Shown here: positions 1-64,000 of the stretch, one piece after another
Layout of the letters: every line of letters begins with the position of its first letter
How positions within the stretch are numbered: position 1 is the stretch's first letter
Origin: an uncultured Candidatus Saccharibacteria bacterium
GTDB taxonomy: Bacteria; Patescibacteriota; Minisyncoccia; Phycocordibacterales; JAACPR01
Direction: 5' to 3'
Length of the DNA: 64,000 nucleotides
Assembly: GCA_964538855.1 (NCBI GenBank)
Contig: CAZIEY010000001.1
Location: 245,389-309,388 of the forward strand
The notes under the pieces: generated by a model
Seen by the model: the letters and a program-made list of their open reading frames with translations, nothing else
What the model was told of the DNA's origin: nothing
Database searches by the model: none
Program-made: the position numbers and the translations under genes

Positions 1-453
1 AGTAAGTGATTCAACCAATTGCTGCTCGACAAATCGCAAATAACTACCTTGCATGTCGCGCATGATTTCACCAACGCACAAAATCGGAGTAAGCCCAGCC
101 TCGAGCACATGTGCTAATTTTTGTGCCACAATTTCATTCGTCTCGCCCATCGCCCGTCGTTCCGCATGCCCCACAATGACGAACTCGGCTCCCAAATCAC
201 GTACCATGCCAACCGAGATTTCGCCCGTCGTTGCCTCGTTATCATTCATATAGACATTTTGAGCTCCAAATGCAAACATGCCGCCCCGATAATTTTTCAC
301 GAGGTCCGCGAAATAGATGCTCGGAGGACAAATCACAACCTTGGCAGCCTTGGTCGAAAATTTCGTGCGCTTCAGTGTCGCAAACGTCTTTTTTGCTTCA
401 TTCAGAGACTGCGGCGCCATTTTCCAATTCGCGACTATGAGTTTTTTTGACAT
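1..453 (-). CDS. tpiA: Triosephosphate isomerase, 3'-truncated at the window edge. The ORF track misses it because there is no stop codon in the window.
   Basis: Manual minus-strand translation from ATG (rc of 451-453) gives MSKKLIVANWKMAP...GAQN...GEISVGM...VIVGHAERR, the TIM signature motifs. The frame runs open to position 1. Confidence 0.85.
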   Translation of the reverse strand, partial: MSKKLIVANWKMAPQSLNEAKKTFATLKRTKFSTKAAKVVICPPSIYFADLVKNYRGGMFAFGAQNVYMNDNEATTGEISVGMVRDLGAEFVIVGHAERRAMGETNEIVAQKLAHVLEAGLTPILCVGEIMRDMQGSYLRFVEQQLVESLT

Positions 454-502
454 GAAGCAATTTTAGCGTGTTTCGAGAGAAAAGGAAAACACGATCTGAC
501 TA

Positions 503-1633
503 TTACATCTTTTCAAACTTCCCATTCTTCGCTACTCTTACTTCAAAATCTTGCTCGAGAGTGTTACCGTTCTCATCGAAATTGAGAACTCCAACAAGAC
601 TATCGCCGTAAGTCTCACTTGTGAGCGCATCCGCCACAGCTTTATACGTATCGCTTTCATCTTCCAATGCTTCAGTAATGATACGCATCACATCGTACGC
701 ATGCACACTGAATTTGAGCGGCTCCCGATTATTGAATTCCTTTCGATAATTGTAGCAATACTGTTGCATCGCCACCGATCCTTCACAAGAAAATAATTGG
801 TCGGTAACAATCACACCTTCCGCATACTCCCCGGTTTGCTTAAAGAACTCACTACCAACAATTCCAGACCAGCTCAAAAATTGTTCGGTGATTCCTTGTT
901 CGCGCGCCTGTCTGACCACACCACCCGCACTCTTGTCGTTAGTGAGAACGTAATATGCATCAGGTTGTGCACCACGGAGTTTCGTTAATTGTGACCTATA
1001 ATCGGTCACTGATTTTCCATCAAACCCTTCCATCGCAACAATGCGTCCGCCAGCCGCTTCATACTGCTCTTTCACATAATCCTTCGCGAACACATGCGTA
1101 TCGCTCGACGAATCATAGATGACCGCGAGATTTTTAATGCCCTTATCAAGCATAAATGGAATAATTTGATCGATTTCTGCGTCAATATCTGGTTGAAGCT
1201 TGAACACATACTCACCTGCCGTATTTAATTTCGGCGTCGACGAGATTGCAATAAAAATAGTTTTTGTTTCTTCCATGATTGGAGCAACCGCGATATTCAC
1301 ACTACTGCCCGGCCCAGAAATAATCATCGATACTTTATCAATATCGATAAGTTTTCGCGCAGCAAGAACCGCCTTTTTAGGATCACTCGCGGTATCTTCA
1401 TAAACAAAATTCACTTTCGTTCCGTCGGCAGCCAAATCTTTTTTTATAAGATCAAGCCCGTTTTTAATGTCTTCACCGAAACTTGAAAAACCACCCGTGA
1501 GCGAAACAAGCACTCCAACATTTAAAGTTTCCTCCGATTTATGAGGCGTCACAAACTGAAAATATACACACGCCGCAATAAACACGGCAACCATACTGAT
1601 CCAGAAATTTTTCGTCATAATATTGTTTTTCAT
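503..1633 (-). CDS. ABC transporter periplasmic substrate-binding protein (LivJ/Peripla_BP_6-like, branched-chain amino acid type)
   Basis: 376 aa with an N-terminal signal/TM segment. Domain-level resemblance to Leu/Ile/Val-binding proteins. Confidence 0.65.
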   Translation of the reverse strand: MKNNIMTKNFWISMVAVFIAACVYFQFVTPHKSEETLNVGVLVSLTGGFSSFGEDIKNGLDLIKKDLAADGTKVNFVYEDTASDPKKAVLAARKLIDIDKVSMIISGPGSSVNIAVAPIMEETKTIFIAISSTPKLNTAGEYVFKLQPDIDAEIDQIIPFMLDKGIKNLAVIYDSSSDTHVFAKDYVKEQYEAAGGRIVAMEGFDGKSVTDYRSQLTKLRGAQPDAYYVLTNDKSAGGVVRQAREQGITEQFLSWSGIVGSEFFKQTGEYAEGVIVTDQLFSCEGSVAMQQYCYNYRKEFNNREPLKFSVHAYDVMRIITEALEDESDTYKAVADALTSETYGDSLVGVLNFDENGNTLEQDFEVRVAKNGKFEKM

Positions 1634-1779
1634 TACAAGACTAATTCTTCCATATGTCTAGTATATAAACAATAATCTCGGCATATTAATCACATAGACT
1701 TGATTATACCTATAATATAGGCTATATTCTAGATTATAAATGTCGCCATTATTTTCGGCATTTTATACGCAAACACATC

Positions 1780-2508
1780 ATGAATATAAAAAACGTACTG
1801 AAGCAACTGGGTTTGAATGACAGGCACTCTACGATATATCTTGCCTGTCTCGAGATTGGATCTGCCTCGATTCAAAAAATAAGCGAAAAATCGGGCTTCG
1901 CTCGCTCTACCTGCGAGGCAGTTTTGAAGTCTCTATGTGAAAAAGGATTCGTTACATCTTTTAAAAAGAAAACATCTCGACATTTCAGCCCAGAAGACCC
2001 GAAAAAGATTGTCGCGCTCGCACAAGAAAAAGTAAAACTGCTCGAGGAAACTTTACCGCAATTTTCAGCGCGGTATTTCAAGGGAAATATAGTCCCAACT
2101 GTTAGGCTTTACCAAGGAGAAGTCGGAATAAAAAATGTGCTCAAGGAAATGCTCGACGAAGCAACTGAAATTATAAGTTTCGGATCTATTGATGATATTC
2201 ATCGGGCACTTGGAGACTTTTTTCCAAAATTCACTGCGGAAAGAATCAAAAAACGGATTCCACTCAAGGTAATTCTACGCCACTCAGAACTCGCAGAGCA
2301 ACGAAAGAGGCTCGGGGTACAAGAATTGCGCGAAGTGCGAATTATTTCAGAGGAATATAATGTTTCGAGTGCCACCTTCGTATGGAATAACAAAGTAGCA
2401 ATGTGCTCTCTCAAAGAAGGAGTTGTGGCCTTTGTCATCGAAAGCAACGAACTTGCAAATATTCAGAGAACAATGTTTGAACTTATCTGGCACACACTAC
2501 CGGCATAA
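1780..2508 (+). CDS. TrmB-family HTH transcriptional regulator
   Basis: 242 aa, N-terminal winged HTH (LNDRHSTIYLACLEIG). Paralogous to the ORF at 19029. Confidence 0.6.
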   Translation: MNIKNVLKQLGLNDRHSTIYLACLEIGSASIQKISEKSGFARSTCEAVLKSLCEKGFVTSFKKKTSRHFSPEDPKKIVALAQEKVKLLEETLPQFSARYFKGNIVPTVRLYQGEVGIKNVLKEMLDEATEIISFGSIDDIHRALGDFFPKFTAERIKKRIPLKVILRHSELAEQRKRLGVQELREVRIISEEYNVSSATFVWNNKVAMCSLKEGVVAFVIESNELANIQRTMFELIWHTLPA

Positions 2509-2510
2509 AA

Positions 2511-3104
2511 TTAAAGAAACTTTTTAAGCACCTCAAAATCCTTCTTCAATTCTGGTAACCGCTTCCGGTTATACACCGCAACCGCCGGGTGATAGAGCGG
2601 GATGATGGTGACCGGTCCAAATCCGGCCTTAGCTTGAAAAACTTTGCCGTGAATCGTGCTAATGGCTTCAACAGACTCGCCCAAACCCAGCCGGTTCATC
2701 ACATATTCCATAGAAAAACGCCCGAGCGTCGCAATAACACGGGGTTGAATTACATCGATTTGGCGATCCAAAAATGGGCCATACAATTCGATTTCCGCTG
2801 GTTTGGGATCGCGATTATCAGTTGGGCGATCTTTTACGATGTTTGTCACATAGACGGAATCGCGAGACAGGTTAATGTGAGCGAGTAGTTCATCCAAAAT
2901 TCGCCCAGACATTCCGCAAAATGGACGTCCAGTTGCGGCCTCGTTTTTACCAGGCGCTTCTCCAACAAACATGATGTGCGCGTCATGACTTCCCTCACCA
3001 ATCACAGGGTGCGCATTATTTTTCACGCGCTCGGCGTAAAGGGGCGACTTTTTCAAATTCCACACCTCGTCATGAATCTTTTTAATCAGCTCATCCCTGC
3101 TCAT
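2511..3104 (-). CDS. Uracil-DNA glycosylase, family 4
   Basis: 197 aa with the GEGSHDAHIMFVGEAPG...GRPFCG motif typical of family-4 UDG. Confidence 0.8.
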   Translation of the reverse strand: MSRDELIKKIHDEVWNLKKSPLYAERVKNNAHPVIGEGSHDAHIMFVGEAPGKNEAATGRPFCGMSGRILDELLAHINLSRDSVYVTNIVKDRPTDNRDPKPAEIELYGPFLDRQIDVIQPRVIATLGRFSMEYVMNRLGLGESVEAISTIHGKVFQAKAGFGPVTIIPLYHPAVAVYNRKRLPELKKDFEVLKKFL

Positions 3105-3137
3105 ATATAGAAATGTAACAAATTTAGCGCTCGTCGT

Positions 3138-4358
3138 CTAAATCACGTTCACGAGTGAGTACATCGGACTAATCATGGAAATTGCAAAGAATCCAACAAC
3201 AATACCGACGAGCACCATCAAGAACGGTTCGATAATTGTAGACATATTTTTCGTCTTTTGATCAACCTCATCTTCATAAAAAACAGCGACTTTGAGAAGC
3301 ATTTTACCGAGGTCTCCAGTTTCTTCACCAACAATCATCATTTCCGAAACGAAAACTGGATACAACGTGTCTGCCTCACGAAAAACCTTTGAAATCGGCA
3401 AACCGAGCTGAATATTTTTCTCAGCCTGTTCAATAGTTGCCTGATAATACGAATTTTGCACGACTTCACGCACAATTTGCAAGGAACGCACAAACGGCAC
3501 GCCAGCCGCCAAAAGAGATGCCAAGGTTCGTGTAGTACGCGCTGCGTTCACTTCTTTCACCAAAGGCGCAATGAGAGGCATATGAAGAAGGAACCAATCG
3601 CGACCCTGTCGCCCCTTCTTTGTCTTCAATCCAAAATAAATTCCGGCAAAAATCGCGGCGATGATCGCAATAAATGCGAGCCAATGATTTTGAGCAAAAT
3701 TACTGAGATTAATAATGAACATAGTCGAGCCAGGCAATTCCACCTTCAGTGCCGTAAAAGTATTTGTCAAAGTTGGCACAACATACACAAGTAAAAATAC
3801 ACCAATGATCACCATCGCGGAAATAATAACTCCTGGATACACCATGGCGCCCTTGATTTTCTTCTGCAAGGTATAGGTTTTTTCCATTTGCTCTGCAACC
3901 ACACCGAGAGCTTGAGACAAATTTCCCGACTCTTCACCAGATTGAACCATCGACACCATGAGTTGCGAGAACACATTCGGGAAATGAGTGAGTGCAGTCG
4001 AAAGTGGAGAACCTTTTTTGACACTGTCATTAATAAAGGCCAAAACCTTTTTCATTTTTTTGTTAGTGGTCTGACGTTCCATGACCGACAATGCACGCGA
4101 CAAAGACAAGCCCGCCTCGATCATCGCCGCTAAATTGCGATTGAAAATAATCTTTTCGTGTGTCGAAACCGTACCCATCGCCGACAATTTTACCCACAAC
4201 ATTTGCCAATTAAATGAGCCACTCTGTTTTATAGACAAAACACCCAGACCCTCAGAGCGCAAAGTTTTTTGCAGATCAGCCTCGTGCTCGGCAGTTCGAA
4301 TACCTTGGATAATTAGACCCTCTTTATTAAATGCTTTGAAATGAAATTCGGTTGCCAT
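3138..4358 (-). CDS. pilC: Type IV pilus assembly / type II secretion platform protein PilC (GspF family)
   Basis: 406 aa polytopic membrane protein with a duplicated GspF-type domain, immediately downstream of pilB. Confidence 0.85.
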   Translation of the reverse strand: MATEFHFKAFNKEGLIIQGIRTAEHEADLQKTLRSEGLGVLSIKQSGSFNWQMLWVKLSAMGTVSTHEKIIFNRNLAAMIEAGLSLSRALSVMERQTTNKKMKKVLAFINDSVKKGSPLSTALTHFPNVFSQLMVSMVQSGEESGNLSQALGVVAEQMEKTYTLQKKIKGAMVYPGVIISAMVIIGVFLLVYVVPTLTNTFTALKVELPGSTMFIINLSNFAQNHWLAFIAIIAAIFAGIYFGLKTKKGRQGRDWFLLHMPLIAPLVKEVNAARTTRTLASLLAAGVPFVRSLQIVREVVQNSYYQATIEQAEKNIQLGLPISKVFREADTLYPVFVSEMMIVGEETGDLGKMLLKVAVFYEDEVDQKTKNMSTIIEPFLMVLVGIVVGFFAISMISPMYSLVNVI

Positions 4359-4367
4359 AATATGAAA

Positions 4368-6104
4368 TTATTCAGAGATAACACGCAAAACCTCTTCGAT
4401 TGTTGTGTGTCCGAGAGCTGCTTTGTAAATTCCGTCTTCAAGCATAGTAAGCATGCCTTCGCTCTTGGCTTGATCCTCGATTTTTTCAGCAACCTCGCCT
4501 TTAATAATCAAATTACGAATAGTGTCGGTGACATGCAAAATTTCATGGATTCCAACTCGACCATGAAATCCATCATCGTCGCCTTCGGCAATCGGTTTAT
4601 AAAAAGGAATCTTTTTCCAAGTCGCGCCCACAGGAACTTCCTTTGCCTTAATCAAAGTCTCTAAAATCTTTTTCATGTCTGCTTTTTTCTCGAGCTGAGC
4701 GAGCGCTGGCGCTGTCAAAAAATATTTTTCTTTCTTGACGAGGCGACGTACCAAACGTTGCGCAATGATTACTTTTAAAGTTGAGACGAGCAAAAATGGC
4801 TCGGCACCCATATCGATCATACGCGGAATTGTTCCTGCCGCAGAATTTGTGTGAAGTGTCGAAAGAACAAGGTGACCAGTCAACGATGCATTAATTGCAA
4901 GTGACGCAGTCTCCCCATCTCGAATTTCCCCCACCATAATAATATCCGGGTCCTGACGCACCAACGTTCGTAAACCTTCAGAAAAAGAAAATCCAATATC
5001 CGGTTTCACCTGCGTTTGGTTAACGCGTTTCATTTGATATTCAATCGGATCTTCGACCGTTGAAATGTTCACGTCCGGCGTGTTAAGCAAATCCAAAAGC
5101 GTGTAGAGTGTCGTCGACTTTCCGGAACCAGTCGGACCAGTCGCCAAAATTAAACCGGTTGTTTGTTTGAGGGCTTCGTGAATTTGTTCCAAACCGTCGC
5201 CATGAAAACCGAGCGATTCCAAAGTAAATCCACCGCCACCTTCGCGCAAAATACGCATCACAGTTTTTTCTCCGTAATACACCGGCAAAATAGATACACG
5301 GAAAGAAACTTTTTCGGCATCAAGTTCAATTTTAAATCGTCCGTCCTGCGGTAAACGCTTTTCGTCGAGTTTCAAGTTCGACAAAACTTTGATACGCGCC
5401 GTGATCGCCCCGCCAACGTGTTTTGGCAACGTCATCGCATCGTGGAGCAAACCATCCACGCGATATCGCACCACCAATTCTTTTTCGGCTGGTTCGATAT
5501 GAATGTCGGATGCTCCCTGCAAAATTGCGTGCTTCAAAAGTGTGTCCACAATTTTCACCACTGGCAAATCAGCCGCGATTTTTTGTAAGTCATCTTCGCT
5601 CGTTTCTTCGCCGCCAGTATCCTTGATTTCGGCTGTCTGCGTTTTAATAATGTCTCCAAAATCCGCCTTCAAAGATTTCTGGTACTGAATAAGAGCCTTT
5701 TTAAGCGAATCAGTCGACGTGAGACGTGGCAAAATTCGCAACCCCGTTTTTTTATGTACGAAATCAATCGCCGACAAATCATCAGTGTCGAGCATGGCAA
5801 CCTCCAAATCCTTGCCGTTCTGTTTGTAGGCAATAATGTTGTGTTTGCGCGCAATCGGCTCAGGAATAATAGAGAGAACTTCGAAAGGAATTTTATTTGT
5901 GCCAGCGTCAATAAATGGAATTCCGAGGATGTAGGCCTGGACGCGTTTGAGATCATCTTCGGTGATTTTTCCTTCGCTCACCAAATAGTTTCCGAGCGTC
6001 ATCGATCCGTCCGCTACTTTTTTTTCGGCAGAGAGAATATCCTCACGACTGACGAGGCCAGAGTCAACAATAAACTCTTTTAATTTGTCATCCTCAATGT
6101 ACAC
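4368..6104 (-). CDS. pilB: Type IV pilus assembly ATPase PilB (GspE family)
   Basis: 578 aa with Walker A GPTGSGKSTT, Asp/His boxes and an N-terminal GspII-type domain. No C-terminal tetracysteine motif. Confidence 0.85.
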   Translation of the reverse strand: MYIEDDKLKEFIVDSGLVSREDILSAEKKVADGSMTLGNYLVSEGKITEDDLKRVQAYILGIPFIDAGTNKIPFEVLSIIPEPIARKHNIIAYKQNGKDLEVAMLDTDDLSAIDFVHKKTGLRILPRLTSTDSLKKALIQYQKSLKADFGDIIKTQTAEIKDTGGEETSEDDLQKIAADLPVVKIVDTLLKHAILQGASDIHIEPAEKELVVRYRVDGLLHDAMTLPKHVGGAITARIKVLSNLKLDEKRLPQDGRFKIELDAEKVSFRVSILPVYYGEKTVMRILREGGGGFTLESLGFHGDGLEQIHEALKQTTGLILATGPTGSGKSTTLYTLLDLLNTPDVNISTVEDPIEYQMKRVNQTQVKPDIGFSFSEGLRTLVRQDPDIIMVGEIRDGETASLAINASLTGHLVLSTLHTNSAAGTIPRMIDMGAEPFLLVSTLKVIIAQRLVRRLVKKEKYFLTAPALAQLEKKADMKKILETLIKAKEVPVGATWKKIPFYKPIAEGDDDGFHGRVGIHEILHVTDTIRNLIIKGEVAEKIEDQAKSEGMLTMLEDGIYKAALGHTTIEEVLRVISE

Positions 6105-6225
6105 GTTGCAATTATAGCAGGAGTTTTCAAATCTGCGGCGAGGTTTTTCAGTCTAAAAATAATTTGACACATGCAATTTAAAAGAATAAGGTTTTATAGA
6201 ATCCCAACCATAAGGAGTACGAACA

Positions 6226-6470
6226 TGGGAACGACATCAGTTCTGATCTTGATCCTTTGCCTCGGAATAATGACCTGGGCAGTCATCAAAGCCCCAAAAA
6301 AGCGGGGCGGCAAAAACATCAGCCAACCTCCTCAGAAAACCCCAAGTGCCATCGAGGAGGAGCAGCTGACCAAGGAAGGTAGGTGCCTGACCTGCAAACA
6401 AGTCATGCACAGGGGAAATCCGGATTGGGGTGGAGGTGTGTGCAGGCGGTGTTGGGGCATAAGCCATTGA
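6226..6470 (+). CDS. Small hypothetical protein: N-terminal TM helix and a C-terminal Cys-rich CxxC...CxxC tail
   Basis: AGGAG sits 7 nt upstream of the ATG at 6226. Coding GC is visibly higher than the neighbours. Own promoter-like TTGACA at 6164 and own terminator at 6492. Confidence 0.4.
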
Positions 6471-6491
6471 CCCCTCGCCAAGGGAATTGGG

Positions 6492-6535
6492 GGGCTGGAG
6501 CGTGTGGACATAACCACGCTCCAGCCCTTTTATAA
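6492..6535 (+). terminator. Rho-independent terminator
   Basis: 13-bp perfect stem GGGCTGGAGCGTG/CACGCTCCAGCCC followed by TTTTAT. Confidence 0.65.
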
Positions 6536-6538
6536 TAT

Positions 6539-6568
6539 TTGACAACTCCCTAAAAGTTTTGCTATTAT
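6539..6568 (+). promoter_or_regulatory. Sigma70-like promoter for nusA: TTGACA, 18-nt spacer, TATTAT
   Basis: Consensus -35 with a near-consensus -10, 110 nt upstream of the nusA ATG. Confidence 0.5.
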
Positions 6569-6677
6569 ATAGGGGTTACAGACAAGTTCGCCAACACCAG
6601 GCGGGCTCATTTTTTTAGGAAAAATGGCATTTCGGTGAATTATTAACGCGCGCAAGCGCACTTACAAACCAAAAAAC

Positions 6678-7868
6678 ATGTTCGATTTAAAAATCATCAA
6701 TTCAGTTCTCGCACAGCTCGAAGAAGAGCGCGGAATCCCAAAAGCAAAGATTATCGAAGCGATTGAACTCGCGCTCGGTACTGCATATAAAAAAGAGTAC
6801 GGCAAAAAAGGTCAAATCGTCAAAGCGAAATTCAATCTCGACAGTGGCGACGTGGAATTTTGGCAAACAAAAATTGTAGTCGACAAAGACTCTGTCATTA
6901 TGGAAGGTGACATTACCGAAGAAACTCCAGCAACTGTAGAAGGTACTGAAGAAGTTATGAAAGTTCGCTTCAACCCAGAACATCACATCTTGCTCGAAAA
7001 CGCGAAATTGATGAAGCGTGGCGCAAAAGTCGACGACGAAATTCTCTTCCCTCTCGAAAAGAAGGATGATTTCGGACGCATCTCTGCTCAAACCGCAAAA
7101 CAAGTCATCACTCAAAAGATTCGCGAAGCTGAAAAAGGTATCGTTATGTCAGAATACGGTGAAAAAGAAGGAGAAATTGTCTCTGGAACCGTCGAACGAA
7201 TCGAACGCGGAACTGTATTTTTGGATATGGGTCGCGCAATCGGAACACTCGCCTACGAAGAACAAATTCCAGGCCAGCGATTTAAACAAGGTGAGCGAGT
7301 TCGCGCATATCTTTTCCGCGTCGATGAAACTCCACGTGGTGTTTTCCTAAAACTCTCTCGTTCTCATCCTAAATTCCTCGAAGAATTATTCAAGGCAGAA
7401 GTTCCTGAAATTGCGTCCGGTACTATCGAAATTAAAGCCGTTGCTCGCGAAGCAGGTTCTCGTTCAAAGGTTGCCGTCATCACAAAAGATGATCATGTCG
7501 ATCCTGTCGGAGCGATGGTTGGTCAACGAGGTGTTCGTGTCAGCACAATTACGAGCGAACTTGGTGGAGAAAAAATCGACATTATCGAATGGTCTGAAAA
7601 TCCTACTGCTTTTATCGAAGAAGCCCTCTCTCCTGCGAAGATCTTGAATATCGAAACCGCAGAAACTCCAGAAGGTGGTAAAATTGCCAAAGTGACCGTT
7701 GCCGAAGATCAGCAATCACTCGCGATTGGTAAAGGTGGTCAAAACGTTCGTCTCGCTGCGAAATTGACTGGTTGGAAAATCGACATCCGATCAGATGCAA
7801 AACCAAAGGAAGACGCGGACGACGCAGTATCAACGGAAGAAACTTCAACAGAAACTAACCCAGCATAA
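6678..7868 (+). CDS. nusA: Transcription termination/antitermination factor NusA
   Basis: 396 aa with N-terminal, S1 and KH domains. Typical NusA start MFDLK... Confidence 0.9.
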   Translation: MFDLKIINSVLAQLEEERGIPKAKIIEAIELALGTAYKKEYGKKGQIVKAKFNLDSGDVEFWQTKIVVDKDSVIMEGDITEETPATVEGTEEVMKVRFNPEHHILLENAKLMKRGAKVDDEILFPLEKKDDFGRISAQTAKQVITQKIREAEKGIVMSEYGEKEGEIVSGTVERIERGTVFLDMGRAIGTLAYEEQIPGQRFKQGERVRAYLFRVDETPRGVFLKLSRSHPKFLEELFKAEVPEIASGTIEIKAVAREAGSRSKVAVITKDDHVDPVGAMVGQRGVRVSTITSELGGEKIDIIEWSENPTAFIEEALSPAKILNIETAETPEGGKIAKVTVAEDQQSLAIGKGGQNVRLAAKLTGWKIDIRSDAKPKEDADDAVSTEETSTETNPA

Positions 7869-7870
7869 AT

Positions 7871-8395
7871 ATGACAAACTTATTGCACGACATAGACCCA
7901 GGAACAAAGAGCGAGATGACCACAATCATCGAAATTAACCGCGGTTCAAAGAACAAGTACGAAATCGACAAAAAAACTGGCCTTATTGCGCTCGACCGAG
8001 CAATGCACACAGCCCAGGACTACCCTTTTGACTACGGGTTCGTTCCGCAAACATTATGGGATGACGGCGATGCATTAGACGTGGTTGTTTTGACAACATA
8101 TCCACTTTTCCCAGGCATTTTGGTTCGAGTTCGCCCAGTTGCCATCATTCACATGGTGGATAACGGTGAAAGTGACGCAAAAATCGTCGCTGTTCCAACA
8201 GAAGATCCTCGATTTGATGACGTGAATGACCTCAAAGACGTCAATAAACACACAATCAAAGAAATTGAACACTTCTTCCTCACTTACAAGAAAATTCAAA
8301 AGAAAGAAGTTACAATTAGTGGAATCGAAGGTCGCGAAGCAGCAGAAAAAGCATTCGAACGATCTCGAGAGATGTATAAAGCAAGTAAGAAATAA
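7871..8395 (+). CDS. ppa: Inorganic pyrophosphatase (family I)
   Basis: 174 aa with D-x-D-x-D...DDGD and ALDVVV motifs. Confidence 0.85.
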   Translation: MTNLLHDIDPGTKSEMTTIIEINRGSKNKYEIDKKTGLIALDRAMHTAQDYPFDYGFVPQTLWDDGDALDVVVLTTYPLFPGILVRVRPVAIIHMVDNGESDAKIVAVPTEDPRFDDVNDLKDVNKHTIKEIEHFFLTYKKIQKKEVTISGIEGREAAEKAFERSREMYKASKK

Positions 8396-8407
8396 GGCGT
8401 TCGCGAT

Positions 8408-8440
8408 AAAAAACTCTCTTTGTGAGGGTTTTTTATTTAC
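8408..8440 (+). terminator. Terminator-like hairpin after ppa
   Basis: AAAAAACTCTC...GAGGGTTTTTT stem followed by a T-run. Confidence 0.45.
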
Positions 8441-8495
8441 TTTTCCAAAACTAGTATATAATTATTGCATTATTAGTCGTTAATTAATTGAGCCA

Positions 8496-9359
8496 ATGAA
8501 AAAAAGTTTATACGTTTTATTAATGTGTGGTGTGTTGTTTGCCGGAACTACCGTATTCGCACGTGACGGCGCAAGCGGTGCTGACCGTGCTGATCGAATT
8601 GCAGAACGAGGAGCTGCATTAGAAGAAACACGCGCGGAACGCGAAGCGAAACTTGCCGAAAGAAAGGCTGAGTTTGAAGCAAAACAAGCTGAGCGCGAAG
8701 CAAAAATGGAAGAACGGCGTGCGGAAATTGAAACCAGAATCGCAGAACGAGGTGAAAAAGTCGAGGAACGCACCGCGAAACTCGAGCTCAAAATGGAGGA
8801 GCGTAAAGCCAAAATGGAAGAGCGAGGAGCGGAACGTGCAATCAGAATCGAGGAGCGAAAAACAAAAATCGAAGAGCGCTTTGAAAAAATGAAAGCAAAC
8901 GTTGCTGAACGAAAAGCAAAGTTTGATGAAAAACAAAAAGAACGCGTCGGGAAACTTTTCGACAGAATTTTTGCTACATTTGATCACGTCGCAGAAAAAC
9001 TCGCCAACATTGACGCACGAATTACAGCAAAATTAACTGCGCTCGAAGCCCGAGGTGTCGACACATCCGAAGCCGAAACAAAACTTGAAGCCGCAAAAGA
9101 TTCTCTCAACGCAACGCTCGCTGAAATTGCTTCTGTAAAAGAAACACTAAGTGGCGCAGTCAACGACGAGATGAGCAAAGAATTTGCAAAAGAATTAATT
9201 CAAGGCACAAAAGCTTCTCTCAAATCAACTCACGAAGCATATCGCGCAGTACTCGTATCTGTAAAAAAATCTGACGACGGTGCCGAAGACAAAGTAGAAG
9301 TGGAAAATGAATTTGAAACTGAACATGCAGACGATGTAGACACAGAAGACGCTCAATAA
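8496..9359 (+). CDS. Secreted coiled-coil protein with E/R/K-rich heptad-like repeats
   Basis: Signal peptide MKKSLYVLLMCGVLFAG, then repetitive ERKAK/EERxAE blocks. The DNA is internally repetitive. Confidence 0.55.
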   Translation: MKKSLYVLLMCGVLFAGTTVFARDGASGADRADRIAERGAALEETRAEREAKLAERKAEFEAKQAEREAKMEERRAEIETRIAERGEKVEERTAKLELKMEERKAKMEERGAERAIRIEERKTKIEERFEKMKANVAERKAKFDEKQKERVGKLFDRIFATFDHVAEKLANIDARITAKLTALEARGVDTSEAETKLEAAKDSLNATLAEIASVKETLSGAVNDEMSKEFAKELIQGTKASLKSTHEAYRAVLVSVKKSDDGAEDKVEVENEFETEHADDVDTEDAQ

Positions 9360-9382
9360 TTATTAACTGATATACTATACGT

Positions 9383-9688
9383 ATGGACTTCTCAAATAAT
9401 CAACCAAACAATTTCCCAAACACAATGCCAGGTGCAGTACCACCTAAAAAAGAAAGCGGAGTTGGACCAATTATCGGCTCAATTATTATTATCATATTAT
9501 TGGTTTTGGGTGCACTCTATTTCTACGGATCGATTGTAGAACGACGTCAAACACAGGGCGCTCGAACACCAGCTCTCAGTGAATCAACTCGTGTTGCCGA
9601 CATCGAATCAGACCTTAATGTTCCAGAGCTCGATACAGTTGATGCGGATATGGCAGAATTAGAGGCAGAAATTGACGCAGCATTGTAA
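9383..9688 (+). CDS. Small membrane protein, hypothetical
   Basis: 101 aa with one TM helix (IIGSIIIIILLVLGALYFYG) and an acidic C-terminus. Confidence 0.45.
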   Translation: MDFSNNQPNNFPNTMPGAVPPKKESGVGPIIGSIIIIILLVLGALYFYGSIVERRQTQGARTPALSESTRVADIESDLNVPELDTVDADMAELEAEIDAAL

Positions 9689-9698
9689 TGTAATAAAA

Positions 9699-9732
9699 AA
9701 GCGCGGATGACACACTGCTCCGTGCTTTTTTA
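9699..9732. terminator. Rho-independent terminator, A-run/T-run flanked
   Basis: AAAAAAGCGCGGA...TCCGTGCTTTTTT. Confidence 0.6.
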
Positions 9733-9776
9733 TTACCTTTGATTTTTTACCGATTTTCATATAGAATGCCGGAATC

Positions 9777-10865
9777 ATGTCAGATAAAAAAACAAACAAA
9801 AAACACGATTATAAAGTTTTGAGCAAGGACGAAAAACAAAAAGTTGCGACCTTAGAAATTGAATTGCCTGCCACAGCTCTAGAATCACACAAGGACAAGG
9901 CTCTCAAAAACCTCAGTAAACACATAGAGTTAAAAGGTTTCCGCAAAGGCACCGCTCCGGCCAAAATGGTCGAAGAAACCGTTGGACCAATGCATGTATT
10001 GGAAGAAATGGCACAACTTGCAATTTACGATGTTTTGCCGAACGTTATCGAAAACGAAAAAATCGAAGCCCTTCTCCAGCCGCGCATCGCTGTGACAAAA
10101 ATTGCTGCGGGTAATCCACTCGTATTCAAGGCGGAATTTGTGCTCGTACCCGACATCAAATTAGCTGACTACAAAAAGGTTGCGAAATCTGTCCCGGTAG
10201 AAAAAGACACCAAAATCACCGATAAAGAAATCGAGGAATACATTCAGTACCTTAGAAAATCTCGTGGTGAGGCGGAACATATGCGCCGCAAGACTTCAGC
10301 CGATGCAAAAGAACGTGAATTAGCTCTCGAATTAAAAGAAGCTCCCCTTCCTGAATTTAATGACGAATTTGTAAAAACTCTCGGTGATTTCAAAAACGCA
10401 GAAGAATTCAAAAAAGTTCTCAGCGAAAATATGCAAAAAGAGAAGGAAAACAAAGCTGCGCAAAAACGCCGACTTGAAATCATGGAGAAAATTATCGAAG
10501 CTTCTAAAATCGATTTGCCCGAAGTCATGATCGAAGATGAATTACATCGCATGATGCACCAATTCAGAGATGACATAGAGGCTGCGAAAATTGATTTTGC
10601 TGACTACATGAAGGAAATCAAAAAAACCGAGGACGATATGAAAAAAGAGTGGCGCCCTGACGCAATCAAGCGCGTCATGATGAATTTAATTGTGCCGAAA
10701 ATCGCGCTCGAAGAAAAAATCGAAGCTGACAAAAAACAAGTCGCGCATGAAGTCAAACACCTCCGAGAACATCACAAAGATCTCGATGAAGCCAAAGCAA
10801 CTGCGTACGTCTCATACATGCTGCGCAATGACGCCGTGTTTGCATTTCTTGAATCTATTAAATAA
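9777..10865 (+). CDS. tig: Trigger factor (short form, 362 aa)
   Basis: N-terminal ribosome-binding signature GFRKGTAP and the conserved tig-clpP order. Confidence 0.75.
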   Translation: MSDKKTNKKHDYKVLSKDEKQKVATLEIELPATALESHKDKALKNLSKHIELKGFRKGTAPAKMVEETVGPMHVLEEMAQLAIYDVLPNVIENEKIEALLQPRIAVTKIAAGNPLVFKAEFVLVPDIKLADYKKVAKSVPVEKDTKITDKEIEEYIQYLRKSRGEAEHMRRKTSADAKERELALELKEAPLPEFNDEFVKTLGDFKNAEEFKKVLSENMQKEKENKAAQKRRLEIMEKIIEASKIDLPEVMIEDELHRMMHQFRDDIEAAKIDFADYMKEIKKTEDDMKKEWRPDAIKRVMMNLIVPKIALEEKIEADKKQVAHEVKHLREHHKDLDEAKATAYVSYMLRNDAVFAFLESIK

Positions 10866-10893
10866 GCTATAATCAAACCTAACCACACATATT

Positions 10894-11475
10894 ATGTTAA
10901 TCCCAACCGTAATCGAGAAATCACAATTCGGCGAGCGTGCGTATGATATTTATTCGCGACTTCTCAAAGACAATATTATCTTTTTGAGCGGACCTATCGA
11001 CGATCATGTCGCAAACATTGTCATCGCGCAATTGCTATTTTTACAATCCGAAGATTCCAAAAAAGACATTTCGCTCTACATCAATTCACCGGGTGGTTCG
11101 ATCAGCGCAGGTCTTGCGATTATCGACGCGATGAATTACATCAAAAACGACATTACGACTGTTTGTGTTGGAATGGCTGCATCTATGGGTGCCGTTATTT
11201 TGTCAGCTGGTAAAAAAGGCAAGCGCTTCATTTTACCAAATGCCGAAGTCATGATTCATCAACCGCATGGTGGTGCCGAAGGTCAAGCTTCTGATATCGA
11301 AATCAGCGCGAAACGAATTATCAAAAGCCGCGAGACTTTGAATAAAATGCTCGCGAAAAACACCGGGCAGCCTCTCGCTCGAGTGGAAAAAGATGCCGAC
11401 CGAGACTTCTTTATGTCAGCCGAAGAAGCGAAAAAGTACGGCATTATCGACAAGATTTTGGTGGTTACGAAATAA
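10894..11475 (+). CDS. clpP: ATP-dependent Clp protease proteolytic subunit
   Basis: 193 aa with the Ser-His-Asp triad context (GMAASMGA..., MIHQP). Confidence 0.9.
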
Positions 11476-11488
11476 ATTTTTTAAACGA

Positions 11489-11520
11489 AAAGCCCCGCAT
11501 ATATCTCGCGGGGCTTTTTC
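11489..11520. terminator. Bidirectional rho-independent terminator between clpP and pheA
   Basis: AAGCCCCGC...GCGGGGCTT stem with T-runs on both strands. Confidence 0.6.
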
Positions 11521-12393
11521 CTATGTAGAAAGAACTTGAAACGGTCCAAAAGTAATGTGCTTTACAACTGCACGTTCAAACTCTTGGAGCGCTTCATTGA
11601 AAGAACTAATTCTCCTTTGCTCCACCTCGACCTCGATGGCAAAATCATACGTGCCGTTATTCACATGCACAGAATGAATCTGCATCAAGTTCAAACCGCG
11701 TTTTTCCCACGGCTCCAAAGCGCGAACAAGTGCGCCTGGCGCATCAGCGGTTCGAAACACAATCAGCGCTCGATTCTGTTCTCCGATCACACGACCACAC
11801 GCAGTCGATCCAAGCAAGAAAAACGTGGTGATAGCCGTCGCATCTTCACACGCATCCGCGACGATATTCAAGCCGAACTTTTCCGCTGCCGAAATAGGCC
11901 CGAGCGCAGCCCATGTACCGAAACCAGAATCTTCTGCGACCATGCGTGCAGCCTCTCCGTTACTGGTCGCTTCTTTGGTAGGCACCTCCAGTCGGCCCAC
12001 ATTCCCCCTACACGCACCCAGAGCCTTTGGATGGGCCACCACACCTGTCACCTGTGACAGTGCCACACCGGCTCGAGCCATCAGACAGAAGCTCAGTTTC
12101 ATTTTCAACGCACGAATAACTGAAAAAGGTCTCGTACTGTTGTCATAATTACCGAGCAATCCAATGAAAGCTTCGAGTGGCTCAGCGACACGGCCCTGCG
12201 CGGCGGTTTCCATTGCAATCGCACCAAAACCTCCATGCTGTACAATCGCTTCAATCACCTTCGGATTGGTAGGAACGGGCTGATAATCCGCCTCTTTTCC
12301 AATCGGAGCCCCATATTCAGTTGCCAGTCTGTGATAAGCAACATCAGAAAACGTCGCTCCCAGAGGACCCAAAAACGTCACGCGATTATTCAT
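11521..12393 (-). CDS. pheA: Prephenate dehydratase (PDT plus ACT domain)
   Basis: 290 aa with N-terminal VTFLGPLGATFSDVA, TTFFLLG and a C-terminal ACT domain. GC is somewhat above the local mean. Confidence 0.8.
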   Translation of the reverse strand: MNNRVTFLGPLGATFSDVAYHRLATEYGAPIGKEADYQPVPTNPKVIEAIVQHGGFGAIAMETAAQGRVAEPLEAFIGLLGNYDNSTRPFSVIRALKMKLSFCLMARAGVALSQVTGVVAHPKALGACRGNVGRLEVPTKEATSNGEAARMVAEDSGFGTWAALGPISAAEKFGLNIVADACEDATAITTFFLLGSTACGRVIGEQNRALIVFRTADAPGALVRALEPWEKRGLNLMQIHSVHVNNGTYDFAIEVEVEQRRISSFNEALQEFERAVVKHITFGPFQVLST

Positions 12394-12440
12394 ACTCTCC
12401 TCCTTACGTTGCGCTTGCGCGCGGTTTGTGGTTTAAGCCT

Positions 12441-12476
12441 AAAAACAAAAATCCGCCACCCGGAGTGGGTGACGGT
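12441..12476 (-). promoter_or_regulatory. Terminator-like hairpin plus U-run in the pheA 5' leader (candidate attenuator)
   Basis: On the minus strand, CCGTCACCCACTCCGGGTGGCGG is followed by ATTTTTGTTTTT, about 50 nt upstream of the pheA ATG. Confidence 0.35.
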
Positions 12477-12649
12477 TGTTTTCAAACTTGTGATACGACA
12501 CTAATTCACCCCTCGGATGTCCGAATTTGAGAAATTAGATGTGAAAAATGAATTTGTATGTATCACAGGTGTATATAATATCAAAAAAAGTGACCTTGCA
12601 AAACCCCCTCCAAAAGCATAGTATTCATTTGTAATACACTCATAAAACC

Positions 12650-14179
12650 ATGCAATTAATCATCGTTTTACTCATTGCAGCAGCGTCAGGGCTCGCCGGT
12701 ATCGCGGTAGGATGGTTTTTACGCTTTATTATTGCACTCGGACGACGCGGTTCAATGGAGCTCGAGATCAAAGAAATGATGCTCACTGCGCGTGAACAAG
12801 CCGAAAAAATCACGTCGCTTGCAGAAAAAAAGGCTGAAACAATCATCGCCGAATCGCGCGCCCAAGCCAAAAAAGAAGAAGATCGCATTCAGAAAACCGA
12901 AGATCGCCTCATCAACAAAGAGGCGCTGCTCGACAAACGTCAAATTGACCTCGACGCGGAATTTGAAAATCAAAAGGAAAAATACGCAGAAATCGAAGCT
13001 TTGCGTGTGAAACTCGAAAACGAAATCGACAAAAAAACTGAGGAGTTGCAAAAAATCGCCGATGTTTCACGCGAGGACGCCAAAAAAATGCTTCTCGAAC
13101 AGCTTGAAAAAGACTATTCCGAGGATTTGGCGGTGCGCATTCAGAAATTAAGCACTTCAAATCGCGACACTATGGACAAAAAAGCCAAGGAAATTCTCGC
13201 GGCTGCGATCCAGCGCCTCGGGACAGCAGTACCAGCCGACATTTTCTCCTCGGTCATTGATTTGAAAAACGAGGAAATCAAAGGAAAAATCATCGGAAAA
13301 GAAGGGCGAAACATCAAAACATTTGAACGCCTCACAGGGGTTGAGATTTTGATAGATGACACCCCTGGCATTATTACCCTTTCTTCATATGATCCGGTGC
13401 GCCGGGAAATCGCCAAAGTCGCCCTGGAAAGCCTCATTCAAGACGGTCGCATTCAACCTGCCAAAATCGAACATTATATTGAAAAAGCTCAAAAGGAAGT
13501 CAATGAAATCATTCGCAAACAAGGTGAAAAGGCTGCCTACGAATGCGGAGTCTTTGACTTGGACCCTAAATTACTCGTTATTTTAGGCCGTCTCCATTAT
13601 CGAACGAGCTTCGGTCAAAACATTTTGCAACACTCTATTGAAATGGCACATTTGGCCGGTATGATTGCCGAAGAACTGGGTGCAGACGTAAAAATCGCAA
13701 AAGCAGGCGCATTATTACACGATATTGGTAAAGCAATCGATCACGAAGTCGCCGGCTCTCACCTCGAAATCGGACGACGCATTTTGCAGAAATTCAACGT
13801 CGATGAACGTATTATCAAAGCAATGCAAGCCCATCACGAAACATATCCATTCGAAACTGTTGAATCAATTATCGTATATGTGTGTGATCATATTTCAGGA
13901 GGTCGCCCAGGCGCACGACGCGATAATGCAGAAAATTACATCAAGCGACTTTCAGACCTCGAAGCTATTGCCAACTCATTCGAAGGTGTGGTGAAATCAT
14001 ACGCTATCCAAGCGGGTCGTGAGATACGCATTTTCGTCAATCCAGAGGCCGTCAGCGATACCGAAGCAGCCAAAATAGCTCGAAATATAGCCCTTAAAAT
14101 AGAAAAAGAGATAAAATACCCTGGCGAAATTCGCATCACTGTTATACGCGAAAACAAGATTGTTGAATTTGCTCGATAA
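12650..14179 (+). CDS. rny: Ribonuclease Y
   Basis: 509 aa with an N-terminal TM, coiled coil, KH domain and HD domain (HSIEMAHLAG...LHDIGK). Confidence 0.85.
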   Translation: MQLIIVLLIAAASGLAGIAVGWFLRFIIALGRRGSMELEIKEMMLTAREQAEKITSLAEKKAETIIAESRAQAKKEEDRIQKTEDRLINKEALLDKRQIDLDAEFENQKEKYAEIEALRVKLENEIDKKTEELQKIADVSREDAKKMLLEQLEKDYSEDLAVRIQKLSTSNRDTMDKKAKEILAAAIQRLGTAVPADIFSSVIDLKNEEIKGKIIGKEGRNIKTFERLTGVEILIDDTPGIITLSSYDPVRREIAKVALESLIQDGRIQPAKIEHYIEKAQKEVNEIIRKQGEKAAYECGVFDLDPKLLVILGRLHYRTSFGQNILQHSIEMAHLAGMIAEELGADVKIAKAGALLHDIGKAIDHEVAGSHLEIGRRILQKFNVDERIIKAMQAHHETYPFETVESIIVYVCDHISGGRPGARRDNAENYIKRLSDLEAIANSFEGVVKSYAIQAGREIRIFVNPEAVSDTEAAKIARNIALKIEKEIKYPGEIRITVIRENKIVEFAR

Positions 14180-14292
14180 TGTGGGGTGCTTGCATTCTGT
14201 TGCTACAAAAACCCTTATTTTATATAATGTTTGGGTGCGCAATGAGAAGCTAACAAGGCACTTTTATTAAAATAACTTCACGAATAAAAACC

Positions 14293-14565
14293 ATGAATAA
14301 AGCAAGCTTAGTTGATGTAATCCACGGAGTACTCGGTGGAACAAAAGTTCAAGCAGAACAAGTTGTTGATACACTTTTCGACACAATCACTGCATCTTTG
14401 AAAAAAGGTGAAGAAGTATCAGTAGCAGGTTTCGGAATCTTTTCAGTAAAAGACCGAGCAGCTCGAACAGCTCGAAACCCACGAACTGGCGAAACTGTAC
14501 AAGTTGCCGCTATGAAAGTTCCAAAGTTCAAGGCTGCTAAGGCTTTGAAAGATTCAGTTAAATAA
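14293..14565 (+). CDS. hup: DNA-binding protein HU
   Basis: 90 aa with the GFGxF...RNPxTGE HU signature. Confidence 0.85.
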   Translation: MNKASLVDVIHGVLGGTKVQAEQVVDTLFDTITASLKKGEEVSVAGFGIFSVKDRAARTARNPRTGETVQVAAMKVPKFKAAKALKDSVK

Positions 14566-14605
14566 GACTGTCTCCCGCGCGGTGCACTATGTGCCGAGCA
14601 TAAAC

Positions 14606-14640
14606 AAAAACCCCGCCGTGATGGTGGGGTTTTTGTTTGT
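14606..14640 (+). terminator. Rho-independent terminator after hup
   Basis: AAAAACCCCGCC...GGTGGGGTTTTTGTTTG. Confidence 0.55.
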
Positions 14641-14754
14641 TTGCTTTTATAAAATACTTTGGCTAGACTGACAAAGGAGTCGATTTTATCGACAAGCTTC
14701 ACACACAGCTAAAGTGTGCAAATGAACACTGACAACGCATTGGAGGATTATCTC

Positions 14755-15696
14755 ATGATCAGGTTTTCGAATGGACATCAATTTGAGTACATGACCGCAG
14801 GTGGAGCACTCGGCTTCGACGGTCGTGGCTGGATGTGGGAATGGCCGTTGAAATGGTGCGGGCTAATGAAGCCTCGCCTCTTCACGATCGTTCTGCGAAC
14901 CCTAACTTCAGACCCACGAACATGGAACACTGATCCGGCGGCAAACTTGTCCTGGATTCGTCCGTGGACTTGGTTGCCCTGGAGTCCGTGGTCCTGCGTT
15001 CGGTTCTTGCCGAACGGTGGCGCAGTCAACAAGGTCGGTCTTTATAACCCCGGCATTGATTGGTGGTGCAATGAAGTTGCGCCACATCTCGACTACGCAA
15101 ACCAACCTCTGGTCGGTTCAATCTTTGGGAACGAAGACGAACTGGTCCCGATGGCGCACCGAATGGACGCCTACGATCTAGTTGGACTTGAAGTCAACTG
15201 TTCCTGCCCGAACTCTGGGCACAGAATGGACGCGGTGGCCAAAGTGGTGGAGGGAGTGTCTGCAGTGAAGGCCAGGTCTCGACATCCCATCATTGTTAAG
15301 GTCTCCGTTGATCAAGATTACATCGCCATCGCACGCGGACTCAAAGGAATTGCGGAAGCGATCTCCCTGAACAGTGTTCCCTGGAACACTGCGTTTCCAG
15401 GAGGGGCGTGCAAAACCCCTCTCTGGAGACTTGAAAAGCGAGTCAAGGGTGGAGGTGGCGGTGTGTCCGGGAAACCGGCACAACGAGCCAACTGGAAAGC
15501 TGTCGAGGAATTGGCGGCTGACGGTTCGCTTCCTGTTATTGGGCCAAGCATCATGGAATACGAAGACATGGATCGTGTCCGGACTCTCGGCGCAAAAGCC
15601 GTGAGTTTCGGCGCGATTCACCTTCGCACTCCATGGAGGCCAACGCAATTCGTTGAAAGAGAAACCCTGAAACAGAAAGGACAAGGTGGAGTATGA
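14755..15696 (+). CDS. pyrD: Dihydroorotate dehydrogenase family protein (class-1-like, Cys in the SCPN motif). The N-terminal third is unusually Trp-rich.
   Basis: GGAGGA SD precedes the ATG at 14755. Motifs GFDGRG, KPRLF, NKVGLYNPG, LEVNCSCPNSG and the GGGGVSG...GPSIMEYED tail match DHODH. The gene is about 57% GC. Confidence 0.65.
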   Translation: MIRFSNGHQFEYMTAGGALGFDGRGWMWEWPLKWCGLMKPRLFTIVLRTLTSDPRTWNTDPAANLSWIRPWTWLPWSPWSCVRFLPNGGAVNKVGLYNPGIDWWCNEVAPHLDYANQPLVGSIFGNEDELVPMAHRMDAYDLVGLEVNCSCPNSGHRMDAVAKVVEGVSAVKARSRHPIIVKVSVDQDYIAIARGLKGIAEAISLNSVPWNTAFPGGACKTPLWRLEKRVKGGGGGVSGKPAQRANWKAVEELAADGSLPVIGPSIMEYEDMDRVRTLGAKAVSFGAIHLRTPWRPTQFVERETLKQKGQGGV

Positions 15697-16742
15697 GCAA
15701 AGTACAACTGAGGATTCGCAGGTGGTTTGAGCGCCACTTGCACGTTCGCGATGGTGCGATGATGAGCGCAGTACTCCCGTGCACGATTCAACAACGTGCG
15801 ACGGGAGCGATCATCATGCCGAATCTACAGCCCGACCCGATCACCACGATCGAAAGGGCAGAGGCCTATCGTGATCGGATTCTGGCCGCTCGCGGCGACT
15901 CCGACTTTGTGCCATGCATGACCTGCTATCTGACGGATCACACCGATCCCGAAGAAGTCGTGAGAGGTTTCAAAGGAGGCGTCTGGCGAGCAGTGAAACT
16001 CTACATGGCCAATCAACAAGGCCAAGGTGGAACCACTGGTTCGGCACATGGCGTGAGAGATCTACTCAGCCGCTACTCGGTGTTTGAAGCAATGGAAGAA
16101 CATCAAATTCCACTGCTCGGACATTTTGAAGCGGTTGAGGACGATGTTGACGAATTCGATCGCGAGATCGTCTCCGTTGACCGCGATCTCGCGCCCATTC
16201 TGGGGCATTTCCCGAAATTGCCGGTGGTCTTTGAGCACCTCACGGACGGACGCGCAGCGGAATATGTCGCCTCGCTCGGTGACAACGTCAATGCCACAGT
16301 GACGGCGCATCATCTCATGATCAATCGGAATGCAATGTTTGCGGGAGGAATGAATCCTACCAACTACTGCAGACCGGTGCCGAAACGTGAGAAACACCGC
16401 CTGAAGGTTCGCAAGTATGTGACGGATGGAAACAAACATTTCGGAGCAGGGACTGACTCTGCGCCACATGATGTTTCCAAAAAATCACAGCCTTGTGGCT
16501 GTGCTGCGGGAATATTCACCGCACCGAATGCTGTGGAACTGTACACTCAGGTGTTCGACGAGGACGGCGCGCTCGACAAACTCGCAGCGTTTCTCTCGGA
16601 AAATTTCCTGGACATCTACGGCATGAAGCCCAGCGATCAGATGATGGTCATTGAGCGGAAACCTTTCGAGGTGCCCGACACAGTGAACAACGTCAAAGTC
16701 TTCAAGGGTGGTGAGGTCCTCCCCTGGAAACTCGTTGGGTGA
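15693..16742 (+). CDS. pyrC: Dihydroorotase, type II (E. coli PyrC-like)
   Basis: 349 aa aligns end-to-end by eye with E. coli PyrC (HLHVRDG, IMPNL, MTCYLTD, VFEHLT, GTDSAPH, CGCAG). ATGA overlap with pyrD. GC-rich. Confidence 0.85.
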   Translation: MSKVQLRIRRWFERHLHVRDGAMMSAVLPCTIQQRATGAIIMPNLQPDPITTIERAEAYRDRILAARGDSDFVPCMTCYLTDHTDPEEVVRGFKGGVWRAVKLYMANQQGQGGTTGSAHGVRDLLSRYSVFEAMEEHQIPLLGHFEAVEDDVDEFDREIVSVDRDLAPILGHFPKLPVVFEHLTDGRAAEYVASLGDNVNATVTAHHLMINRNAMFAGGMNPTNYCRPVPKREKHRLKVRKYVTDGNKHFGAGTDSAPHDVSKKSQPCGCAAGIFTAPNAVELYTQVFDEDGALDKLAAFLSENFLDIYGMKPSDQMMVIERKPFEVPDTVNNVKVFKGGEVLPWKLVG

Positions 16743-16843
16743 AATCCCCAGTTCTTTAGACCTCGAACTCCGGCCACTTGCAAAAGTGCGTCCGGGGTTC
16801 TTTATTTTTATACCTAATCAAATAAAAATTGTGTTTGAAAAAT

Positions 16844-16917
16844 TGGTGCGGGCAGGGAGAATCGAACTCCCGTCTACTGCTTGGAAGGCAGTCATTCTAC
16901 CACTAAACCATGCCCGC
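16844..16917 (-). tRNA. tRNA-Gly(TCC), CCA encoded
   Basis: Cloverleaf folds by hand: acceptor GCGGGCA/TGCCCGC, anticodon loop CTTCCAA, T-loop TTCGATT. Confidence 0.85.
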
Positions 16918-16985
16918 GATTAGAAAAATATAGCAGGAAACGAACTTTTATTCAACTCCTTAATCTCTCTGTGTCTCTGAAATTT

Positions 16986-17123
16986 TACATGACTTACATA
17001 TGATTTTTAAGTGGGCTTTCGGAGGACGTTCGGTTTCTCCCAAGTAACGTCCGAGAACGAGCTGAGTTTTTCCGATAGGAAAAACTACAGCGTACCAATC
17101 AAAAATCATATGTAAGTCATGTA
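16986..17123. repeat. Inverted-repeat-bounded element: 23-bp perfect IR, or a 21-bp terminal inverted repeat CATGACTTACATATGATTTTT flanked by TA on both sides (MITE-like).
   Basis: Left arm 16986-17008 equals the reverse complement of right arm 17101-17123 exactly. The 92-nt interior has internal hairpins. It sits in the promoter/5' region of the 17147 gene. Confidence 0.5.
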
Positions 17124-17146
17124 GAATTTCTGATATACTCTATTTC

Positions 17147-18451
17147 ATGCCACTTCTCGTTCGAATAATTGCCCAGCGCGCACTCGTCGGTATCGGTGCA
17201 GTTATGACCTTTTTTGGAATTGCACCAGAAGCACACATCCCAGACAAAACTCAAATTGTCGCGCAGGTTGAGGAGCGCCAAAACATCATCGTAGAAACTG
17301 TTACAGGTTCTGTCCAAGATAACAACAAAAAACCTGATGAAGTTCCACCGCTCTCGCCTGCCCCAACAGATCCTGTAGTGCCAGCTCGACAAAATCCGAT
17401 TCAAACACAAACTCCAGCTAACCCTCCGAAATTTACCTCGGTTACTGTTCAAACTCCAATTCAAACAAACTTAGAAGAAATCACCGAAACCATTCGAACC
17501 GAAATCGAACATTCAATAGAAGAAATTATTCGCCCCGAAGAGAGACCAGAACCAATTCCGACACCAACACAAGTTCCGCAACCAGAACCGGTACGCAAAC
17601 CTGATCCAGAACCAGAAAAACCAGCATTTTCATCTGACCTCGCGAGCGTCCTCGTAAACATCATTTGCACCCACACAAACGGATCTGCAACAACTGCCTC
17701 AACCGGGAGCGGAGTTATCGTGTCCCCTAGCGGCGTCGTACTCACAAATGCCCACGTCGCGCAATATTTTCTTCTGAAAAACTATTCGCGTCCAAACTTC
17801 CAAACTTGCGCCCTTTATCAGGAAAATATTCCAAATTACGGCTTCAGAGCAGATATTTTATATATTCAACCAGAGTGGGTTAACAAACATTACGACACTA
17901 TCGTCAGCAAAAATCCACGCGGAACCGGCGAGGATGATTATGCGTTTCTAATCATCACCGGCAACACAAACCCAGGACTTTCCCTTCCATCAAAATTCAA
18001 CTACGCACCAATTTCGACGAGCGAGTCTAATTACGATATCGACACAAACATTGATGTCGGAGGTTTCCCTGGTGCACCTGCTTCTATTTTAGACTTGGCC
18101 CGAGCAGGAAGTCTCAAGACCGACAGTACCACAATCACTGATGTCTTTACTCTCGAGAAAAATTCGGTCGACGTCATTTCTACCGACACCACGCCTGTGG
18201 CCCAAAGAGGTGCCTCTGGTGGTGGAGTTTTCCGAAATGGTGAATTGATCGGAATCACTGTCACAACATCAGGAAGCGGTCGAAATGCGAAAATTAACGC
18301 CCTTACTACCGGCTACATCAACCGCGATTTGCGTTCCGACATCGGCACCAGTATTTCTGCCTTTATTTCCGGCGATGTACGCGGACGATCTGCACGATTT
18401 ATACAAGAAGAGTTGCCGGCGCTCGCTGAACTATTGGGTGGGCAGTTGTAA
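17147..18451 (+). CDS. Secreted trypsin-like serine peptidase domain protein with a Pro/Thr-rich linker
   Basis: N-terminal TM/signal. The C-terminal half carries VLTNAHVAQ (His box) and GASGGGVF (Ser box) spacing typical of the S1 family. Confidence 0.55.
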   Translation: MPLLVRIIAQRALVGIGAVMTFFGIAPEAHIPDKTQIVAQVEERQNIIVETVTGSVQDNNKKPDEVPPLSPAPTDPVVPARQNPIQTQTPANPPKFTSVTVQTPIQTNLEEITETIRTEIEHSIEEIIRPEERPEPIPTPTQVPQPEPVRKPDPEPEKPAFSSDLASVLVNIICTHTNGSATTASTGSGVIVSPSGVVLTNAHVAQYFLLKNYSRPNFQTCALYQENIPNYGFRADILYIQPEWVNKHYDTIVSKNPRGTGEDDYAFLIITGNTNPGLSLPSKFNYAPISTSESNYDIDTNIDVGGFPGAPASILDLARAGSLKTDSTTITDVFTLEKNSVDVISTDTTPVAQRGASGGGVFRNGELIGITVTTSGSGRNAKINALTTGYINRDLRSDIGTSISAFISGDVRGRSARFIQEELPALAELLGGQL

Positions 18452-18461
18452 GCTATAATTA

Positions 18462-18488
18462 AACCCCGCTTTATTATTTCGCGGGGTT
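18462..18488. terminator. Weak bidirectional terminator hairpin between convergent genes
   Basis: AACCCCGC...GCGGGGTT, with poor T-runs. Confidence 0.35.
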
Positions 18489-18519
18489 ATGAAAACGATT
18501 TTATACTCTTCGATTTGCT

Positions 18520-18834
18520 TTATTTTCGTTTGAAACGGGGATTTATCTCGCCAATTCGTTCAAAGATGTCAAGCGCAGGAAAAACCACATATAACCCCAT
18601 AAAGAATCGGTACGTATAAATCTCAACCATAGAGTCAATATCATCTCCAGAAATAAAACTCCTCATGTTAGCTATGTATTCGGGGACAAGAATAACTAAA
18701 GGAATGATCGAGAATGCCGATACAAAAATCCATGGCACTATGTCATTCATAAACATCCTCTTCGGCAAAAAGAATGTCGACCAGAAACCAAACCAAATCG
18801 CGCAAACAACAATATCAAAGATAGGCATTTTCAT
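18520..18834 (-). CDS. Small integral membrane protein, hypothetical
   Basis: 104 aa with 3 predicted TM helices. Confidence 0.4.
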   Translation of the reverse strand: MKMPIFDIVVCAIWFGFWSTFFLPKRMFMNDIVPWIFVSAFSIIPLVILVPEYIANMRSFISGDDIDSMVEIYTYRFFMGLYVVFPALDIFERIGEINPRFKRK

Positions 18835-19028
18835 GCTCCTACATTTCCTGGCTAAACACCATGTTTAACCTTCCCCAACATAATAGCATTTAAAATGTAA
18901 TTAGTCAATATATATCGACATAAATACACTTTAAATAGTCATATTTATCAATCTATTCATACTTATCAACAAAATATTGTGGAAACATATCGACACAGTT
19001 TACTTTTTAGAGTACAATAGAACCAATC

Positions 19029-19796
19029 ATGAACCCCGCCCAACAAGAATTAATTACAAATCTGGTCAATTTTGGCCTCAGCACCAAAGAGGCTGGTGTA
19101 TATATCGCCATTCTTGAACTTGGCAAAGGCACAGTTACCGAAATATCCCGCAAGGCCGGTATAAACAGAACGACGGGTTACGACATTTTAAATTCCCTAT
19201 CTAGTAAAAAGATTGTGAGCGTATCTGGACACGAACCAAAGCAAGAGTACGTTGCAGAACCACCGTCTTCTATTGTGGCTTATTTAAAAAGAGAAGCTGT
19301 ACATCTCGCCGAGCAGATAAAGAAATCAGAAGAAATGGTCGACGATTTAACATTGCTGCATTCCGTACAAAATCGCCCTAAAATTCGTTTTTACGAAGGT
19401 AAAGACGGTCTTAAAAATGTATATGAAGACACTTTGACCAGCACCGAGACTATTCTCGCCTACGCATCAGTTGAAGATGTGCACACTACATTACCAGGAT
19501 ACTTCCCTGCATATTACAAACGACGTGCTCAGAAAAATATTAAAATCAGGGCTATTTTCCCTCACACATCTGAAGCTTTAAAATTAAAGGCTCGTGATGA
19601 AGAAGAAAAGCGCGAAACAATGCTCGTTCCCGCCGATAAATACAATTTTTCCCCGGAAATTAACATTTACGACAATAAAATTATGATTGCGTCGTGGCGA
19701 GAAAAATTAGGAATCACCATCGAGAGTCGCGAAATAGCTGATGCAATGAAAAAGATTTACGAATTAGCCTGGATTGGTGCCAAAACCCTCAAATAG
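19029..19796 (+). CDS. TrmB-family HTH transcriptional regulator (second paralog)
   Basis: 255 aa, N-terminal HTH (LSTKEAGVYIAILELGKGTVTEISRKAGINRTT). Same architecture as the 1780 ORF. Confidence 0.6.
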   Translation: MNPAQQELITNLVNFGLSTKEAGVYIAILELGKGTVTEISRKAGINRTTGYDILNSLSSKKIVSVSGHEPKQEYVAEPPSSIVAYLKREAVHLAEQIKKSEEMVDDLTLLHSVQNRPKIRFYEGKDGLKNVYEDTLTSTETILAYASVEDVHTTLPGYFPAYYKRRAQKNIKIRAIFPHTSEALKLKARDEEEKRETMLVPADKYNFSPEINIYDNKIMIASWREKLGITIESREIADAMKKIYELAWIGAKTLK

Positions 19797-19801
19797 TCTT
19801 T

Positions 19802-20137
19802 TTAGTACGCCCGCTTTCCCTTTGTAGAAAGTGCGACGAGTTCGTTGAACGAATCCCCTACCGCGGCCTTATTTCTGCGTTCGTGACTACATTTCTGACA
19901 TTTTTGGACAATATAAAAAACATCGCTTTTATTTTCGAGGCTCGTCGGTTCCATCAATCCCCCGCAAGTCGCTGCGCGATCCCCAGGATTCACATCCACG
20001 TGTTTTGACCACAGACATTTCGGGCAATGATTTGTATAGCCGTTTCCATGCACCAGCTGTCCGCATTTTTCACACACAAAATCCTCCTCTCGCTTTTGAA
20101 ACTGCTTCGCCGGTAAACTTCCCTTTGATTCTGCCAT
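19802..20137 (-). CDS. RNHCP-domain zinc-ribbon protein
   Basis: Contains FVCEKCGQ...YTNHCPKCLWSKHVD...CQKCSHER. The start was trimmed to Met44 of the track ORF because the upstream part overlaps tRNA-Pro. Confidence 0.5.
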   Translation of the reverse strand: MAESKGSLPAKQFQKREEDFVCEKCGQLVHGNGYTNHCPKCLWSKHVDVNPGDRAATCGGLMEPTSLENKSDVFYIVQKCQKCSHERRNKAAVGDSFNELVALSTKGKRAY

Positions 20138-20144
20138 ATAAATG

Positions 20145-20217
20145 TCGGAGCACTGGGATTCGAACCCAGAGTCATTCGCTCCCAAAGCGAACATGTTAGC
20201 CGTTACACCATGCTCCG
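20145..20217 (-). tRNA. tRNA-Pro(TGG), no encoded CCA
   Basis: Acceptor CGGAGCA/TGCTCCG, anticodon loop TTTGGGA, T-arm CTGGG-TTCGAAT-CCCAG. Confidence 0.75.
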
Positions 20218-20272
20218 ATATAACAAAGCAAATACTATCAGAAATGCGGCGATAAACAAGGGTCATATGCCT

Positions 20273-20773
20273 TTATTCAATCACGTTCTCGATAAACTCC
20301 ACCCGACCGATCATATCCGGCATGAAAAACACCACCGAAGCAACGTCTATTTGAAATTCTGTTTCATGAAGAACATTTTTTTCGGCTAAATACAGTGAGA
20401 TCGTGCGTTTCATACGTAACATCTTAAGCCGATTCACGGACTCAAGCGGATTATATCCCGAAAAATCATCCATTACGATCCCCAACCCATCATATGTTGT
20501 AATGTCCTTTGAAACGGTTTTGACCTCTATAAAATGCAAGACACCGTCCTTCTTTGCCACAATATCAATTTCTCCACACCTTCGGAGAAAATTCCTATCC
20601 AAGATCTGCATACCCTTCTCTGACTTTAACATTTCACACACAATTCCCTCTCCCCAATTCCCAAACTGGCGTTTTTGACTATATTTTTTAACAGAATCCT
20701 CGGCTACCTGTCCTATAAAGTCGGGCATTTTAAAAATTTCACTATCTACCCCATCATTATTTTTGTTATACAT
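20273..20773 (-). CDS. YraN-family (UPF0102) endonuclease
   Basis: 166 aa with the GEIDIVA...LHFIEVKT core. Confidence 0.65.
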   Translation of the reverse strand: MYNKNNDGVDSEIFKMPDFIGQVAEDSVKKYSQKRQFGNWGEGIVCEMLKSEKGMQILDRNFLRRCGEIDIVAKKDGVLHFIEVKTVSKDITTYDGLGIVMDDFSGYNPLESVNRLKMLRMKRTISLYLAEKNVLHETEFQIDVASVVFFMPDMIGRVEFIENVIE

Positions 20774-20879
20774 GTTTCATGAATAACATATCCGGTATGA
20801 AGAAGTGATAAATAAACAATGTAGAAATAATGAATTTTACAGACTAATAATCCACAGTGAATTGTTATTCATGAAACAA
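20773..20879. promoter_or_regulatory. 16-bp perfect inverted repeat TGTTTCATGAATAACA / TGTTATTCATGAAACA spanning the yraN start codon and its 5' region
   Basis: Arms at 20773-20788 and 20864-20879. The proximal arm abuts the yraN AUG. Confidence 0.4.
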
Positions 20880-21070
20880 GTTATGTAGTTTCACGTGAAA
20901 CATAGGTCTTTTATCCACTCAAAGACAGATTTGACAAAAGGTCAAATATATCCTTACTTTACAACATATTTTAACGTTTTGCCTACTTGTAAAAGACTAA
21001 AAGATGATGTCTTTTATACACATGTCCCCAGTCTTATCCACAGTTTTGGGGATACGGTCTTATAGACTCT

Positions 21071-21144
21071 TGGTGCGGCCAGGGAGAATCGAACTCCCGT
21101 CTAATCCTTGGCAAGGACTCGTTCTACCACTAAACCATGGCCGC
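21071..21144 (-). tRNA. tRNA-Gly(GCC), CCA encoded
   Basis: Acceptor GCGGCCA/TGGCCGC, anticodon loop TTGCCAA. Confidence 0.85.
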
Positions 21145-21191
21145 AACAGGGAATATTATAAATAATCCCTAGCAAAATAACAAATTTGCTG

Positions 21192-21263
21192 TGCACCCGG
21201 AGGGACTCGAACCCCCAATAACGGTTCCGAAGACCGTTGTGATATCCATTTCACCACGGGTGC
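21192..21263 (-). tRNA. tRNA-Arg(TCG), no encoded CCA
   Basis: Acceptor GCACCCG/CGGGTGC with discriminator A, anticodon loop CTTCGGA, T-arm GGGGG-TTCGAGT-CCCTC. Confidence 0.7.
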
Positions 21264-21340
21264 AAAAAACCTTTAACAACAAAGGAAATCATAGCTTATA
21301 GCTCGCTAAAAAGCAAAAGCTGATATAGAATAAAGTTGTT

Positions 21341-22804
21341 ATGAAATTGGATAACATTCCAAAAGAGGTGGTGCATGTCTCAGAGACCCTTGAAAACAAG
21401 GGTTTTGAGGCATATCTCGTGGGTGGATGCGTTCGAGATCTCATTTTAAAAAGGGAACCAAAGGATTGGGATATTACGACAAACGCAACTCCAGAACAGA
21501 TTATTTCACTATTTCCAGAGACTTTCTATGAAAACCGTTTCGGGACCGTTGGGGTAAAGACCGAAAGTGAAGATCCTTGCCTCAAGGTAGTCGAAGTAAC
21601 TCCATACCGCCTTGAAAGTAAGTATTCTGATAATCGACATCCGGACGAAGTCATTTTTAGCCAAAAATTGGATGATGATTTGCAGCGTCGCGATTTCACC
21701 ATGAACGCAATTGCCTATAGTATTTCTAAAGGACAAATGATTGACCTTTATAAAGGACAAGAAGATATTAAAGGACAAATCATCAGGACGGTAGGGGAGG
21801 CAGACTCCAGATTCACCGAGGATGCGCTCAGAATGCTCCGTGCCGTGCGTTTTGCTGCTGAATTAGGTTTCACGATTAACATCGACACTCTTTCGAGTAT
21901 TAGTAAAAACAAGGACTTGATGGCGAATGTTTCGCAGGAACGCATAAAAGATGAGTTCACAAAGATAATTCAATCAAATAACCCCATGATCGGCCTTGGT
22001 ATGGCACAGAAATTGGGAATTTTGCCATATATTTCAAAGAAATTAGAGGAAATGGTGGGTGTTGAACAAAATAAGCAGGCTCACATATACGATGTATGGG
22101 AACACTCCTTGCGAGCAATGCAACACGCAGCAGACAAGCAATTTCCATTTGAAATTCGGCTTGCAGCCCTGTTTCACGACATCGCGAAACCTGAAACCAA
22201 GCGAACTGCGGGGGACAAAACAACATTTCTCGGACACGAAGTAATCGGGGCTCGTGTTACTCGTGAAACACTCAAGAATCTCACTTTCTCAAAGGAAATC
22301 GTCGAGAAGGTTTCGAAATTAGTCCGTTGGCACATGTTTTTCTCTGATACTGAGGAAATTTCACTCTCTGCGGTGCGCCGCCTCGTGCGAAACGTTGGTC
22401 CGGAAAATATTTGGGATCTCATAAACTTGCGAATCTGCGATCGTATTGGTACCGGCCGACCAAAAGAAGAGCCGTATCGTTTGCGCAAGTTCCAATCCAT
22501 GATTGAAGAGGTGATGCGTGACCCTATTACTGTAAAAATGTTGAAAATCGACGGAAACATCATTATGAATGATTTGAAAATTGCTCCAGGACCTGTAATT
22601 GGTAATATTTTAAATGCGCTCCTAGAAGAAGTGCTTGAAAATCCAGCTCTAAACACGCCAGAATATCTTAATAAAAGGGCGGTGGAGATGTCTAATTTGC
22701 CTACAGAGGAACTCGCCGAGATGGGTAAGAAAGCCAAGGAAACTAACGCTGACGCAGACGAAGCCGAAATTACTAAATTGCGTCAAAAAAGGTTTGTAAA
22801 ATAA
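21341..22804 (+). CDS. cca: CCA-adding tRNA nucleotidyltransferase with an HD domain
   Basis: 487 aa with the GGCVRD...DWD pol-beta nucleotidyltransferase motif and the HD motif LFHDIAK. Confidence 0.85.
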   Translation: MKLDNIPKEVVHVSETLENKGFEAYLVGGCVRDLILKREPKDWDITTNATPEQIISLFPETFYENRFGTVGVKTESEDPCLKVVEVTPYRLESKYSDNRHPDEVIFSQKLDDDLQRRDFTMNAIAYSISKGQMIDLYKGQEDIKGQIIRTVGEADSRFTEDALRMLRAVRFAAELGFTINIDTLSSISKNKDLMANVSQERIKDEFTKIIQSNNPMIGLGMAQKLGILPYISKKLEEMVGVEQNKQAHIYDVWEHSLRAMQHAADKQFPFEIRLAALFHDIAKPETKRTAGDKTTFLGHEVIGARVTRETLKNLTFSKEIVEKVSKLVRWHMFFSDTEEISLSAVRRLVRNVGPENIWDLINLRICDRIGTGRPKEEPYRLRKFQSMIEEVMRDPITVKMLKIDGNIIMNDLKIAPGPVIGNILNALLEEVLENPALNTPEYLNKRAVEMSNLPTEELAEMGKKAKETNADADEAEITKLRQKRFVK

Positions 22805-22973
22805 GGGGTTTTTGGGTATAAAAAAACTACATAGAAATTTCCTGAAAAAAGCTGGCCAGTATACGGCTGCGCATCGTGATACGTTTAGTATTCGGATGCA
22901 AAGTGGGTTTTGGGGATGTATTTTATTTATTGTTGTAGCCAAACAAGTGGGATTGTTTTGACTCGCCGTGGCA

Positions 22974-23026
22974 AGTAGAGGAATTTGATCGCTTCTGATA
23001 AACAGAAGTAAGCAAATTCCTCTACT
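22974..23026. other. Stable extended stem-loop in a 500-bp intergenic region
   Basis: 13-bp stem GTAGAGGAATTTG/CAAATTCCTCTAC encloses a second 6-bp hairpin CTTCTG...CAGAAG. No T-run follows. Confidence 0.35.
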
Positions 23027-23246
23027 CGACAAGACTGTGCCGTACCCGCCACACTACGTGAAATTTATATATAGTTTTTTATTCTACTGTCTGGCGATAG
23101 CACCGCATAAAGTTTTGAGCCACAAGGGGCGAACCGCGCGCATGCCAGATTATTTTAATGAACAGAAATGAACTAACCTGAAGATAGTATACGTCCTATA
23201 AAGGACATATGTAAAGGACATGGATGTGGATAACTGAATGTCCTTA

Positions 23247-23300
23247 ATAAAAACTCTTAATTTTAAAGTCCTCGGGTCGCATCACGCACGTTCTATTTAA
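23247..23300. repeat. Truncated copy of the palindromic intergenic repeat family (left arm plus core)
   Basis: AATAAAAACTCTTAATTTTAAAGTCCTCGGGTCGCATCACGCACGTTC matches the arm and core of the copies at 44863 and 52981. Confidence 0.5.
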
Positions 23301-23305
23301 GTCTA

Positions 23306-24094
23306 TTAAAGAGAGATATCAAGCAAAATAGGGCAGTGATCGGATCCTAAAACATCACCAAGAATTTCTGATTTTTTAATAGAATTTTTGAGAGCAGATG
23401 AAACGAAAAAATAATCGATTCTCCAACCCACATTTCTTTCGCGAGAAAAGGTTTTCATATCCCACCACGAGTAGGCGATTTTTTCTGGGTACAAATTACG
23501 GAAGGTATCGATATAGCCGGATGCGACGACAGAATCAACCCACGCGCGTTCAATTGGCAAAAATCCAACACTATCTTTGTTTTCTTTCGGACGAGCCAAA
23601 TCAATTTCGTTGTGGGCTACATTAACATCTCCACAGAAAATTATTTTTTTGTAACCGCACTTCTCGAGCTTCTTCAAATATTTCGTGAACTGAGCAAAAT
23701 ATTGTAATTTGAAATCGAATTTTTCGGGAGAACTACCTCCGTTAGGGAAGTAGCAATTGATCAAAACGTAACCTTTGTAAAACAGCGCGATCTGACGACC
23801 TTCATTATCGAGTTCAGGAATCCCAAAACCATATTCCACTTCCTCTGGCTCGTGTTTAGTGTAAATCGCAACACCACTGTAACCCTTGCGTGTACGAGCA
23901 TGATCATAATATGCAAAATATCCAGCGGGATTTCGCAATTCCTCTGACAGTTGTTCTGGGTGAGCCTTGGTTTCCTGAATACATAAAAAATCTGGTGCCT
24001 GCTTTAGAAACCAAGCTTGACAGCCTTTTTTAAACCACGCACGAATACCATTCACATTCCAAGAAACAATTTGTATATTTTTATTTTTTGTCAT
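23306..24094 (-). CDS. xth: Exodeoxyribonuclease III (AP endonuclease)
   Basis: 262 aa with the IVSWNVNG, CIQETK and SDHCPI motifs. Confidence 0.85.
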   Translation of the reverse strand: MTKNKNIQIVSWNVNGIRAWFKKGCQAWFLKQAPDFLCIQETKAHPEQLSEELRNPAGYFAYYDHARTRKGYSGVAIYTKHEPEEVEYGFGIPELDNEGRQIALFYKGYVLINCYFPNGGSSPEKFDFKLQYFAQFTKYLKKLEKCGYKKIIFCGDVNVAHNEIDLARPKENKDSVGFLPIERAWVDSVVASGYIDTFRNLYPEKIAYSWWDMKTFSRERNVGWRIDYFFVSSALKNSIKKSEILGDVLGSDHCPILLDISL

Positions 24095-24103
24095 AGTTAT
24101 TTT

Positions 24104-25069
24104 TTATGCCTGCTCACTTTTCCCGTGAAACTTTTTGTGCACATCTCGCAAATGTTTGTCGGTGACGTGCGTATAAATTTGCGTCGTCGCGATATTCGAG
24201 TGACCAAGCATTGCTTGAACAGAACGCAAGTCTGCTCCGTTCGATAGCAAATCTGTTGCAAAACAATGACGAATCACGTGCGGTGTTACCTTTTTGGAAA
24301 TGCCGGCGATAGTCGCGTAGCGTTTTACAATGCGCTCGATTGATCGACGAGTCAAACCATCCTCTTTATTTTCCGGCTGTGTCCCACGTTTTTTCTCGTC
24401 GGAAATTTTTACAAAAAGTGCATCCGACATGTCTTTGCGAAGTTTCAAATATGCAGACACTGCTTTTTTCGCGCTGTCTGAAATAAAAACGACGCGCACC
24501 TTACCACCCTTACCACGAATCGACAGTTCATCTTGACCCAAGTCGATATCATTACCAAGCGAACACAATTCCGAGACACGCAAACCAGTCGAGAAGAGTA
24601 GTTGCAAAATAGCGTGACCACGAGCAGATTTTTCCGGGTCCTTGTCCTGATTCGGAGCATTGAGAAGACGCTTCAATTCATCGCGTGAAATAACATCTAT
24701 GGTTCGCTCACCAACTTTAGCAAGCTCGATTTGGTCGGCGGGGAGGGAAGTGATGCCACGGCGTGTCAAAAATTTTAAAAAAGTCCGCAAAGCAATCATG
24801 TAGTAATTCTGAGTCTTCTTTTTCATCGTCTCGCCGGTCGCGCGATTATTTCCAGCCGACTGTCGATTGAGCCACATACGGAACTCACGCACCACCGTTT
24901 CCGTGAGCTGTTTCGGTCCAGTAATTTTTGTCTGATTAATAAAAACCGTTAGATAGTGGTCATAATTTTGAATTGTGCGAAGAGCGCGACCCTTCTCGAT
25001 TTCGATATATTCGAGAAATTGCCGCTTGAGAGACTGAATTTCACTAGTTTGAGTCATACTTGTTGCCAA
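24104..25069 (-). CDS. Tyrosine site-specific recombinase XerC/XerD family
   Basis: 321 aa with C-terminal RHCFATDLL...LGHSNIATTQIYTHV and the catalytic R..HxxR..Y pattern. Confidence 0.8.
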   Translation of the reverse strand: MATSMTQTSEIQSLKRQFLEYIEIEKGRALRTIQNYDHYLTVFINQTKITGPKQLTETVVREFRMWLNRQSAGNNRATGETMKKKTQNYYMIALRTFLKFLTRRGITSLPADQIELAKVGERTIDVISRDELKRLLNAPNQDKDPEKSARGHAILQLLFSTGLRVSELCSLGNDIDLGQDELSIRGKGGKVRVVFISDSAKKAVSAYLKLRKDMSDALFVKISDEKKRGTQPENKEDGLTRRSIERIVKRYATIAGISKKVTPHVIRHCFATDLLSNGADLRSVQAMLGHSNIATTQIYTHVTDKHLRDVHKKFHGKSEQA

Positions 25070-25179
25070 TTATAGCACTTTTGTATGTCGCACAATAATT
25101 TAGAGTGAAAATAGCTCAAAAACATTGAAAGTGAGCTGAAAACTTGCAAAAAAACCAAAGTGTGTTAATATATACCTCG

Positions 25180-25446
25180 ATGTTAACTACACGAAAAAAG
25201 TCCGCAATAATTAAGGACACACAGATTCACAAGACAGACACAGGGTCTGCTTTTGTTCAGGTTGCAATTTTAAATACTAAAATCGAAGAATTATCAAAGC
25301 ATTTGAAGAAAAATAACAAAGATAATCACTCTCGAAAGGGACTTCTCGGAATGGTTTCAAGACGCAACGCGACATTGAAATACATTGCAAAAAAAGATCC
25401 AAAGAAATTCAAGGAATTATCAAAGAAACTCGACGCAAAGAAATAA
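25180..25446 (+). CDS. rpsO: 30S ribosomal protein S15
   Basis: TGSAFVQVAILNTKIEELSKHLKKNNKDNHSRKGLL is the S15 signature. The start was trimmed to Met13 of the track ORF. Confidence 0.85.
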   Translation: MLTTRKKSAIIKDTQIHKTDTGSAFVQVAILNTKIEELSKHLKKNNKDNHSRKGLLGMVSRRNATLKYIAKKDPKKFKELSKKLDAKK

Positions 25447-25456
25447 TCTTCGACAA

Positions 25457-25482
25457 AAAGCCCTGAAAATGGGTTTTTTGTT
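25457..25482 (+). terminator. Terminator hairpin after rpsO
   Basis: AAAAGCCC...GGGTTTTTTG. Confidence 0.45.
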
Positions 25483-25556
25483 TCCTCGAACGGAATCAGT
25501 TAACATCGATTTAATAAAGTAGCGAGAAGGTGACAAATAAGTAGTACAATATACAA

Positions 25557-26090
25557 ATGACAGTAATCAAACACGCCGAGCAAAGAGTGGCGATTTTAAT
25601 AGACGCGCAAAACCTTTATCACTGTGCAAAAAATTTATACGGACGCAAAGTTAATTTCGGGGCAGTCGTCGCAGAAGCTCTCGCCAATCGAAAATTGGTG
25701 CGGGCTATCGCGTACGTAATCACCTCTGAAAGTGGTGACGAGAAAAGTTTCTTCGAGGCTCTCGGAAAAGTCGGTATCGAGACAAAAACAAAAGATTTAC
25801 AAATTTTCTCAGGTGGCGCTAAAAAAGCTGATTGGGACGTAGCAATCGCAGTAGACGCAATCAAGCTTGGCTCAAAAGTAGACTCAATCATCATCGCATC
25901 TGGAGACGGGGACTTTGTGCCGGTTGTTGAATATTTAAAATCAACCAGTGGTTGCCAAGTCGAGGCAATTTCCTTTGGCAAATCTTCGTCAAGCAAACTC
26001 ATCGAGTCGGTTGACGACTTCATCGACATGGACTTGAACCCGAAATTGTTCCTCATAGGCAAAACAAAAGTTTGGAAAAATCAGCAATAG
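25557..26090 (+). CDS. NYN/LabA-like (PIN-like) nuclease domain protein
   Basis: VAILIDAQNLY...SGDGDFVPVV motifs. Confidence 0.65.
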   Translation: MTVIKHAEQRVAILIDAQNLYHCAKNLYGRKVNFGAVVAEALANRKLVRAIAYVITSESGDEKSFFEALGKVGIETKTKDLQIFSGGAKKADWDVAIAVDAIKLGSKVDSIIIASGDGDFVPVVEYLKSTSGCQVEAISFGKSSSSKLIESVDDFIDMDLNPKLFLIGKTKVWKNQQ

Positions 26091-26107
26091 GAATTACAAT
26101 AGAGTAG

Positions 26108-27223
26108 ATGAGCGACGGTCAGAAATTTGATCCTAATGTAGACATTCGGAATCTTCGTACCTACGAAGAGGATATTAAAAATGCACTTGATGATGGCCAC
26201 GTGACCACCACCGACATTGTTTTAGCTGAACAAAAGAAACGTCAAGCATCGGTAACGATGGCAACAGCAAATAAAGAGCAGAAGCTCTTTGCGGAAGCAG
26301 CACCTGCAAAACCGAAAAGTCTCCCTATGATATTTGCGGGAATAGTACTGCTCGCACTTGGAGGCGGAGGAATTTATTACGCAATGAAATACGGAGTGCC
26401 TTTTGCGGGCACATCAAACAAACCGACAGTGAATGTAACACTCACGAACGAAACATTGCGTAGCGATAAAACAGTTACTATTACTACTCAAAATAAAACC
26501 CTCAGAGACATTATCGGGGGCATTCGTACGGAATTAAAAAAACAAAACCAGCTCGGACAAGAAGGGATTCTCGATATTAACATTGTAAAAAATGTAGAAG
26601 TTGAAGCAAATGGTCAAAAAACAATTCGAACTACAAAAATTGACTCTGCGGACTTCTTTGAAATATTGGAATCGAGTGCGCCAGAATCACTCGTGCGATC
26701 ATTCGCTCCAGAATTTATTATCGGTATTCACGAACTCAGCAAACCAGAGCCATTTATTTTGTTACAGACAAACGATTTCGAACAGAGTTTCGCGGGTATG
26801 CTTGCATGGGAGAAGTCTGGAATGATTGCGGACGTGCGTGATATTTTTTATGCAAACCTGGGTTCATCGCAATCGTTTCAAGGTGAAGCAACACCTACTG
26901 CCACACTTACACCAAACGCCACAGTTTCGACTTCTACAATCAATACGATAGAGACGAGCACAACAACAGCAACGACAACAACCGCGACAACCACGGTAGT
27001 TATTAAAAATACCGTCGTTGTTCAGGGTGGGGCGACATATGATCCGCAAAAATTTGTAGATTTGGTACTGCTCAACAAAGATGCGCGTGGAGTCCAAGAT
27101 TTCACAGGAAAATTGCTCCTTTTCTATACATTTATAGATAAAAAGAATCTCCTTATTACCACAAATCCTCAAACGCTTGAAATGGTGCAGCGTCAGCTCA
27201 ATATTACTAGTCTAATCAGATAG
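26108..27223 (+). CDS. Membrane-anchored hypothetical protein with a Thr-rich tract
   Basis: Single TM (MIFAGIVLLALGGGGIYYAM) and a TTTATTTTATTT low-complexity stretch. Confidence 0.45.
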   Translation: MSDGQKFDPNVDIRNLRTYEEDIKNALDDGHVTTTDIVLAEQKKRQASVTMATANKEQKLFAEAAPAKPKSLPMIFAGIVLLALGGGGIYYAMKYGVPFAGTSNKPTVNVTLTNETLRSDKTVTITTQNKTLRDIIGGIRTELKKQNQLGQEGILDINIVKNVEVEANGQKTIRTTKIDSADFFEILESSAPESLVRSFAPEFIIGIHELSKPEPFILLQTNDFEQSFAGMLAWEKSGMIADVRDIFYANLGSSQSFQGEATPTATLTPNATVSTSTINTIETSTTTATTTTATTTVVIKNTVVVQGGATYDPQKFVDLVLLNKDARGVQDFTGKLLLFYTFIDKKNLLITTNPQTLEMVQRQLNITSLIR

Positions 27224-27242
27224 AGTCTGATAAAATGTCTAT

Positions 27243-27614
27243 ATGAAAGACAAATTAAATGTAGAGACATACAAGGCGAAATTACTCGAAGAAAAGGCTC
27301 GACTCGAGAAAAACTTATCTGATGTTGGACGAAAAAATCCTGATACACCAGGAGATTGGGAAGCAACAGGAGATGAAACTGAAACCGAACCAATTTCAGA
27401 TCCAAACGACATCGCAGATTCTATGGAAGAATTCGAATCAAGATCAGCGACATTGGCTGAATTGGAAATCAGTCTCAAGGATGTAAACGACGCCCTCGCG
27501 AAAATCGAAAAAGGAACTTATGGTATATGCGAAATCAGCGGAGAACAAATTGAAGCTGACCGATTGAATGCAAATCCAGCCGCTCGAACCTGCAAAACTC
27601 ATATTAACGGATAG
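27243..27614 (+). CDS. DksA/TraR-family C4-type zinc-finger protein
   Basis: Coiled-coil N-terminus and a C-terminal YGICEISGEQIEADRLNANPAARTC zinc finger. Confidence 0.7.
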   Translation: MKDKLNVETYKAKLLEEKARLEKNLSDVGRKNPDTPGDWEATGDETETEPISDPNDIADSMEEFESRSATLAELEISLKDVNDALAKIEKGTYGICEISGEQIEADRLNANPAARTCKTHING

Positions 27615-27690
27615 CCTATACACAGAGCACACAAAAACTTTAGAATTTCTTTAGACTTTCTTGAAAGTTTCTTCACACCCAATCAGTATA

Positions 27691-29250
27691 ATGATGGGTG
27701 TGATTTTTTCAAAAAACTTTTCAAAAGTATACAGCGCCCAGCCAGCACTTCTGAACGCGCGGCGAGTTGACGTAGAAGTGGATATTTCTCCAGGGCTGCA
27801 CACTTTTACTATTGTCGGGTTGCCAGACAAAGCTGTGGACGAGGCGCGTGACCGAGTCTCATCTGCCATCAAAAATTCTGGGTTTGTTTCGCCCAAACAA
27901 AAAAATCATAAAATTATTGTTTCTCTCGCCCCAGCTGACATTCGAAAAACTGGACCGACCTTTGACCTTGCCATTGCAGTTGGATATTTAAAATCGACGA
28001 GACAAATTGATTTTGATTCAGAGAAAAAATTGTTTGTGGGCGAATTATCGCTCGACGGGAAATTGCGTCCCATGAACGGTATTGTGCCGATTATGATTTT
28101 TGCCCAAAAGGCTGGGTTTACTGAAATCTTTATGCCGAAATCAAACGCAGTCGAGGCAGGACTCGTTGATAAAGTAAAAATTTTTGGGGCAGAAAGTCTC
28201 GACGAGGTTCTGATGCATTTGCGAGGCAAAAAAGAAATCGCAGTCGCTGCGAAAACAAAGACTGCCCCGGAAAATCTAGAGGTGGCGACACGATGGAAAA
28301 ATGAAACGGAATGGGGTCAAATTTTTGGACAAGAAAAAGCCAAAAGAGGATTGTTGATCGCGGCCGCAGGCGGACACAACATCGCTTTTTACGGTCCACC
28401 GGGAACAGGAAAAACGATGCTCGCAAATTCTCTTATTGGGCTTTTGCCGGCGCTTGATTATGAAAAAGTAATCGAGTGTACGTCGATACATTCAACCTTG
28501 ACCGAGCTACCACCATTTCGATCACCCCATCATACTTCGTCACACACTGCGATTGTTGGTGGAGGGGCATATATGAAACCAGGCGAGATTACTCTAGCTC
28601 ACAACGGGGTTCTATTTCTTGATGAATTTCCAGAATTTAATCGCCAAGTCGTTGAATCACTCCGTGAACCAATCGAACGCGGCTCAATTTCTATTTCAAG
28701 AGCTCATGAAAAAATAACCTTGCCGAGCAACTTCATTTTAGTCGTAGCAATGAATCCATGTCCGTGCGGATATTTCGAGACAGGAATCAAGCCGTGTGTA
28801 TGCACCCCACACAACATCAATCGATATCGCAAGAAAATTTCAGGCCCCATCGTCGATCGAATCGATATGTGGATTGAAGTTTCAAATGTCTCTTTTGAAA
28901 GCCTTGATTCTGCCGAAAAGTCTGGAGCAAATTTAAAAAATGGCGACGATTTTATAAAAATAAAATCCCAAGTACTAGCGGCTCGAAAAATTCAGCAACT
29001 GCGTTTCAATTCGCACAAACTAAACAAAGAAATTCCCGTAAAAAAGATTCCGGAATATTGCGCCATGGCGACTGAAGCAAAGAATATCCTTAGAACTTCT
29101 GCAGAGACTTTGAAATTATCGATGCGTGGATACCAAAAAATCATCAAATTAGCGCGCACTATCGCAGATCTAGATTCAAAAAATAGGGGAGGACAAATCA
29201 AAAAAGAACATATTTTAGAGGCGCTTCAATACAGACCGAAAATTAATTAA
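27691..29250 (+). CDS. comM: Mg-chelatase-like AAA+ protein ComM/YifB
   Basis: VYSAQPALLNARRVDVEVDI N-terminus, Walker A GPPGTGKT, Walker B VLFLDEF. Start taken at Met11 of the track ORF. Confidence 0.85.
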   Translation: MMGVIFSKNFSKVYSAQPALLNARRVDVEVDISPGLHTFTIVGLPDKAVDEARDRVSSAIKNSGFVSPKQKNHKIIVSLAPADIRKTGPTFDLAIAVGYLKSTRQIDFDSEKKLFVGELSLDGKLRPMNGIVPIMIFAQKAGFTEIFMPKSNAVEAGLVDKVKIFGAESLDEVLMHLRGKKEIAVAAKTKTAPENLEVATRWKNETEWGQIFGQEKAKRGLLIAAAGGHNIAFYGPPGTGKTMLANSLIGLLPALDYEKVIECTSIHSTLTELPPFRSPHHTSSHTAIVGGGAYMKPGEITLAHNGVLFLDEFPEFNRQVVESLREPIERGSISISRAHEKITLPSNFILVVAMNPCPCGYFETGIKPCVCTPHNINRYRKKISGPIVDRIDMWIEVSNVSFESLDSAEKSGANLKNGDDFIKIKSQVLAARKIQQLRFNSHKLNKEIPVKKIPEYCAMATEAKNILRTSAETLKLSMRGYQKIIKLARTIADLDSKNRGGQIKKEHILEALQYRPKIN

Positions 29251-30335
29251 AATTTACACGCTCGACCAACAATACAATCTGCAAGGGGGTTTTTGGCACC
29301 ACGCACTTCGAAGTGGGTGTGATTTCCCGTAGAATTTCCAGTCGAACCCACATATCCGATCATTTGACCTTTTTCAACTTGTTCACCAACCAAGACAAGA
29401 TTCTTTGATGTGTGACCATACAGTGTTTGTACGCCATTTGCGTGTGAAATAACTATCATTTTTCCATAGCCTCCGTTCCAACCGATTTCGGTACTCTTGA
29501 TGACAGTACCGGCAGCAGCGGCATAAATTGGTGTGCCAAGCGGAGCACCAATATCAACTCCGTTATATCCGTGCAAATTTTGAGTCAAAACCCCCGCCGG
29601 AACTGGATTTATGAAATATGTTCTCGAATCAACCTTTGGGTTAATTGGGAATTTATTAATGAGGGGAGTTGTACCATCTGCACGTTGAGACGACGCATTT
29701 GAAGCAGAAGCAAGTTCGACATTGGGTACAATAATTTTTTGACCTGGCACAAGCGGGGTCTTTTCATCAATACCGTTAAAGAGCGCAATTTCCGCCACAT
29801 CAGCATCATAAATTTTGGCAATATTTTGAATTGTTCCTCCGATTTTCACGGTGTGAGTAATTCCAGTTACTGGCAAAATCAACAATGTTTGGCCGGGCTT
29901 GATTGACCCCTTCAATTCGTTGGCCCATTTGATCGTATTAACTGACACATCAAACATTTCAGCAATTTGTGACAAGGTATCGCCCTCACGAACCTCATAC
30001 ACACTGATAGTACCCGCATGATCGGCCTTTTCTATGTCGAGCGTCGTTCCCGCAAGACCAGATTCAGCCATAAGCGCCATGCCTTCTACTACAACAACAT
30101 GTCCACCATCTTTACTTGGATTGGGGTCTAAATTAACAGCTGCCTGCAAAATGGGGATATTCTGTGAATTCACGTCAGTTGTACCTTTTTCTTGAGAAAA
30201 AGCCTTATTTATATAAGTAAAATTGGGAAAATCACCAAGTGATATGGCTTGTGCAGTATTTGAAGTGAGAATTGATACAAAGAGAGTAATTAAGAGGGTT
30301 AAGTTCTTAAAAACACTCTTTTTCAATATGGTCAT
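29247..30335 (-). CDS. Secreted M23-family peptidase with two LysM domains
   Basis: Signal peptide, two LysM-like segments (DTLSQIAEMF..., GTIQNIAKIY...) and M23 catalytic HxxxD/HxH motifs (GVDIGAP..., GNHTHFE). Confidence 0.8.
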   Translation of the reverse strand: MTILKKSVFKNLTLLITLFVSILTSNTAQAISLGDFPNFTYINKAFSQEKGTTDVNSQNIPILQAAVNLDPNPSKDGGHVVVVEGMALMAESGLAGTTLDIEKADHAGTISVYEVREGDTLSQIAEMFDVSVNTIKWANELKGSIKPGQTLLILPVTGITHTVKIGGTIQNIAKIYDADVAEIALFNGIDEKTPLVPGQKIIVPNVELASASNASSQRADGTTPLINKFPINPKVDSRTYFINPVPAGVLTQNLHGYNGVDIGAPLGTPIYAAAAGTVIKSTEIGWNGGYGKMIVISHANGVQTLYGHTSKNLVLVGEQVEKGQMIGYVGSTGNSTGNHTHFEVRGAKNPLADCIVGRACKF

Positions 30336-30555
30336 TTGAGAGCCTTGTTTTGCACCGTTTCCTGTCGTTTTCAGGGCTTCAAAATCTTGGGTGATTCGTA
30401 AAATAAGGTTATTTCTAGCGGTATTCTGGCGTTCTGTCGTAATGGACCGTACGGGTCCCCGTCTGCCTGTTTTTCTGGGTATCCAAGGATTATAGCCCCT
30501 CCCGAAACTAAGTCAAACCTCCCAAAAACCAAAAAATGTGGTATATTTTCTGAGC

Positions 30556-32541
30556 ATGAATTACCTCGAAGACCTCAATACCGAACAAAAAAGGGCAGTC
30601 CTCCACAAAGATGGCCCTCTTTTAATTTTAGCGGGGGCGGGAGCGGGAAAAACACGGGTGATTACATATAGAATTGCTCACCTAATCAAACACGGGGTGC
30701 ATCCGGCGGAAATTTTGGCAGTAACTTTTACAAACAAGGCGTCGAAAGAAATGGCGGAACGAATAAATCATCTTTTGTCTAACAACCCAAACTTCACCAT
30801 GCCGGTTGCGATGCACGAGAGACCGTTTGTTCGCACGTTTCACTCGCTCGGCGTGCACATTATTCGCGAAAATGCAGAATTAATCGGATTACCGAAACGC
30901 TTTTCGATTTTGGACAGCGCTGACGCCAAAAAAATTATTAAGGAAGCGTTGGAGTCTGCCGGTTACGATACAAAAGAATTCGAGCCTCGCAAAATTCAAT
31001 CAATCATTTCAAATCAAAAAGGGGATTTGATTTCTATTGCCGATTACGAAATAAAATCTAAAAATTACAGCTATTTGGGCGATGTGGTTTTAAAGACGTG
31101 GCGATTGTACGAGAAGCGCCTGAACGAAGAGGGTGCGCTCGACTTTGATGACTTGCTCATAAAAACAGTGCACATTTTGGAAACATATCCGGACGTGCTG
31201 GCTCGCTATCAAAAGCGCTGGAAATACATTCACATCGACGAATATCAAGACACGAACGAGGTGCAATACAACATTTCGAAATTGCTGGCCGGAGCACACA
31301 AAAATATGTGTGTCGTAGGAGACATCGACCAAAATATTTACTCGTGGCGCGGAGCAAGTATTAAAAACATCATGAATTTCGAGAAGGATTATCCTGGCGC
31401 AACCGAAATTATTCTCGAGGAAAATTATCGCTCAACACAAAACATTTTGCAGGCCGCAAACGAAATTATTTCGAAAAACGTGATGCGAAAAGAGAAAAAT
31501 CTTTTCACAAAAAATGGGGAGGGGGACAAAATCACGGTCTATAACGCAATCGACGAATATGACGAAGCGAAATTTTTAGTGCGCAAAGCAAAAGAAGCGA
31601 TGGCGTCAGGTGTGCACCCAAGCGACATGGCATTTTTATACCGCGCCAATTTCCAATCCCGCGTTTTAGAAGAAATTTGCCTCCAAGAACAGTTGCCACA
31701 TCAGGTGATCGGGACGAAATTCTTTGATCGAAAAGAAGTTAAAGATGTCATCGCTTATATCAAAGCGGCGCTTAACAGCAAGGATTTTACAAGTATAAGT
31801 CGAATTATCAATGTACCAAAACGTGGCATCGGCAAAGTAACGCTTTTGAAAATTGCAGACGGACACGAAGACGATCTGACTCCGGCAGTATACGCAAAAG
31901 TTCAACAATTCCGAAACGCATTGACCGAAATCGCTGATGCGATACACACGCACAAACCACATGAAGTCATCACGCACATCATGACCGCGACTGGGCTTGA
32001 AGCAGAGTTACAAAAAGATGGGGAAGAAGGCGCAGAGCGACTCGAAAACATTCGCGAATTGGTGTCGCTCGCAAAACGTTACGAAGATTTTGCGGCGGAA
32101 CATTCTCCGGCCGAAGCAATGGATAAACTTTTGGAGGATATGTCGCTCACATCTGATCAGGACGAGCTCGATAAAAAAGAAGACGGCGTGAAATTAATGA
32201 CGGTGCACGCCGCAAAAGGTTTGGAATTCGCGCACGTGTTTGTGACGGGGCTTGAAGCTGGACTTTTTCCTCATGAAAAATTTGATGCAAAGGGTGAAGA
32301 AGATGCCGAGGAAGAGCGTCGATTGTTTTACGTCGCAGTCACTCGTGCTCGAAAAAAATTATATTTAACACACGCAAGCTTCCGAACCATTTACGGTTCA
32401 AAAGAAGTGAATATGGCGTCAGAATTTTTGGAAGACATCAGCGACAGATTGATTCAGAAAGAATCTTTTGAAGACCAGTACGCGCGCGAAGAACGCGGTG
32501 CATCAAGTGGCGGCACGAAAGAATATTTGATAGATTTCTAA
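30556..32541 (+). CDS. pcrA: ATP-dependent DNA helicase PcrA/UvrD family
   Basis: Walker A AGAGAGKT plus helicase motifs. The start was moved to the second ATG because the first lies inside a TGGTATATT extended -10. Confidence 0.85.
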   Translation: MNYLEDLNTEQKRAVLHKDGPLLILAGAGAGKTRVITYRIAHLIKHGVHPAEILAVTFTNKASKEMAERINHLLSNNPNFTMPVAMHERPFVRTFHSLGVHIIRENAELIGLPKRFSILDSADAKKIIKEALESAGYDTKEFEPRKIQSIISNQKGDLISIADYEIKSKNYSYLGDVVLKTWRLYEKRLNEEGALDFDDLLIKTVHILETYPDVLARYQKRWKYIHIDEYQDTNEVQYNISKLLAGAHKNMCVVGDIDQNIYSWRGASIKNIMNFEKDYPGATEIILEENYRSTQNILQAANEIISKNVMRKEKNLFTKNGEGDKITVYNAIDEYDEAKFLVRKAKEAMASGVHPSDMAFLYRANFQSRVLEEICLQEQLPHQVIGTKFFDRKEVKDVIAYIKAALNSKDFTSISRIINVPKRGIGKVTLLKIADGHEDDLTPAVYAKVQQFRNALTEIADAIHTHKPHEVITHIMTATGLEAELQKDGEEGAERLENIRELVSLAKRYEDFAAEHSPAEAMDKLLEDMSLTSDQDELDKKEDGVKLMTVHAAKGLEFAHVFVTGLEAGLFPHEKFDAKGEEDAEEERRLFYVAVTRARKKLYLTHASFRTIYGSKEVNMASEFLEDISDRLIQKESFEDQYAREERGASSGGTKEYLIDF

Positions 32542-32547
32542 TTACTT

Positions 32548-33339
32548 ATGGTCTACGCAAAAAAATCACTCGGACAGAACTTTCTCAAGTCAGAGGCGGC
32601 TTTGCGTGAAATTATTGAGGCAGGGCACATCACCGCGGGGGAGACAGTGCTTGAAATTGGGCCGGGACGCGGGGCGTTGACCGACTATTTATTGAAAGCG
32701 GGCGCAAACGTAATCGCCATTGAAAAAGATCGCGAACTGATTGCTGTGCTTAACGAAACTTTTAAAGAGGCGGTGGCAAGCGGTGCACTGCGCATCATCG
32801 AAGCCGACATTTTGGAATGGAATCGCGCGGAATTACCTGCGGACTACAAAGTCATCGCGAACATTCCTTACTACATCACCGGCGCAATCATCCGAATGTT
32901 TTTTGAAGCCGACCATCAACCAAGCAAAATGGTGCTTCTTGTACAAAAGGAAGTGGCCGACCGCATCGTGGCTCGCGACGGAAAAGAAAGCATTTTATCG
33001 GTCTCTGTCAAAGCATATTGCACCCCGCGCCTCGTCAAAGTTGTGAAAGCCGGCTCTTTTGTGCCAGCACCCGCCGTTGATTCAGCAATTATCGAATTTA
33101 GCGATATTTCTAAACGTCTTTTCGTCGAACACGGCGTCAACGAATCTGCATTTTTCATGGTCGTCAAAGAAGGTTTTGCCCACAAGCGCAAGGTTTTGCG
33201 CAGCAATTTAGCCGACCTCGCTACTCGTTTTGATAAAAACATGTCAGAAATCCTATTAAAGGCAGATGTCGTAGGAAATGCGCGGGCAGAAGACTTGAAA
33301 CTGGAAAATTGGTTTAAAATTGCGCAACCTTTCTCATAA
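32548..33339 (+). CDS. rsmA: 16S rRNA (adenine1518/1519-N6)-dimethyltransferase
   Basis: KKSLGQNFL signature and the SAM-binding LEIGPGRGALT motif. Confidence 0.85.
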   Translation: MVYAKKSLGQNFLKSEAALREIIEAGHITAGETVLEIGPGRGALTDYLLKAGANVIAIEKDRELIAVLNETFKEAVASGALRIIEADILEWNRAELPADYKVIANIPYYITGAIIRMFFEADHQPSKMVLLVQKEVADRIVARDGKESILSVSVKAYCTPRLVKVVKAGSFVPAPAVDSAIIEFSDISKRLFVEHGVNESAFFMVVKEGFAHKRKVLRSNLADLATRFDKNMSEILLKADVVGNARAEDLKLENWFKIAQPFS

Positions 33340-33353
33340 AGATACCCCCCCGT

Positions 33354-33779
33354 TTACTTTTTTGGAAACGATGGCAACAAACTCGAACCAGTTCCCGCAA
33401 AAGGGAGGGACGTAATGATACCGTTTGCTATTCCGGTATTAACACAAAATGGTTCGATTGGCAAAAACGGAATTATACCATTCCTACACTGTAGAGGACT
33501 CGTATAATATTGTCCGAGCGCAGAATTACCAGGGATAAAAATATTAAAATTTCGATTCAAACGTGATACAAACGGTATGTACAAAACTCCAATAGGTAAT
33601 TTGGTACGAAAATCCTCTATAGTAACGAGTAAGCTTGAGGAACATAGACAAGGGATGGTACTGAGTACTGTACCACCAAACGGCACAGTAACTATTCCCG
33701 TCGGAATCTGAGCATGTACACCAATCGGCACAATCAACGAACTTACACATAATAGGATGATCGCAAAAAATTTGTTCAT
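33354..33779 (-). CDS. Small secreted hypothetical protein
   Basis: Signal peptide MNKFFAIILLCVSSLIVPIGVHAQ. No recognisable domain. Confidence 0.4.
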   Translation of the reverse strand: MNKFFAIILLCVSSLIVPIGVHAQIPTGIVTVPFGGTVLSTIPCLCSSSLLVTIEDFRTKLPIGVLYIPFVSRLNRNFNIFIPGNSALGQYYTSPLQCRNGIIPFLPIEPFCVNTGIANGIITSLPFAGTGSSLLPSFPKK

Positions 33780-33821
33780 AATCCATACAATTATATCACA
33801 GTCGTCTGATATAATAACCAC

Positions 33822-34712
33822 ATGCAAACACCGGGGACAAGAGTTATCTATTTTTCAATTTTTGCAGCGATTGTGGTTACGGGAATCATCTCATATTCAA
33901 CATATCAAGAAAAAAAGCCAGTGAGAATCGCAGCGCAAGAAACTGAAAAAAATCTCGCCATCGTGGTCGATAACCAATATAAAAATACCGATTCAGATGC
34001 AGATGGTCTATTCGACTGGGAAGAAACTCTCTGGCGCACCGACCCAGAGAACGCAGACACAGATAAAGATGGGACCAAAGACGGTCAGGAAGTTGCCCTT
34101 AGTCGTGACCCAAACAAAGCTGGACCACAAGATGATTGGGCGCCGAACAACTACCTCGAGCAATATGTTGCAACTACAAAAATCGATCCGAATTCCTTGA
34201 CAAGTCGCATCGCCCAGAATCTATTGATCGCAGTAGGACAAAGTGATAGCCCAGATATTGCCACTACACTACTTGCGCAAATTCAGGCAGAAATAAAAAC
34301 TACCCAAATCTTTAAGAAAGAGAATCTAATTACTTTTGACGATATGAATAAAGAAAAAGTGCAGGAATACGCAAACGCATTTATCGAAATATACCAAAAA
34401 GAGACTCGTGCGGCAGAACTTATTCCAGAAAATAATCAAAAAGCCTATGCGGATGTGTACAAAAAGATGGCACTATCACTATCGACTATTCCAGTCCCAA
34501 ATTCACTTGCTGGAGTACACACCAATTACATCAACAACTTGAATAACATGAGTATTTTCACCACGATCATCATCCAGGCAGAAAACGACCCGATCAAAAT
34601 GGTAGCGGTTATTCCAGAATTCAACAAAATGCTCGGTGAACAAATTACTTTGTTGGAACAAATAAAAACTTACATGCAAAGTAATGCTATAATTTTCACT
34701 ATCGATGCGTAA
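33822..34712 (+). CDS. Membrane-anchored hypothetical protein with Asp-rich DxDxDG-like motifs
   Basis: N-terminal TM, then DSDADGLFDWEE...DTDKDGTKDGQE (Ca-binding-like). Confidence 0.45.
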   Translation: MQTPGTRVIYFSIFAAIVVTGIISYSTYQEKKPVRIAAQETEKNLAIVVDNQYKNTDSDADGLFDWEETLWRTDPENADTDKDGTKDGQEVALSRDPNKAGPQDDWAPNNYLEQYVATTKIDPNSLTSRIAQNLLIAVGQSDSPDIATTLLAQIQAEIKTTQIFKKENLITFDDMNKEKVQEYANAFIEIYQKETRAAELIPENNQKAYADVYKKMALSLSTIPVPNSLAGVHTNYINNLNNMSIFTTIIIQAENDPIKMVAVIPEFNKMLGEQITLLEQIKTYMQSNAIIFTIDA

Positions 34713-35823
34713 TACCAGCAAACCAATCAGCAACAAATTAAAGACAACCTTCAATTTCCTATTGATTGGAATTTTATTGTTCGGTCAATTTGGTGTTGTG
34801 TTTGCACAAAACACTCCGACACCCGATCTTCCTGAAAGTGAAGAGAACTGGCAAAATATCAATGAAAACCAGGAGTTTCGAGATTTAGAAGAAGCTCACA
34901 ACCAATACGACGACCAATTCAACGACGAAACCGGAAAAAAGATCTATCCGGAACAACAAAAGAAACCGGATGCCCCAGTCGCTACCGCAGCTAGCGCAGG
35001 AAAATGTGTCTTGGCACAACTTGCGGCCAACCTAGCAAAAAAGGGTTTCGCTGTGTTCGCAAAAAAAGTATCTGCAACACTGGTCAATGCAACAATGGTT
35101 CCGGTATATATTCCAGGTCTGGAAAACAAAGAAGTTGGAACACTTGGTGGACTTGGACCAAGCGAAGACGGTATTGGATATTGTATTGCAAACAGCATTA
35201 TCCAATATATTTCTGATTCGACGATTGATTGGATTAATAGTGGATTTGAAGGAAATCCTGTGTTCGTCGATGATCCAACACGAATTTTCAAGGATTTAAG
35301 AGACGACACAATCAACACATTTCTCAGTGAATTCGGGGAGGGAATTCTCTGTGAGGATTTTAGTATGAGAGTCAAATTAGCCCTTGTGACAAAAGAACGA
35401 CCAAAAAAGAATTTCAAATGTACTTATGAGATGGTAGATGCCAATATACGAAACATGAAAGAGAACGGGGTTTTCACCTTCGAAGGTTGGGATGAAATCA
35501 CACAAAATCCGCAAAATAATCAAATTGGAGCATTCCTGTCGCTCGATTCAGAGCTATTAAAACTTAAGGCGACGCGAGAAGGTAATTTAAACCAAGAATT
35601 GACCTGGGGTAGCGGATATTTACCATGGAAGGATAAGGATAATAAAAACAGAACAGTTACCCCGGGAAAGGTCGTCCAATCATCTATTGAAAAAAACCTC
35701 CAATTGAAATCAGACCGATTAGTATTAGCAGATGAATTTGATGAGGTTATTGACGCCCTTGCAGATCAACTCATGAGACAGGCAATTATTGGAATTCTCG
35801 GTCAAGAGGAACCACCAAATTAA
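34705..35823 (+). CDS. Secreted hypothetical protein
   Basis: N-terminal TM/signal (FNFLLIGILLFGQFGVVFAQ). No known domain. Confidence 0.45.
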   Translation: MRNTSKPISNKLKTTFNFLLIGILLFGQFGVVFAQNTPTPDLPESEENWQNINENQEFRDLEEAHNQYDDQFNDETGKKIYPEQQKKPDAPVATAASAGKCVLAQLAANLAKKGFAVFAKKVSATLVNATMVPVYIPGLENKEVGTLGGLGPSEDGIGYCIANSIIQYISDSTIDWINSGFEGNPVFVDDPTRIFKDLRDDTINTFLSEFGEGILCEDFSMRVKLALVTKERPKKNFKCTYEMVDANIRNMKENGVFTFEGWDEITQNPQNNQIGAFLSLDSELLKLKATREGNLNQELTWGSGYLPWKDKDNKNRTVTPGKVVQSSIEKNLQLKSDRLVLADEFDEVIDALADQLMRQAIIGILGQEEPPN

Positions 35824-35877
35824 TCTGTATAACTTTTAGTTTGACACATTATTTTTCTGTTATAATTTTCAATAAAG

Positions 35878-38265
35878 ATGTTACATGGGATTTATAAAAA
35901 AATAGGCCTGTTTTTTATACTATTAGTTATAATGGTCGTACCCACCGTGTCGTTACATGCGACGAGCTTATCGACAATGGTAAAAGATCGCGCGTTCGAG
36001 GATAATAGCAACAACGCTCGCGCAAGATATTTAAACGAATATAAAAAAGAATACTCTGATTTGGTTGACAAAATCGCTGGCTCCCAAACTTCAAATCAGG
36101 AAGATTTGCAAAGAAAAGCCAAACTTGAATATCTATTACCAAAAGCAATGAGTTCTAGTGAGTGGGCTAGTTTTTCTCACGCAAACATACACCCAAATAA
36201 AATAAGCAATGTGTCATTTGGGTCTTTATACAATGGCAATACAGATGGTGTCCAAGCAACTGATATATATACAAGAAAAGAAGGAACGGATGACGTTTAC
36301 ACGAGTAATAATCCGAAATTCAAGGACGTCGAATTTACATTGTCACTGAAAAGTGATGGTACATACCAAGTTAAGCGCGCCTACAATCCTGTAACGAAAC
36401 AGGATTTCAGTGTTACAACTGAGGCACAATTACAAGCACTTAAAAAGGCAGCGGAGGCAGACGATGTCGAGATTGTTTGTTATACCGGAGTCAGCACAAT
36501 ACTTAGTACAATTAACCCCCTCTGTTGGATAGCGAAATTTTCTTACTACATCATATTCACTATTAGCTCATGGTTTTTGAGTATATCTGGCCAATTGTTC
36601 AATTTTGTTGTCGTGCAAACTGTTGTTGAGATGAAGGAACTCATCCAAGACAATATCGTCAACCAAGGATGGATCTTATTCAGAGATATTATAAATATTC
36701 TATTCATATTCGTACTTATATATGCAGCGATAAGCACCATTCTAAAGGGAACAAGTGACACAGGAAAAACCATCGTAACAGTTATCGTGGTTGCTGTTTT
36801 AATTAACTTTAGTCTATTTTTTACAAAAGTGATTGTTGATATTTCAAACACACTTGCAGTTAGTTTCTATAATTCCATTACAACGATGCCCCTAAAAGAT
36901 GCAAAGGGTAAGCCTGTTACCATAAACAGCAGTGCTCAATTCGGGATTGCCGAGGTGTTCTTAACTCAAACAAATATGACGACTATTGTCGGCACCAACC
37001 CAGAAAATATTAAGTGGGGTGTTGCGTCATTAACTTATCTCGGAATCATCAAACAGACCCTCATTGCCTCTGTATTTATCGTCATACTGGGAGTAGTTCT
37101 TTTGCTGATGTCATTGATGCTAGTCACCCGATTCCTGATCCTGATATTTGTGATGATCACATCTTCGCTGGCATTTGGATCCTACATACTACCCAAACTC
37201 CAAAGTCAAGTTGCCGACAAATGGTGGCCAGCTCTCATTGGACAAGCGTTCTTTGTACCGGTATTTTTCTTGATGTTATACATTACACTCAAATTTTCCC
37301 AAACACTTCCATTCGACAAAGGTACCGGTTGGGCAAATATGGCACATATTGTACCAGGACAAATAGTCACTTATATTATGATTGTTGGAATGCTTATTCT
37401 ATCAATGAAAGTTGCAAAGAGTATGGCTGACGAAGCGGGCGCGGCGTCCGGAAAAATTACTGGGATGTTGGGCGGGGCAGCACTCAGCGTCACAGGATTT
37501 GCTGCGCGTCACTCAATTGGAATTGCTGCTCGAGAGATAGCAAACAGCAAGCTCCTTTCTGGTAGCGGTCTAACCGCAAGAACTTTGCGTGCTGGATTTG
37601 GCCGTATAGGAGAAAGCAGCTTCGATGCCAGACATTCTGATACATTCAGTCATATAAATGATGCTGTTGGCGGAACCGACTTTGGCAAGGGTCGCGGAGA
37701 AGGTGGTTATGACAAGTTTGCCGACAAGCGAGAGAAGTACCACAAAGAAAAATATGCTGAGGAAGAAAAGGCATATAAAGAAGAGGGCAAATTCACTGAC
37801 GATGAGCAGGACGCTGTTACTGCTGGTCTACAATTTGAGAAAGAAAATAAGTCTGCTATGGAGGTGAAGAAATTGGTTGACGCTAGGGATAAACTCGCTG
37901 CTCGACAGGCTGCTGCGGCTACCCAGCTTGAAAAAGATGCGATCCAAAAACACATCGATAACGTTAATAATGAAATCAACAAAAAAGATATCACGGAAGC
38001 TGACGCAAAAGCAATATACGATAACGCAGATAACAAGAAGATTCTTGACGCCAAGAAAAAAGCAGAAGCTGCCGCAAAAGAAAGGCAAACGAAATTCCTC
38101 GAATCTCGTCAAAAGACTCGATGGGGAATCCGCAGTGGAGATGGTGCTAAATTTGCTCGCGAGCAACTTGCTAAAAACGCCAAGGAGAAAACTGACACCG
38201 ACAGACTTCTTGAGGGTTTGAAAGCATCAGCCAATAGTGGTGGAGGAGGTGGAGGTAAACCATAA
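35878..38265 (+). CDS. Large polytopic membrane protein, putative VirB6/TrbL-like type IV secretion channel component, with a Lys/Glu-rich coiled-coil C-terminus
   Basis: 795 aa with a signal/TM, 6 or more central TM helices and a charged tail. Sits two genes upstream of the PrgI-like and VirB4 genes. Confidence 0.45.
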   Translation: MLHGIYKKIGLFFILLVIMVVPTVSLHATSLSTMVKDRAFEDNSNNARARYLNEYKKEYSDLVDKIAGSQTSNQEDLQRKAKLEYLLPKAMSSSEWASFSHANIHPNKISNVSFGSLYNGNTDGVQATDIYTRKEGTDDVYTSNNPKFKDVEFTLSLKSDGTYQVKRAYNPVTKQDFSVTTEAQLQALKKAAEADDVEIVCYTGVSTILSTINPLCWIAKFSYYIIFTISSWFLSISGQLFNFVVVQTVVEMKELIQDNIVNQGWILFRDIINILFIFVLIYAAISTILKGTSDTGKTIVTVIVVAVLINFSLFFTKVIVDISNTLAVSFYNSITTMPLKDAKGKPVTINSSAQFGIAEVFLTQTNMTTIVGTNPENIKWGVASLTYLGIIKQTLIASVFIVILGVVLLLMSLMLVTRFLILIFVMITSSLAFGSYILPKLQSQVADKWWPALIGQAFFVPVFFLMLYITLKFSQTLPFDKGTGWANMAHIVPGQIVTYIMIVGMLILSMKVAKSMADEAGAASGKITGMLGGAALSVTGFAARHSIGIAAREIANSKLLSGSGLTARTLRAGFGRIGESSFDARHSDTFSHINDAVGGTDFGKGRGEGGYDKFADKREKYHKEKYAEEEKAYKEEGKFTDDEQDAVTAGLQFEKENKSAMEVKKLVDARDKLAARQAAAATQLEKDAIQKHIDNVNNEINKKDITEADAKAIYDNADNKKILDAKKKAEAAAKERQTKFLESRQKTRWGIRSGDGAKFAREQLAKNAKEKTDTDRLLEGLKASANSGGGGGGKP

Positions 38266-38272
38266 AATAATC

Positions 38273-38857
38273 ATGCCCAAAACAGAAAACAATAAAATTA
38301 TCGAGGATCGTTTCGCAGAATTACCTCAAGTTATCCAGAAGATAATCACTGATTCTGGTTGGCAATTCAAAATTCGTGACTTAGTCAAAAAATTTAACAT
38401 TCGTGTGGATCAGGGTGGGGCGATAGAGAACGAGATACTGCTCGTAATGTTAGATTTCGAGAACCCAGAAAATTTCGTCCAAAATATCATGAACGGAGCG
38501 CAGTTGGACCAAAAAACCGCAGAATCTCTCGCAACGGAAGTTGGTTTGTTAATCTTTGATCCAATTCGTGAGGCTCTAATTGCAGAAACGAATTCTGAAA
38601 AAAACGCGCTGAGCGGCGGGTCAAGTGGTTCGGTAGTTCAACCTCTCGAATCTCGCGAAGACCTCCTCAAACAAATCGAGGATCCGACTGAAATTCCCGA
38701 TATCAAACCGAGTACAATGAAAGCGAATGCGTCAGTTGCAGCGACACCGACAGTTTCCGCATCAATCAACGTCGCCACCGCACCAGTCACATCAATACCA
38801 GAAACACCTCGTCCAACCGCGCCAAAAATAGACCCATATCGAGAACCGATTGAATAA
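38273..38857 (+). CDS. Hypothetical protein with a Pro/Thr/Ala-rich C-terminus
   Basis: ORF within the T4SS-like block. Start uncertain (38237 or 38273). Confidence 0.4.
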   Translation: MPKTENNKIIEDRFAELPQVIQKIITDSGWQFKIRDLVKKFNIRVDQGGAIENEILLVMLDFENPENFVQNIMNGAQLDQKTAESLATEVGLLIFDPIREALIAETNSEKNALSGGSSGSVVQPLESREDLLKQIEDPTEIPDIKPSTMKANASVAATPTVSASINVATAPVTSIPETPRPTAPKIDPYREPIE

Positions 38858-38897
38858 TTCGAGCGCAGAGTCGCAGAACTAAGGTACAATTAGACTA

Positions 38898-39347
38898 ATG
38901 AAATACCAAGTCCCACAATTCATCGAGGTCGAGGACAAGATTTTTGGTCCACTCACACTCAAACAGTTTCTCTACGTCGCCGGTGGGGCAGCGATTGGTT
39001 TTATTATTTGGTCGGCAGTTCCAGTAAAATTTATTGCAATAGTAGCCGCGCTACCAGTTGTAATCTTTTTTCTCGCCATGGCATTCTATCGCGTAAATGA
39101 ACGACCTTTCGTAACACTCGTAGAAAGTTCGATCAGATATTTTTTTGGGACTAAACTATACATTTGGCATAAAATCGAAAGGAAGCCTGTGCAGACACAA
39201 AACACTTCTACACCCACAGCAGCGAACAATCTTGATGTACTTATCCCAAAACTTTCCGATAGCAAACTGAAAGAATTAACCTGGAGTCTCGACATTAATG
39301 AAAAACTTGGTAATTCCGGAACCACGAGTGAAAAATTTAAGGTATAA
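38898..39347 (+). CDS. PrgI-family (VirB3-like) small membrane protein
   Basis: N-terminus MKYQVPQFIEVEDKIFGPLTLKQFLYVAGG plus two TM helices matches the PrgI-family pattern. Lies immediately upstream of VirB4. Confidence 0.55.
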   Translation: MKYQVPQFIEVEDKIFGPLTLKQFLYVAGGAAIGFIIWSAVPVKFIAIVAALPVVIFFLAMAFYRVNERPFVTLVESSIRYFFGTKLYIWHKIERKPVQTQNTSTPTAANNLDVLIPKLSDSKLKELTWSLDINEKLGNSGTTSEKFKV

Positions 39348-39365
39348 TGTTTTTGTACCTTTTAT

Positions 39366-40001
39366 ATGGCAACATCTAGCAAACCAACCCAGGAATTCGT
39401 GCCCATCCAAGAAGTTCGTGATGGTATCATCGTCATGCGCGACGGATCGATGCGCGTGATTTTGCTTGCTTCGTCAGTGAATTTCGCCCTCAAATCAGAA
39501 GACGAGCAGGCTGCGATTACATTTCAATTCCAAAACTTCTTGAACTCACTAGATTTTAGTATGCAAATTTTCTTGCAGTCACGCCGGCTCGACATTCGAC
39601 CGTACCTCGCACTTCTCGCTGACAGACAAAAGCAACAAATCAACGACTTAATGCGTATCCAGATTCGCGAATACTCTAATTTCATCAAGAGTTTCACTGA
39701 AAATGTAGAAATCATGACAAAAAACTTCTTCATAGTAGTGCCATATGTACCACTTCGTCTCGATTTCACAAAAAGCGCGGGGTCATTTGGAAAACCAAAA
39801 AAGGATTCGGGGCAAGAAAAAAGTGAGAACTTTGAAGAGGCGCGAATACAGCTCGATCAGCGCATTTCAATCGTCTCAGGCGGACTCTCACGTTGTGGTA
39901 TTCGAACCGTCGTCCTGGGAACAGAAGAAGTGGTCGAAGTCTTCTACAAATTGTTCAACCCGGGTGACATGGACAAGCCGATTTCACTAACACAAAAATA
40001 A
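39366..40001 (+). CDS. VirB4/CagE/TrbE N-terminal domain protein (separate ORF)
   Basis: EFVPIQEVRDGIIVMRDGSMRVILLASSVNFALKSEDEQ resembles the N-terminus of Gram-positive VirB4 (PrgJ/TrsE-type). Stop TAA sits 1 nt before the next ATG, in a different frame. Confidence 0.45.
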   Translation: MATSSKPTQEFVPIQEVRDGIIVMRDGSMRVILLASSVNFALKSEDEQAAITFQFQNFLNSLDFSMQIFLQSRRLDIRPYLALLADRQKQQINDLMRIQIREYSNFIKSFTENVEIMTKNFFIVVPYVPLRLDFTKSAGSFGKPKKDSGQEKSENFEEARIQLDQRISIVSGGLSRCGIRTVVLGTEEVVEVFYKLFNPGDMDKPISLTQK

Positions 40002-40002
40002 T

Positions 40003-41901
40003 ATGGGAATATTCGATTTTCTAAAAAAGAAGGAAGTAGCAACAAAAGGACCAGACATCACCTCGTTTTTGCCACAGCAAATTTATGAGGCAGGTGTCTT
40101 GGAATTACGCGACATTATCGCACCATCTGCTTTGAAAATTACCCCAAAAACACTCAACCTCGGCGAAAAGGTGGTGCGTAGCTTCTTTGTAATTTCATAT
40201 CCGCGCTTCTTGTCAGACAGCTGGTTTGCACCGATTATCAACATGGACAAAGTTTTTGATGTCTCGATTTTCGTCCATCCGATTGAAACTTCAAAAATTC
40301 TAAAGCAATTTCAAAAAAAGGTGGCCGAAGTTCAAAGCCAAATTAACATGCGTGCAGAAAAAGGTCTTGTGCGCGATCCGCAATTAGACACTGCATACCA
40401 AGACCTCGAATCATTGCGAGACAATTTGCAACAAGCACAAGAACGCATTTTTGATGTCGGACTCTACATTACAATTTACGCCGATAACGAAGAAGAATTA
40501 GACAAGGTCGAGTCGGAATTCAAATCAATCCTAGAATCCAAGTTGGTTTACATGAAACCGGCTCTTTTCCAACAAGAAGAAGCTTTCAAAACGGTCATGC
40601 CTCTTTCAACAGACCTTCTCAATATCCATTCCAAGCTTAACTCTGGACCTCTTTCAAGTATTTTTCCATTCATTTCTTTTGAATTAACCAGTGATCGGGG
40701 AATTTTGTACGGAATCAATCGCCACAATTCAGGGCTCGTCTTGTTCGACCGATTCTCACTCGAAAACTACAACTCAGTGACATTTGCAAAAGCTGGTTCC
40801 GGAAAATCGTACGCGACCAAATTGGAAATTTTGCGTTCACTCATGTTTGGTACCGAAGTAATCGTGCTCGACCCAGAACGAGAATATGAATTTCTTGCCG
40901 AAGCAACCGGCGGGCGATATTTCAACGTATCTCTTTCATCAGAACATCATATCAATCCGTTCGACTTGCCGCGCGCAACAGGGGACGAGGAACCTGCGAA
41001 TATTTTGCGCTCTAACATTGTAAACCTCGTCGGGCTTTTCCGTCTCATGTTCGGAGGGCTTTCACCAGAAGAAGATGCGATTATCGACCGAGCAATCAGC
41101 GAAACATACGCCCTCAAAGACATTACACCTGATTCTGATTTCTCAGATATCGAACCACCGCTCTTGTCAGACTTCGAATTAGTTTTGGCTGGTATGGAAG
41201 GTGCAGAAAGTCTCGTCCAAAAATTGAGCAAATACACGAAAGGAACTTGGTCTGGCTTTATCAATAAACCAACAAACGTTGACCTCACCAAACATTTCAC
41301 TGTATTTTCATTGCGCGATATGGAAGACGAATTAAAGCCAATCGCAATGTATTTGATCACGCACTACATTTGGATCGAAGTTCGCCGTGAATTAAAAAAA
41401 CGCCTCCTCGTGATCGACGAGGCATGGTGGATGATGAAATCAGAAGACACCGCCTCTTTCCTATACGGACTCGCAAAACGAGGTCGAAAATACTATCTTG
41501 GACTTTCAACAATCACACAAGACGTTGAAGACTTTATGAGCTCACCATATGGAGTGCCGATTATTACAAACTCATCAATTCAATTTTTGATGAAGCAATC
41601 TCCATCTTCAATCGACGTAGTCCAGCGCACCTTTAACCTGACTGACGAAGAAAAATTCCTTTTACTTGAATCAAACGTAGGGGAGGGTATTTTCTTCGCT
41701 GGCATGAAACACGTTGCCATGAAGGTAATCGCCTCATACACCGAAGATCAAATTATCACGTCCGATCCGTCTCAAGTTTTGTCAATTCGTCGTGCAAAAG
41801 AAGAATTCAAAAATGCCCAAGCAACTGGCAGTGAGGGTCAGGACTTCAACCGTTCAAGCATCAGCAAGGTACGCGAAAACCTCCAAATCAACAAGGCTTA
41901 G
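40003..41901 (+). CDS. VirB4-like type IV secretion ATPase (ATPase domain)
   Basis: Walker A FAKAGSGKSYATK, Walker B LLVIDEAWWMM and the CagE/TrbE/VirB4 C-terminal architecture. Confidence 0.8.
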   Translation: MGIFDFLKKKEVATKGPDITSFLPQQIYEAGVLELRDIIAPSALKITPKTLNLGEKVVRSFFVISYPRFLSDSWFAPIINMDKVFDVSIFVHPIETSKILKQFQKKVAEVQSQINMRAEKGLVRDPQLDTAYQDLESLRDNLQQAQERIFDVGLYITIYADNEEELDKVESEFKSILESKLVYMKPALFQQEEAFKTVMPLSTDLLNIHSKLNSGPLSSIFPFISFELTSDRGILYGINRHNSGLVLFDRFSLENYNSVTFAKAGSGKSYATKLEILRSLMFGTEVIVLDPEREYEFLAEATGGRYFNVSLSSEHHINPFDLPRATGDEEPANILRSNIVNLVGLFRLMFGGLSPEEDAIIDRAISETYALKDITPDSDFSDIEPPLLSDFELVLAGMEGAESLVQKLSKYTKGTWSGFINKPTNVDLTKHFTVFSLRDMEDELKPIAMYLITHYIWIEVRRELKKRLLVIDEAWWMMKSEDTASFLYGLAKRGRKYYLGLSTITQDVEDFMSSPYGVPIITNSSIQFLMKQSPSSIDVVQRTFNLTDEEKFLLLESNVGEGIFFAGMKHVAMKVIASYTEDQIITSDPSQVLSIRRAKEEFKNAQATGSEGQDFNRSSISKVRENLQINKA

Positions 41902-41945
41902 GAAAGCCGGCTTTTCTCGCGAATTTTTGTAGTATAATTTGAGTA

Positions 41946-43022
41946 ATGAAAAAGTCTTTCTATGTAATGCTCGCATTGGCAATAGGGATACCGTTTTTTT
42001 CTTTTGCTCAAATTGCGGAAACTGATATATCCGCAGAAATTCAGGCCTTATTAGACACCTCAGTAGTAGATACATATTCTGGACTACCCGAGGGAGTGAG
42101 TGAGCAACTTTCTCTCGATATCACTCCGACAAATCCTCGACCTTTTGGCGATGTTACTTTGAGAATTACAAGCAACGCCACTGATTTAAACAAAGCAAAC
42201 ATTACTTGGCGGGTTAACAGTGCAGTTTCTCTCAAACAAATCGGTGCAACAACATTTACTTTTACTATGGGGAGGTTGGGGGAAAGTAAGGCAGTAAACG
42301 TTTCGATAGAAAAATACGGGGGAGGGGTTCTCGAAAAGACATACTTCTTTATTCCGACAGAAGTAGATTTGATTTACTCTGCGGACACATACACACCACC
42401 TTTTTACAAAGGGAAATCATGGCCAACACACCAATCAACCATCCGAGTCCTTGCTCTGCCTCGCATTTTGGATGATTATGACAGATTAATTTCCCCTGAC
42501 TCATACGTATACACATGGCGACGCGACGGCCGTGTAGTACAAGACCAATCTGGTTACGGAAAAAATGTCTTTACCTATACCAACGGCTTACTTGATGCAG
42601 ATGTAAAAATTAGTGTCGAAGCTTCTCCGCGCGAATACAACACTGTCGCATCAGCAAGTGTCATCATAGATCCGGTCGAACCCGAAATCGTTGTTTACGA
42701 AAAAAATCCAATCTATGGAACAATTTTTGAACAAGCAGTCACTGGAACTTACTACCTCACCAGAAATGAGATTACTTTTGAGGCCATTCCTTATTTCTTC
42801 AACAAAAACACCTTGGACCTTTCCTGGGTGATGAATGGGCAGCAGATAACCAACCTCTCAAATCCGCGTGAAGTCACCTTCCGTATCGAGGAGGATGAGG
42901 CTGGTAGGTCTGACATTGGCATTCAAGTGACAAATAGTGATAAAATATTGCAGTCAGCAAGCAATGGATTCACCCTGCTTTTTGAAAAGATTGCAGACGC
43001 AACGACTCCAAATAACTTTTAA
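41946..43022 (+). CDS. Secreted hypothetical protein
   Basis: Signal peptide MKKSFYVMLALAIGIPFFSFAQ. Likely beta-rich. Confidence 0.5.
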   Translation: MKKSFYVMLALAIGIPFFSFAQIAETDISAEIQALLDTSVVDTYSGLPEGVSEQLSLDITPTNPRPFGDVTLRITSNATDLNKANITWRVNSAVSLKQIGATTFTFTMGRLGESKAVNVSIEKYGGGVLEKTYFFIPTEVDLIYSADTYTPPFYKGKSWPTHQSTIRVLALPRILDDYDRLISPDSYVYTWRRDGRVVQDQSGYGKNVFTYTNGLLDADVKISVEASPREYNTVASASVIIDPVEPEIVVYEKNPIYGTIFEQAVTGTYYLTRNEITFEAIPYFFNKNTLDLSWVMNGQQITNLSNPREVTFRIEEDEAGRSDIGIQVTNSDKILQSASNGFTLLFEKIADATTPNNF

Positions 43023-43025
43023 CAT

Positions 43026-43544
43026 ATGCGCACATTGAAACTATCGCAAAAAAAAATATTAGTAGGTTCTTTAATATTTACTCTGCTTACCCCTTTTGCT
43101 CTATCTGCCCAAATTTTTAACAGCTCAAATTCTACCTTGCCGCAAGCTCAACAGGGCGCATCAAATCCTGCTGCGACGCAAAATACTACTGCCCCAAAAC
43201 CTGACACAACACAAAAAACCACAGCACCTTCCTCAAAGAAAAGCTACACATCACTCACTGATATTCCAGGACTAACTCAGAACGGCACCAATTCCAATAT
43301 GTTAGCGACTCTCCAATTCATATTCAAGTGGGGAATTGCGGTTGCTGTGTTGCTTGCAATCCTAATGACAATTATAGGCGGAGTACAATATATGACCACC
43401 GATGCGATGTTTGCCAAAGAAGAGGGTAAGCACAAAATTCAATCAGCAATAATGGGGCTTCTCCTCGCTCTTTCGGCTTGGATTATTCTCTACACCATTA
43501 ACCCGCGCATTCTCGAAAAACCAGATTCTGAATTGTTAAGATAA
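43026..43544 (+). CDS. Pilin-like (VirB2/TrbC-like) membrane protein with a Thr/Gln/Pro-rich N-terminal extension
   Basis: Signal peptide, low-complexity region, then two hydrophobic helices (WGIAVAVLLAILMTIIGG..., AIMGLLLALSAWIILYTI) typical of T4SS pilins. Confidence 0.45.
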   Translation: MRTLKLSQKKILVGSLIFTLLTPFALSAQIFNSSNSTLPQAQQGASNPAATQNTTAPKPDTTQKTTAPSSKKSYTSLTDIPGLTQNGTNSNMLATLQFIFKWGIAVAVLLAILMTIIGGVQYMTTDAMFAKEEGKHKIQSAIMGLLLALSAWIILYTINPRILEKPDSELLR

Positions 43545-43581
43545 ACCGCAAAAATACTTTACCACCTGCTATAATAAACGC

Positions 43582-44859
43582 ATGTCTCGTAAAACTCTCT
43601 TAATTATCATTGTACTATTCTTTTGTATCGGAGTCGGATTTTTGGGATATTATTTTTTAAAGCCTACAGCAGTAATTGAAACACCACTCAACAATACTGG
43701 AGTCCAAAACCCGTTTGGTAATTTCTTTCCAGCAGAAAATGTACCAGCAGCTCCGAACGTTACAACACCAGAAAAAGAAACTTCAACTATACAATATAGC
43801 GAACCCATCAGAAACCTGAGAAAAATCGCTGACGTACCGATCGCAGGTGGAATAGTTTTTGATAAAACTGCAACAAGCACCGCGGGCACCGTCTCAAACA
43901 CGATATTCCGATACGTCGAGAGGGCAACAGGTCATGTGTATGAAACAACCGCAACAAGCACCGCTAACGTGCGCATCTCAAACACAACTATTCCAAAAAT
44001 CTATGAGGCATTTTTCTTGGAGGATAAAAACCAAATTGCATTCCGATACTTAGGAAATGATGAAAAAATAGAAACATACGTGGCAACCATTCGCGCAACC
44101 ACCACAGTAGAAGGGGAAGTAAAGACCAACCTCGAGGGTATTTTCATGCAAAAAGACATCTCGGACTTTTCGACTTCTCCAAACGGAAAGAATATCTTCG
44201 CACTATCCCCAAACGCAAACTCTGCGAGTACGGCGCAATTGCTTGGACAAAGTGCCCTGGCTTCTAATCCAAACAAGCAATCAACCCTCTTCAGTTCTCC
44301 AATTCCGGTTTGGTCAGCAGAGTGGTTTGGAGGGGAACAGATTGCAGTCACTTCGAAACCAAGTTACAACGCGCAAGGAATTTTATATTTCATTAATTCC
44401 AGAACTGGATTTCAGGAAAAGATTCTTGGTCCAATCACCGGACTCGTTACAAAACCAAGCCCCGACGGTAAAAAGGTTGTATATTCAAAAAATGACGGTA
44501 GTGGAGTTACAACAAATTTCCTAACTGTTTCAACGAATATTATTAAGAGTTTACCTATCAAAACAATCGCGGATAAATGTGTGTGGAGTCGAAATAACAA
44601 AGATGTGTTCTGTGCGGTGCCGAATTCAAATCTTACCGGAGAATACCCAGACTTATGGTACATGGGACTTACTTCATTCAACGACTCACTCATAAAAATT
44701 GATACGGAACAAGAAACCGTGCGCACAATAATGTCGGTTGGGGCAGAAACAACAGAATCTCTTGATATGATTAACTTGCAACTTTCTCCAAAGGAAGATT
44801 ATTTAGTGTTTACTAACAAACGCGACCTCAGTTTCTGGAGTCTCGATATTAAAGAGTAG
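43582..44859 (+). CDS. Membrane-anchored hypothetical protein with a large extracytoplasmic domain
   Basis: N-terminal TM (LLIIIVLFFCIGVGFLGYYF). Last gene of the T4SS-like block. Confidence 0.45.
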   Translation: MSRKTLLIIIVLFFCIGVGFLGYYFLKPTAVIETPLNNTGVQNPFGNFFPAENVPAAPNVTTPEKETSTIQYSEPIRNLRKIADVPIAGGIVFDKTATSTAGTVSNTIFRYVERATGHVYETTATSTANVRISNTTIPKIYEAFFLEDKNQIAFRYLGNDEKIETYVATIRATTTVEGEVKTNLEGIFMQKDISDFSTSPNGKNIFALSPNANSASTAQLLGQSALASNPNKQSTLFSSPIPVWSAEWFGGEQIAVTSKPSYNAQGILYFINSRTGFQEKILGPITGLVTKPSPDGKKVVYSKNDGSGVTTNFLTVSTNIIKSLPIKTIADKCVWSRNNKDVFCAVPNSNLTGEYPDLWYMGLTSFNDSLIKIDTEQETVRTIMSVGAETTESLDMINLQLSPKEDYLVFTNKRDLSFWSLDIKE

Positions 44860-44862
44860 GGG

Positions 44863-44983
44863 TAAATAAAAATAACTTTAAATTTTAAAAGTCTGGTTGA
44901 GCATCAAAACAAAACACACATTCATTTCTGAACGTGCGTGATGAGACCCGAGGACTTTAAAATTTAAAGTTATTTTTATTTAC
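44863..44983. repeat. Palindromic intergenic repeat, full copy: about 28-bp perfect inverted arms around a 65-nt core
   Basis: Arms GTAAATAAAAATAACTTTAAATTTTAAA / TTTAAAATTTAAAGTTATTTTTATTTAC. Core shared (reverse complement) with the copies at 52981 and 23247. The yidC stop codon lies inside the right arm. Confidence 0.6.
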
Positions 44984-45695
44984 GCTCTCTCCTAAGATAG
45001 AGCTCTTGGCCAATTGAGAAAATATTGCTTGTCGTAAAATAGAGGGCGAGAAGCGCACCTAATTGAGCAGAAATAAAGAACATAATGATCGGCAGAACAT
45101 ATTTCATCTGCATATTCATACCTTTCATAATATCTTCCATCATTTTTTCTTTCGAGCCTGCTTCGGCAGTATTAGTCGGCTTGTTATTGGCCGCCATAAT
45201 GTGCGCTTGAATTAGTTGCGAGAAGGCCGCAGTAAAGGCAAGAAGGTACGATTTTGCCGTCAAAGTGATAAATCCGAGAAATACCACATTCACGGACGCT
45301 GGGATTGAAATAAACGAGTATAGAATGTCGGTATTAATATTTGGAAGACCTTCTCGAAGAAAAACAAAATAGAGAGCAAAAATAATTGGTAGTTGAATCA
45401 AAATCAACAAAATACTCGCAAAAGGCTTGATGTTATTTTCTCTATAAATCCGCATCATCTCGGTTGCCATCATCTGGCGATCATCTTTGTACTTATCCTG
45501 AATTTCTTTTATTTTTGGCGCAATCTCCTTCATCTTTATTTGAGAACGAATAGCATTTCGAGAGATAGGGAAGAGAATTGCCCGGACAATCACCGTCAAA
45601 ATAATGATCGCAAGTCCGAGATCACCAAAGGGAATAATATTAAGAATAAAGATTAACGCGTTATAAAGTGGTTCTACGATAAAGTTTTGGTACAT
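44976..45695 (-). CDS. yidC: Membrane protein insertase YidC (short, Gram-positive/Oxa1-type)
   Basis: 239 aa with 5 TM helices and a basic C-terminal tail. Conserved position next to rnpA. Confidence 0.8.
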   Translation of the reverse strand: MYQNFIVEPLYNALIFILNIIPFGDLGLAIIILTVIVRAILFPISRNAIRSQIKMKEIAPKIKEIQDKYKDDRQMMATEMMRIYRENNIKPFASILLILIQLPIIFALYFVFLREGLPNINTDILYSFISIPASVNVVFLGFITLTAKSYLLAFTAAFSQLIQAHIMAANNKPTNTAEAGSKEKMMEDIMKGMNMQMKYVLPIIMFFISAQLGALLALYFTTSNIFSIGQELYLRRERK

Positions 45696-45703
45696 GCGCT
45701 GTA

Positions 45704-46018
45704 TTATAGTACATTTTCAAGCTCTTTCGAAATTTCTACGAAGGTCGCACCATTTGATTTGGGTGAAGCGAGCACAACATGATCGGAATTACTATATTTT
45801 GAAACGTTTTTTCGTAAAGCGTGCATAAATCGCTTTTTTACCAGATTTCTCCGTACTGCCGATTTTGAAACCTTTTTCGAAACAACTACAGAAAACCTTG
45901 GAAAATCAAGGTTATTCTGTGTTTTTCTCATTAAAAAAAGCCCCGAAGAGACCTTTTGGCCTTCTGTCAGGATTTTTTTAAAACACTCCCTTGGTACCCG
46001 GTGTTTAACAGGGAACAT
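45704..46018 (-). CDS. rnpA: Ribonuclease P protein component
   Basis: 104 aa, basic. Conserved rpmH-rnpA-yidC order. Confidence 0.8.
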   Translation of the reverse strand: MFPVKHRVPRECFKKILTEGQKVSSGLFLMRKTQNNLDFPRFSVVVSKKVSKSAVRRNLVKKRFMHALRKNVSKYSNSDHVVLASPKSNGATFVEISKELENVL

Positions 46019-46025
46019 GGTGTTT

Positions 46026-46169
46026 TTACTTCGAAGAAACTGTGAGCTTTCGGCGACCTTTCTGCATTCGTCGCTTTAAAGTCTTTTTCCCACCTGGAGT
46101 TTTAGTTCGTACTAGAAATCCGTGAGTTTTTGCTCGCTTTCTTTTTTTTGGGTTGTAGGTGAATGACAT
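46026..46169 (-). CDS. rpmH: 50S ribosomal protein L34 (not in the ORF track)
   Basis: Manual translation [47 protein letters not shown], the canonical L34 sequence. Confidence 0.85.
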
Positions 46170-46271
46170 AATTTTTTATTAACAGCTTATAAACATATTA
46201 TTAACATATTTATCGCATTTTAACAAGTTCTTAATTTTTTCAATGGGTATATAATATCTCTAAACCAAATT

Positions 46272-47624
46272 ATGTTAAACACTCTTGATTACAAAACATT
46301 ATGGGAAGATGCTTTGATTAGCGTTGAAAAAGAAATTTCAAAAGCTAACTTTAAGACTTGGTTTAAAGATACTTTTATAAATAAATATGATGACGGGGTG
46401 ATTCAAATCGGAGTCCCCAACACTTTTGTTAAAGATTGGCTTAATAACAAGTTTAATAAAGTTGTTTTAAAGGCTTTACGTGATATTAATGACTCCATTC
46501 GGGCAGTTGAATATACTGTCTGCAAGATTGAAAAGGCTAAAAACCAAGAAAACAAAAGGATTTTTGCCAAAAACCCAAACGAGCTTCCTTTGGCGGACTA
46601 TTATATTAATCGTGAAGACAATTTAAATCCGCGCTACATTTTCGAGAGCTTCGTTATTGGTCCGTTCAACGAATTGGCGCACGCAGCTGCACAAGCAATC
46701 ATCAAGCAGCCAGGAATCGTCTACAACCCACTCTTTGTGTACGGCAGCACAGGGCACGGCAAAACTCACCTCATCCAAGCGATAGGGAATCAGATCAAAA
46801 CACAGTATAAAGACAAAAAAGTCTACTATCTCACCTCTGAAAAATTCCAATCCGAATATATTGATGCTGTTCAAGCAAACCGCGTAAACCAGTTCAAGGA
46901 AAAATATAGAAAATATGATGTTGTCATTATGGACGATATTCAATTTTTATCTAAAAAAGAAAAAACCCAAGAAGAATTGTTTCACCTATTCAATACTCTC
47001 TACGACAACAACAAACAGATCGTCTTTTCTTCTGATCAACACCCAAATTTCATTCCGGGGCTCGAAGACCGCCTCAAATCTCGCTTTAATCAAGGAATGA
47101 TTGTTGATATTCCTCAACCTGATCATGAATCGAGAATCGCTATTTTACGTTCAAAAATAGACCGCAGCGAGGTAAATATCCCAGAAGATATCGTTAATTT
47201 CCTTGCTCAAACCATAGAGGGAAACATTCGTGAATTAGAGGGTGCTGTAAACTCAATCATTTGCCACACACAACTGAAAGGTCGCGATCTATCGTTCAAT
47301 GAAATCAAAGACCTTATTAAAAACAATTCAAAACCAAAGAAAATGGTTTCGGTCAATGAACTCATTAAAATTGTCTCTGAATTCTATAATATCGAAGAAA
47401 AAAGCATCTGCGATAAAACTCGTCGCAAAGAAATTGTTCGACCTCGCCAGGTAACTATGTATATTTTGCGAGAAGACTTTAACATCTCTTACCCAACAAT
47501 TGGGGAAAAGTTGGGGGGAAGAGATCACACAACCGTCATTCACTCTTGTGACAAAATCAAGAGGGAAGTGTTACTAGATAACACATTATCGCAACAAATT
47601 AACCAGATCAGGTCTATGTTATAA
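46272..47624 (+). CDS. dnaA: Chromosomal replication initiator protein DnaA
   Basis: 450 aa with AAA+ Walker A GSTGHGKTHL and a C-terminal DNA-binding domain. Very AT-rich coding sequence. Confidence 0.9.
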   Translation: MLNTLDYKTLWEDALISVEKEISKANFKTWFKDTFINKYDDGVIQIGVPNTFVKDWLNNKFNKVVLKALRDINDSIRAVEYTVCKIEKAKNQENKRIFAKNPNELPLADYYINREDNLNPRYIFESFVIGPFNELAHAAAQAIIKQPGIVYNPLFVYGSTGHGKTHLIQAIGNQIKTQYKDKKVYYLTSEKFQSEYIDAVQANRVNQFKEKYRKYDVVIMDDIQFLSKKEKTQEELFHLFNTLYDNNKQIVFSSDQHPNFIPGLEDRLKSRFNQGMIVDIPQPDHESRIAILRSKIDRSEVNIPEDIVNFLAQTIEGNIRELEGAVNSIICHTQLKGRDLSFNEIKDLIKNNSKPKKMVSVNELIKIVSEFYNIEEKSICDKTRRKEIVRPRQVTMYILREDFNISYPTIGEKLGGRDHTTVIHSCDKIKREVLLDNTLSQQINQIRSML

Positions 47625-47846
47625 AAAGTGGAAAACTTTTGTATAACTTCCCTGAAAATTGTGTACAAGTTCCTTATAAGTTTCATTCTTTAAAATTATT
47701 ATTTTCTTATTCTTTCTTTCTCAGAGAGTTATCAGATACCGGTAATCGCCCTGTGCGTTGCAGACAAAGAGAAAAATCATCTTATCCACTTATCAACAGA
47801 CTTATATGGTTAATTGTTTTTATTAAAAAGAGATACAATATAAATT
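47625..47846. other. Candidate oriC / DnaA-box region in the dnaA-dnaN intergenic spacer
   Basis: AT-rich 222 bp. Contains TTATCCACT and TTATCAACA (one mismatch each from TTATCCACA) and a TTTTCCACT. Confidence 0.4.
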
Positions 47847-48950
47847 ATGAAATTCGAATGTAATAAAGAAAAAATATCTGCGGCAATAAATCGATCGGAC
47901 AGGATCACAGGAAAAAATGCAAGCCTCCCAGTTCTTGCTTGTATTCTAATTGATGCCAAAAAAGACGGTGTAACTGTAAAATCAACAAATCTTGATATTG
48001 GTCTTGAAATATCAATCTCTTGCAAAGTCTCTGAGCCGGGAATAGTTGCGGTATCAGGAGGTATCCTCAATTCATACCTCTCTAGTTTGAGTAAAAACGA
48101 CTCAACATTGAATTTTAGTCTACAAAATGACAATCTGTATATCTCATCGAAAAATAGCGAGACGGTGATTAAAACACATCCTCACGACGATTTTCCAAAC
48201 ATCCCACGCATTAAAGAAGAGCAATCGTTTCGAATTGAGCCAAAGGATCTTTTGAAAGGATTTCAGTCTGTGTGGTACAGCGCATCCATTTCGAACATAA
48301 AACCAGAACTTTCAAGTGTTTATATTTATCCTGAAGGTGAAAATATTTACTTTGTGGCTACCGACTCGTTTAGACTAGCAGAAAAAAATGTGAGACTTGG
48401 AAAAACCGATGGTTTTCAGGCTATTTTAATCCCTTTCAAGAATACCACTGAAATTGCACGTGTTTTTGATGACAGCAGCGAAGTGATAGATATTTTCTTT
48501 GATGAAAACCAAATAGTTCTAAAGAATAATGAAGTATATGTTATTTCTCGTATTGTTGACGGAGTCTTTCCTGACTATAAACAGATTATCCCCAAAACCG
48601 AGACAACAGTTGTGAATGTATTAAAAGACGACTTTGTTCAGGCGATGCGCGTTTCTAATATCTTTTCAAATAATTTTAATCAGACAACCATCTCGATAGT
48701 ACCGAGCGACTCTGTTATGGAAATTTCGACACAGAATAAGGACAAAGGGGAAACCATTAATAGAGTAAAAGCAAATATAGAAGGTGAGGCAATTAAAATT
48801 AGCTTTAATCATAAGTATATTAATGATTGTCTTGGATCAATCAACTCTGACACTCTCAAGTTGATTTTTAATGGAAACGGAAAACCTCTTGTTATTATGG
48901 GTTCAAAAGATAGCACTTTCAGATATTTGGTGATGCCGATGAATAAATAG
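47847..48950 (+). CDS. dnaN: DNA polymerase III beta sliding clamp
   Basis: 367 aa with three-domain clamp architecture, immediately after dnaA. Confidence 0.9.
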   Translation: MKFECNKEKISAAINRSDRITGKNASLPVLACILIDAKKDGVTVKSTNLDIGLEISISCKVSEPGIVAVSGGILNSYLSSLSKNDSTLNFSLQNDNLYISSKNSETVIKTHPHDDFPNIPRIKEEQSFRIEPKDLLKGFQSVWYSASISNIKPELSSVYIYPEGENIYFVATDSFRLAEKNVRLGKTDGFQAILIPFKNTTEIARVFDDSSEVIDIFFDENQIVLKNNEVYVISRIVDGVFPDYKQIIPKTETTVVNVLKDDFVQAMRVSNIFSNNFNQTTISIVPSDSVMEISTQNKDKGETINRVKANIEGEAIKISFNHKYINDCLGSINSDTLKLIFNGNGKPLVIMGSKDSTFRYLVMPMNK

Positions 48951-48959
48951 CCTATAAGA

Positions 48960-49229
48960 ATGCAAAATATTGCTTTTTATTTACAAAAATACGCAAAGAT
49001 TGGTTTTAAGGAGGAGGGTGTTAAAAAATGTCTCATAACTGCAATTAAAGAGGTGTGTAATGTGGATTTGGACCCCATCAAAATAAAAATCACTCAAGAA
49101 ACAATTCATATTCACGCAGTCGGCATAGAAAAATCAGAAATCTTTGTGAATACTAAAAAGATAGTTGATCTGTTTAATCAAAAAATGGAATATTTAGGAT
49201 ACAAAATTCTCGATAAAAAGATTATTTAA
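48960..49229 (+). CDS. Small hypothetical protein downstream of dnaN
   Basis: 89 aa with no recognisable motif. Confidence 0.35.
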   Translation: MQNIAFYLQKYAKIGFKEEGVKKCLITAIKEVCNVDLDPIKIKITQETIHIHAVGIEKSEIFVNTKKIVDLFNQKMEYLGYKILDKKII

Positions 49230-51660
49230 TATTGAAGCTAATTTCATCTGCGAATTTTTGGCCAGATTCGTCGGTAACTTCTACTCGCATTTTATTTTTT
49301 GTTTTAATGACTGGAATCTCGCTCGGGAAGAAGGAAAGGGTTTTGTTAACTGAATCAAATGCTCCAACATTGATTCCATTGATATAGACTTCACCAGATT
49401 TTATAGCTCTTTGATCATTAAATGATCCAGAGATAACCATAATTGTATCAACGAAATATGTTTTACCGTTTTCGATCGTAGTGATTGAGAATTTGGTTTT
49501 TATTGGCTCATCGGAATTATCTGTAGAAGTAACAATGGTAGAGATGTTTTGTGATTTGAGCCATTTTTGTACACCATTTTCCCACAATTTGTATTGAGGA
49601 TCATTTTCCGGACGTCTCGGAGATGGGCCGAGGGGGTCTGTTCTATCAACCCAGTGCAAAATGTCGTGGATCTCACTTCCTCTAGAAACATTGATATTAC
49701 CATCTTTATCAACCGTTGTATTTTCACCCTTCCAGTAACCAGCGAGGATTGGTTTAATGTCCTTGTTGATCGGAGCAGGTTCGTTAAATGTTTCATTTGG
49801 GATTTTCTGTAGAACGATTTGCATGAATTCGTTCCACATTGGTGCGGCAATCATACTCGATGAGAGGGGATTCATGGATGAATTATCGTTGTTTCCGGCC
49901 CATGCCGCGACGGTAATGCTTGGGGTGTATCCGATAACCCATGCGTCACGAAAATCGTTAGTAGTACCAGTTTTAGCTGCTACATCGCGCCCTCCGAAAT
50001 AAAGAGATGATATTGGTCCGAATTGAGGTGCTCGAGCCGAGTTGTCCGTCAATATGCTAGAGATGAGACGACTAGTTTGTTCTGATAAAACACGCTCACC
50101 AACTAAGTTGTTGTTTTCAAATAATACGAGCCCTTTCGAGTCTTCAATTTTCTGGATTGAGCGCTTTGCATATTTCATTCCTTCAGCTGCGAAAACAGAA
50201 TACGCATTTGCCATATCGAGCAGGTTTACTTCACCTCCACCAAGAACGAGAGTTAGTCCGTAATGGTCTGCATCTCCAAGTGATTCGATACCCATCCGTT
50301 TTGCGAGATTCAAGGCATCTTGGATACCAGCGAGATAGAGAACTTTAATTGCAGGAATGTTTCGTGATTGGGCGAGGGCGTTTCGAAGTGTAATTGGGCC
50401 CATAAACTTTCCATCGAAGTTCGATGGGTTGTAACAATCACCCCCTTGCGAACATGCTACAGAGAATTCTGTTTCGGTATCAAATAAAACCGTTTCTGGA
50501 CGGTATCCTTTGTTGAAGGCTTCTGCGTATACGAACGGTTTAAAAGTTGAACCTGGCTGGCGATTAGCAGTCGCGATGTTAAAGTTTCCGTCAATCTCTC
50601 TATCGAAATAATCTCGCGAACCAACCATTACTAGGATGTCACCGTTTTTAGGATCAAGCGCAACCATTGCGCCATTTTCGGCCTTTGCCCGCACCACATT
50701 TTCGAGTGAGCGTCGATGAACAATTTCTTCTGCTTTTTGTTGCAATTCCCAATCGAGAGTAGTGGTAACGCGCAACCCGCCATTTTCCACAATATCTTTA
50801 CCGTATTCCTTTTCGAGCTGCTCAATAATATACATGACGAAGTGCGGGGCTTTGATTCCGTAGGCCTCTGGTTTTTGAAAAGTTACGACGGTTTTTTGGG
50901 CTTCATCATGTTCTGTCGCGGTAATAAATTTTGAATCGAGCATTCGATCGAGCACATAATTTTTTCGATCCTCTAATTTTTGTAAGTTACCACCGTAAGG
51001 AGAGAAGTATGTGGGTGCCTGAGGGAGGGCAGCGAGGTACGCTGCTTCTGCCAAGGTGAGCTCGAGCGCGCTCTTACCGTAAAATCGGTGGCTCGCTTCT
51101 TCTATACCGTAGACACTACCACCATAAGGGATTTCGTTGAGATAAATTTCGAGAATTTGGTCCTTGGAAAGTACTTTTTCTAGGCGAGGAGCCAAAACCC
51201 ATTCCTTTAATTTTCGAGAAATGGTTTTTTCTCTAGTAAGGAGTGCGTTTTTAATAACCTGCTGTGTAATAGTTGAACCACCTTGCCCGCTTAAAAGATC
51301 ACCATTTTTGAGGTTGTTTTTGATTGCACGAAAAATCGATGAGATTTCGATACCGTTGTGCTTATAAAAATTCTGATCTTCGACGGCGATAGTGGCTTTC
51401 TGGAGATAATTTGAGATTTTTTCGAGTGGTACAACAGTTCGTTTAATGTCGCCATATACGTCGTAGAGGACAACTTTACCAGTACGATCATAAATTTTGG
51501 TTGATTGCGAAACTCTACGTTCTTCGAAGGAGTTCAAATTGGGTAAATTGATCGTTGTGGTCCAAATGATAAAGGCTCCAACAATAAACATACCAGCGAT
51601 AATGACCCACAAAAAGACCTTTTTGGTAATATTTAGATATTTTTTTTGTTTCTCTGTCAT
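49222..51660 (-). CDS. Class A penicillin-binding protein (PBP1A-type, glycosyltransferase plus transpeptidase)
   Basis: 812 aa with N-terminal TM, GT51 motifs (EDQNFYKHNGI, RKLKEW) and transpeptidase SxxK/SxN/KTG motifs. Confidence 0.85.
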   Translation of the reverse strand: MTEKQKKYLNITKKVFLWVIIAGMFIVGAFIIWTTTINLPNLNSFEERRVSQSTKIYDRTGKVVLYDVYGDIKRTVVPLEKISNYLQKATIAVEDQNFYKHNGIEISSIFRAIKNNLKNGDLLSGQGGSTITQQVIKNALLTREKTISRKLKEWVLAPRLEKVLSKDQILEIYLNEIPYGGSVYGIEEASHRFYGKSALELTLAEAAYLAALPQAPTYFSPYGGNLQKLEDRKNYVLDRMLDSKFITATEHDEAQKTVVTFQKPEAYGIKAPHFVMYIIEQLEKEYGKDIVENGGLRVTTTLDWELQQKAEEIVHRRSLENVVRAKAENGAMVALDPKNGDILVMVGSRDYFDREIDGNFNIATANRQPGSTFKPFVYAEAFNKGYRPETVLFDTETEFSVACSQGGDCYNPSNFDGKFMGPITLRNALAQSRNIPAIKVLYLAGIQDALNLAKRMGIESLGDADHYGLTLVLGGGEVNLLDMANAYSVFAAEGMKYAKRSIQKIEDSKGLVLFENNNLVGERVLSEQTSRLISSILTDNSARAPQFGPISSLYFGGRDVAAKTGTTNDFRDAWVIGYTPSITVAAWAGNNDNSSMNPLSSSMIAAPMWNEFMQIVLQKIPNETFNEPAPINKDIKPILAGYWKGENTTVDKDGNINVSRGSEIHDILHWVDRTDPLGPSPRRPENDPQYKLWENGVQKWLKSQNISTIVTSTDNSDEPIKTKFSITTIENGKTYFVDTIMVISGSFNDQRAIKSGEVYINGINVGAFDSVNKTLSFFPSEIPVIKTKNKMRVEVTDESGQKFADEISFNIK

Positions 51661-51718
51661 ATATTGTTATTATACTGCGGATTTAGTAAATCGTATTTTT
51701 GATGTTAGAATATACTAT

Positions 51719-52936
51719 ATGTTTAGATTAAATAAATCAAAGGTGGATACGAATCCAGAAAAGATAGAACGATTATTAACGCGCAACGTCGAAGAAATCT
51801 TCATTAAGGAAAATCTACGAAAACAGCTTTTGTCTGGACGACGCCTCAAAATTAAGCTCGGTTTTGATCCAACTGGTTCGAAAATTCACATTGGTCGAGC
51901 CATTGTGTTGCGAAAATTGCGCGAATTTCAGGATTTGGGTCACGAAATTATCTTTTTGGTGGGTGATTTTACTGCGCGTATTGGTGACCCTTCCGATAAG
52001 TTGGAAAAACGCCCGATGTTGGACTCGAAAAAAATTAAAGAAAATCTCAAGGATTACAAACGTCAGGTTGGGAAAATTATTGATTTGAAAAAAGTACGTT
52101 TTGTATACAACAATGATTGGCTTTCAAAATTGAAATTTGATGAAATTGTAAATCTCGCCGAGAGTTTTACTGTGAGTCAAATGACAAGTCGCCGCAATTT
52201 CAAGGATCGTCTCGATAAAGGAGAGGAAGTTTCTTTGCGTGAATTTTTATATCCGCTCATGCAAGGCTACGATTCATACGAATTGGATGCTGATGTTGAA
52301 TTGGGCGGCTTTGATCAATTGTTCAATTTAAAAGCAGGTCGCATCATTCAAAAACACTACGGCATGCGCGAACAGGATATTTTGTCGACAGTAATGCTCG
52401 AAGGAACCGATGGACGCAAAATGTCTACTAGCTGGGGGAATGTAATCAATACTATTGATGAGCCGAACGATATGTATGGCAAGGTTATGTCAGTGCGCGA
52501 TGATTTGATTGTAAAATATATGCGAGCTTGCACCGATATGACTGATGTGGAAATTACTCAAGTTGAAGCCGATTTGTCCAAAGGTTTAAACCCGCGCGAC
52601 GCAAAAATGCGACTTGGTCGTGAATTGGTAACAATGTATCACTCAAAAGATGCTTCTGAAAAAGCAGAACAAAACTTCATTTCGACATTTCAAAAGAAAG
52701 AAGGTGCACCAGAAGACACAAAAGAAGTGAAAGTTTCTTCGGGCGTTGCGCTCGTCGATGTTGTAATTGCCGAAGGTGTCGCGCCATCGAAATCAGAATG
52801 GCGACGATTGCTCGATAGTGGGGCAGTATCAAATGTCGAGACTGGTGAGAAAATCACAGATCCAAACTTTAAAGTCACGTCATCGATTACGATTAAAGCC
52901 GGTAAAAAACGCTTTTTGAAAATCTTTGTGAAATAA
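51719..52936 (+). CDS. tyrS: Tyrosyl-tRNA synthetase
   Basis: GFDPTGSKIHIGR (HIGH-type) and KMSTS motifs. The start was trimmed to the ATG at 51719 so it does not overlap the PBP gene. Confidence 0.85.
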   Translation: MFRLNKSKVDTNPEKIERLLTRNVEEIFIKENLRKQLLSGRRLKIKLGFDPTGSKIHIGRAIVLRKLREFQDLGHEIIFLVGDFTARIGDPSDKLEKRPMLDSKKIKENLKDYKRQVGKIIDLKKVRFVYNNDWLSKLKFDEIVNLAESFTVSQMTSRRNFKDRLDKGEEVSLREFLYPLMQGYDSYELDADVELGGFDQLFNLKAGRIIQKHYGMREQDILSTVMLEGTDGRKMSTSWGNVINTIDEPNDMYGKVMSVRDDLIVKYMRACTDMTDVEITQVEADLSKGLNPRDAKMRLGRELVTMYHSKDASEKAEQNFISTFQKKEGAPEDTKEVKVSSGVALVDVVIAEGVAPSKSEWRRLLDSGAVSNVETGEKITDPNFKVTSSITIKAGKKRFLKIFVK

Positions 52937-52980
52937 GAAATCAAAAACTTTTGGGTCTGGCTAGGTGTTGTTGCTCTCGG

Positions 52981-53069
52981 ATAAATAAAACAAAAACTCT
53001 TAATTTTAAAGTCCTCGGGTCGCTTTCGCTCAACCAGACTTTTAAAATTAAGAGTTTTTGTTTTATTTA
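52981..53069. repeat. Palindromic intergenic repeat, internally deleted copy: about 30-bp arms around a 29-nt core
   Basis: Arms ATAAATAAAACAAAAACTCTTAATTTTAAA / TTTAAAATTAAGAGTTTTTGTTTTATTTAG. Core GTCCTCGGGTCGCTTTCGCTCAACCAGAC equals the ends of the 44863 core (reverse complement) with the middle deleted. Confidence 0.6.
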
Positions 53070-53276
53070 GAAACTGTCCTCATCATCAAAATCTCCGACA
53101 ACAAAGTCTATATCCTCCTCATCTGTTCCTGCGTCAGGATCGACTTCACCAAACACACTCTCTTTAATAGGAGTAATTGCTTCATCTTCCTCTATCTCAA
53201 CAACCTCGTCGAACGCATCGTCCGAAATTTCTTTGAGGTCGTCGTCGTTTATTGTTGTATCATCATTATCTGACAT
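53067..53276 (-). CDS. Small highly acidic protein (about 45% Asp/Glu), hypothetical
   Basis: 69 aa MSDNDDTTINDDDLKEISDD.... The stop codon is embedded in the repeat arm. Confidence 0.45.
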   Translation of the reverse strand: MSDNDDTTINDDDLKEISDDAFDEVVEIEEDEAITPIKESVFGEVDPDAGTDEEDIDFVVGDFDDEDSF

Positions 53277-53364
53277 GATTCGAAAAAATTAAAATATTTT
53301 TAATAACTTACTATCTTGTATCAATAAAAAAATATCTTGGCAAGAATTTTCCTGTGGATAGTCG

Positions 53365-53844
53365 CTAGAATGTAACGTGATGAGCGAAATAAGTCAAGCC
53401 GACTGCGATTGCATCGAACTCGTCGTCACTTTTTATGTCCTTTTTTATCTCGATGAGGCGAGGGATCATGGTCATTATGGCGCGTTTGTCGCTCTTGCCA
53501 TAGCTTGTGATTGCGACTTTTATTGCGTTTGGCATGAATTCTGCAACGTCGAGGCCGGATGTGACGGCTGATGCGATGATTGCACCGCGAGCCTCGGAAA
53601 CCATGAGCGCAGTTTTTGTGTTTTTAGCAAAGAAAAGTGTTTCTATGGCGAGCACTGTGGGGGAGTGGGCTTCGATAATTTCTTTTATTTTATTTTGAAT
53701 GAGGCCGAGTCGTTGTGGGTGAGGGAGTTTTGCTGAAGTTTTAAAACATTCGGAATAAAGCAACATCTCTTTTTGTTTCGGCTGTTTTTCAATTATGGCG
53801 ATACCGAGCCGTTCGTAGCCAGGGTCGATAGAGATGATTTTCAT
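53365..53844 (-). CDS. ruvC: Holliday junction resolvase RuvC
   Basis: MKIISIDPGYERLGIAI... Catalytic Asp in IDPG. Start trimmed to Met19 of the track ORF. Confidence 0.85.
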   Translation of the reverse strand: MKIISIDPGYERLGIAIIEKQPKQKEMLLYSECFKTSAKLPHPQRLGLIQNKIKEIIEAHSPTVLAIETLFFAKNTKTALMVSEARGAIIASAVTSGLDVAEFMPNAIKVAITSYGKSDKRAIMTMIPRLIEIKKDIKSDDEFDAIAVGLTYFAHHVTF

Positions 53845-53862
53845 GTGTCCATTATACACAAT

Positions 53863-53910
53863 TTGTACACAGAATTCCGCTTGACAAATGGTGTACACTC
53901 GGTGTACACT
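53863..53910 (+). promoter_or_regulatory. Promoter with palindromic operators (GTGTACAC x2 plus TGTACAC) for the toxin-antitoxin operon
   Basis: TTGACA at 53881. Tandem perfect palindromes GTGTACAC at 53891 and 53902 overlap the spacer and -10. A third half-site lies at 53864. Confidence 0.5.
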
Positions 53911-53916
53911 TTATTC

Positions 53917-54198
53917 ATGAATAACACGGTACTTAGAAAAGAAAAAGTCCCAGAATTTGTTGGGGTAAAGGAATTTCGGAATAATATTTCGAATTATATT
54001 GCCAAGGCTCAAAAATCTGGCAAAAAAATTATTCTTACAGTCAATAACATTCCTACATTTGAAATGCGTCCAATCAAAAAAGAGCAAGTGTATTCAAAGC
54101 AATTTATTGCGGACATATTAGAGGCAGAGGAAGACGTTAAACACGGTCGTGTATATTCACACGAATATGTTTTAAAAAAGTTTGGCTTCAAAAAATGA
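53917..54198 (+). CDS. Phd/YefM-family antitoxin
   Basis: VGVKEFRNNISNYIAKAQKSGKKIILTVNNIPTFEMRPI matches the Phd/YefM fold. The ATGA overlaps the downstream toxin gene. Confidence 0.65.
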   Translation: MNNTVLRKEKVPEFVGVKEFRNNISNYIAKAQKSGKKIILTVNNIPTFEMRPIKKEQVYSKQFIADILEAEEDVKHGRVYSHEYVLKKFGFKK

Positions 54199-54461
54199 TT
54201 TATTTTTCTCACACATCGAAAGCGATACAAGATTTAGAACAAATAGATAGTTATAATGCGAAAAGGATTACTCTCAAAATTGGCCAGTATGAAAATGACC
54301 CTCATCCTCTCACGCGAGCAAAACCTCTCTCTGGAAATTGGCACAACAGGTTTCGGTATCGAATAGGGGATTACAGAGCAATATTCAAATATGAACAAAA
54401 TGGTAACGATTATCTCGTTACCATTTTGCGTATTAAACACAGAAAAGATGTGTATGAATAA
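54195..54461 (+). CDS. RelE/ParE-family toxin
   Basis: 88 aa with YRIGDYRAIFKYEQNGNDYLVTILRIKHRKDVY, the RelE/ParE signature. Confidence 0.7.
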   Translation: MIYFSHTSKAIQDLEQIDSYNAKRITLKIGQYENDPHPLTRAKPLSGNWHNRFRYRIGDYRAIFKYEQNGNDYLVTILRIKHRKDVYE

Positions 54462-54995
54462 CTATTCTGCATTCGTAAACACTTCTTGAACATCTTCTAA
54501 TGCGTCGAGCGCATCAACCAAATCGTTCAATTTGTTTCCGTCTTCCTCGTTAACTGACACCATTGTGACGGGAATCATTTTCCGCCCCTCGCGTTTGAAA
54601 GCCCATGAAGCAGAGCCGATTGCAGCCAATTCCGCACCGCATTTATCTGACAAAATGTGTTTCACTTCGGCGACAGTGCGGTTTTTGTTGTCGGTAAGGG
54701 CGTCGATGACGATGGCGACTCCGCCTGGACCGTAGGCTTCGTAGGTGACTGGTTCGAGCGCCGCAGTGTTTCGATCCGTTCCTTTTTTGACGGCTCGCTC
54801 AATCGTGTCCTTTGGCATATTTTCTTTTTTGGCTGCTTCGATCACAGTCGCAAGAGAAGGGGACGACACATCACCGTTGCATTTTTTAGATTCGGCCGTG
54901 ATAACGCGCGATAATTTTGAAAAGATGTTGCTCTTTTTTGCGTCTTCGGCACCCTTTTTGTTTTTAATTTTTGACCATTTATTATGTCCTGACAT
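54462..54995 (-). CDS. YebC/PmpR-family protein, shortened (177 aa versus about 240 typical)
   Basis: N-terminal MSGHNKWSKIKNKKG signature. The central subdomain appears to be missing. Confidence 0.7.
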   Translation of the reverse strand: MSGHNKWSKIKNKKGAEDAKKSNIFSKLSRVITAESKKCNGDVSSPSLATVIEAAKKENMPKDTIERAVKKGTDRNTAALEPVTYEAYGPGGVAIVIDALTDNKNRTVAEVKHILSDKCGAELAAIGSASWAFKREGRKMIPVTMVSVNEEDGNKLNDLVDALDALEDVQEVFTNAE

Positions 54996-55048
54996 GTGAT
55001 TGTTGGTTAATGCGCTCATTATATGTAAAGGAAGGAGGTTTTGGAAGC

Positions 55049-55077
55049 GTTGACATATTTAGTTGTAAATTGTAGTG
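55049..55077 (+). promoter_or_regulatory. Sigma70-like promoter: TTGACA, 17 nt, TAGTGT
   Basis: Upstream of the small GC-rich ORF at 55152. Confidence 0.35.
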
Positions 55078-55151
55078 TTTGATATGAAGTTGTAGACGCA
55101 ATTCACTCCGGATTGTGCTTGTGCAACAAAGATTCGATAGGAGAATCAGTC

Positions 55152-55373
55152 ATGTTGGATAAAGTTGGTAGACTGCTGAGACTGCTGAGACTGCTGAGAC
55201 AAAAACTTCGGGGTTCTGAGGGGCGAGAATACATGAGGCGAATAGAGGCGATCCTCTCTACGCCGCTACCCGTGCAACCCAACCAGCTGCACGACAAACC
55301 GAACCCCAACGCACAGACTGTCCTCGTCACAGAACGGGATTTGGGCGACCGGGCAATCTCGTTGGAGGAGTGA
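55152..55373 (+). CDS. Small GC-rich hypothetical ORF (73 aa) with LLR repeats
   Basis: AGGAGA SD 8 nt upstream. Contains a 9-bp tandem repeat. Own terminator. Opposite orientation to the flanking ruv genes. Confidence 0.35.
   Translation: MLDKVGRLLRLLRLLRQKLRGSEGREYMRRIEAILSTPLPVQPNQLHDKPNPNAQTVLVTERDLGDRAISLEE
55170..55200. repeat. Tandem repeat AGACTGCTG x3.4
   Basis: Direct reading of the sequence. Encodes LLRLLRLLR. Confidence 0.7.
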
Positions 55374-55402
55374 ACGGGTCCATCGCCTTAGCTGGCGAAT
55401 CT

Positions 55403-55451
55403 CCAAGTTGTAGGTTGCGTCAGTCTTGACGCTCCGCAACTTGGTTTTTTA
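55403..55451 (+). terminator. Rho-independent terminator: nested hairpin plus T-run
   Basis: CCAAGTTG...GCGTCAGTCTTGACGC...CAACTTGG followed by TTTTTTATTT. Confidence 0.6.
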
Positions 55452-55452
55452 T

Positions 55453-56475
55453 TTATAATAACTTCTCCTGTATATGCTCCGGCACCTCTACACCCATATG
55501 TTTATACCCCAACGCCGTCGCTTTGCGGCCGCGCGAAGTTCGCTCGATAAAGCCGAGTTGCAGCAAATACGGCTCGTTGAATTCCTCGATTGTGCTTTCT
55601 TCTTCGGAAAGTGACATCGCGAGCGTGCCGAGTCCGACTGGTCCGCCGTTGAATTTTTTAATCAAAGTTTCCATCACGACAATGTCTGCCTTTGTCAGAC
55701 CGAGCGTATCAATATCAAGCATTGAAAGAGTTTTCAAAACGCTCGCCCGGTGCAAGTCAGTCTGATTGATTTGGCTATAATCGCGACATCGTTTCAAAAG
55801 GTAGTTTGCAGTGCGGGGAGTTTTGCGGCTGCGCTTTGCAATTTCGGCGCATGCGTCACCGTCGATTTTGACTCCGAGAATTTTTGCAGATCGTGCGATG
55901 ATTTTCTCAATCTCAGCGTCGCTGTAAAATTCGAGACGGAATGTTCCTCCTGAAAATCGTGATCGAAGCGGTGCGGAAACCATAGCGACTTTTGTTGTCG
56001 CGGCGATCAATGTAAAAGGCGGCAATTCCAATTGAATGGAACGCGCGCTCGGACCCTTGCCGATAATAATATCAAGCACACCTGATTCCATAGCAGGATA
56101 GAGGATTTCCTCGATCGATTTGTTCAGGCGGTGAATTTCGTCGATGAACAACACGTCGCCTGGTGCGAGGTTTGTGAGGATGCTTGCGAGGTCGCCAATC
56201 TTTTCAATTGAAGGTCCTGATGTAATTTTTATCTGTGCACCAATGTGTTTTGCGATCAAATGGGCAAGCGTCGTCTTGCCGAGCCCCGGTGGACCATAAA
56301 AAAGGATGTGTTCCGGCGGGTGATTGCGCTGTTTTGCAGCTGAAAGCAGAACGTGGAGGTTGTTTTTTATGCTTTCCTGACCAATATATTCGTCCCAAGT
56401 GTCGGGGCGCAATTGTTGGTCCAAAATAACCTCCTCTTTTGGAGCCGCTTGTTCTGTTTTCAAATCGCTTGACAT
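55453..56475 (-). CDS. ruvB: Holliday junction branch migration helicase RuvB
   Basis: 340 aa with Walker A GPPGLGKTTLA and Walker B LFIDEIHRL. Confidence 0.9.
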   Translation of the reverse strand: MSSDLKTEQAAPKEEVILDQQLRPDTWDEYIGQESIKNNLHVLLSAAKQRNHPPEHILFYGPPGLGKTTLAHLIAKHIGAQIKITSGPSIEKIGDLASILTNLAPGDVLFIDEIHRLNKSIEEILYPAMESGVLDIIIGKGPSARSIQLELPPFTLIAATTKVAMVSAPLRSRFSGGTFRLEFYSDAEIEKIIARSAKILGVKIDGDACAEIAKRSRKTPRTANYLLKRCRDYSQINQTDLHRASVLKTLSMLDIDTLGLTKADIVVMETLIKKFNGGPVGLGTLAMSLSEEESTIEEFNEPYLLQLGFIERTSRGRKATALGYKHMGVEVPEHIQEKLL

Positions 56476-56571
56476 ATTTTTTATATATGCTATTATATCA
56501 CCTGAAGACGAAATTTGCTCTCCACAAGACTTGCCCGCGCGACTTATTCATAGCCGCGCCTTTATCCAAGT

Positions 56572-56724
56572 CATAAATCTCTAAACAACGTGGTTCACGC
56601 CTAACAAGGTATTGCTTCGAGGACGTTCCTGGTTTCAAAACTTCGGTTTTGTTGCTGTGACTATCCTCAGAACCTTACCTGCCTTCAAACAAACGAGTTT
56701 GATTGATTTGTTTAGAGATTTATG
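56572..56724. other. 17-bp perfect inverted repeat (CATAAATCTCTAAACAA / TTGTTTAGAGATTTATG) enclosing a 119-nt relatively GC-rich segment. Candidate structured RNA or MITE-like element.
   Basis: Arms at 56572-56588 and 56708-56724. The interior shares GAGGACGTTC..GGTTTC with the interior of the 16986 element. Confidence 0.35.
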
Positions 56725-56889
56725 TTTTGGATCTCTGTGGTGTGCTTCGTAAAAAAGAACTTCTTGTAACTAATATTACAGAAGTTCTTTTTTATTACAA
56801 CTGGTCAGTGGGGAGTTTTTGTTTTATAAGTTTCCAAGCATCAGATTTTACGATCATCTGGCAAAAAGAGGGTAGAGTTTTGTGGGTTT

Positions 56890-57372
56890 TTACTTCGCTT
56901 GGTACCAATTGATGTATTTTACAGGATCCGTTTTTTCGTAGTCAATTTTATTTTGAAAATACTGAATTCCTCTAAATCCACTCACAAATACTGCGATAAG
57001 AAACATTGGTACAAAAATAAATCCTCCGTAATATGCACCAAATACAACACCAAGTATTATCGTCTCTACGAATAGGGAACTCGTGAGTCCCCCTGCTCCA
57101 ACAAAAAGGCTTGCAATCACTGATAATAATAAAATACAAGAAATGAAAGAATACGTTTTAAAGTACCTAAGTTGTATAAAACAAAACATCAAAAATAATA
57201 AAATACAGTTAATGATGTAATACACCAAGTGAAAATCTGTTGTATTACCTAGCAAAAAATCAGAATCAGAGCTCATTATGTTGTAAAGTAAAGTCAGTAT
57301 GATAGTTCCCGCTGTAGCCCAACCAAGAAATGCACCGTATCGCTGATGATTTTTATATGGAATTATTTTCAT
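56890..57372 (-). CDS. Integral membrane protein, hypothetical, co-oriented with and overlapping the PilB-like gene
   Basis: 160 aa with 4 TM helices. The ATGA-type 4-nt overlap suggests an operon with the 57369 gene. Confidence 0.45.
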   Translation of the reverse strand: MKIIPYKNHQRYGAFLGWATAGTIILTLLYNIMSSDSDFLLGNTTDFHLVYYIINCILLFLMFCFIQLRYFKTYSFISCILLLSVIASLFVGAGGLTSSLFVETIILGVVFGAYYGGFIFVPMFLIAVFVSGFRGIQYFQNKIDYEKTDPVKYINWYQAK

Positions 57373-59087
57373 ATGTTAGGAGTTGCCTCAGTACCATCAG
57401 CTATCTTTCCTTCGCGTTTCTCCATATCCACCGTTCGCGCCACTTCTTCCCAGTCGGTGAGACCGGCTAAAATCTTAATGAGACCGTCTTGAGACATATC
57501 CATCATGCCTGCAGCAGCAGCCACCTTTTTAATTTCACGTTCGCTTGGGTTGTCTTGAACGATTGCTTCGATTTCTGGGGTAGTAGTGATGGCTTCATAA
57601 ATACCGAGACGTCCACGGTAGCCAGTTTTGTTACACTTTTCGCAACCAACCGGTTCGTAAATTGTGTCGGTAAAAACAGGTTTGTGTTCTGTTGGAATTG
57701 ATTCGTGAATTGATTTTGCAATTTCCAAAATCGCAGGGGACATTTTCACGGCTTTCTTACAATGCACACATAATTTTCGAGCGAGACGTTGCGCAATCAC
57801 GAGAGTGAGCGCTGACGTTAAAATTTTTGAATTGATACCAAGGTCAATGAGACGAGGGTATGCACCCGCCGCATTATTGGTGTGAAGGGTAGAGAACACA
57901 ATGTGACCAGTGAGCGCCGCCTGCACCGCAGTTTCGGCTGTGTCGTAATCTCGAATTTCACCCACCATGATGACATCGGGGTCCTGACGGAGGGAACTCT
58001 TGAGACCTTTTGCAAAGTCATATTCCATTTTCGGATTGACTTGAGTCTGCACAACACCTGCGAGGTGATATTCAATCGGGTCTTCGATAGTAATGATTTT
58101 AATGTCAGCTCCGCGCTTTTTGTTGAGAAAGGCGTAGAGTGTCGTTGTTTTACCGGAACCAGTCGGACCAGTATTCAAAATCATCCCGTGCGGTTTGTTA
58201 ATTTCGCGCATGAAAATTTCAATCAAATATGGTGGCACACCGAGGTCTTCGATCGGAATTGAAAGGGAATTCGGGTCGAGAAGACGCATAACAATAGACT
58301 CTCCATAATTTCCCGGTAATACCGACGAACGAATTTCAATTTCGTGTTCACCGACTTTTACACTGAAACGACCGTCCTGCGCATTGTCTCTAATGTTAAT
58401 TTTCAGACCAGATAATAATTTGATGCGGGACAAAAGAAGTCGATATGTTTCGTGATCAAATGCGCTGACTTTGATGAGTACGCCGTCGATGCGGAATCGT
58501 AATGTGACGCTTTCTTCTTCGGGTTCGACGTGAATATCGGATGCCTTGGTGGCCATTGCTGCAGCGACAATGACTTCGACAATTCGCGAAATGCGGAAGC
58601 TTTTTTTCATTGTCATCATTTCTTCGATCAGTGCGCGTGCGCTGTCTATGTTTTGTACTTTCGTCATGAACTCTTCAATTTCTCCACTTGAAATATCAAG
58701 GGAGCCAGCTTTTGAAACTTGAGCAAAGGAAATGTCGGCATAACGCGACCAAGCCTTGTTGAGACTTTTTGTGGAGACAAGAAAAGGTTTGATGAAATAT
58801 CCGCGTCGTTCTAGATCGGCAATTTCATTTTTCACCTCCTGACGATTTGGCGTTTTCATCGCAAAAGAAACCGTTTTGTTATTCATATTAAAAACTGCGA
58901 CTTGGGTTGCGCGCGCACGATCTTCTGGGATAAGTCGTAGCGCATCAGTGTTGATTGTTTCACCAGACAAATCAATATATGAAATCCCGTAGCGAGAAGA
59001 GAGGGTCTGGGCTAACTCCTCCTCTTCAACTTCAAGGAGTGAATCAATGCGCTGATTTTGTTTTTCCTCATCAAACTTAATGGTCAT
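57369..59087 (-). CDS. Second GspE/PilB-family secretion ATPase, with a C-terminal tetracysteine motif
   Basis: Walker A GPTGSGKTTT. CxxC...CxxC (CVHCKK...CEKCNKTG) present. N-terminal GspII-like domain. Confidence 0.8.
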   Translation of the reverse strand: MTIKFDEEKQNQRIDSLLEVEEEELAQTLSSRYGISYIDLSGETINTDALRLIPEDRARATQVAVFNMNNKTVSFAMKTPNRQEVKNEIADLERRGYFIKPFLVSTKSLNKAWSRYADISFAQVSKAGSLDISSGEIEEFMTKVQNIDSARALIEEMMTMKKSFRISRIVEVIVAAAMATKASDIHVEPEEESVTLRFRIDGVLIKVSAFDHETYRLLLSRIKLLSGLKINIRDNAQDGRFSVKVGEHEIEIRSSVLPGNYGESIVMRLLDPNSLSIPIEDLGVPPYLIEIFMREINKPHGMILNTGPTGSGKTTTLYAFLNKKRGADIKIITIEDPIEYHLAGVVQTQVNPKMEYDFAKGLKSSLRQDPDVIMVGEIRDYDTAETAVQAALTGHIVFSTLHTNNAAGAYPRLIDLGINSKILTSALTLVIAQRLARKLCVHCKKAVKMSPAILEIAKSIHESIPTEHKPVFTDTIYEPVGCEKCNKTGYRGRLGIYEAITTTPEIEAIVQDNPSEREIKKVAAAAGMMDMSQDGLIKILAGLTDWEEVARTVDMEKREGKIADGTEATPNI

Positions 59088-59155
59088 TTGAGCTTATTTT
59101 ATCAGACAATCGTGGTTTTGGGGCGGGGATATTCATAATATGTTAAAATAATCAT

Positions 59156-59617
59156 ATGAAATGGCGCGCAGATAATTTAATAACGCTTGAAAAAGTGGCG
59201 GAATACGCCCTACAAGAGTCTGAAAAAAAATCTACACTCAAGAAACACGCTGGCGTGATTGCGCTTCACGGAAATTTGGGAGCGGGTAAGACGACTTTTA
59301 CAAAGAGCATTGCGAAACTGCTCGGAATTACCGCGACGATTACGAGCCCAACGTTCGTGATTCAAAAGAGTTTCGAAGTCTCGGGTGATTTCGCGACAAA
59401 ATATGGTTCGATCAAAAAATTAATTCACATCGACACTTATAGAATCGATTTACAAGACGAGCTCGTCAAGCTGGGCTGGCACGAAAATGTGGCAGATGCG
59501 AATAATTTAATTGTGATTGAGTGGCCGGAGAATATTCCGGATCTGTTGCCAAAGGAAACTGTGCATGTTTATTTTGAATTTATAAATGAAACGACCCGTG
59601 AAATCGAAATCCGATAA
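59156..59617 (+). CDS. tsaE: tRNA threonylcarbamoyladenosine biosynthesis protein TsaE
   Basis: P-loop LHGNLGAGKTTFTK and the YjeE-family size. Confidence 0.8.
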   Translation: MKWRADNLITLEKVAEYALQESEKKSTLKKHAGVIALHGNLGAGKTTFTKSIAKLLGITATITSPTFVIQKSFEVSGDFATKYGSIKKLIHIDTYRIDLQDELVKLGWHENVADANNLIVIEWPENIPDLLPKETVHVYFEFINETTREIEIR

Positions 59618-62009
59618 AAAAATAGAGAAGAATTCGAAAGTTGAAAAGCAACGCATTGTCCTTCTCGATGCGCACGCGATTTTGCACCGCGCGTATCACG
59701 CTTTGCCGGATTTCGCTGCATCGAACGGGGAACCGACGGGCGCGCTTTTTGGGCTTTCGACTATGTTATTTGCAATCGTACGTGAATTGAAGCCGGACTA
59801 TATTATTGCGGCGTTTGACTTGGCCAAGCCGACGTATCGTCACGAAGTGTATGCCGATTACAAGGCGGGTCGCAAGAAAATCGATGATAATTTGATTAAA
59901 CAATTCACAAGTGCACGCGAACTTTTCAAAGCGTTTAATATTCCGATCTATGAAAAAGAGGGTTTTGAAGCCGACGATGTGCTCGGAACGATTTGCGAAA
60001 ATTTGAAGGACAATAAAAATGTCGAAATCGTCATCGCGTCTGGTGATATGGATACATTGCAACTTGTAAGTGGAACAAGGGTGCAGGTATATACTTTGAA
60101 AAAGGGTATTAAAGACACAATTTTATATGATGAAAAGGCGGTTCTTGCGCGATTCGGTTTTGGTCCAAAATTGCTGCCGGATTACAAGGGTTTGCGAGGC
60201 GATCCTTCCGACAACATTATCGGTATTCATGGGATTGGCGAAAAAACTGCGACGACTTTGATCACACAATTTGGCACTATCGAAAAGATATATAAAGCTT
60301 TTAAAAAAGACCGCGCGCAATTTACGGCTGCGGGTATTACCGAACGCATTCAAAAGCTACTCGAAGAAAATCAGGAAGAAGCCGAGTTTAGTAAAATGCT
60401 CGCCACTATTCGACGTGATGCGCCAATCGATTTTGTAATCCCAGAAAAAAAGTGGCGCGAGGGCGTAGACCATTCGCGTATCAAAAGTATGTTTCAAGAG
60501 TTGGAATTTCGAACGCTTGGTGGGCGCTTGAACGAGGTGCTCGGTGTTACAGGGGATGATGCAGATGCGAGTGGTTCTGGCGAATTAAAAGTAGCAGAGA
60601 AAATCGATCCGCAAGAATTGGTCGAGACTTCAATTATGTTGTGGATTTTGAATTCGAATATGTCAGACCCGACACTTGAGGATATTTACACGTATACAAA
60701 AACGAGTGGATTTACACAGGCGCGTGGAATTATTTTGTATGAAATTGAAAAGGCTGGTCTTAAAAATATTTTTACTGATATTGAAAAGCCTCTCATTCCG
60801 ATTATTACGAAAATGCAAAAAGCTGGCGTGAAAATCGACGTCAAAAAATTAGCAGACTTATCAAAGGAGTATCATACCGATTTGACTGCAATCGAAAAAA
60901 GAATCTACGCGGCGGCTGGTCAGGAATTCAATATTAATTCGCCGAAACAGATGGCGGAAATCTTGTTCGAGAAAATGGGTCTGACTTACAAAGGCTTGCG
61001 CAAAACAAGCTCCGGTAAATATTCGACGAAGGAGGAAGTGCTCGATAAATTAGCGGTTGAACATCCAATCGCACAGGCCATTTTGGAATATCGCGAAATT
61101 CAGAAATTGCTCTCGACCTATATAGATAGCTTGCCGACGCAGGTTGCGGATGATGGGCGGATTCACGCACAGTTTATCCAGGCGGGTGCTGCGACTGGAC
61201 GTTTTTCTTCGAAAAATCCAAATTTGCAAAACATTCCAGTCGGTACAGAGCGTGGCAAGAAGATTCGCGAAGCCTTTATTGCGGACAAGAGCAAAGTTTT
61301 AATGAGTTTTGATTATTCGCAAATCGAATTGCGCATCGCAGCATTTTTATCGAATGATGAAAAATTAATCAGTGCTTTCAAAAATGGGGAAGACATTCAC
61401 ACGGCGGTTGCTGCGGAAGTTTTCGGTGTGAAGCCTTCCGAAGTTGATAAGGAACAGCGCCGTAAAGCCAAGGTTATTAATTTCGGAATTTTATACGGCA
61501 TGGGCGTTTCTGCGCTTCAAAAAAATCTTGGTACTGATCGCAAAACCGCGCAGGAATTTTACAATCGATATTTTGAAAGTTATCCTGTCCTTGCGAAATA
61601 CATCGAACGTGTCAAAGCCGAAACGGCGGATCGAGGTTACACCACAACGCTTTTCGGGCGTCGCCGATATTTTGAGGGGTTCAAATCTCCGCTCCCGTTT
61701 ATTCGCGCTTCGGCGGAACGCATGGCAATTAACGCGCCGATTCAAGGAACTCAAGCCGATGTGATTAAAATTGCGATGGCCCGCATCGATGAGTTTTTAG
61801 TGAAACATGGTCTCGAAGAAAAGGCTCGTCTCATCTTACAAATTCACGACGAATTAATTTACGAAGTCGACAAAAGCGCGATTGATGATTTGCCAACTCA
61901 CATTAAAAAAATCATGGCTGACGTTTTGACGCCCGCACAAACAAAAGGTGTGCCGATTTTGACCGAGTGTGCAATGGGCGACAGTTGGGGAGACTTGAAA
62001 AAAGTTTAA
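59586..62009 (+). CDS. polA: DNA polymerase I
   Basis: 807 aa with an N-terminal 5'-3' exonuclease domain and C-terminal pol motifs A/B/C (DYSQIELR, RRKAKVINFGILYGMG, QIHDELIYEV). Start uncertain (32-nt overlap with tsaE). Confidence 0.85.
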   Translation: MKRPVKSKSDKKIEKNSKVEKQRIVLLDAHAILHRAYHALPDFAASNGEPTGALFGLSTMLFAIVRELKPDYIIAAFDLAKPTYRHEVYADYKAGRKKIDDNLIKQFTSARELFKAFNIPIYEKEGFEADDVLGTICENLKDNKNVEIVIASGDMDTLQLVSGTRVQVYTLKKGIKDTILYDEKAVLARFGFGPKLLPDYKGLRGDPSDNIIGIHGIGEKTATTLITQFGTIEKIYKAFKKDRAQFTAAGITERIQKLLEENQEEAEFSKMLATIRRDAPIDFVIPEKKWREGVDHSRIKSMFQELEFRTLGGRLNEVLGVTGDDADASGSGELKVAEKIDPQELVETSIMLWILNSNMSDPTLEDIYTYTKTSGFTQARGIILYEIEKAGLKNIFTDIEKPLIPIITKMQKAGVKIDVKKLADLSKEYHTDLTAIEKRIYAAAGQEFNINSPKQMAEILFEKMGLTYKGLRKTSSGKYSTKEEVLDKLAVEHPIAQAILEYREIQKLLSTYIDSLPTQVADDGRIHAQFIQAGAATGRFSSKNPNLQNIPVGTERGKKIREAFIADKSKVLMSFDYSQIELRIAAFLSNDEKLISAFKNGEDIHTAVAAEVFGVKPSEVDKEQRRKAKVINFGILYGMGVSALQKNLGTDRKTAQEFYNRYFESYPVLAKYIERVKAETADRGYTTTLFGRRRYFEGFKSPLPFIRASAERMAINAPIQGTQADVIKIAMARIDEFLVKHGLEEKARLILQIHDELIYEVDKSAIDDLPTHIKKIMADVLTPAQTKGVPILTECAMGDSWGDLKKV

Positions 62010-62015
62010 AAAATC

Positions 62016-62723
62016 ATGCTTTATTTTATTCATGGACAGCCGAATAAGGTTTTTCAGAAATCCGAGCAAATGGTTGCGTCGCTTCTCGCGAAAAAACCAG
62101 ACGCGGTGGTGGTGAAGCTCGACAGGGAGCAGATCATAGCAGGGAAAATCGCGGAATTTATTGGCTCACAATCACTTTTTTCGACGAAATATATCGTGAC
62201 TTTGTCGCGTGTTTTGGAGGATGAGGAAATTTCCGAAATCGTTTTGGATTTCGCGGAAGATATTCATGCTTCCGAAAATGTGTTCATTTGGGCTGAAGAA
62301 AAAGTTGATGCGAAAACCTTGAAAAAGATTGAAAAGGTTTCTGATAAAATTCAGTATTTTGAAATTTCGAAAACGGCTGGACCTCAGATAAATATTTTTG
62401 ACCTTGCGAGTGCATTTGCAGAAAGAGATAAAAAGCGCGCGTGGATTTTATATGTCGAGGCGTTGCAATATTTTTCGCCCGAGGAAATTTACGGCACATT
62501 GTGGTGGCAAGTGAAAACGATGCTTCTCGCGCAGGCGACCAAGACCGCGACAGAAGCTGGTATGAAGGATTTTTCATACTCAAAAGCCAAGGGATTTTTA
62601 CGGAAATATAAAGAGGGAGAAGTGACTGAATTGGCTCGAAATTTGATTGTCACCTATCACCAGTCACGCCTCGACGGGGAAAGCCTCGAATTGAATTTGG
62701 AGAAGTTGATACTTGCCAATTAG
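62016..62723 (+). CDS. Probable DNA polymerase III delta subunit (HolA-like)
   Basis: 235 aa. Fold-level resemblance only (MLYFIHGQ... N-terminus), placed downstream of polA. Confidence 0.45.
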   Translation: MLYFIHGQPNKVFQKSEQMVASLLAKKPDAVVVKLDREQIIAGKIAEFIGSQSLFSTKYIVTLSRVLEDEEISEIVLDFAEDIHASENVFIWAEEKVDAKTLKKIEKVSDKIQYFEISKTAGPQINIFDLASAFAERDKKRAWILYVEALQYFSPEEIYGTLWWQVKTMLLAQATKTATEAGMKDFSYSKAKGFLRKYKEGEVTELARNLIVTYHQSRLDGESLELNLEKLILAN

Positions 62724-62805
62724 TGTGGGGTGGTGTAATATCTGAGTCTGTTCCAGGCCATCGTATGGTTGCTGGATTAGTGTCAATTCGTTCGGAGTCC
62801 AATCA

Positions 62806-63093
62806 ATGAGTAAGCCGGTGCTGGTATTAGCATTAGAAGAACCCCAACTGGGTGGGGCCGCTCCTCAAGAGCAGCTTTGTACACCAGGAGTTGTGGCGGG
62901 TCGTCGAAGACCTGTCCCAGATCCGGAGGTCGAGCAGATCTTCCGAAAAGAGATCGGCGGCAGAAGGAGTCCTGCTGTGAAACTTCCCGACGGGTTGATG
63001 GTCAGTGGTGGCAACATGATCGTCTCGGTGAGTTCACCGGAAGAAGTTGCCGATGTGGTGGCTGGTGACTCGGCGCACTACAGGACTCACTGA
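62806..63093 (+). CDS. Small GC-rich hypothetical ORF (95 aa)
   Basis: About 60% GC by eye, with a strong own terminator. No recognisable domain, so coding status is uncertain. Confidence 0.3.
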   Translation: MSKPVLVLALEEPQLGGAAPQEQLCTPGVVAGRRRPVPDPEVEQIFRKEIGGRRSPAVKLPDGLMVSGGNMIVSVSSPEEVADVVAGDSAHYRTH

Positions 63094-63106
63094 GGGGAGA
63101 ATTACC

Positions 63107-63148
63107 GAAGCCGAGGCACCCACGGGGTCCCTCGGCTTCATTTTTTTG
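63107..63148 (+). terminator. Strong rho-independent terminator
   Basis: GAAGCCGAGG...CCTCGGCTTC followed by ATTTTTTTG. Confidence 0.75.
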
Positions 63149-63164
63149 CAATCCTAAATCTGGG

Positions 63165-63237
63165 TGCGCTTAGTAGGAATCGAACCTACGACCCTCTGCT
63201 TAAAAGGCAGGTGCTCTACCAACTGAGCTATAAGCGC
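63165..63237 (-). tRNA. tRNA-Lys(TTT), no encoded CCA
   Basis: Acceptor GCGCTTA/TAAGCGC, D-arm GCTC-AGTTGGTA-GAGC, anticodon loop CTTTTAA, T-arm GTAGG-TTCGATT-CCTAC. Confidence 0.8.
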
Positions 63238-63299
63238 ATACAAAAAACGCTTTTAAACATTAACAGAAAAAAAACGATTCGGCAAGACTTGGCTTTTAA

Positions 63300-63716
63300 T
63301 TATAGAGGTAAATCAATCGCAAACGCGCCTGGTCCAAGGAAAAGGAGTGCGAGCGAAAGGAAAATCATAACCACATTGAAAATTATAGGATAGTTCAAAA
63401 CCTTGCCCACGTATTTCTCAATCAGGGTCATATTTAAGAAAAGATATGCTGCAATAAGCACCATGACTTGGGTTAAAAATCCGACCGTGATAAAAACTCC
63501 GGTAAAAATTTCGACGAGACCCATAACCCAGGGCAGGAATCGATGAAAATTATAATTGCGCGCGAAATTGTGAACTTGTAATTCAGTAATGAAATAGATG
63601 CGTCGTACGCCAACCGTGATGAGGCCGATATAGAGAAGAACAATTCCAACAACGACGCGAAGCAGTGTGATCGCGAGGATGTCATAGGTGAAGAGCTCTG
63701 GAAAAACGCTTAACAT
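63300..63716 (-). CDS. DoxX-family membrane protein
   Basis: 138 aa with 4 TM helices and DoxX-like topology. Confidence 0.6.
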   Translation of the reverse strand: MLSVFPELFTYDILAITLLRVVVGIVLLYIGLITVGVRRIYFITELQVHNFARNYNFHRFLPWVMGLVEIFTGVFITVGFLTQVMVLIAAYLFLNMTLIEKYVGKVLNYPIIFNVVMIFLSLALLFLGPGAFAIDLPL

Positions 63717-63732
63717 ATGTGTAGTATATCAG

Positions 63733-64000
63733 AATGATGCGAAAAATTCTCATTCTCGAAAACATCCGAAGTGTGCACAACGTGGGTGCGATTTTTCGTA
63801 CGGCGGATGCGGCGGGGGTTGATAAAATTGTCTTGGTGGGAATTACTCCGGCGCCGATTGATCGTTTTGGACGGGCGCGGGCTGATTTGGCTAAGGCGGC
63901 TCTTGGGGCAGAAAAGACTATGGCATGGAAACAGGTCACGAATGTGGGCGAGGCAGTGGCGGAATTGCGCGCGGATGGTTTTCAAATTATTTCGCTCGAA
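63733..64000 (+). CDS. SpoU/TrmH-family RNA 2'-O-methyltransferase, 3'-truncated at the window edge
   Basis: MMRKILILENIRSVHNVGAIFRTADAAGVDKIVLVG is the SpoU N-terminal motif. No stop codon in the window. Confidence 0.7.

What the first reader, a model, noticed from the sequence alone, without database searches (positions are those of the whole stretch)
14700..16843. GC-rich pyrD-pyrC islet abutting tRNA-Gly(TCC): likely horizontally acquired pyrimidine-biosynthesis genes
The roughly 2.1 kb containing pyrD and pyrC is visibly about 55-58% GC, against roughly 33-45% for neighbouring genes. It is bounded by the hup terminator on one side and the 3' end of tRNA-Gly on the other, the classic island insertion context.

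PyrC aligns by eye almost colinearly with proteobacterial (E. coli-type, class II) dihydroorotase. Only two consecutive steps of de novo pyrimidine synthesis are present in the window (no pyrB/E/F nearby). This is unusual if the host is a reduced-genome organism that is normally auxotrophic for nucleotides.
Basis: partly seen in the sequence, partly recalled or inferred. Interest (0 to 1): 0.65.

Follow-up and report, generated by a model that had tools for sequence, protein, structure and literature searches.

The report
Recently inserted mobile pyrimidine-gene cassette
A 2.2-kb, GC-rich, self-contained two-gene operon for two steps of pyrimidine synthesis was recently inserted beside a tRNA gene in a tiny-genome Patescibacteria bacterium; it came from other Patescibacteria, not Proteobacteria, and carries a previously undescribed structured RNA leader.

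Summary
The GC-rich islet is real. Window 14755-16742 is 54% GC against 42.5% for the window, and its GC3 excess exceeds that of all 47 host genes tested.

It is a recent insertion. Three syntenic relatives (RNase Y 93, 92 and 77% identical) lack it. Homology to them stops at the hup terminator (about 14640) and resumes at the tRNA-Gly 3' end (16846).

The inserted unit is a whole operon:
- a promoter-like site
- a structured leader of about 80 nt
- a divergent class-1-like dihydroorotate dehydrogenase gene
- a class II dihydroorotase gene
- a terminator

The donor was not a proteobacterium. The best homologues of both proteins (59-77% identity) are Patescibacteria. In other Patescibacteria the same 2.1-kb unit shares 81-92% nucleotide identity between genomes of 33-54% GC whose flanks are unrelated, so it moves laterally within the phylum. 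One clade sits in Lichenihabitans (Alphaproteobacteria).

No integrase or att repeats were found. Relatives often have pyrE- and pyrF-like genes next to the cassette.

The leader consists of a hairpin, an H-type pseudoknot and an invariant GAACATTGAAA. It shows covariation, recurs upstream of pyrE- and pyrF-like genes, and matches no Rfam family.

The parts
14600..14640 (+). hup (HU) intrinsic terminator, which marks the left edge of the insertion site. It is host DNA, not part of the cassette.
   Evidence: Called by the terminator scan. It is homologous to L087 9100-9144, and homology to relatives ends here.
14641..16845 (+). Inserted segment: the whole laterally acquired cassette, about 2.2 kb.
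   Evidence: Window 14571-16845 has no counterpart in L085, L087 or L088, which are otherwise colinear. Homology to the closest known cassette (L210) begins at 14640. The unit shared among other Patescibacteria runs from about -118 nt before the ATG to about +60 nt after the stop codon.
14641..14669 (+). Promoter-like site: TTGCTT (14641-14646), 17 nt, TAGACT (14664-14669).
   Evidence: It aligns with TTGATT-N17-TAAGGT of related cassettes (A2) and with L210. It is inferred only; it fell below the consensus scan's threshold.
14676..14754 (+). Structured 5' leader. P1 is GTCGAT 14679-14684 paired with ATCGAC 14688-14693. P2 is AGCT 14695-14698 paired with AGCT 14707-14710. P3 (pseudoknot) is CACAC 14702-14706 paired with GTGTG 14714-14718. 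The conserved motif GAACACTGACA lies at 14724-14734 and the SD GGAGGA at 14742-14747.
   Evidence: Covariance model R1 hits 14669-14756 at 67.9 bits, E 1.8e-11. There is no Rfam match.
14755..15696 (+). pyrD-like gene: a divergent class-1-type dihydroorotate dehydrogenase-like flavoenzyme of 313 aa.
   Evidence: PF01180 scores 51 bits, while NCBIfam PyrD models are far below cut-off. The N-x-S-C-P-N catalytic Cys motif and the orotate- and FMN-site residues are invariant in the family. The AlphaFold model (pLDDT 84) best matches L. lactis DHODB PyrD at TM 0.70.
15693..16742 (+). pyrC: class II (homodimeric, E. coli-type) dihydroorotase of 349 aa. Its start overlaps the pyrD-like stop (ATGA).
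   Evidence: TIGR00856 scores 319.5 bits against a cut-off of 293. Burkholderia 4lfy gives E 2.8e-87, with HxH, Lys, His, His and Asp ligands and the Thr-Thr loop aligned.
16765..16811 (+). Intrinsic terminator of the cassette: hairpin at 16765-16800 followed by UUUAUUUUUAU.
   Evidence: Fold energy is -21.8 kcal/mol, z = -4.3. Related cassettes have an analogous hairpin plus T-run (A3).
16844..16917 (-). tRNA-Gly(TCC), which marks the right edge of the insertion site. It is a host gene present in all relatives.
   Evidence: ARAGORN and Rfam calls. It is 93-95% identical to the tRNA in L085 and L087, and similarity starts at its 3' end.

Best explanation
Window 14641-16845 is a self-contained operon cassette. 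It was inserted recently, by lateral transfer from another Patescibacteria lineage, into a variable spot of a Paceibacterota genome between the hup terminator and the 3' end of tRNA-Gly(TCC).

The unit carries:
- its own promoter-like site
- a structured leader of about 80 nt (5' hairpin, H-type pseudoknot, invariant GAACAYTGAAA just upstream of the ribosome-binding site)
- two translationally coupled genes
- its own terminator

Gene 2 is a class II dihydroorotase (carbamoyl-aspartate <-> dihydroorotate). Gene 1 is a divergent class-1-like, Cys-base, FMN-type dihydroorotate dehydrogenase (dihydroorotate -> orotate; electron acceptor unknown). Together they supply orotate for UMP synthesis, through pyrE- and pyrF-type genes that lie next to the pair in many relatives.

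The high GC has two sources. About half comes from the amino-acid composition of the two proteins. The rest is a synonymous-site signature that has not yet drifted to the host's value.

Shown: the composition anomaly, the empty sites in relatives, the boundaries, the family assignments, lateral spread of the same unit in other Patescibacteria, and covariation in the leader.

Inferred: enzymatic activities, the biosynthetic direction, the regulatory role of the leader, the promoter, and the way the DNA was inserted.
For: Composition. GC is 54% against 42.5%. The GC3 excess of +0.115 and +0.165 is above all 47 host genes.

Empty site. L085 (RNase Y 93% identical, 352-kb contig) is colinear with window 2650-14570 and has only 84 bp between hup and tRNA-Gly. 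L087 (92%) and L088 (77%) hold other cargo at the same spot.

Not an assembly error. The same junctions occur in independent assemblies: L001 spans both, and L002 spans the left junction only.

Donor pool. Every named hit among the best 120 homologues of each protein is from Patescibacteria, at 59-77% identity. The genome scan adds 80 loci, mostly Patescibacteria.

Mobility of the unit.
- Cassettes in L011, L014, L009, L022, L015, L032, L004, L019 and L038 share 79-92% nucleotide identity over only about 2.0-2.15 kb.
- Their flanks are unrelated and range from 33 to 54% GC.
- The closest known relative (L210) becomes homologous to the window exactly at 14640.

Function.
- TIGR00856 scores above cut-off and the metal ligands are conserved.
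- The DHODH catalytic Cys, substrate and FMN residues are invariant, and the fold matches DHODB and DHODA.
- pyrE-like, PRT2 and pyrF genes are adjacent in many loci.

Leader.
- The model found 38 hits, all on the sense strand and directly upstream of pyr-type genes, in 1.35 Mb.
- 89% of cells are paired, against 23-47% in slid controls.
- 82 cells show compensatory changes, against 30.6 in shuffles (0 of 500 shuffles reach the observed value).
- The result holds on a structure-blind MAFFT alignment.
Against: - No donor close enough to name is known. The best non-self hits are 77% (PyrD-like) and 74% (PyrC) identical.
- No integrase, att repeats or terminal inverted repeats were found, so the insertion mechanism is unknown.
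- Gain rather than repeated loss rests on parsimony plus composition.
- The cassette is GC-richer than its host in nearly all low-GC Patescibacteria and never clearly AT-richer. Some intrinsic constraint on its composition may therefore add to the transfer signal.
- pyrE, pyrF and pyrB were not found in this 64-kb window, so the pathway context in this genome is unknown.
- RNAalifold predicts no consensus fold for the leader, and no activity or expression data exist.
Confidence: 0.8

Rival explanations
1. The pair is ancestral and vertically inherited at this site, and relatives lost it. On this view the GC excess only reflects the amino-acid composition and expression level of the two enzymes.
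For: About half of the GC excess is explained by amino-acid composition. The cassette is GC-richer than its host in most Patescibacteria, which could indicate an intrinsic bias. The hup/tRNA-Gly site turns over quickly, so losses are possible.
Against: Three relatives at graded distances (92, 93 and 77% RNase Y identity) all lack it. The GC3 excess exceeds every one of the 47 host genes tested. The highly expressed host gene hup has low GC3 (0.23), so expression does not raise GC3 here. Relatives this close would give PyrC hits near 90% identity, but the best is 74%. The same unit demonstrably moves between unrelated genomes.
Confidence: 0.08
2. The islet was acquired directly from a proteobacterium.
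For: PyrC is of the class II type, and its best solved relatives are proteobacterial (Burkholderia 4lfy 2.8e-87; E. coli about 1e-76). The PyrD-like family also occurs in Lichenihabitans and Lichenibacterium.
Against: All named close homologues of both proteins are from Patescibacteria, at 59-77% identity. The Lichenihabitans PyrD-like proteins are only 56-59% identical and form one clade. They pair with a different dihydroorotase type (23-30% identical to the window PyrC) and sit at 65-74% GC, not 54%. The leader, promoter and terminator are shared with Patescibacteria cassettes, not with the proteobacterial loci.
Confidence: 0.03
3. The enzymes do not feed UMP synthesis in this organism. They would run in the catabolic direction (orotate -> dihydroorotate -> carbamoyl-aspartate, as in orotate-fermenting clostridia; established knowledge) or act on a related cyclic ureide.
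For: Only these two steps are present in 64 kb. The PyrD-like enzyme is far from characterised DHODHs (20-23% identity), has no PyrK partner, and in this subgroup carries a Trp-rich insertion. Lichenihabitans, presumed from general knowledge (not checked here) to have a standard pyr pathway, keeps an extra copy of the cluster.
Against: In many relatives the pair is adjacent to, and shares its leader with, pyrE-like and pyrF genes. That is the biosynthetic continuation. PyrC passes the equivalog cut-off. All orotate-binding Asn residues and the catalytic Cys are invariant.
Confidence: 0.12
4. The islet is an assembly chimera or a mis-binned fragment.
For: The composition jumps sharply, and metagenome assemblies can be chimeric. 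One related locus (L011) does show a contig-end artefact.
Against: The junctions recur in independent assemblies from different sequencing runs. L001 (SRR13208889) spans RNase Y-HU-cassette-peptidase. L002 (SRR13208906) ends 162 nt after the pyrC stop codon (11212 versus 11050) and supports the left junction only. An NCBI contig of 388 kb is on record as carrying identical copies of both proteins, but its sequence was not retrieved, so its junctions were not examined.
Confidence: 0.01

Closest known systems
Class II (homodimeric, E. coli-type) dihydroorotase, PyrC (NCBIfam TIGR00856)
   Same: It matches over its full length and scores above the curated cut-off. The HxH, carboxylated-Lys, His, His and Asp positions and the Thr-Thr loop align with Burkholderia 4lfy; E. 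coli 1j79 matches at about 1e-76 but was not aligned residue by residue.
   Different: There is a 5-residue insertion (QQGQG) just before the catalytic loop. Pfam Amidohydro_1 does not detect the protein. It is encoded on a mobile two-gene cassette in Patescibacteria.
Class 1 dihydroorotate dehydrogenases (L. lactis DHODB PyrD subunit; DHODA; trypanosomatid DHODH), Pfam PF01180
   Same: It has the TIM-barrel fold (TM 0.70). The catalytic Cys in N-x-S-C-P-N, the orotate-binding Asn residues, the FMN Lys and the GG-x-SG phosphate loop are conserved.
   Different: It is only 20-23% identical, and NCBIfam PyrD models score 73 bits or less against cut-offs of 267 or more. The N-terminal 87 residues are not alignable by sequence. 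The usual G-x-G-G loop reads G-P-S. No PyrK partner gene is present. This subgroup has a Trp-rich insertion of about 20 residues and Arg in place of the conserved Lys. The electron acceptor is unknown.
tRNA-associated genomic islands
   Same: It abuts the 3' end of a tRNA gene, has deviant composition, is absent from close relatives, and the same site holds different cargo in different strains.
   Different: At 2.2 kb it has no integrase, no direct repeat of the tRNA 3' end and no mobility genes. In other genomes the same cassette lies at unrelated, non-tRNA sites.
H-type pseudoknot riboswitches (SAM-II/SAM-V, preQ1-II, fluoride) and pyrimidine-operon leaders (PyrR attenuator; E. coli pyrC/pyrD start-site hairpin control); comparison from established knowledge
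   Same: It is a short leader directly upstream of the ribosome-binding site of pyrimidine genes. It has a compact pseudoknot followed by a conserved single-stranded A-rich stretch, and it is reused in front of several genes of one pathway.
   Different: It matches no Rfam 15 family, including the PyrR site. The sequence motif is different, and no ligand or binding protein is known. It has been seen so far only in Patescibacteria.

Membership tests
Class II dihydroorotase (TIGR00856 pyrC_dimer) | Full-length match above the curated equivalog cut-off | tested here: met
   319.5 bits against 292.95, covering residues 6-347 of 349.
Class II dihydroorotase (TIGR00856 pyrC_dimer) | Binuclear-metal ligands (HxH, carboxylated Lys, His, His, Asp) and the catalytic Thr-Thr loop | tested here: met
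   RHLHVRD, VKLY, LLGHFE, VFEHLT, GTDSAPH and GGTTGS align with the corresponding residues of 4lfy.
Class II dihydroorotase (TIGR00856 pyrC_dimer) | Dihydroorotase activity and homodimer formation | not testable with these tools
   Needs enzyme assays and a structure.
Dihydroorotate dehydrogenase, class 1 (PF01180; NCBIfam PyrD equivalogs) | Pfam DHO_dh domain above the gathering score | tested here: met
   51.1 bits against 27, but only residues 101-277 of the 326-aa ORF match.
Dihydroorotate dehydrogenase, class 1 (PF01180; NCBIfam PyrD equivalogs) | Score above an NCBIfam PyrD equivalog or subfamily cut-off | tested here: not met
   The best score is 73.1 bits against a cut-off of 269 (NF005574); all six models are far below cut-off. 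NCBI records name relatives 'hypothetical protein'.
Dihydroorotate dehydrogenase, class 1 (PF01180; NCBIfam PyrD equivalogs) | Catalytic Cys base, orotate-binding Asn residues and FMN-binding Lys and Gly loop | tested here: met
   N92, N148, S150, C151, N153, K182, N206, G235, G236, S238 and G239 are invariant in 28 family members and align to DHODB.
Dihydroorotate dehydrogenase, class 1 (PF01180; NCBIfam PyrD equivalogs) | Fold of class 1 DHODH | tested here: met
   The model has pLDDT 84 and pTM 0.87. The top PDB matches are DHODB 5ue9_A (TM 0.70, E 1.3e-15), then class 1A DHODHs, then DPD.
Dihydroorotate dehydrogenase class 1B | Adjacent PyrK-type FAD/[2Fe-2S] electron-transfer subunit gene | tested here: not met
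   No such gene lies in the cassette or among recurrent neighbours in 80 loci. The only recurrent neighbours are dihydroorotase, PRTase-like and pyrF genes.
tRNA-integrated genomic island | Lies at the 3' end of a tRNA gene and is absent from close relatives | tested here: met
tRNA-integrated genomic island | Integrase gene within the island | tested here: not met
   The segment holds only two ORFs. The nearest Phage_integrase-type gene (24104-25069) is conserved in synteny in L085 and lies 7 kb away.
tRNA-integrated genomic island | Direct repeat of the tRNA 3' end at the far boundary (attL/attR) | tested here: not met
   The only match is 11-13 nt at 14851-14863, inside the pyrD-like ORF and about 200 nt from the boundary. 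No repeats beyond chance occur at the boundaries.
Cis-regulatory structured RNA (riboswitch-like leader) | Conserved secondary structure supported by compensatory changes | tested here: met
   P1, P2 and P3 are 89% paired against 23-47% in slid controls, with 82 compensatory cells against 30.6 in shuffles (0 of 500). P2 and P3 hold on a structure-blind alignment (86% against 16-47%). G-U pairs occur on the sense strand. Caveat: RNAalifold predicts no consensus fold.
Cis-regulatory structured RNA (riboswitch-like leader) | Consistent position 5' of functionally related genes | tested here: met
   All 38 hits are on the sense strand and directly upstream of pyrD-like, pyrE-like, PRT2 or pyrF-pyrE genes.
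Cis-regulatory structured RNA (riboswitch-like leader) | Specific binding of a ligand or protein, with a regulatory effect | not testable with these tools
   Needs in-line probing, ITC or reporter assays.
Any Rfam 15 family (including the PyrR binding site) | Covariance-model match | tested here: not met
   No hit overlaps the leader even at E <= 10, either in the window or at the two copies in L032.

The most novel reading that the evidence does not exclude
The leader (hairpin, H-type pseudoknot and invariant GAACATTGAAA) may be a new riboswitch class that senses a pyrimidine-pathway metabolite, a type of ligand for which no riboswitch is established. It would control pyrC, pyrD, pyrE and pyrF in Patescibacteria. 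The pyrD-like/pyrC unit would then be a 'plug-and-play' operon that carries its own promoter, sensor and terminator. It spreads between Patescibacteria of very different GC content and once entered lichen-associated Alphaproteobacteria. It would also carry a new DHODH subclass adapted to organisms without a respiratory chain.
Probability: 0.3. Interest if true: 0.8.

Novelty: new variant of a known kind. Interest (0 to 1): 0.6.

Why it matters
Patescibacteria (the CPR) are thought to depend on hosts for nucleotides. This window shows a compact, self-regulated module for part of pyrimidine synthesis being traded among these bacteria, caught here just after insertion with the empty site preserved in sister genomes.

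The finding offers three things:
- a clean natural example of how reduced genomes gain metabolic steps
- an uncharacterised dihydroorotate dehydrogenase family whose electron acceptor in fermentative, quinone-less cells is an open question
- a testable candidate regulatory RNA for pyrimidine genes that is absent from Rfam

It also shows that a compositional islet in these genomes need not come from another phylum.

Tried and rejected
- att repeats. I searched for att-type repeats of the tRNA-Gly 3' end and for terminal inverted or direct repeats at the cassette ends, in the window and in nine related loci. Nothing in the window exceeded chance. The 11-13-nt tRNA-end match at 14851-14863 lies inside the ORF and was rejected. 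L019 alone has 49-nt flanking direct repeats. The 99-nt perfect inverted repeat in L011 touches the contig end and was rejected as an artefact.
- tRNA adjacency. As a general property of the cassette it was rejected: 1 of 53 loci.
- Phage or plasmid carriage. There were no relatives in IMG/VR viral contigs or PLSDB plasmids.
- Metagenome scan. A loose leader pattern returned 80 loci, none of which matched the covariance model.
- RNAalifold. It gave no consensus fold on either alignment. The alternative hairpin AGUGU/ACACU predicted for the window leader is not in a consistent register across relatives and was not adopted.
- Consensus promoter and terminator scan. It did not call the cassette promoter or the long-loop terminator. 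Both rest on alignment and folding.
- Literature. Five full-text searches on Patescibacteria or CPR with dihydroorotate, orotate or riboswitch found nothing relevant.
- Organism name. Exact cluster look-up gave no name for the source genome.
- Neighbour clustering. In high-GC proteobacterial loci my crude ORF-based clustering was polluted by spurious ORFs and was used only for the low-GC loci.
Full report
**1. Observation**

The compositional islet is real. In 400-nt windows GC is 0.53-0.56 from 14800 to 16799 and 0.39-0.46 on either side. The window as a whole is 42.5% GC.

Two overlapping ORFs fill the islet: 14716/14755-15696 and 15693-16742, both on the plus strand. They are 54% GC, with GC3 of 0.56-0.57 and 0.60. 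These are the highest values among the long ORFs of the window.

I separated amino-acid effects from synonymous effects. With the host's own synonymous codon usage these two proteins would be 50.8% and 48.3% GC. Roughly half of the excess is therefore protein composition. The remaining GC3 excess is +0.115 and +0.165. For 47 host genes the same measure has sd 0.052 and maximum 0.092.

tRNA-Gly(TCC) is at 16844-16917 on the minus strand, with its 3' end facing the islet. The hup gene and its terminator (14293-14565 and 14600-14640) lie on the other side.

**2. The genes**

Gene 2 is a class II, E. coli-type dihydroorotase.
- TIGR00856 scores 319.5 bits against a cut-off of 293.
- Burkholderia 4lfy matches at 2.8e-87 and E. 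coli at about 1e-76. The HxH, Lys, His, His and Asp metal ligands and the Thr-Thr loop are in place, and there is a 5-residue insertion before the loop.

Gene 1 is not a standard PyrD.
- It passes Pfam DHO_dh only modestly (51 bits, central 180 residues).
- It scores 73 bits or less on NCBIfam PyrD models whose cut-offs are 267 or more.
- NCBI records name its relatives 'hypothetical protein'.
- Its true start is ATG 14755, giving 313 aa with GGAGGA eight bases upstream. This is shown by the identical database protein and by 27 aligned relatives.
- The class 1 catalytic motif N-x-S-C-P-N, the orotate-binding Asn residues, the FMN Lys and the GG-x-SG loop are invariant in the family.
- An AlphaFold model (pLDDT 84) best matches the PyrD subunit of L. 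lactis DHODB (TM 0.70), then class 1A enzymes, then dihydropyrimidine dehydrogenase.
- The window's subgroup has a Trp-rich insertion of about 20 residues, which is modelled with low confidence, and Arg where most members have the conserved Lys.
- No PyrK-like partner gene accompanies it anywhere.

The two genes overlap by ATGA, which implies translational coupling.

**3. Whose genes are they?**

The host is a Paceibacterota (Patescibacteria) bacterium. The RNase Y next door has named relatives only from that group.

The best 120 database relatives of both cassette proteins are 59-77% identical. Every one that carries an organism name is from Patescibacteria: Paceibacterota, Kaiser-, Taylor-, Staskawicz- and Vogelbacteria.

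A scan of one genome per species for 185,579 species found the PyrD-like family in 80 loci. Most are Patescibacteria. One additional clade sits in Lichenihabitans and Lichenibacterium (Alphaproteobacteria), including cultured isolates and megabase contigs. A further locus (L071) sits on a 7.8-kb, 66-67% GC contig binned as an Acidobacteriota MAG and branches among Patescibacteria copies; I did not follow it up. Those proteobacterial copies:
- are 56-59% identical to the window protein
- form one clade among Patescibacteria branches in a midpoint-rooted NJ tree
- have host-like GC (65-74%)
- pair with a different dihydroorotase type

A direct proteobacterial origin of the window's islet is therefore not supported.

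**4. Recent insertion: the empty-site test**

Host RNase Y has relatives at 93% (L085, a 352-kb contig), 92% (L087) and 77% (L088) identity. All are syntenic with the window, in the order NusA, pyrophosphatase, trigger factor, ClpP, RNase Y, HU.

By blastn, L085 is colinear with window 2650-14570. Window 14571-16845 then has no counterpart, and similarity resumes at 16846, the 3' end of tRNA-Gly (93%). In L085 only 84 bp separate hup from the tRNA.

L087 is the closest relative (85-90% nucleotide identity in the flanks). At the same spot it holds 4.75 kb of unrelated genes. L088 holds a 114-aa ORF.

Alignments place the left junction right after the hup terminator T-run (about 14640) and the right junction at the first base beyond the tRNA. 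The closest known cassette (L210: PyrD-like 77% aa, 71% nucleotide) becomes homologous to the window exactly at 14640.

The junctions recur in independent assemblies (L001 both, L002 the left one), so this is not a chimera. One gain is more parsimonious than three losses. It also fits the synonymous-site signature, which has not yet drifted to the host's value.

**5. The unit is mobile elsewhere**

In about 55 Patescibacteria loci the cassette is usually GC-richer than its flanks. Examples are L014 (53% against 33%) and L009 and L022 (53-56% against 37%).

Cassettes of L011 (flanks 54% GC), L014 (33%), L009, L022, L015, L032, L004, L019 and L038 share 79-92% nucleotide identity over only 2.0-2.15 kb. 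That span runs from about 118 nt upstream of the ATG to about 60 nt past the stop codon. Nothing else in the 10-kb flanks is similar.

In L016 and L017 only the pyrD-like half is shared, next to another dihydroorotase type, so the cassette is mosaic.

The window's insert runs from -115 to +103 nt around the coding region, which matches this unit.

Other checks on how the unit travels:
- tRNA adjacency is not a general feature (1 of 53 loci).
- No integrase, att repeat or terminal repeat is present in the window.
- No phage or plasmid copy was found.

How the DNA is inserted remains unknown. Uptake of DNA followed by illegitimate recombination at a permissive intergenic hotspot is my inference only.

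**6. Pathway context**

In many relatives the pair is followed or preceded by one or more of:
- a pyrE-like phosphoribosyltransferase (best NCBIfam match pyrE_Therm, below cut-off)
- a second divergent PRTase-like gene ('PRT2')
- pyrF, or a pyrF-pyrE fusion (TIGR01740 above cut-off)

These are documented. The module is therefore best read as the carbamoyl-aspartate-to-UMP branch.

In this window neither pyrE nor pyrF was found by tblastn. No relevant domains appear in the ORFs scanned or in those annotated through synteny. The rest of the genome could not be examined.

**7. A conserved structured leader**

The roughly 100 nt upstream of the ATG are conserved between the window and cassettes whose PyrD-like proteins are only 62% identical. 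The elements are:
- a promoter-like TTGCTT-N17-TAGACT at 14641-14669
- hairpin P1 (14679-14693)
- P2, AGCT/AGCT (14695-14710), whose loop (CACAC, 14702-14706) pairs with GTGTG (14714-14718) to give an H-type pseudoknot, P3
- the near-invariant GAACAYTGAAA (14724-14734)
- the Shine-Dalgarno sequence

A covariance model built from 24 leaders found 38 hits in 1.35 Mb of loci plus the window. All are on the sense strand and directly upstream of pyr-type genes. Eight are new copies in front of pyrE-like, PRT2 and pyrF-pyrE genes, with fresh compensatory variants such as AAGGC/GCCTT and GTGCT/AGCAT.

Covariation counts:
- On the model-fitted alignment, 89% of cells pair against 23-47% with slid partners. 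There are 82 compensatory cells against 30.6 in shuffles (0 of 500).
- On a structure-blind MAFFT alignment, P2 and P3 give 86% against 16-47%, and 28 against 13.6 compensatory cells (0 of 500).

Caveats:
- The sequences are related, so the number of independent events is smaller than the number of cells.
- RNAalifold predicts no consensus fold.
- My attempt to enlarge the sample from metagenomes failed.

No Rfam 15 family matches the leader, including the PyrR site, and five literature searches found no description.

I read it as a cis-regulatory RNA of the pyrimidine genes, possibly a riboswitch. The effector is unknown.

A strong hairpin plus U-run ends the unit at 16765-16811.

**8. Verdict**

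The donor, the nature of 'pyrD' and the island mechanism need correction.

What is there is a 2.2-kb self-contained operon cassette that circulates among Patescibacteria and has recently landed in a variable hotspot of this genome. Lateral gene gain in these bacteria is known in general. The new elements are the precisely delimited mobile unit, the divergent DHODH-like family and the undescribed leader RNA.

Noticed in passing
window 11521-12393 (-), segment 11538-12594: A prephenate dehydratase gene (51% GC) is a second presence/absence difference. It is present in the window and in L085, but absent from L087, L088 and L089, where ClpP is followed directly by RNase Y. Its GC excess is mostly amino-acid composition; the GC3 excess of +0.05 is within the host range.
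   Followed up: partly
window 16957-17145 (arms 16971-17014 and 17095-17138): A 189-bp stretch between tRNA-Gly and the peptidase gene carries 44-nt inverted arms that are 86% complementary. It has no counterpart in L087 and occurs once in the window. It may be a MITE-like insertion or a structured RNA.
   Followed up: partly
L087 6935-11684 (site equivalent to window 14641-16845): The closest relative holds 4.75 kb of other cargo at the same hup/tRNA-Gly site (TrmB, Peripla_BP_6, MJ1673-like, TrmB). This includes a second copy of the hup 3' end plus terminator (L087 8951-9144, matching window 14447-14638). The site is a recombination hotspot.
   Followed up: partly
L019 4434-4482 and 6626-6674: In a Taylorbacteria genome the cassette is bracketed by 49-nt direct repeats (94% identical), each containing a 19-bp-stem palindrome. 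This is the only hint of a target duplication or recombination site.
   Followed up: no
L028, L030, L036, L039, L044, L047 and other loci (Lichenihabitans/Lichenibacterium): Lichen-associated Alphaproteobacteria, including two cultured isolates, carry a homologous cluster of pyrD-like, dihydroorotase-like and PRT2-like genes at host-like GC. This is an inter-phylum transfer of the module. The 'Janthinobacterium' MAG contig L045 is nearly identical to Lichenibacterium L035 and is probably mis-binned.
   Followed up: partly
window 44976-48950: yidC (minus strand), dnaA and dnaN lie in the lowest-GC part of the window (35%). This is probably the chromosomal replication origin region.
   Followed up: no
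window 33822-44859: A run of same-strand ORFs, mostly without Pfam matches, surrounds a TraG/VirB4-type P-loop ATPase (40003-41901). It may be a type IV secretion or conjugation-like cluster.
   Followed up: no
window 19802-20266 (-) and 20144-20217 (-): The listed RNHCP-domain ORF overlaps tRNA-Pro(TGG). In L085 the homologue is 129 aa, so the real start is probably internal.
   Followed up: no
L011 1-99 and 2209-2307: A 99-nt, 100% complementary inverted repeat reaches the contig end in the Kaiserbacteria GW2011 assembly. It is most likely a fold-back assembly artefact, not a feature of the cassette.
   Followed up: partly

What the first reader, a model, noticed from the sequence alone, without database searches (positions are those of the whole stretch)
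16986..17123. MITE-like element with 21-bp perfect terminal inverted repeats flanked by TA in the protease gene promoter
CATGACTTACATATGATTTTT and its exact reverse complement bound a 92-nt interior that folds into at least two hairpins (GGACGTT...AACGTCC; GTTTTTCC-GATA-GGAAAAAC). Both ends are flanked by TA, consistent with a Tc1/mariner or IS630-type TA target duplication.

The right end overlaps the -35 region of a TATACT -10 about 10 nt before the serine-peptidase gene (17147). The insertion may therefore supply or modulate that promoter. A paired operator (DNA looping) is an alternative explanation.
Basis: seen in the sequence. Interest (0 to 1): 0.55.

Follow-up and report, generated by a model that had tools for sequence, protein, structure and literature searches.

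The report
Palindromic insertion splitting a protease promoter
A 134-138 bp hairpin-forming DNA segment has been inserted, in this one Paceibacterota (CPR) lineage only, between the back-to-back promoters of a glycine tRNA gene and a membrane protease gene. It looks like a small non-autonomous mobile element, but no second copy and no transposase could be found.

Summary
The arms are perfect over 23 nt (16986-17008 / 17101-17123) and continue imperfectly to 16971/17138. They enclose a 92-nt interior with two hairpins.

Comparison with 18 orthologous tRNA-Gly(tcc)/protease loci from related Paceibacterota shows that none carries the element. Their intergenic regions are 58-144 nt; the window's is 229 nt. 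With the element removed, the window aligns end to end with its closest relatives. It is therefore a lineage-specific insertion, not a conserved operator pair.

It sits between the tRNA promoter and the protease's conserved promoter. That promoter is an extended -10 (TGnTATAMT) lying 6-7 nt before the ATG, so the mRNA is probably leaderless. The -10 is ancestral; the element supplies only the DNA at the -35/UP position.

The MITE label is only partly supported:
- The flanking "TA" is self-complementary, so it cannot be told apart from two more palindrome bases.
- No other copy exists in the window, in about 343 kb of related loci, or in the GTDB, JGI or IMG/VR scans.
- No transposase was found in the window.

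Verdict: an orphan MITE-like insertion of modest interest. Two other hairpin elements in the window, both conserved in relatives, are probably more interesting.

The parts
16986..17008 (.). Left arm, 23 nt perfect (TA + CATGACTTACATATGATTTTT). It contains a -10-like TATGAT at 16999-17004.
17009..17100 (.). 92-nt non-palindromic interior. Hairpin 1 is 17024-17052 (GGACGTT/AACGTCC, 15-nt loop). Hairpin 2 is 17061-17091 (core AGTTTTTCC-GATA-GGAAAAACT at 17065-17086).
17101..17123 (.). Right arm, 23 nt perfect (AAAAATCATATGTAAGTCATG + TA). It covers the -35 position (17111-17116) and the proximal UP position of the protease promoter.
16971..16985 (.). Left outer imperfect arm (GTGTCTCTGAAATTT). 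It includes CTGAAA at 16977-16982, a -35-like hexamer 16 nt upstream of the arm's TATGAT. It may be the ancestral protease -35 or part of the target palindrome.
17124..17138 (.). Right outer imperfect arm (GAATTTCTGATATAC). It overlaps the ancestral TG-extended -10, so this part is target DNA rather than element.
17131..17139 (+). Extended -10 of the protease gene (TGaTATACT), 7 nt before the ATG at 17147. It is conserved in position in the relatives, so the mRNA is inferred to be leaderless.
   Evidence: TATAAT-like hexamer exactly 6 nt before the ATG in 15 of the 18 listed loci (my count)
16927..16955 (-). tRNA-Gly promoter (TTGAAT-17 nt-TATATT, with TG before the -10), left intact by the insertion.
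16844..16917 (-). tRNA-Gly(tcc) gene, the conserved divergent neighbour of the protease gene.
17147..18451 (+). Trypsin_2 serine peptidase gene. My reading of the translation is that it has a hydrophobic N-terminal anchor.

Best explanation
The element is a lineage-specific insertion of a small, non-coding, palindrome-ended DNA segment. It spans 16988-17121, or 16986-17123 if TA is counted. The most likely reading is an orphan MITE-like non-autonomous mobile element.

It landed at, or created, a TA in the short spacer between two back-to-back promoters. One is the tRNA-Gly(tcc) promoter on the minus strand. The other is the leaderless, extended -10 promoter of a membrane-anchored trypsin-like protease on the plus strand.

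Shown:
- The inverted repeat is real.
- The element is absent from every orthologous site examined.
- The flanks align collinearly with the relatives' empty sites.
- The tRNA promoter and the protease -10 are intact and ancestral.

Inferred:
- The element arrived by transposition in trans.
- The protease is still transcribed from TGaTATACT, which by established knowledge of extended -10 promoters does not need a -35.
- The element's effect is limited to replacing the -35/UP DNA. Its right arm starts with an A-tract, AAAAATCA, at about -46 to -39.
- It may add an upstream hybrid promoter, CTGAAA-16 nt-TATGAT (16977-17004). That promoter would give a 137-nt structured leader.
For: - The arms are perfect over 23 nt and no shuffle reproduces them.
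- The element is small. The only ORF is a 49-aa minus-strand frame with no family match.
- All 18 orthologous tRNA-Gly(tcc)/protease intergenic regions are 58-144 nt against 229 nt here, and none carries the element. This includes the closest locus, L002, whose protease is 86% identical.
- With 16988-17121 and one TA removed, the window aligns end to end with L002 and L006.
- The tRNA promoter and the TGnTATAMT box near the ATG are conserved across the relatives.
- There is no Rfam family match on either strand.
- The element is present in two assemblies.
Against: - No second copy, solo arm or related TIR exists in the 64-kb window (up to 3 mismatches).
- There is no sequence relative in about 283 kb of related Paceibacterota loci, no IS-like distant inverted repeat with these arms in the 407 kb of window plus loci, and no match in phage or plasmid collections.
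- The exact arm is absent from GTDB species representatives, JGI metagenomes and IMG/VR. The interior hairpins are absent from IMG/VR.
- No transposase or reverse transcriptase was found among the window's proteins scanned with Pfam.
- The TA flanks cannot be distinguished from two more palindrome bases. The repeat also continues into DNA that is ancestral on the right side (17124-17138), which a simple cut-and-paste insertion does not predict.
- The right arm plus flank shows in-register similarity to the promoter-upstream DNA of relatives: L009/L017 19 of 30, p <= 0.001; L002 16 of 30, p = 0.006. This hints that part of an arm may derive from the target.
Confidence: 0.5

Rival explanations
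1. Locally generated palindrome. A roughly 92-nt foreign or rearranged segment entered the promoter spacer. About 23-38 nt of adjacent promoter DNA was copied in inverted orientation, by template switching or fold-back repair, or the insertion hit the centre of an existing imperfect dyad whose arms were later homogenised. The arms would then be target-derived rather than transposase-binding ends.
For: - The repeat extends 11 of 15 positions beyond the TA into the right flank. That flank is ancestral promoter DNA: TTTCTGnTATACT is conserved in relatives.
- The right arm plus flank is similar, ungapped and in register with the -10, to relatives' upstream DNA (L009/L017 19 of 30, p <= 0.001; L002 p = 0.006; L006 p = 0.037).
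- The left flank plus arm resembles L002's spacer (p = 0.04). It also shares a 13-mer, TGAAATTTTACAT, with L023's promoter at the orthologous place.
Against: - The arm-only alignments are not significant (p = 0.04-0.67).
- The in-register p-values are marginal after 14 comparisons.
- The sequences are AT-rich and promoter-like, which inflates similarity.
- The simple-insertion model already gives a full-length collinear alignment.
- The origin of the interior is unexplained.
Confidence: 0.17
2. A lineage-specific structured small-RNA gene or RNA-level hairpin element, of the same general kind as the window's other long-stem elements. It would be transcribed from promoter-like sequences in its own arms and would act as RNA, either as an sRNA or as a structured leader of the protease mRNA.
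For: - The fold is very stable (z about -11) with a three-way junction.
- Two of the four outer-arm mismatches are G.U on the + strand.
- CTGAAA-16 nt-TATGAT is a promoter-like site pointing into the element.
- The same window holds other long-stem elements that are conserved in relatives and show compensatory change.
- A 22-nt motif, TTCGGAGGACGTTC--GGTTTC, is shared with one of them.
Against: - A transcript from the arm promoter would start after the left arm, so the long stem could not form in it.
- There is no terminator and no Rfam match.
- With a single sequence no covariation test is possible.
- A covariance model of the conserved 56564-56732 element scores this element at 18.8 bits. 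That is below the unrelated AT-rich hairpins, so it is a generic hairpin score.
- The shared motif is borderline (1 of 300 shuffles over 20 comparisons).
- The element is absent from all relatives.
Confidence: 0.15
3. Invertible promoter-proximal switch (inverton). The 21-23-bp inverted repeats would be recombinase sites, and the 92-bp interior would flip to modulate expression of the protease gene.
For: Inverted repeats of this length flank a short segment directly upstream of a gene for an exported or membrane protein, which is the usual geometry of invertons (established knowledge of phase-variable promoters). A tyrosine recombinase gene lies 7 kb away at 24104-25069.
Against: - The gene's conserved -10 lies outside the repeats, and the -35 position lies inside an arm that does not change on inversion.
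- No promoter-like site was found in the interior.
- The recombinase is the conserved chromosomal Xer-type gene, present at the same place in relatives that lack the element.
- Both assemblies show one orientation.
Confidence: 0.06
4. Conserved regulatory palindrome or paired operators for DNA looping.
For: The arm centres are 115 bp apart, about 11 helical turns. TrmB-family regulator genes are common in this neighbourhood.
Against: - The element is absent from all 18 orthologous promoters, including the closest.
- Each arm holds only a 6-bp internal palindrome (CATATG).
- The real conserved operators of this genome look different: TGTTTCATGAAnAACA and GTTTCACGTGAAAC at 20360-20905.
Confidence: 0.04

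Closest known systems
Bacterial MITEs with TA-flanked ends mobilised by IS630/Tc1-type transposases. Examples recalled from the literature, not compared by sequence here: RUP of Streptococcus pneumoniae (about 107 bp) and Correia elements of Neisseria (about 100-155 bp, 26-bp TIRs).
   Same: - Size of 134-138 bp with long terminal inverted repeats and no convincing ORF.
- A stable fold-back structure.
- An intergenic site next to a promoter, with TA at both ends.
- Presence/absence at orthologous sites.
- Possible promoter-like hexamers in the ends.
   Different: - Only a single copy is known, with no family and no cognate transposase.
- TA cannot be shown to be a duplication.
- The repeat runs on into flanking ancestral DNA.
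- No sequence comparison with those families was possible, because no IS or MITE library is among the tools.
The window's own long-stem hairpin elements. 'Family B' lies at 44862-44983, 52982-53069 and 23249-23300 (half copy). The element conserved upstream of ruvB lies at 56564-56732.
   Same: - The architecture: 23-33-nt near-perfect arms closing a structured interior of 30-120 nt, in an intergenic position.
- Gain and loss at some orthologous sites. Family B is present 3' of tRNA-Gly(gcc) in L002 and L003 but absent there in the window.
   Different: - Those elements are conserved in related genomes and show compensatory arm changes.
- Family B copies sit at gene 3' ends or between convergent genes; the 56564-56732 element sits upstream of ruvB.
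- The finding is unique to one lineage, sits inside a divergent promoter, and shares with them only a borderline 22-nt motif.
Invertons (phase-variable invertible promoters)
   Same: Inverted repeats of about 20 bp bracket a short segment immediately upstream of a gene for an exported protein.
   Different: There is no promoter in the invertible part, the promoter lies outside the repeats, no adjacent invertase exists, and only one orientation has been seen.

Membership tests
MITE (generic definition) | Small (under about 600 bp), with no transposase or other convincing ORF | tested here: met
   The element is 134-138 bp. The only ORFs of at least 20 aa are short frames. The 49-aa one has no Pfam match and a single borderline library hit judged to be chance.
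MITE (generic definition) | Terminal inverted repeats | tested here: met
   The arms are 23 nt and perfect; none of 100 shuffles matched.
MITE (generic definition) | Direct target-site duplication flanking the ends | tested here: inconclusive
   TA occurs on both sides. TA is self-complementary and the inverted repeat continues 11 of 15 positions beyond it, so a duplication cannot be told from palindrome extension. The promoter spacer reconstructed from my count is 17 nt without a duplication and 15 nt with one.
MITE (generic definition) | Several dispersed copies in the genome | tested here: not met
   There is no further copy in the 64-kb window with up to 3 mismatches in the arm or by blastn-short. 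The rest of the source genome could not be read, so this holds only for about 64 kb.
MITE (generic definition) | Empty orthologous sites (presence/absence polymorphism) | tested here: met
   All 18 orthologous loci lack it. The window minus the element aligns with L002 and L006.
MITE (generic definition) | A related autonomous IS with matching ends | tested here: not met
   No transposase was found among the window's proteins scanned with Pfam. No IS-like distant inverted repeat with these arms was found in the 407 kb of window plus related loci. The exact arm is absent from GTDB representatives, JGI metagenomes and IMG/VR. The source genome as a whole is not testable.
IS630/Tc1-mariner-derived MITE | TA duplication plus TIR similarity to an IS630-family member | not testable with these tools
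   No ISfinder-type library is available, and the TA is ambiguous (see above).
Inverton | Both orientations of the segment present in the population, with a promoter inside the invertible segment | tested here: inconclusive
   The two assemblies show the same orientation, but reads could not be examined. No promoter-like site was found in the interior.
Retron non-coding RNA (considered because of the terminal inverted repeats next to a protease gene) | An adjacent reverse transcriptase gene | tested here: not met
   No RT domain occurs in any neighbouring ORF. The tRNA-Gly/protease pair is conserved without the element.
Any described RNA family (Rfam 15) | A covariance-model match at or near the gathering score | tested here: not met
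   Only tRNAs reach the gathering score in the window. The local E-value search gives only generic hairpin or microRNA-precursor noise.

The most novel reading that the evidence does not exclude
The element is a newly inserted member of an undescribed class of long-stem hairpin elements in Paceibacterota, together with 'family B' and the 56564-56732 element. In this class the conserved part is the structured core, while the 23-33-nt arms are free to change provided they stay complementary. Members can be gained and lost at orthologous sites. That would be a mobile or duplicative RNA-structure element, not a transposase-dependent MITE.
Probability: 0.12. Interest if true: 0.6.

Novelty: new member of a known kind. 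Interest (0 to 1): 0.3.

Why it matters
CPR (Patescibacteria) genomes are small and are usually described as poor in mobile DNA. I found no paper describing a MITE in them, so a documented MITE-like insertion would be a small addition to that picture.

The site is instructive. The element splits a deeply conserved pair of back-to-back promoters. It leaves a leaderless extended -10 promoter without its original upstream DNA. This is a natural test of how much such promoters need a -35 or UP region.

As a single orphan copy with no demonstrated mobility or effect, it is not a major finding.

Tried and rejected
- **Rfam**, at gathering and E-value thresholds, found nothing but tRNAs and generic hairpin hits.
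- **Exact 21-nt or 19-nt arm**: no hits in GTDB representatives, JGI metagenomes or IMG/VR. The interior hairpin 20-mer and 23-mer gave none in IMG/VR. The source genome itself is evidently not in these collections, so the scans only test for spread to other genomes.
- **blastn against phages and plasmids**: no match.
- **The search for related loci on GTDB genomes** with the single protease: no relatives, because the peptide patterns came from the variable N-terminus.
- **Extending the genome** by looking up ORFs near the window ends failed, because the exact products are not on record. Look-ups of the protease and TrmB return only one Logan contig of the same organism. There are therefore no strain-level presence/absence data.
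- **One protein search was wasted** on a mis-set minus-strand range.
- **tRNA-derived (SINE-like) origin of the interior**: suggested by GTTCGGTTTCTCCC against the T-arm GTTCGATTCTCCC, but not significant (p = 0.07).
- **Homology to the conserved 56564-56732 element**: the covariance model gives only a generic long-hairpin score.
- **Arms as ancestral spacer DNA**: arm-only alignments are not significant.
- **49-aa minus-strand ORF**: one hit in 1.84 billion representatives, to a protein with two DUF4367 domains (E = 2.6e-4). The ORF does not match the DUF4367 profile itself, so I treat the hit as chance.
- **Retron, integrase att site, CRISPR-type and DNA cruciform readings**: rejected on context. 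There is no RT. The element is 5' of the tRNA, not at its 3' end. A 92-nt spacer is unfavourable for cruciform extrusion (established knowledge).

Full report
**1. The observation**

The sequence is as described. CATGACTTACATATGATTTTT lies at 16988-17008 and its exact reverse complement at 17101-17121, enclosing 92 nt. No dinucleotide-preserving shuffle of the window gave a match even with three mismatches.

The TA dinucleotides on either side are complementary to each other, so the perfect arms are 23 nt. The repeat continues imperfectly to 16971/17138: 44-nt arms at 86%. By my count, 11 of the 15 positions beyond the TA pair.

The interior holds the two reported hairpins, at 17024-17052 and 17061-17091. 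The whole stretch folds into a long stem closing a three-way junction. As RNA it gives -74.7 kcal/mol on the + strand and -70.9 on the - strand (z about -11 for both). As DNA it gives -38.4 kcal/mol.

The identical sequence occurs in an independent Logan assembly of SRR13208906. It is internal to the contigs and has a non-palindromic interior, so it is not a fold-back artefact.

**2. Context**

The window comes from a Candidatus Paceibacterota (CPR) genome, judging by the names attached to protease and RuvB relatives.

The element lies between tRNA-Gly(tcc) on the minus strand (16844-16917) and a Trypsin_2 peptidase gene on the plus strand (17147-18451). It therefore sits in a divergent promoter region, not at a gene's 3' end.

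The tRNA has a good sigma-70-type promoter on the minus strand (TTGAAT-17 nt-TATATT, 16955-16927). The protease has TGaTATACT at 17131-17139, 7 nt before its ATG.

**3. Comparative test**

I collected the orthologous locus from relatives in two ways. One was exact look-up of protease homologues. The other was a scan of JGI metagenomes with a protease alignment.

In 18 loci the same tRNA-Gly(tcc) gene lies directly upstream of the protease gene. It is divergent in 17 of them; in L014 ARAGORN places it on the + strand. The intergenic distance is 58-144 nt, against 229 nt in the window.

None of the loci contains the element, its arms or its interior. This includes L002 from GCA_964412465.1, whose protease is 86% identical and whose intergenic region is 97 nt.

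If 16988-17121 and one TA are removed, the window is 93 nt long and aligns end to end with L002 and L006. The element is therefore an insertion specific to this lineage. The reverse scenario, loss in every other lineage, is far less parsimonious.

This disposes of the 'conserved paired operator' alternative.

**4. What the insertion did to the promoters**

All relatives keep the same design. It comprises the reverse-complement tRNA promoter (AATATA ... TTCAAC) and a TATAAT-like hexamer, usually preceded by TG. That hexamer lies exactly 6 nt before the ATG in 15 of the 18 listed loci (my count). In the window the distance is 7 nt.

With a transcription start about 7 nt after the -10, the mRNA starts at or next to the A of the ATG, so it is leaderless. 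This is an inference from spacing and conservation, not a measurement.

The -10 and its TG are therefore ancestral. The element did not bring them. Its right arm now fills the -35 position (17111-17116, TGTAAG). Its A-tract, AAAAATCA, falls at about -46 to -39, where a proximal UP subsite would lie. By established knowledge, extended -10 promoters do not depend on a -35, so the gene probably remains expressed.

On the left, CTGAAA (16977-16982) lies 16 nt upstream of the arm's TATGAT. In distant relatives ATGAAA sits 16 nt upstream of the protease -10. L023 even shares the 13-mer TGAAATTTTACAT at that place. CTGAAA may therefore be the old -35, now separated from its -10.

By my count, the reconstructed spacer is 17 nt if TA was not duplicated and 15 nt if it was. 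Together with TATGAT, CTGAAA forms a hybrid promoter-like site pointing into the element. If used, it would give a 137-nt structured leader. This step is speculative.

**5. Is it a MITE?**

Met:
- small size
- long terminal inverted repeats
- no convincing ORF
- stable fold-back
- empty orthologous sites

Not met or not testable:
- *Target-site duplication.* TA is self-complementary, and the repeat continues beyond it into DNA that is ancestral on the right side. TA is not evidence of a duplication.
- *Copy number.* There is no other copy in the window, none in about 283 kb of related loci, and no match to the exact arm in GTDB representatives, JGI metagenomes or IMG/VR. These collections evidently do not contain the source genome, because they did not return the element's own locus. 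The rest of that genome could not be read. A low-copy family cannot be excluded: 64 kb is probably less than a tenth of the genome (my estimate).
- *Transposase.* None was found among the window's proteins scanned with Pfam. The only recombinase is the Xer-type gene at 24104-25069, which relatives lacking the element also have at the same place. No IS-like structure with these ends occurs in the 407 kb of window plus related loci.

I therefore call it MITE-like, with 0.5 confidence that it arrived by transposition. I do not accept the IS630/Tc1 assignment.

**6. Rival readings**

*(a) Local inverted duplication, or insertion at the centre of an existing dyad.* The outer imperfect repeat overlaps the ancestral -10 region. 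The right arm plus flank is also similar, ungapped and in register with the -10, to the upstream DNA of relatives: L009/L017 19 of 30, p <= 0.001; L002 16 of 30, p = 0.006. However, arm-only alignments are not significant, and these are AT-rich promoter sequences. I leave this as an unexplained observation and give the reading 0.17.

*(b) A structured RNA.* The fold is striking, but there is no terminator, no Rfam match and no possibility of a covariation test. A transcript from the arm's own promoter-like site would also lack the left arm.

*(c) An inverton.* The geometry fits, but the promoter lies outside the repeats and only one orientation is seen.

*(d) Retron, att site or cruciform.* All rejected on context.

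**7. Other long-stem elements in the same window**

The window contains other long inverted repeats, and these behave differently.

*'Family B'.* Copies lie at 44862-44983, 52982-53069 and 23249-23300 (a half copy). The conserved core is GTCTGGTTGAGC-[short or about 42-nt hairpin]-GACCCGAGGAC, closed by 27-33-nt AT-rich arms.
- Copies occur at the same two sites in L045.
- A copy lies 3' of tRNA-Gly(gcc) in L002 and L003, a site that is empty in the window.
- Within each copy the arms are 91-100% complementary. Between copies they are only 59-83% identical.
- 16 of 37 stem pairs show compensatory change among four copies.

*The element at 56564-56732, upstream of ruvB.*
- It is nearly invariant in three related genomes, while the surrounding synteny is about 67-93% identical in blastn.
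- It has a 25-bp closing stem, a bubble with small hairpins and a long terminal stem. This resembles 6S RNA in architecture only.
- G.U/A-U exchanges favour the window's + strand.

Neither element matches Rfam. The finding shares only a 22-nt motif with the ruvB-upstream element (1 of 300 shuffles over 20 comparisons). It scores no better than any long hairpin against that element's covariance model. I see no demonstrated relationship, but a common class cannot be excluded. That is the 'novel case', with probability 0.12.

**8. Verdict**

It is best described as an orphan MITE-like palindromic insertion in a conserved leaderless promoter region of a CPR bacterium. That makes it a new member of a known kind, of modest interest (0.3).

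Noticed in passing
window 44862-44983, 52982-53069, 23249-23300; L045 12376-12495 and 20478-20602; L002 14669-14796; L003 7562-7650: 'Family B' hairpin elements. A conserved core, GTCTGGTTGAGC-[GAAAGC-type short loop or about 42-nt hairpin]-GACCCGAGGAC, is closed by 27-33-nt AT-rich arms. The arms are 91-100% complementary within a copy but only 59-83% identical between copies. The elements lie between convergent genes or 3' of tRNA-Gly(gcc), are kept at orthologous sites in relatives, and that tRNA site is empty in the window. There is no Rfam match. They may be an undescribed structured RNA or terminator family.
   Followed up: partly
window 56564-56732 (terminator-like hairpin at 56745-56802); L045 9744-9912, L047 5744-5912, L048 5788-5954: A roughly 170-nt structured element upstream of ruvB. 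It is nearly invariant in related genomes whose surrounding DNA is about 67-93% identical in blastn. It has a 25-bp closing stem, a central bubble with small hairpins and a long terminal stem, so the architecture resembles 6S RNA. G.U/A-U exchanges favour the + strand. There is no Rfam match, and no paper on 6S RNA in CPR was found.
   Followed up: partly
window 17018-17037 and 56616-56636: A shared 22-nt motif, TTCGGAGGACGTTC--GGTTTC versus TTC-GAGGACGTTCCTGGTTTC, links the finding's interior and the ruvB-upstream element. The only two exact GAGGACGTTC 10-mers in the window fall in these two elements. Significance is borderline (1 of 300 shuffles, 20 comparisons).
   Followed up: partly
window 17131-17149 and the orthologous sites in L002-L040: The protease gene has a TGnTATAMT box exactly 6 nt (7 nt in the window) before its ATG in most relatives. 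This implies a deeply conserved leaderless mRNA that shares a compact back-to-back promoter region with tRNA-Gly(tcc).
   Followed up: partly
window 20360-20905; L002 14380-14500; also L018, L020, L025, L040: Repeated operator-like palindromes, TGTTTCATGAAnAACA and GTTTCACGTGAAAC, lie upstream of the UPF0102/NERD gene and next to the tRNA-Arg/tRNA-Gly(gcc) cluster. They are conserved across distant relatives and are probably binding sites of a conserved regulator.
   Followed up: no
window 14716-16742: Two genes lie between the 90-aa ORF after RNase Y (HU in relatives) and tRNA-Gly(tcc): a DHO_dh-domain protein and a 349-aa protein with no Pfam match. They have higher G+C (0.50 against about 0.42). 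In L003 HU is followed directly by the tRNA. L002 and L005 have other genes there (TrmB, periplasmic binding proteins). The 3' side of this tRNA therefore looks like a variable island site.
   Followed up: no
L003/L045 (JGI contig Ga0502760_0000045) versus the window: RuvB is 99% identical in protein between this contig and the window, but the protease is only 54% identical. The protease (N-terminal region especially) evolves very fast, or the locus has been exchanged.
   Followed up: no
L025/L026 (JGI contig Ga0100385_1000037), locus positions 1-11356: A perfect 5,678-nt inverted repeat with no spacer in a metagenome contig. This is almost certainly an assembly fold-back chimera, worth remembering when using that contig.
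   Followed up: no
window 16960-17109, minus strand: A 49-aa ORF spans the whole element. It has a single hit in 1.84 billion representatives (E = 2.6e-4), to the C-terminal part of both DUF4367 repeats of P0241. The ORF does not match the DUF4367 profile itself, so I judged the hit to be chance.
   Followed up: yes
window 22969-23031: A 29-nt-arm hairpin (83% complementary, 5-nt loop) lies in the long spacer between the CCA-adding enzyme gene and the Exo_endo_phos gene, about 220 nt from the family B half copy. Not examined.
   Followed up: no

What the first reader, a model, noticed from the sequence alone, without database searches (positions are those of the whole stretch)
33822..44859. 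Eleven-gene Gram-positive-style type IV secretion-like block without relaxase or coupling protein
Between ksgA and yidC lie eleven co-oriented genes:
- a probable VirB6/TrbL-like 795-aa polytopic membrane protein with a coiled-coil tail
- a PrgI/VirB3-like small membrane protein
- a VirB4 ATPase (Walker A/B clear)
- a pilin-like two-helix protein
- at least five signal-peptide or membrane-anchored proteins of unknown function

No VirD4 coupling ATPase, relaxase, oriT-like repeat or integrase is visible in or beside the block. It therefore does not look like a classical conjugative element. It looks more like a chromosomally fixed secretion or cell-cell contact apparatus, of the kind reported in episymbiotic Patescibacteria. 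The secreted proteins (33822, 34705, 41946, 43582) have no recognisable domains and are the best candidates for novel effector or adhesion functions.
Basis: partly seen in the sequence, partly recalled or inferred. Interest (0 to 1): 0.7.

Follow-up and report, generated by a model that had tools for sequence, protein, structure and literature searches.

The report
Chromosomal Patescibacteria type IV secretion operon
This is the type IV secretion-like gene cluster that ultra-small Patescibacteria (here a Paceibacteria genome) carry next to their replication origin; it is real and biologically interesting, but papers from 2023 to 2025 already describe it.

Summary
The block is real. Window 33822-44859 holds ten co-oriented ORFs, not eleven, plus one divergent 141-aa ORF. 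They lie between ksgA and yidC-rnpA-rpmH-dnaA-dnaN, next to the replication origin.

Identified parts:
- PrgI/VirB3
- a VirB4 encoded as two ORFs: a TrsD-like N-domain plus a CD1110-family ATPase
- one VirB2-like pilin

The "unknown" exported proteins are partly recognisable. One has a Ca-binding motif on a membrane anchor, one is a tandem Ig-like protein, and one is a TolB-like beta-propeller. Two remain opaque: a very large all-alpha family, and a cytoplasmic protein ending in a conserved DPYREP peptide.

No coupling protein or relaxase occurs anywhere in the 64 kb. The only recombinase is an Xer-like one 9 kb upstream.

The same gene order at the same chromosomal site recurs in 80 Paceibacteria species representatives. 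It is therefore vertically inherited, not an integrated conjugative element.

However, this system, including the TrsD-VirB4 pair, the pilin, the missing relaxase and the dnaA/ksgA/rnpA neighbourhood, was published by Wang et al. 2023 and Quinonero-Coronel et al. 2025. Its function is still unknown.

The parts
33822..34712 (+). g1, 296 aa. It has an N-terminal membrane anchor (TM 8-26), a Ca-binding DxDxDG / thrombospondin-type-3-like motif (residues ~47-95) and a helical C-terminal domain.
   Evidence: TM scan. The orthologue profile A5 hits the Ca-binding region of biofilm-associated surface protein 7c7r_B (2.7e-7) and EF-hands. There is a weak NCBIfam CglD/LanM motif hit. The gene is found at the same position in 30 loci.
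34705..35823 (+). g2, 372 aa. It has a signal peptide and is an all-alpha exported protein with 4 Cys and invariant W176/P185/C216/C239. Its function is unknown, and it lies immediately upstream of VirB6.
   Evidence: The AF2 model is poor (pLDDT 60.5, pTM 0.29). Nothing was found by Foldseek against the PDB or by PDB sequence profiles. The family has 6,230 50%-cluster representatives at E<=1e-3. One of 48 orthologues hits DUF4141, the Bacteroides conjugative-transposon protein encoded next to traJ (7.3e-5).
35878..38265 (+). g3, 795 aa. An extended VirB6/TrbL-like polytopic membrane protein: N-terminal signal or anchor, extracellular domain (~45-200), helical TM core (~210-555), and a K/E-rich coiled-coil cytoplasmic tail ending in a Gly run.
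38273..38857 (+). g4, 194 aa (206 aa from the GTG at 38237). It has no TM segment, so it is probably cytoplasmic. It has a conserved ~110-aa N-terminal helical domain, a variable Pro/Thr-rich linker, and a near-invariant C-terminal DPYREP motif 2-4 residues from the end.
   Evidence: There is no Pfam or PDB relative. It is present between VirB6 and PrgI in 40 loci.
38898..39347 (+). g5, 149 aa. PrgI/VirB3-family protein with two TM helices.
   Evidence: PF12666 PrgI, 3.1e-10, 40.9 bits against a cut-off of 27. TM helices at 25-43 and 45-63. Present in 78 of 80 loci.
39366..40001 (+). g6, 211 aa. TrsD-like protein, that is, a separately encoded VirB4 N-terminal domain.
   Evidence: All NCBIfam hits fall on the N-terminal parts of VirB4 families: VirB4_plasma 9.4e-8 (positions 100-232 of 894), conju_CD1110 1.1e-5 (2-105 of 752), TIGR00929 4.4e-4 (4-156 of 792). 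TrsD NF041427 scores 1.3e-3. The TAA stop lies one base before the ATG of g7. It is a separate ORF in 79 of 79 loci and shows 59% median identity.
40003..41901 (+). g7, 632 aa. VirB4 ATPase covering the middle and C-terminal P-loop part.
   Evidence: NF045971 conju_CD1110, 1e-106, 358 bits against a cut-off of 325, profile positions 185-733. PF19044 P-loop_TraG, 1.6e-24. BLASTP to pCF10 PrgJ gives 3e-38 over PrgJ residues 228-772. Walker A and B motifs are intact in 80 of 80 orthologues. Homologues are about 600-660 aa at 76-96% identity in Paceibacterota/Parcubacteria.
41946..43022 (+). g8, 358 aa. It has a signal peptide and is a secreted protein made of tandem Ig-like beta-sandwich domains.
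   Evidence: Profile A3 hits Hoc (3shs_A, 5.7e-4). Orthologues hit BiPBP_C (24 of 65), Ig_3 (15 of 65) and PKD_3 (11 of 65). Present in 76 of 80 loci.
43026..43544 (+). g9, 172 aa. VirB2-like T4SS pilin: signal peptide, Q/T/A/P-rich linker and a two-helix hydrophobic pilin domain (residues 95-158). It is the only pilin in the window.
   Evidence: PF18895 T4SS_pilin, 4.9e-7, 30.2 bits against a cut-off of 26.6. NF045849 pilin-like conjugal transfer protein, 9.3e-4. TM helices at 99-117 and 140-158, and no second hit in the six-frame HMM scan.
43582..44859 (+). g10, 425 aa. It has an N-terminal membrane anchor and an extracellular TolB/PD40-like beta-propeller with a conserved Cys pair (C333, C344).
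   Evidence: Profile A2 hits TolB (7mx5_A, 1.3e-3, plus 11 other TolB chains). Orthologues hit PD40 (6 of 57) and DPPIV_N (4 of 57). Invariant residues are listed. Present in 64 of 80 loci.
44862..44983 (.). A perfect 28-nt inverted repeat enclosing a smaller hairpin, located between the convergent stops of g10 and yidC. It is probably a bidirectional terminator or an inserted palindrome marking the 3' end of the operon.
   Evidence: repeat I1. The fold is -47.4 kcal/mol with z -8.3. No Rfam family matches. It is not conserved in the closest relatives.
29247..30335 (-). M23 peptidase with two LysM domains, 3.5 kb upstream on the opposite strand. It is a possible VirB1-type wall hydrolase for the system. 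The association is not established.
   Evidence: Peptidase_M23 1.1e-30 and LysM 2.2e-22. PMC12102498 reports VirB1-like M23/LysM proteins associated with virB4 in Paceibacteria. It was seen upstream of uvrD in the few loci whose flank reached that far.

Best explanation
[quoted passage not shown] It derives from the Gram-positive (MPF_FATA) conjugation machinery but is no longer part of a mobile element.

Shown here:
- The operon encodes the membrane platform of a minimal T4SS: an extended VirB6, PrgI/VirB3, and a VirB4 ATPase whose N-domain is a separate TrsD-like polypeptide.
- It also encodes one Sec-exported VirB2-like pilin.
- It encodes five conserved accessory proteins: an anchored Ca-binding protein, an all-alpha exported protein, a cytoplasmic protein with a C-terminal DPYREP peptide, a secreted Ig-like protein, and an anchored TolB-like propeller.

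Inferred mechanism:
1. The VirB4/TrsD ATPase docks on PrgI and VirB6 in the single membrane.
2. By analogy with VirB4 in Gram-negative systems, it extracts pilin from the membrane and polymerises it into a short pilus or conduit through the thin wall.
3. The Ig-like, propeller and Ca-binding proteins form the extracellular collar or host-contact part.
4. The machine serves contact-dependent exchange with the host cell that these auxotrophic epibionts live on. This would be protein or other macromolecule transfer or uptake, not plasmid conjugation.

The substrate and the direction of transport are not known.
For: Component identities.

Not a mobile element:
- The same order and the same housekeeping flanks (uvrD-ksgA | block | yidC-rnpA-dnaA-dnaN-PBP1) recur in 80 species-level Paceibacteria genomes.
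- GC content inside the block (0.40-0.43) matches its flanks.
- No tRNA gene, direct-repeat boundary or element integrase lies at its edges.

Not conjugative by itself: no T4CP or relaxase among the ORFs of at least 150 aa in the 64 kb.

Strong constraint:
- The VirB4 ATPase ORF has 77% median identity, against 61% for DnaA and 50% for KsgA in the same loci.
- Walker motifs are intact in 80 of 80 orthologues.
- The TrsD/VirB4 split is kept in 79 of 79 loci.

Literature:
- The homologous cluster of Southlakia epibionticum is essential for epibiotic growth. It lacks a recognisable coupling protein and relaxase, and it has essential pilins (PMC10633639).
- The phylum-wide survey reports TrsD+VirB4+PrgI+VirB6+VirB2-like pilins, rare relaxases, and location near dnaA/dnaN/rnpA/ksgA/rpmH (PMC12102498).
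Against: - No experiment exists for any Paceibacteria system. Essentiality is shown only for one Saccharimonadia species with a different accessory gene set: six pilins, two VirB6 proteins, a lysozyme-like protein and an NTF2-like protein.
- Pilus formation by a monoderm T4SS has never been observed.
- No VirB8-like or VirB5-like subunit was recognised here. The operon also holds no wall hydrolase.
- A coupling protein could be encoded outside the window, since VirD4-like hits are common elsewhere in Patescibacteria genomes (PMC12102498). A DNA-related role therefore cannot be excluded.
- The VirB4-versus-DnaA identity comparison is biased, because the loci were chosen by VirB4 similarity.
Confidence: 0.85

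Rival explanations
1. It is a DNA-uptake or nucleic-acid import machine, a T4SS run in reverse like Helicobacter ComB or the archaeal Ced system. It would supply nucleotides or DNA from the host to an organism that cannot synthesise them.
For: - No relaxase or T4CP is needed for import.
- There are weak P-loop-only NCBIfam hits of VirB4 to CedB (3.8e-8) and CedD (1.9e-3).
- comM lies 4.6 kb upstream and type IV pilus genes are in the window.
- Import from the host is the hypothesis favoured in PMC12102498 and mentioned in PMC12857230.
Against: - The CedB/CedD hits cover only the generic ATPase core and lie far below their cut-offs.
- No ComB- or Ced-specific subunit was found.
- In S. epibionticum, DNA uptake goes through ComEC and type IV pili, and comEC is dispensable while the T4SS is essential (PMC10633639; PMC12857230).
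- Nothing in the operon binds or processes DNA.
Confidence: 0.15
2. It is still a conjugation apparatus. Its coupling protein, relaxase and oriT lie elsewhere in the genome, so it mobilises chromosomal or plasmid DNA between Patescibacteria.
For: - T4CP genes are often distant from virB4. VirD4-like homologues are reported in most Patescibacteria genomes, and 109 relaxases in 103 genomes (PMC12102498).
- Only 64 kb of a contig of at least 388 kb could be inspected.
Against: - Relaxases are found in only ~100 of several thousand genomes, and genomes with a relaxase show no distinguishing T4SS features.
- The Se T4CP homologue is not essential while the T4SS is.
- The operon sits at a fixed chromosomal site in 80 species, and there are no conjugation accessory genes in the window.
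Confidence: 0.06
3. It is a decayed remnant of an integrated conjugative element that lost its integrase, relaxase and coupling protein and is no longer functional.
For: The gene set is reduced relative to pCF10-type systems. PrgK, PrgL, PcfC and the relaxase are all absent.
Against: - All ten ORFs are intact.
- VirB4 is 76-96% identical across many genomes, with catalytic motifs intact in 80 of 80.
- Synteny and insertion site are identical across families of Paceibacteria.
- Base composition is not anomalous.
- Genomes this reduced do not keep 11 kb of dead genes.
Confidence: 0.02

Closest known systems
Patescibacteria-clade T4SS: Southlakia epibionticum ML1 SEML1_0006-0019 (Wang et al. 2023, PMC10633639) and the phylum-wide survey of Quinonero-Coronel et al. 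2025 (PMC12102498)
   Same: - The core order VirB6 - PrgI - TrsD-like - VirB4 is the same.
- VirB2-like PF18895 pilin(s) lie in the cluster.
- An exported Ig-like protein lies downstream of VirB4 (SEML1_0005, PEGA/Ig).
- There is no relaxase or T4CP in the cluster.
- It is located next to dnaA/dnaN; for Paceibacteria, also ksgA, rnpA and rpmH.
   Different: - This block has one pilin instead of an array of six, and one VirB6 instead of two.
- It has no lysozyme-like protein (SEML1_0006) and no NTF2-like protein (SEML1_0012) in the operon.
- It adds a TolB-like propeller, a Ca-binding anchored protein, the g2 all-alpha protein and the DPYREP protein. None of these is in the parts of the Se annotation table (Table S2) that I read.
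MPF_FATA conjugative T4SS of Gram-positive plasmids and ICEs (pCF10 Prg/Pcf; pGO1 Trs; CTn2 CD1110 family)
   Same: - The VirB4 passes the NCBIfam CD1110-family cut-off and aligns with PrgJ at 3e-38.
- A PrgI-family protein is present.
- The VirB6-like / PrgI / VirB4 gene order matches prgH-prgI-prgJ.
- It has a TrsD-like protein, as in pGO1.
- It has a monoderm architecture with no VirB7/9/10.
   Different: - There is no PcfC/VirD4, no relaxase or oriT, no PrgK-type hydrolase, no PrgL-type VirB8-like protein, and no PrgA/B/C adhesins.
- It has a VirB2-like pilin, which Gram-positive systems lack.
- VirB4 is split.
- It is chromosomal and fixed rather than on a plasmid or ICE.
MPF_T VirB/Trw systems (Agrobacterium VirB, R388 Trw)
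   Same: - In these systems VirB4 drives pilus biogenesis without needing VirD4 (established knowledge, not tested here).
   Different: - There is no outer-membrane core (VirB7/9/10) and no VirB11.
- No VirB5 or VirB8 was recognisable.
- VirB6 is extended by an N-terminal extracellular domain and a long coiled-coil tail.
T4SSs that work without a coupling protein (Bordetella Ptl, Brucella VirB) or in reverse (Helicobacter ComB, archaeal Ced)
   Same: The locus has no T4CP, which shows that a T4SS can function without one (PMC12102498; PMC12857230).
   Different: Those are diderm or archaeal systems with different accessory sets and known substrates. No specific subunit homology was found here beyond the ATPase core.

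Membership tests
Patescibacteria-clade T4SS (PMC10633639, PMC12102498) | VirB4 of MPF_FATA-related type whose nearest relatives are Patescibacteria proteins | tested here: met
   conju_CD1110 scores 358 bits against a cut-off of 325. All 120 listed homologues are 76-96% identical, and those with names are Paceibacterota/Parcubacteria. 591 genome loci were confirmed. No formal phylogeny was made.
Patescibacteria-clade T4SS (PMC10633639, PMC12102498) | TrsD-like protein (VirB4 N-domain homologue) encoded next to virB4 | tested here: met
   g6 hits the N-terminal parts of three VirB4 models (9.4e-8 to 4.4e-4) and TrsD (1.3e-3), all below the full-length cut-offs. It lies directly upstream of g7. 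It is conserved as a separate ORF in 79 of 79 loci. The PDB profile search and hhalign against single sequences found nothing.
Patescibacteria-clade T4SS (PMC10633639, PMC12102498) | PrgI/VirB3 homologue near virB4 | tested here: met
   PF12666, 40.9 bits against a cut-off of 27.
Patescibacteria-clade T4SS (PMC10633639, PMC12102498) | VirB6 homologue near virB4 | tested here: met
   [not shown]
Patescibacteria-clade T4SS (PMC10633639, PMC12102498) | VirB2-like pilin gene(s) near virB4 | tested here: met
   PF18895, 30.2 bits against a cut-off of 26.6. It is a single copy.
Patescibacteria-clade T4SS (PMC10633639, PMC12102498) | No relaxase or coupling protein in the cluster | tested here: met
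   None was found among the ORFs of at least 150 aa in the 64-kb window. The rest of the genome could not be read.
Patescibacteria-clade T4SS (PMC10633639, PMC12102498) | Chromosomal location near the replication origin (dnaA, dnaN, rnpA, rpmH, ksgA) in Paceibacteria | tested here: met
   Cumulative GC skew reaches its minimum at ~46-48 kb. The same flanks occur in the related loci.
Patescibacteria-clade T4SS (PMC10633639, PMC12102498) | Required for host-dependent growth | not testable with these tools
   Shown only by Tn-seq in S. epibionticum.
MPF_FATA conjugative T4SS (pCF10 / pGO1 / CTn2 type) | Coupling protein (VirD4/PcfC or TcpA type) and relaxase with oriT | tested here: not met
   Absent from the window. 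pCF10 carries both beside its T4SS.
MPF_FATA conjugative T4SS (pCF10 / pGO1 / CTn2 type) | VirB1-like wall hydrolase (PrgK/TraG) and VirB8-like protein (PrgL/TraM) in the operon | tested here: inconclusive
   No operon protein matched PrgK or PrgL by profile-sequence hhalign. That test has low sensitivity. An M23/LysM peptidase lies 3.5 kb upstream on the other strand.
MPF_FATA conjugative T4SS (pCF10 / pGO1 / CTn2 type) | Carried on a plasmid or integrative conjugative element | tested here: not met
   The block sits at a fixed chromosomal site between housekeeping genes in 80 species. It has no element boundaries and native base composition.

The most novel reading that the evidence does not exclude
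The Paceibacteria version may be a structurally distinct T4SS sub-type. In this reading, five conserved non-canonical subunits replace the missing VirB1/VirB5/VirB8/adhesin functions and build a pilus-bearing conduit for uptake from the host without any coupling protein. The five are the Ca-binding anchored protein, the g2 family with >6,000 cluster representatives, the Ig-like protein, the TolB-like propeller, and a cytoplasmic protein with a C-terminal DPYREP docking peptide. The DPYREP protein would act as the cytoplasmic adaptor of the split VirB4/TrsD ATPase. g2, encoded next to VirB6 like VirB5/TraI, would be the stalk or tip subunit.
Probability: 0.2. Interest if true: 0.6.

Novelty: already known. 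Interest (0 to 1): 0.3.

Why it matters
Patescibacteria make up a large share of bacterial diversity, and the cultivated members live attached to other cells. This T4SS is one of the few machines shown to be essential for that lifestyle in one species, and its substrate is unknown.

The locus adds no new kind of system. It does give a clean Paceibacteria example in which:
- every operon gene is conserved in order across 80 species;
- the VirB6 assignment is backed by structure;
- three of the "grey" accessory genes get fold-level assignments;
- two conserved unknowns (the g2 family and the DPYREP protein) are flagged as targets for structural and interaction studies.

Tried and rejected
1. **g2 as a VirB5/TraI-like stalk or tip protein.**
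   - For: only one of 48 orthologues hit DUF4141, and g2 lies next to VirB6.
   - Against: the AF2 model was too poor to use. Foldseek, PDB profile searches with 36 and 128 sequences and hhalign against TrwJ gave nothing.
   - Kept only as a low-probability lead.
2. **Systematic hhalign of the unknown-protein profiles against pCF10 Prg/Pcf proteins and R388 Trw proteins**.
   - The only signal was g3 against TrwI (probability 23%, E 9e-4).
   - Single-sequence templates make this test insensitive.
3. **A fused TrsD-VirB4 in locus L039.** This was an artefact of my ORF routine. An in-frame stop separates the two ORFs.
4. **TrsD profile against PDB sequences and against PrgJ/TrwK.** No hits.
5. 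**ICE hypothesis.** Rejected on synteny, composition and the lack of boundaries.
6. **Promoter and terminator scan.** Counts were no better than in shuffled sequence for promoters.
7. **The 122-nt palindrome downstream of the operon.** There is no Rfam family and it is not conserved in close relatives.
8. **AFDB50 fold search.** The library was unavailable.
9. **Search for extra pilin paralogues in the window.** None were found.

Full report
**1. What is in the sequence**

Between ksgA (32548-33339) and the convergent yidC (44976-45695, minus strand), the plus strand carries ten tightly packed ORFs from 33822 to 44859. Gaps are at most 55 nt and there are two short overlaps. The gaps leave no room for an eleventh co-oriented gene. 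The only additional ORF is a divergent 141-aa signal-peptide protein at 33354-33779 (minus strand). It is called as a gene on an identical public contig.

Downstream lie yidC, rnpA, rpmH (46026-46169, minus strand), then dnaA and dnaN. The cumulative GC skew has its minimum there. The block therefore abuts the replication origin. GC content in the block (0.40-0.43) matches its surroundings.

**2. Identities of the parts**

Direct profile hits above curated cut-offs:
- PrgI (PF12666, 40.9 bits against 27) for 38898-39347.
- T4SS_pilin (PF18895, 30.2 against 26.6) for 43026-43544.
- VirB4 of the CD1110 family (NF045971, 358 against 325) for 40003-41901.

The ATPase ORF matches only profile positions 185-733 of that family. 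It aligns to residues 228-772 of pCF10 PrgJ (3e-38).

The missing N-terminal part is the preceding 211-aa ORF (39366-40001).
- It hits the N-terminal ~100-150 positions of three VirB4 models (9.4e-8 to 4.4e-4) and the TrsD family (1.3e-3).
- Its TAA stop lies one base before the ATG of the ATPase ORF, in another frame.

The 795-aa protein has no Pfam hit of its own. The evidence that it is VirB6-like comes from four sources:
- 8 of 48 orthologues hit TrbL/VirB6, which is the only recurrent family.
- One homologue passes the TrbL cut-off (29.2 against 25.9).
- The top four Foldseek PDB hits are all TrwI.

It is an "extended VirB6" with an N-terminal extracellular domain and a long K/E-rich coiled-coil tail.

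**3. The "unknown" proteins**

Profiles built from orthologues in related genomes give fold-level assignments for three of them.

| Gene | Coordinates | Assignment | Evidence |
|---|---|---|---|
| g1 | 33822-34712 | Membrane-anchored, with a Ca-binding DxDxDG motif | 2.7e-7 to the Ca-binding region of a biofilm surface protein |
| g8 | 41946-43022 | Secreted tandem Ig-like protein | Hoc 5.7e-4; BiPBP_C, Ig_3 and PKD_3 in 24, 15 and 11 of 65 orthologues |
| g10 | 43582-44859 | Anchored TolB/PD40-like beta-propeller | TolB 1.3e-3 plus eleven more TolB chains; PD40/DPPIV_N in orthologues |

Two proteins stay opaque.

- **g2 (34705-35823)** is an exported all-alpha protein with conserved cysteines.
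  - Its model was poor (pLDDT 60) and nothing matched.
  - Its family is nonetheless very large: 6,230 cluster representatives at E<=1e-3.
- **g4 (38273-38857)** has no hydrophobic segment.
  - It has a conserved N-terminal helical domain and a variable Pro/Thr linker.
  - It ends in a DPYREP motif 2-4 residues from the C-terminus in nearly all 33 orthologues examined.

**4. Is it a mobile element?**

No. Pfam scans of the ORFs of at least 150 aa in the window found no coupling protein and no relaxase.

The only recombinase is an XerC/D-like protein 9 kb upstream. The five tRNA genes are all at least 12 kb away. No direct repeats bracket the block.

A scan of one genome per species found at least 591 loci encoding a close VirB4 relative. 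In the best 80, tblastn with all window proteins shows the same order. That order is uvrD-ksgA-[g1...g10]-yidC-rnpA-dnaA-dnaN-PBP1, wherever the contig and the 10-kb flank reach. Record titles for these 80 include Wolfe-, Zambryski-, Taylor-, Campbell-, Kaiser- and Nomurabacteria, Paceibacterota and Parcubacteria.

Numbers of loci, out of 80, in which each gene was found:

| Gene | Loci |
|---|---|
| VirB4 | 80 |
| TrsD | 79 |
| PrgI | 78 |
| g8 | 76 |
| pilin | 64 |
| g10 | 64 |
| VirB6 | 57 |
| g2 | 49 |
| g4 | 40 |
| g1 | 30 |

The upstream genes are often cut off by the flank limit.

- TrsD and VirB4 are separate ORFs in 79 of 79 loci. One apparent fusion was an in-frame stop.
- Walker A and B motifs are intact in all 80.
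- Median identity of the VirB4 ORF is 77%, above DnaA (61%), UvrD (52%) and KsgA (50%) in the same loci. This comparison is biased, because the loci were ranked by VirB4 similarity.

**5. Comparison with what is known**

This is the system already described for Patescibacteria.

Wang et al. 2023 (PMC10633639):
- The T4SS cluster of Southlakia epibionticum is essential in Tn-seq.
- It resembles Gram-positive conjugative systems most closely.
- It has essential pilins and lacks a recognisable coupling protein and relaxase.
- Its supplementary tables give the core order VirB6-PrgI-(hypothetical)-VirB4, followed by lysozyme-like and Ig-like exported proteins.

Quinonero-Coronel et al. 2025 (PMC12102498), a survey of the phylum:
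- A monophyletic VirB4 clade is related to MPF_FATA.
- TrsD is the most abundant companion of VirB4.
- PrgI/VirB3, VirB6 and VirB2-like pilins lie near virB4.
- Relaxases occur in only ~100 genomes.
- For Paceibacteria, the neighbourhood is dnaA, dnaN, rnpA, ksgA and rpmH.

A 2025 review (PMC12857230) lists these systems as the notable newcomers of the superfamily and speculates on a pilus conduit for uptake.

The present locus meets every sequence-level feature of that description; see the membership table. It fails the defining features of a conjugative MPF_FATA element: a T4CP, a relaxase and carriage on a mobile element.

**6. Mechanism**

Shown: the parts list, their conservation and their chromosomal fixation.

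Inferred:
1. The VirB4/TrsD ATPase sits on PrgI and VirB6.
2. It polymerises the Sec-inserted VirB2-like pilin into a short pilus or conduit. In Gram-negative systems, pilus biogenesis needs VirB4 but not VirD4 (established knowledge).
3. The Ig-like, propeller and Ca-binding proteins provide the wall-spanning and host-contact parts.

The transported substrate and its direction are unknown. Import of DNA or other macromolecules is a live rival. Conjugation with distant T4CP and relaxase genes is unlikely but not excluded, because only 64 kb of a contig of at least 388 kb could be read.

**7. Verdict**

The finding is already in the literature.

What this analysis adds:
- structural confirmation of VirB6;
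- fold assignments for three accessory proteins;
- two conserved unknowns worth follow-up.

Noticed in passing
window 44862-44983: A perfect 28-nt AT-rich inverted repeat (arms 44862-44889 and 44956-44983) encloses a GC-richer hairpin. It lies between the convergent stop codons of g10 and yidC, and the right arm overlaps the yidC stop. It folds to -47.4 kcal/mol (z -8.3). There is no Rfam family. It is absent from the two closest relatives, but other Paceibacteria have different strong hairpins at this spot.
   Followed up: partly
window 38273-38857: A cytoplasmic operon protein carries a near-invariant C-terminal DPYREP(I/L/V) peptide after a variable Pro/Thr-rich linker. It is the only ORF in the window with this motif. 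It looks like a docking peptide, and its partner is unknown.
   Followed up: partly
window 33354-33779 (minus strand): A divergent 141-aa ORF lies between ksgA and the operon. It has a signal peptide, six cysteines and no family hit. tblastn finds it at the same position in 7 related loci. It is not known whether it belongs to the system.
   Followed up: partly
window 34705-35823 and relatives: The g2 protein belongs to a very large uncharacterised family: 6,230 50%-identity cluster representatives at E<=1e-3, and 3,751 at E<=1e-30. No Pfam or PDB relative was found. Most members are ~500-550 aa, longer than the window copy.
   Followed up: partly
window 3138-6104 (minus strand) and 57369-59087 (minus strand): Type IV pilus genes are present: two PilB-like T2SSE ATPases with MshEN domains (4368-6104 and 57369-59087) and a PilC-like T2SSF protein (3138-4358). 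This is the other envelope machine implicated in the epibiotic lifestyle.
   Followed up: no
window 24104-25069 (minus strand): An XerC/D-like tyrosine recombinase (Phage_integrase 1.8e-40 plus SAM-like N-domain) lies 9 kb upstream of the block. It is the only recombinase in the window and is probably housekeeping.
   Followed up: no
window 27661-30335: A ComM-like Mg-chelatase-family ATPase (27661-29250) and an M23 peptidase with two LysM domains (29247-30335, minus strand) lie just upstream of uvrD-ksgA. The peptidase is a candidate VirB1-type wall hydrolase for the T4SS.
   Followed up: partly
related loci L006, L008, L012, L013, L016 and others, between g10 and yidC: About a third of the related loci have a ~480-720 nt gap between the propeller gene and yidC, instead of the 5-230 nt seen in the window and in the other loci. 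This suggests an extra small gene or element there in those genomes.
   Followed up: no
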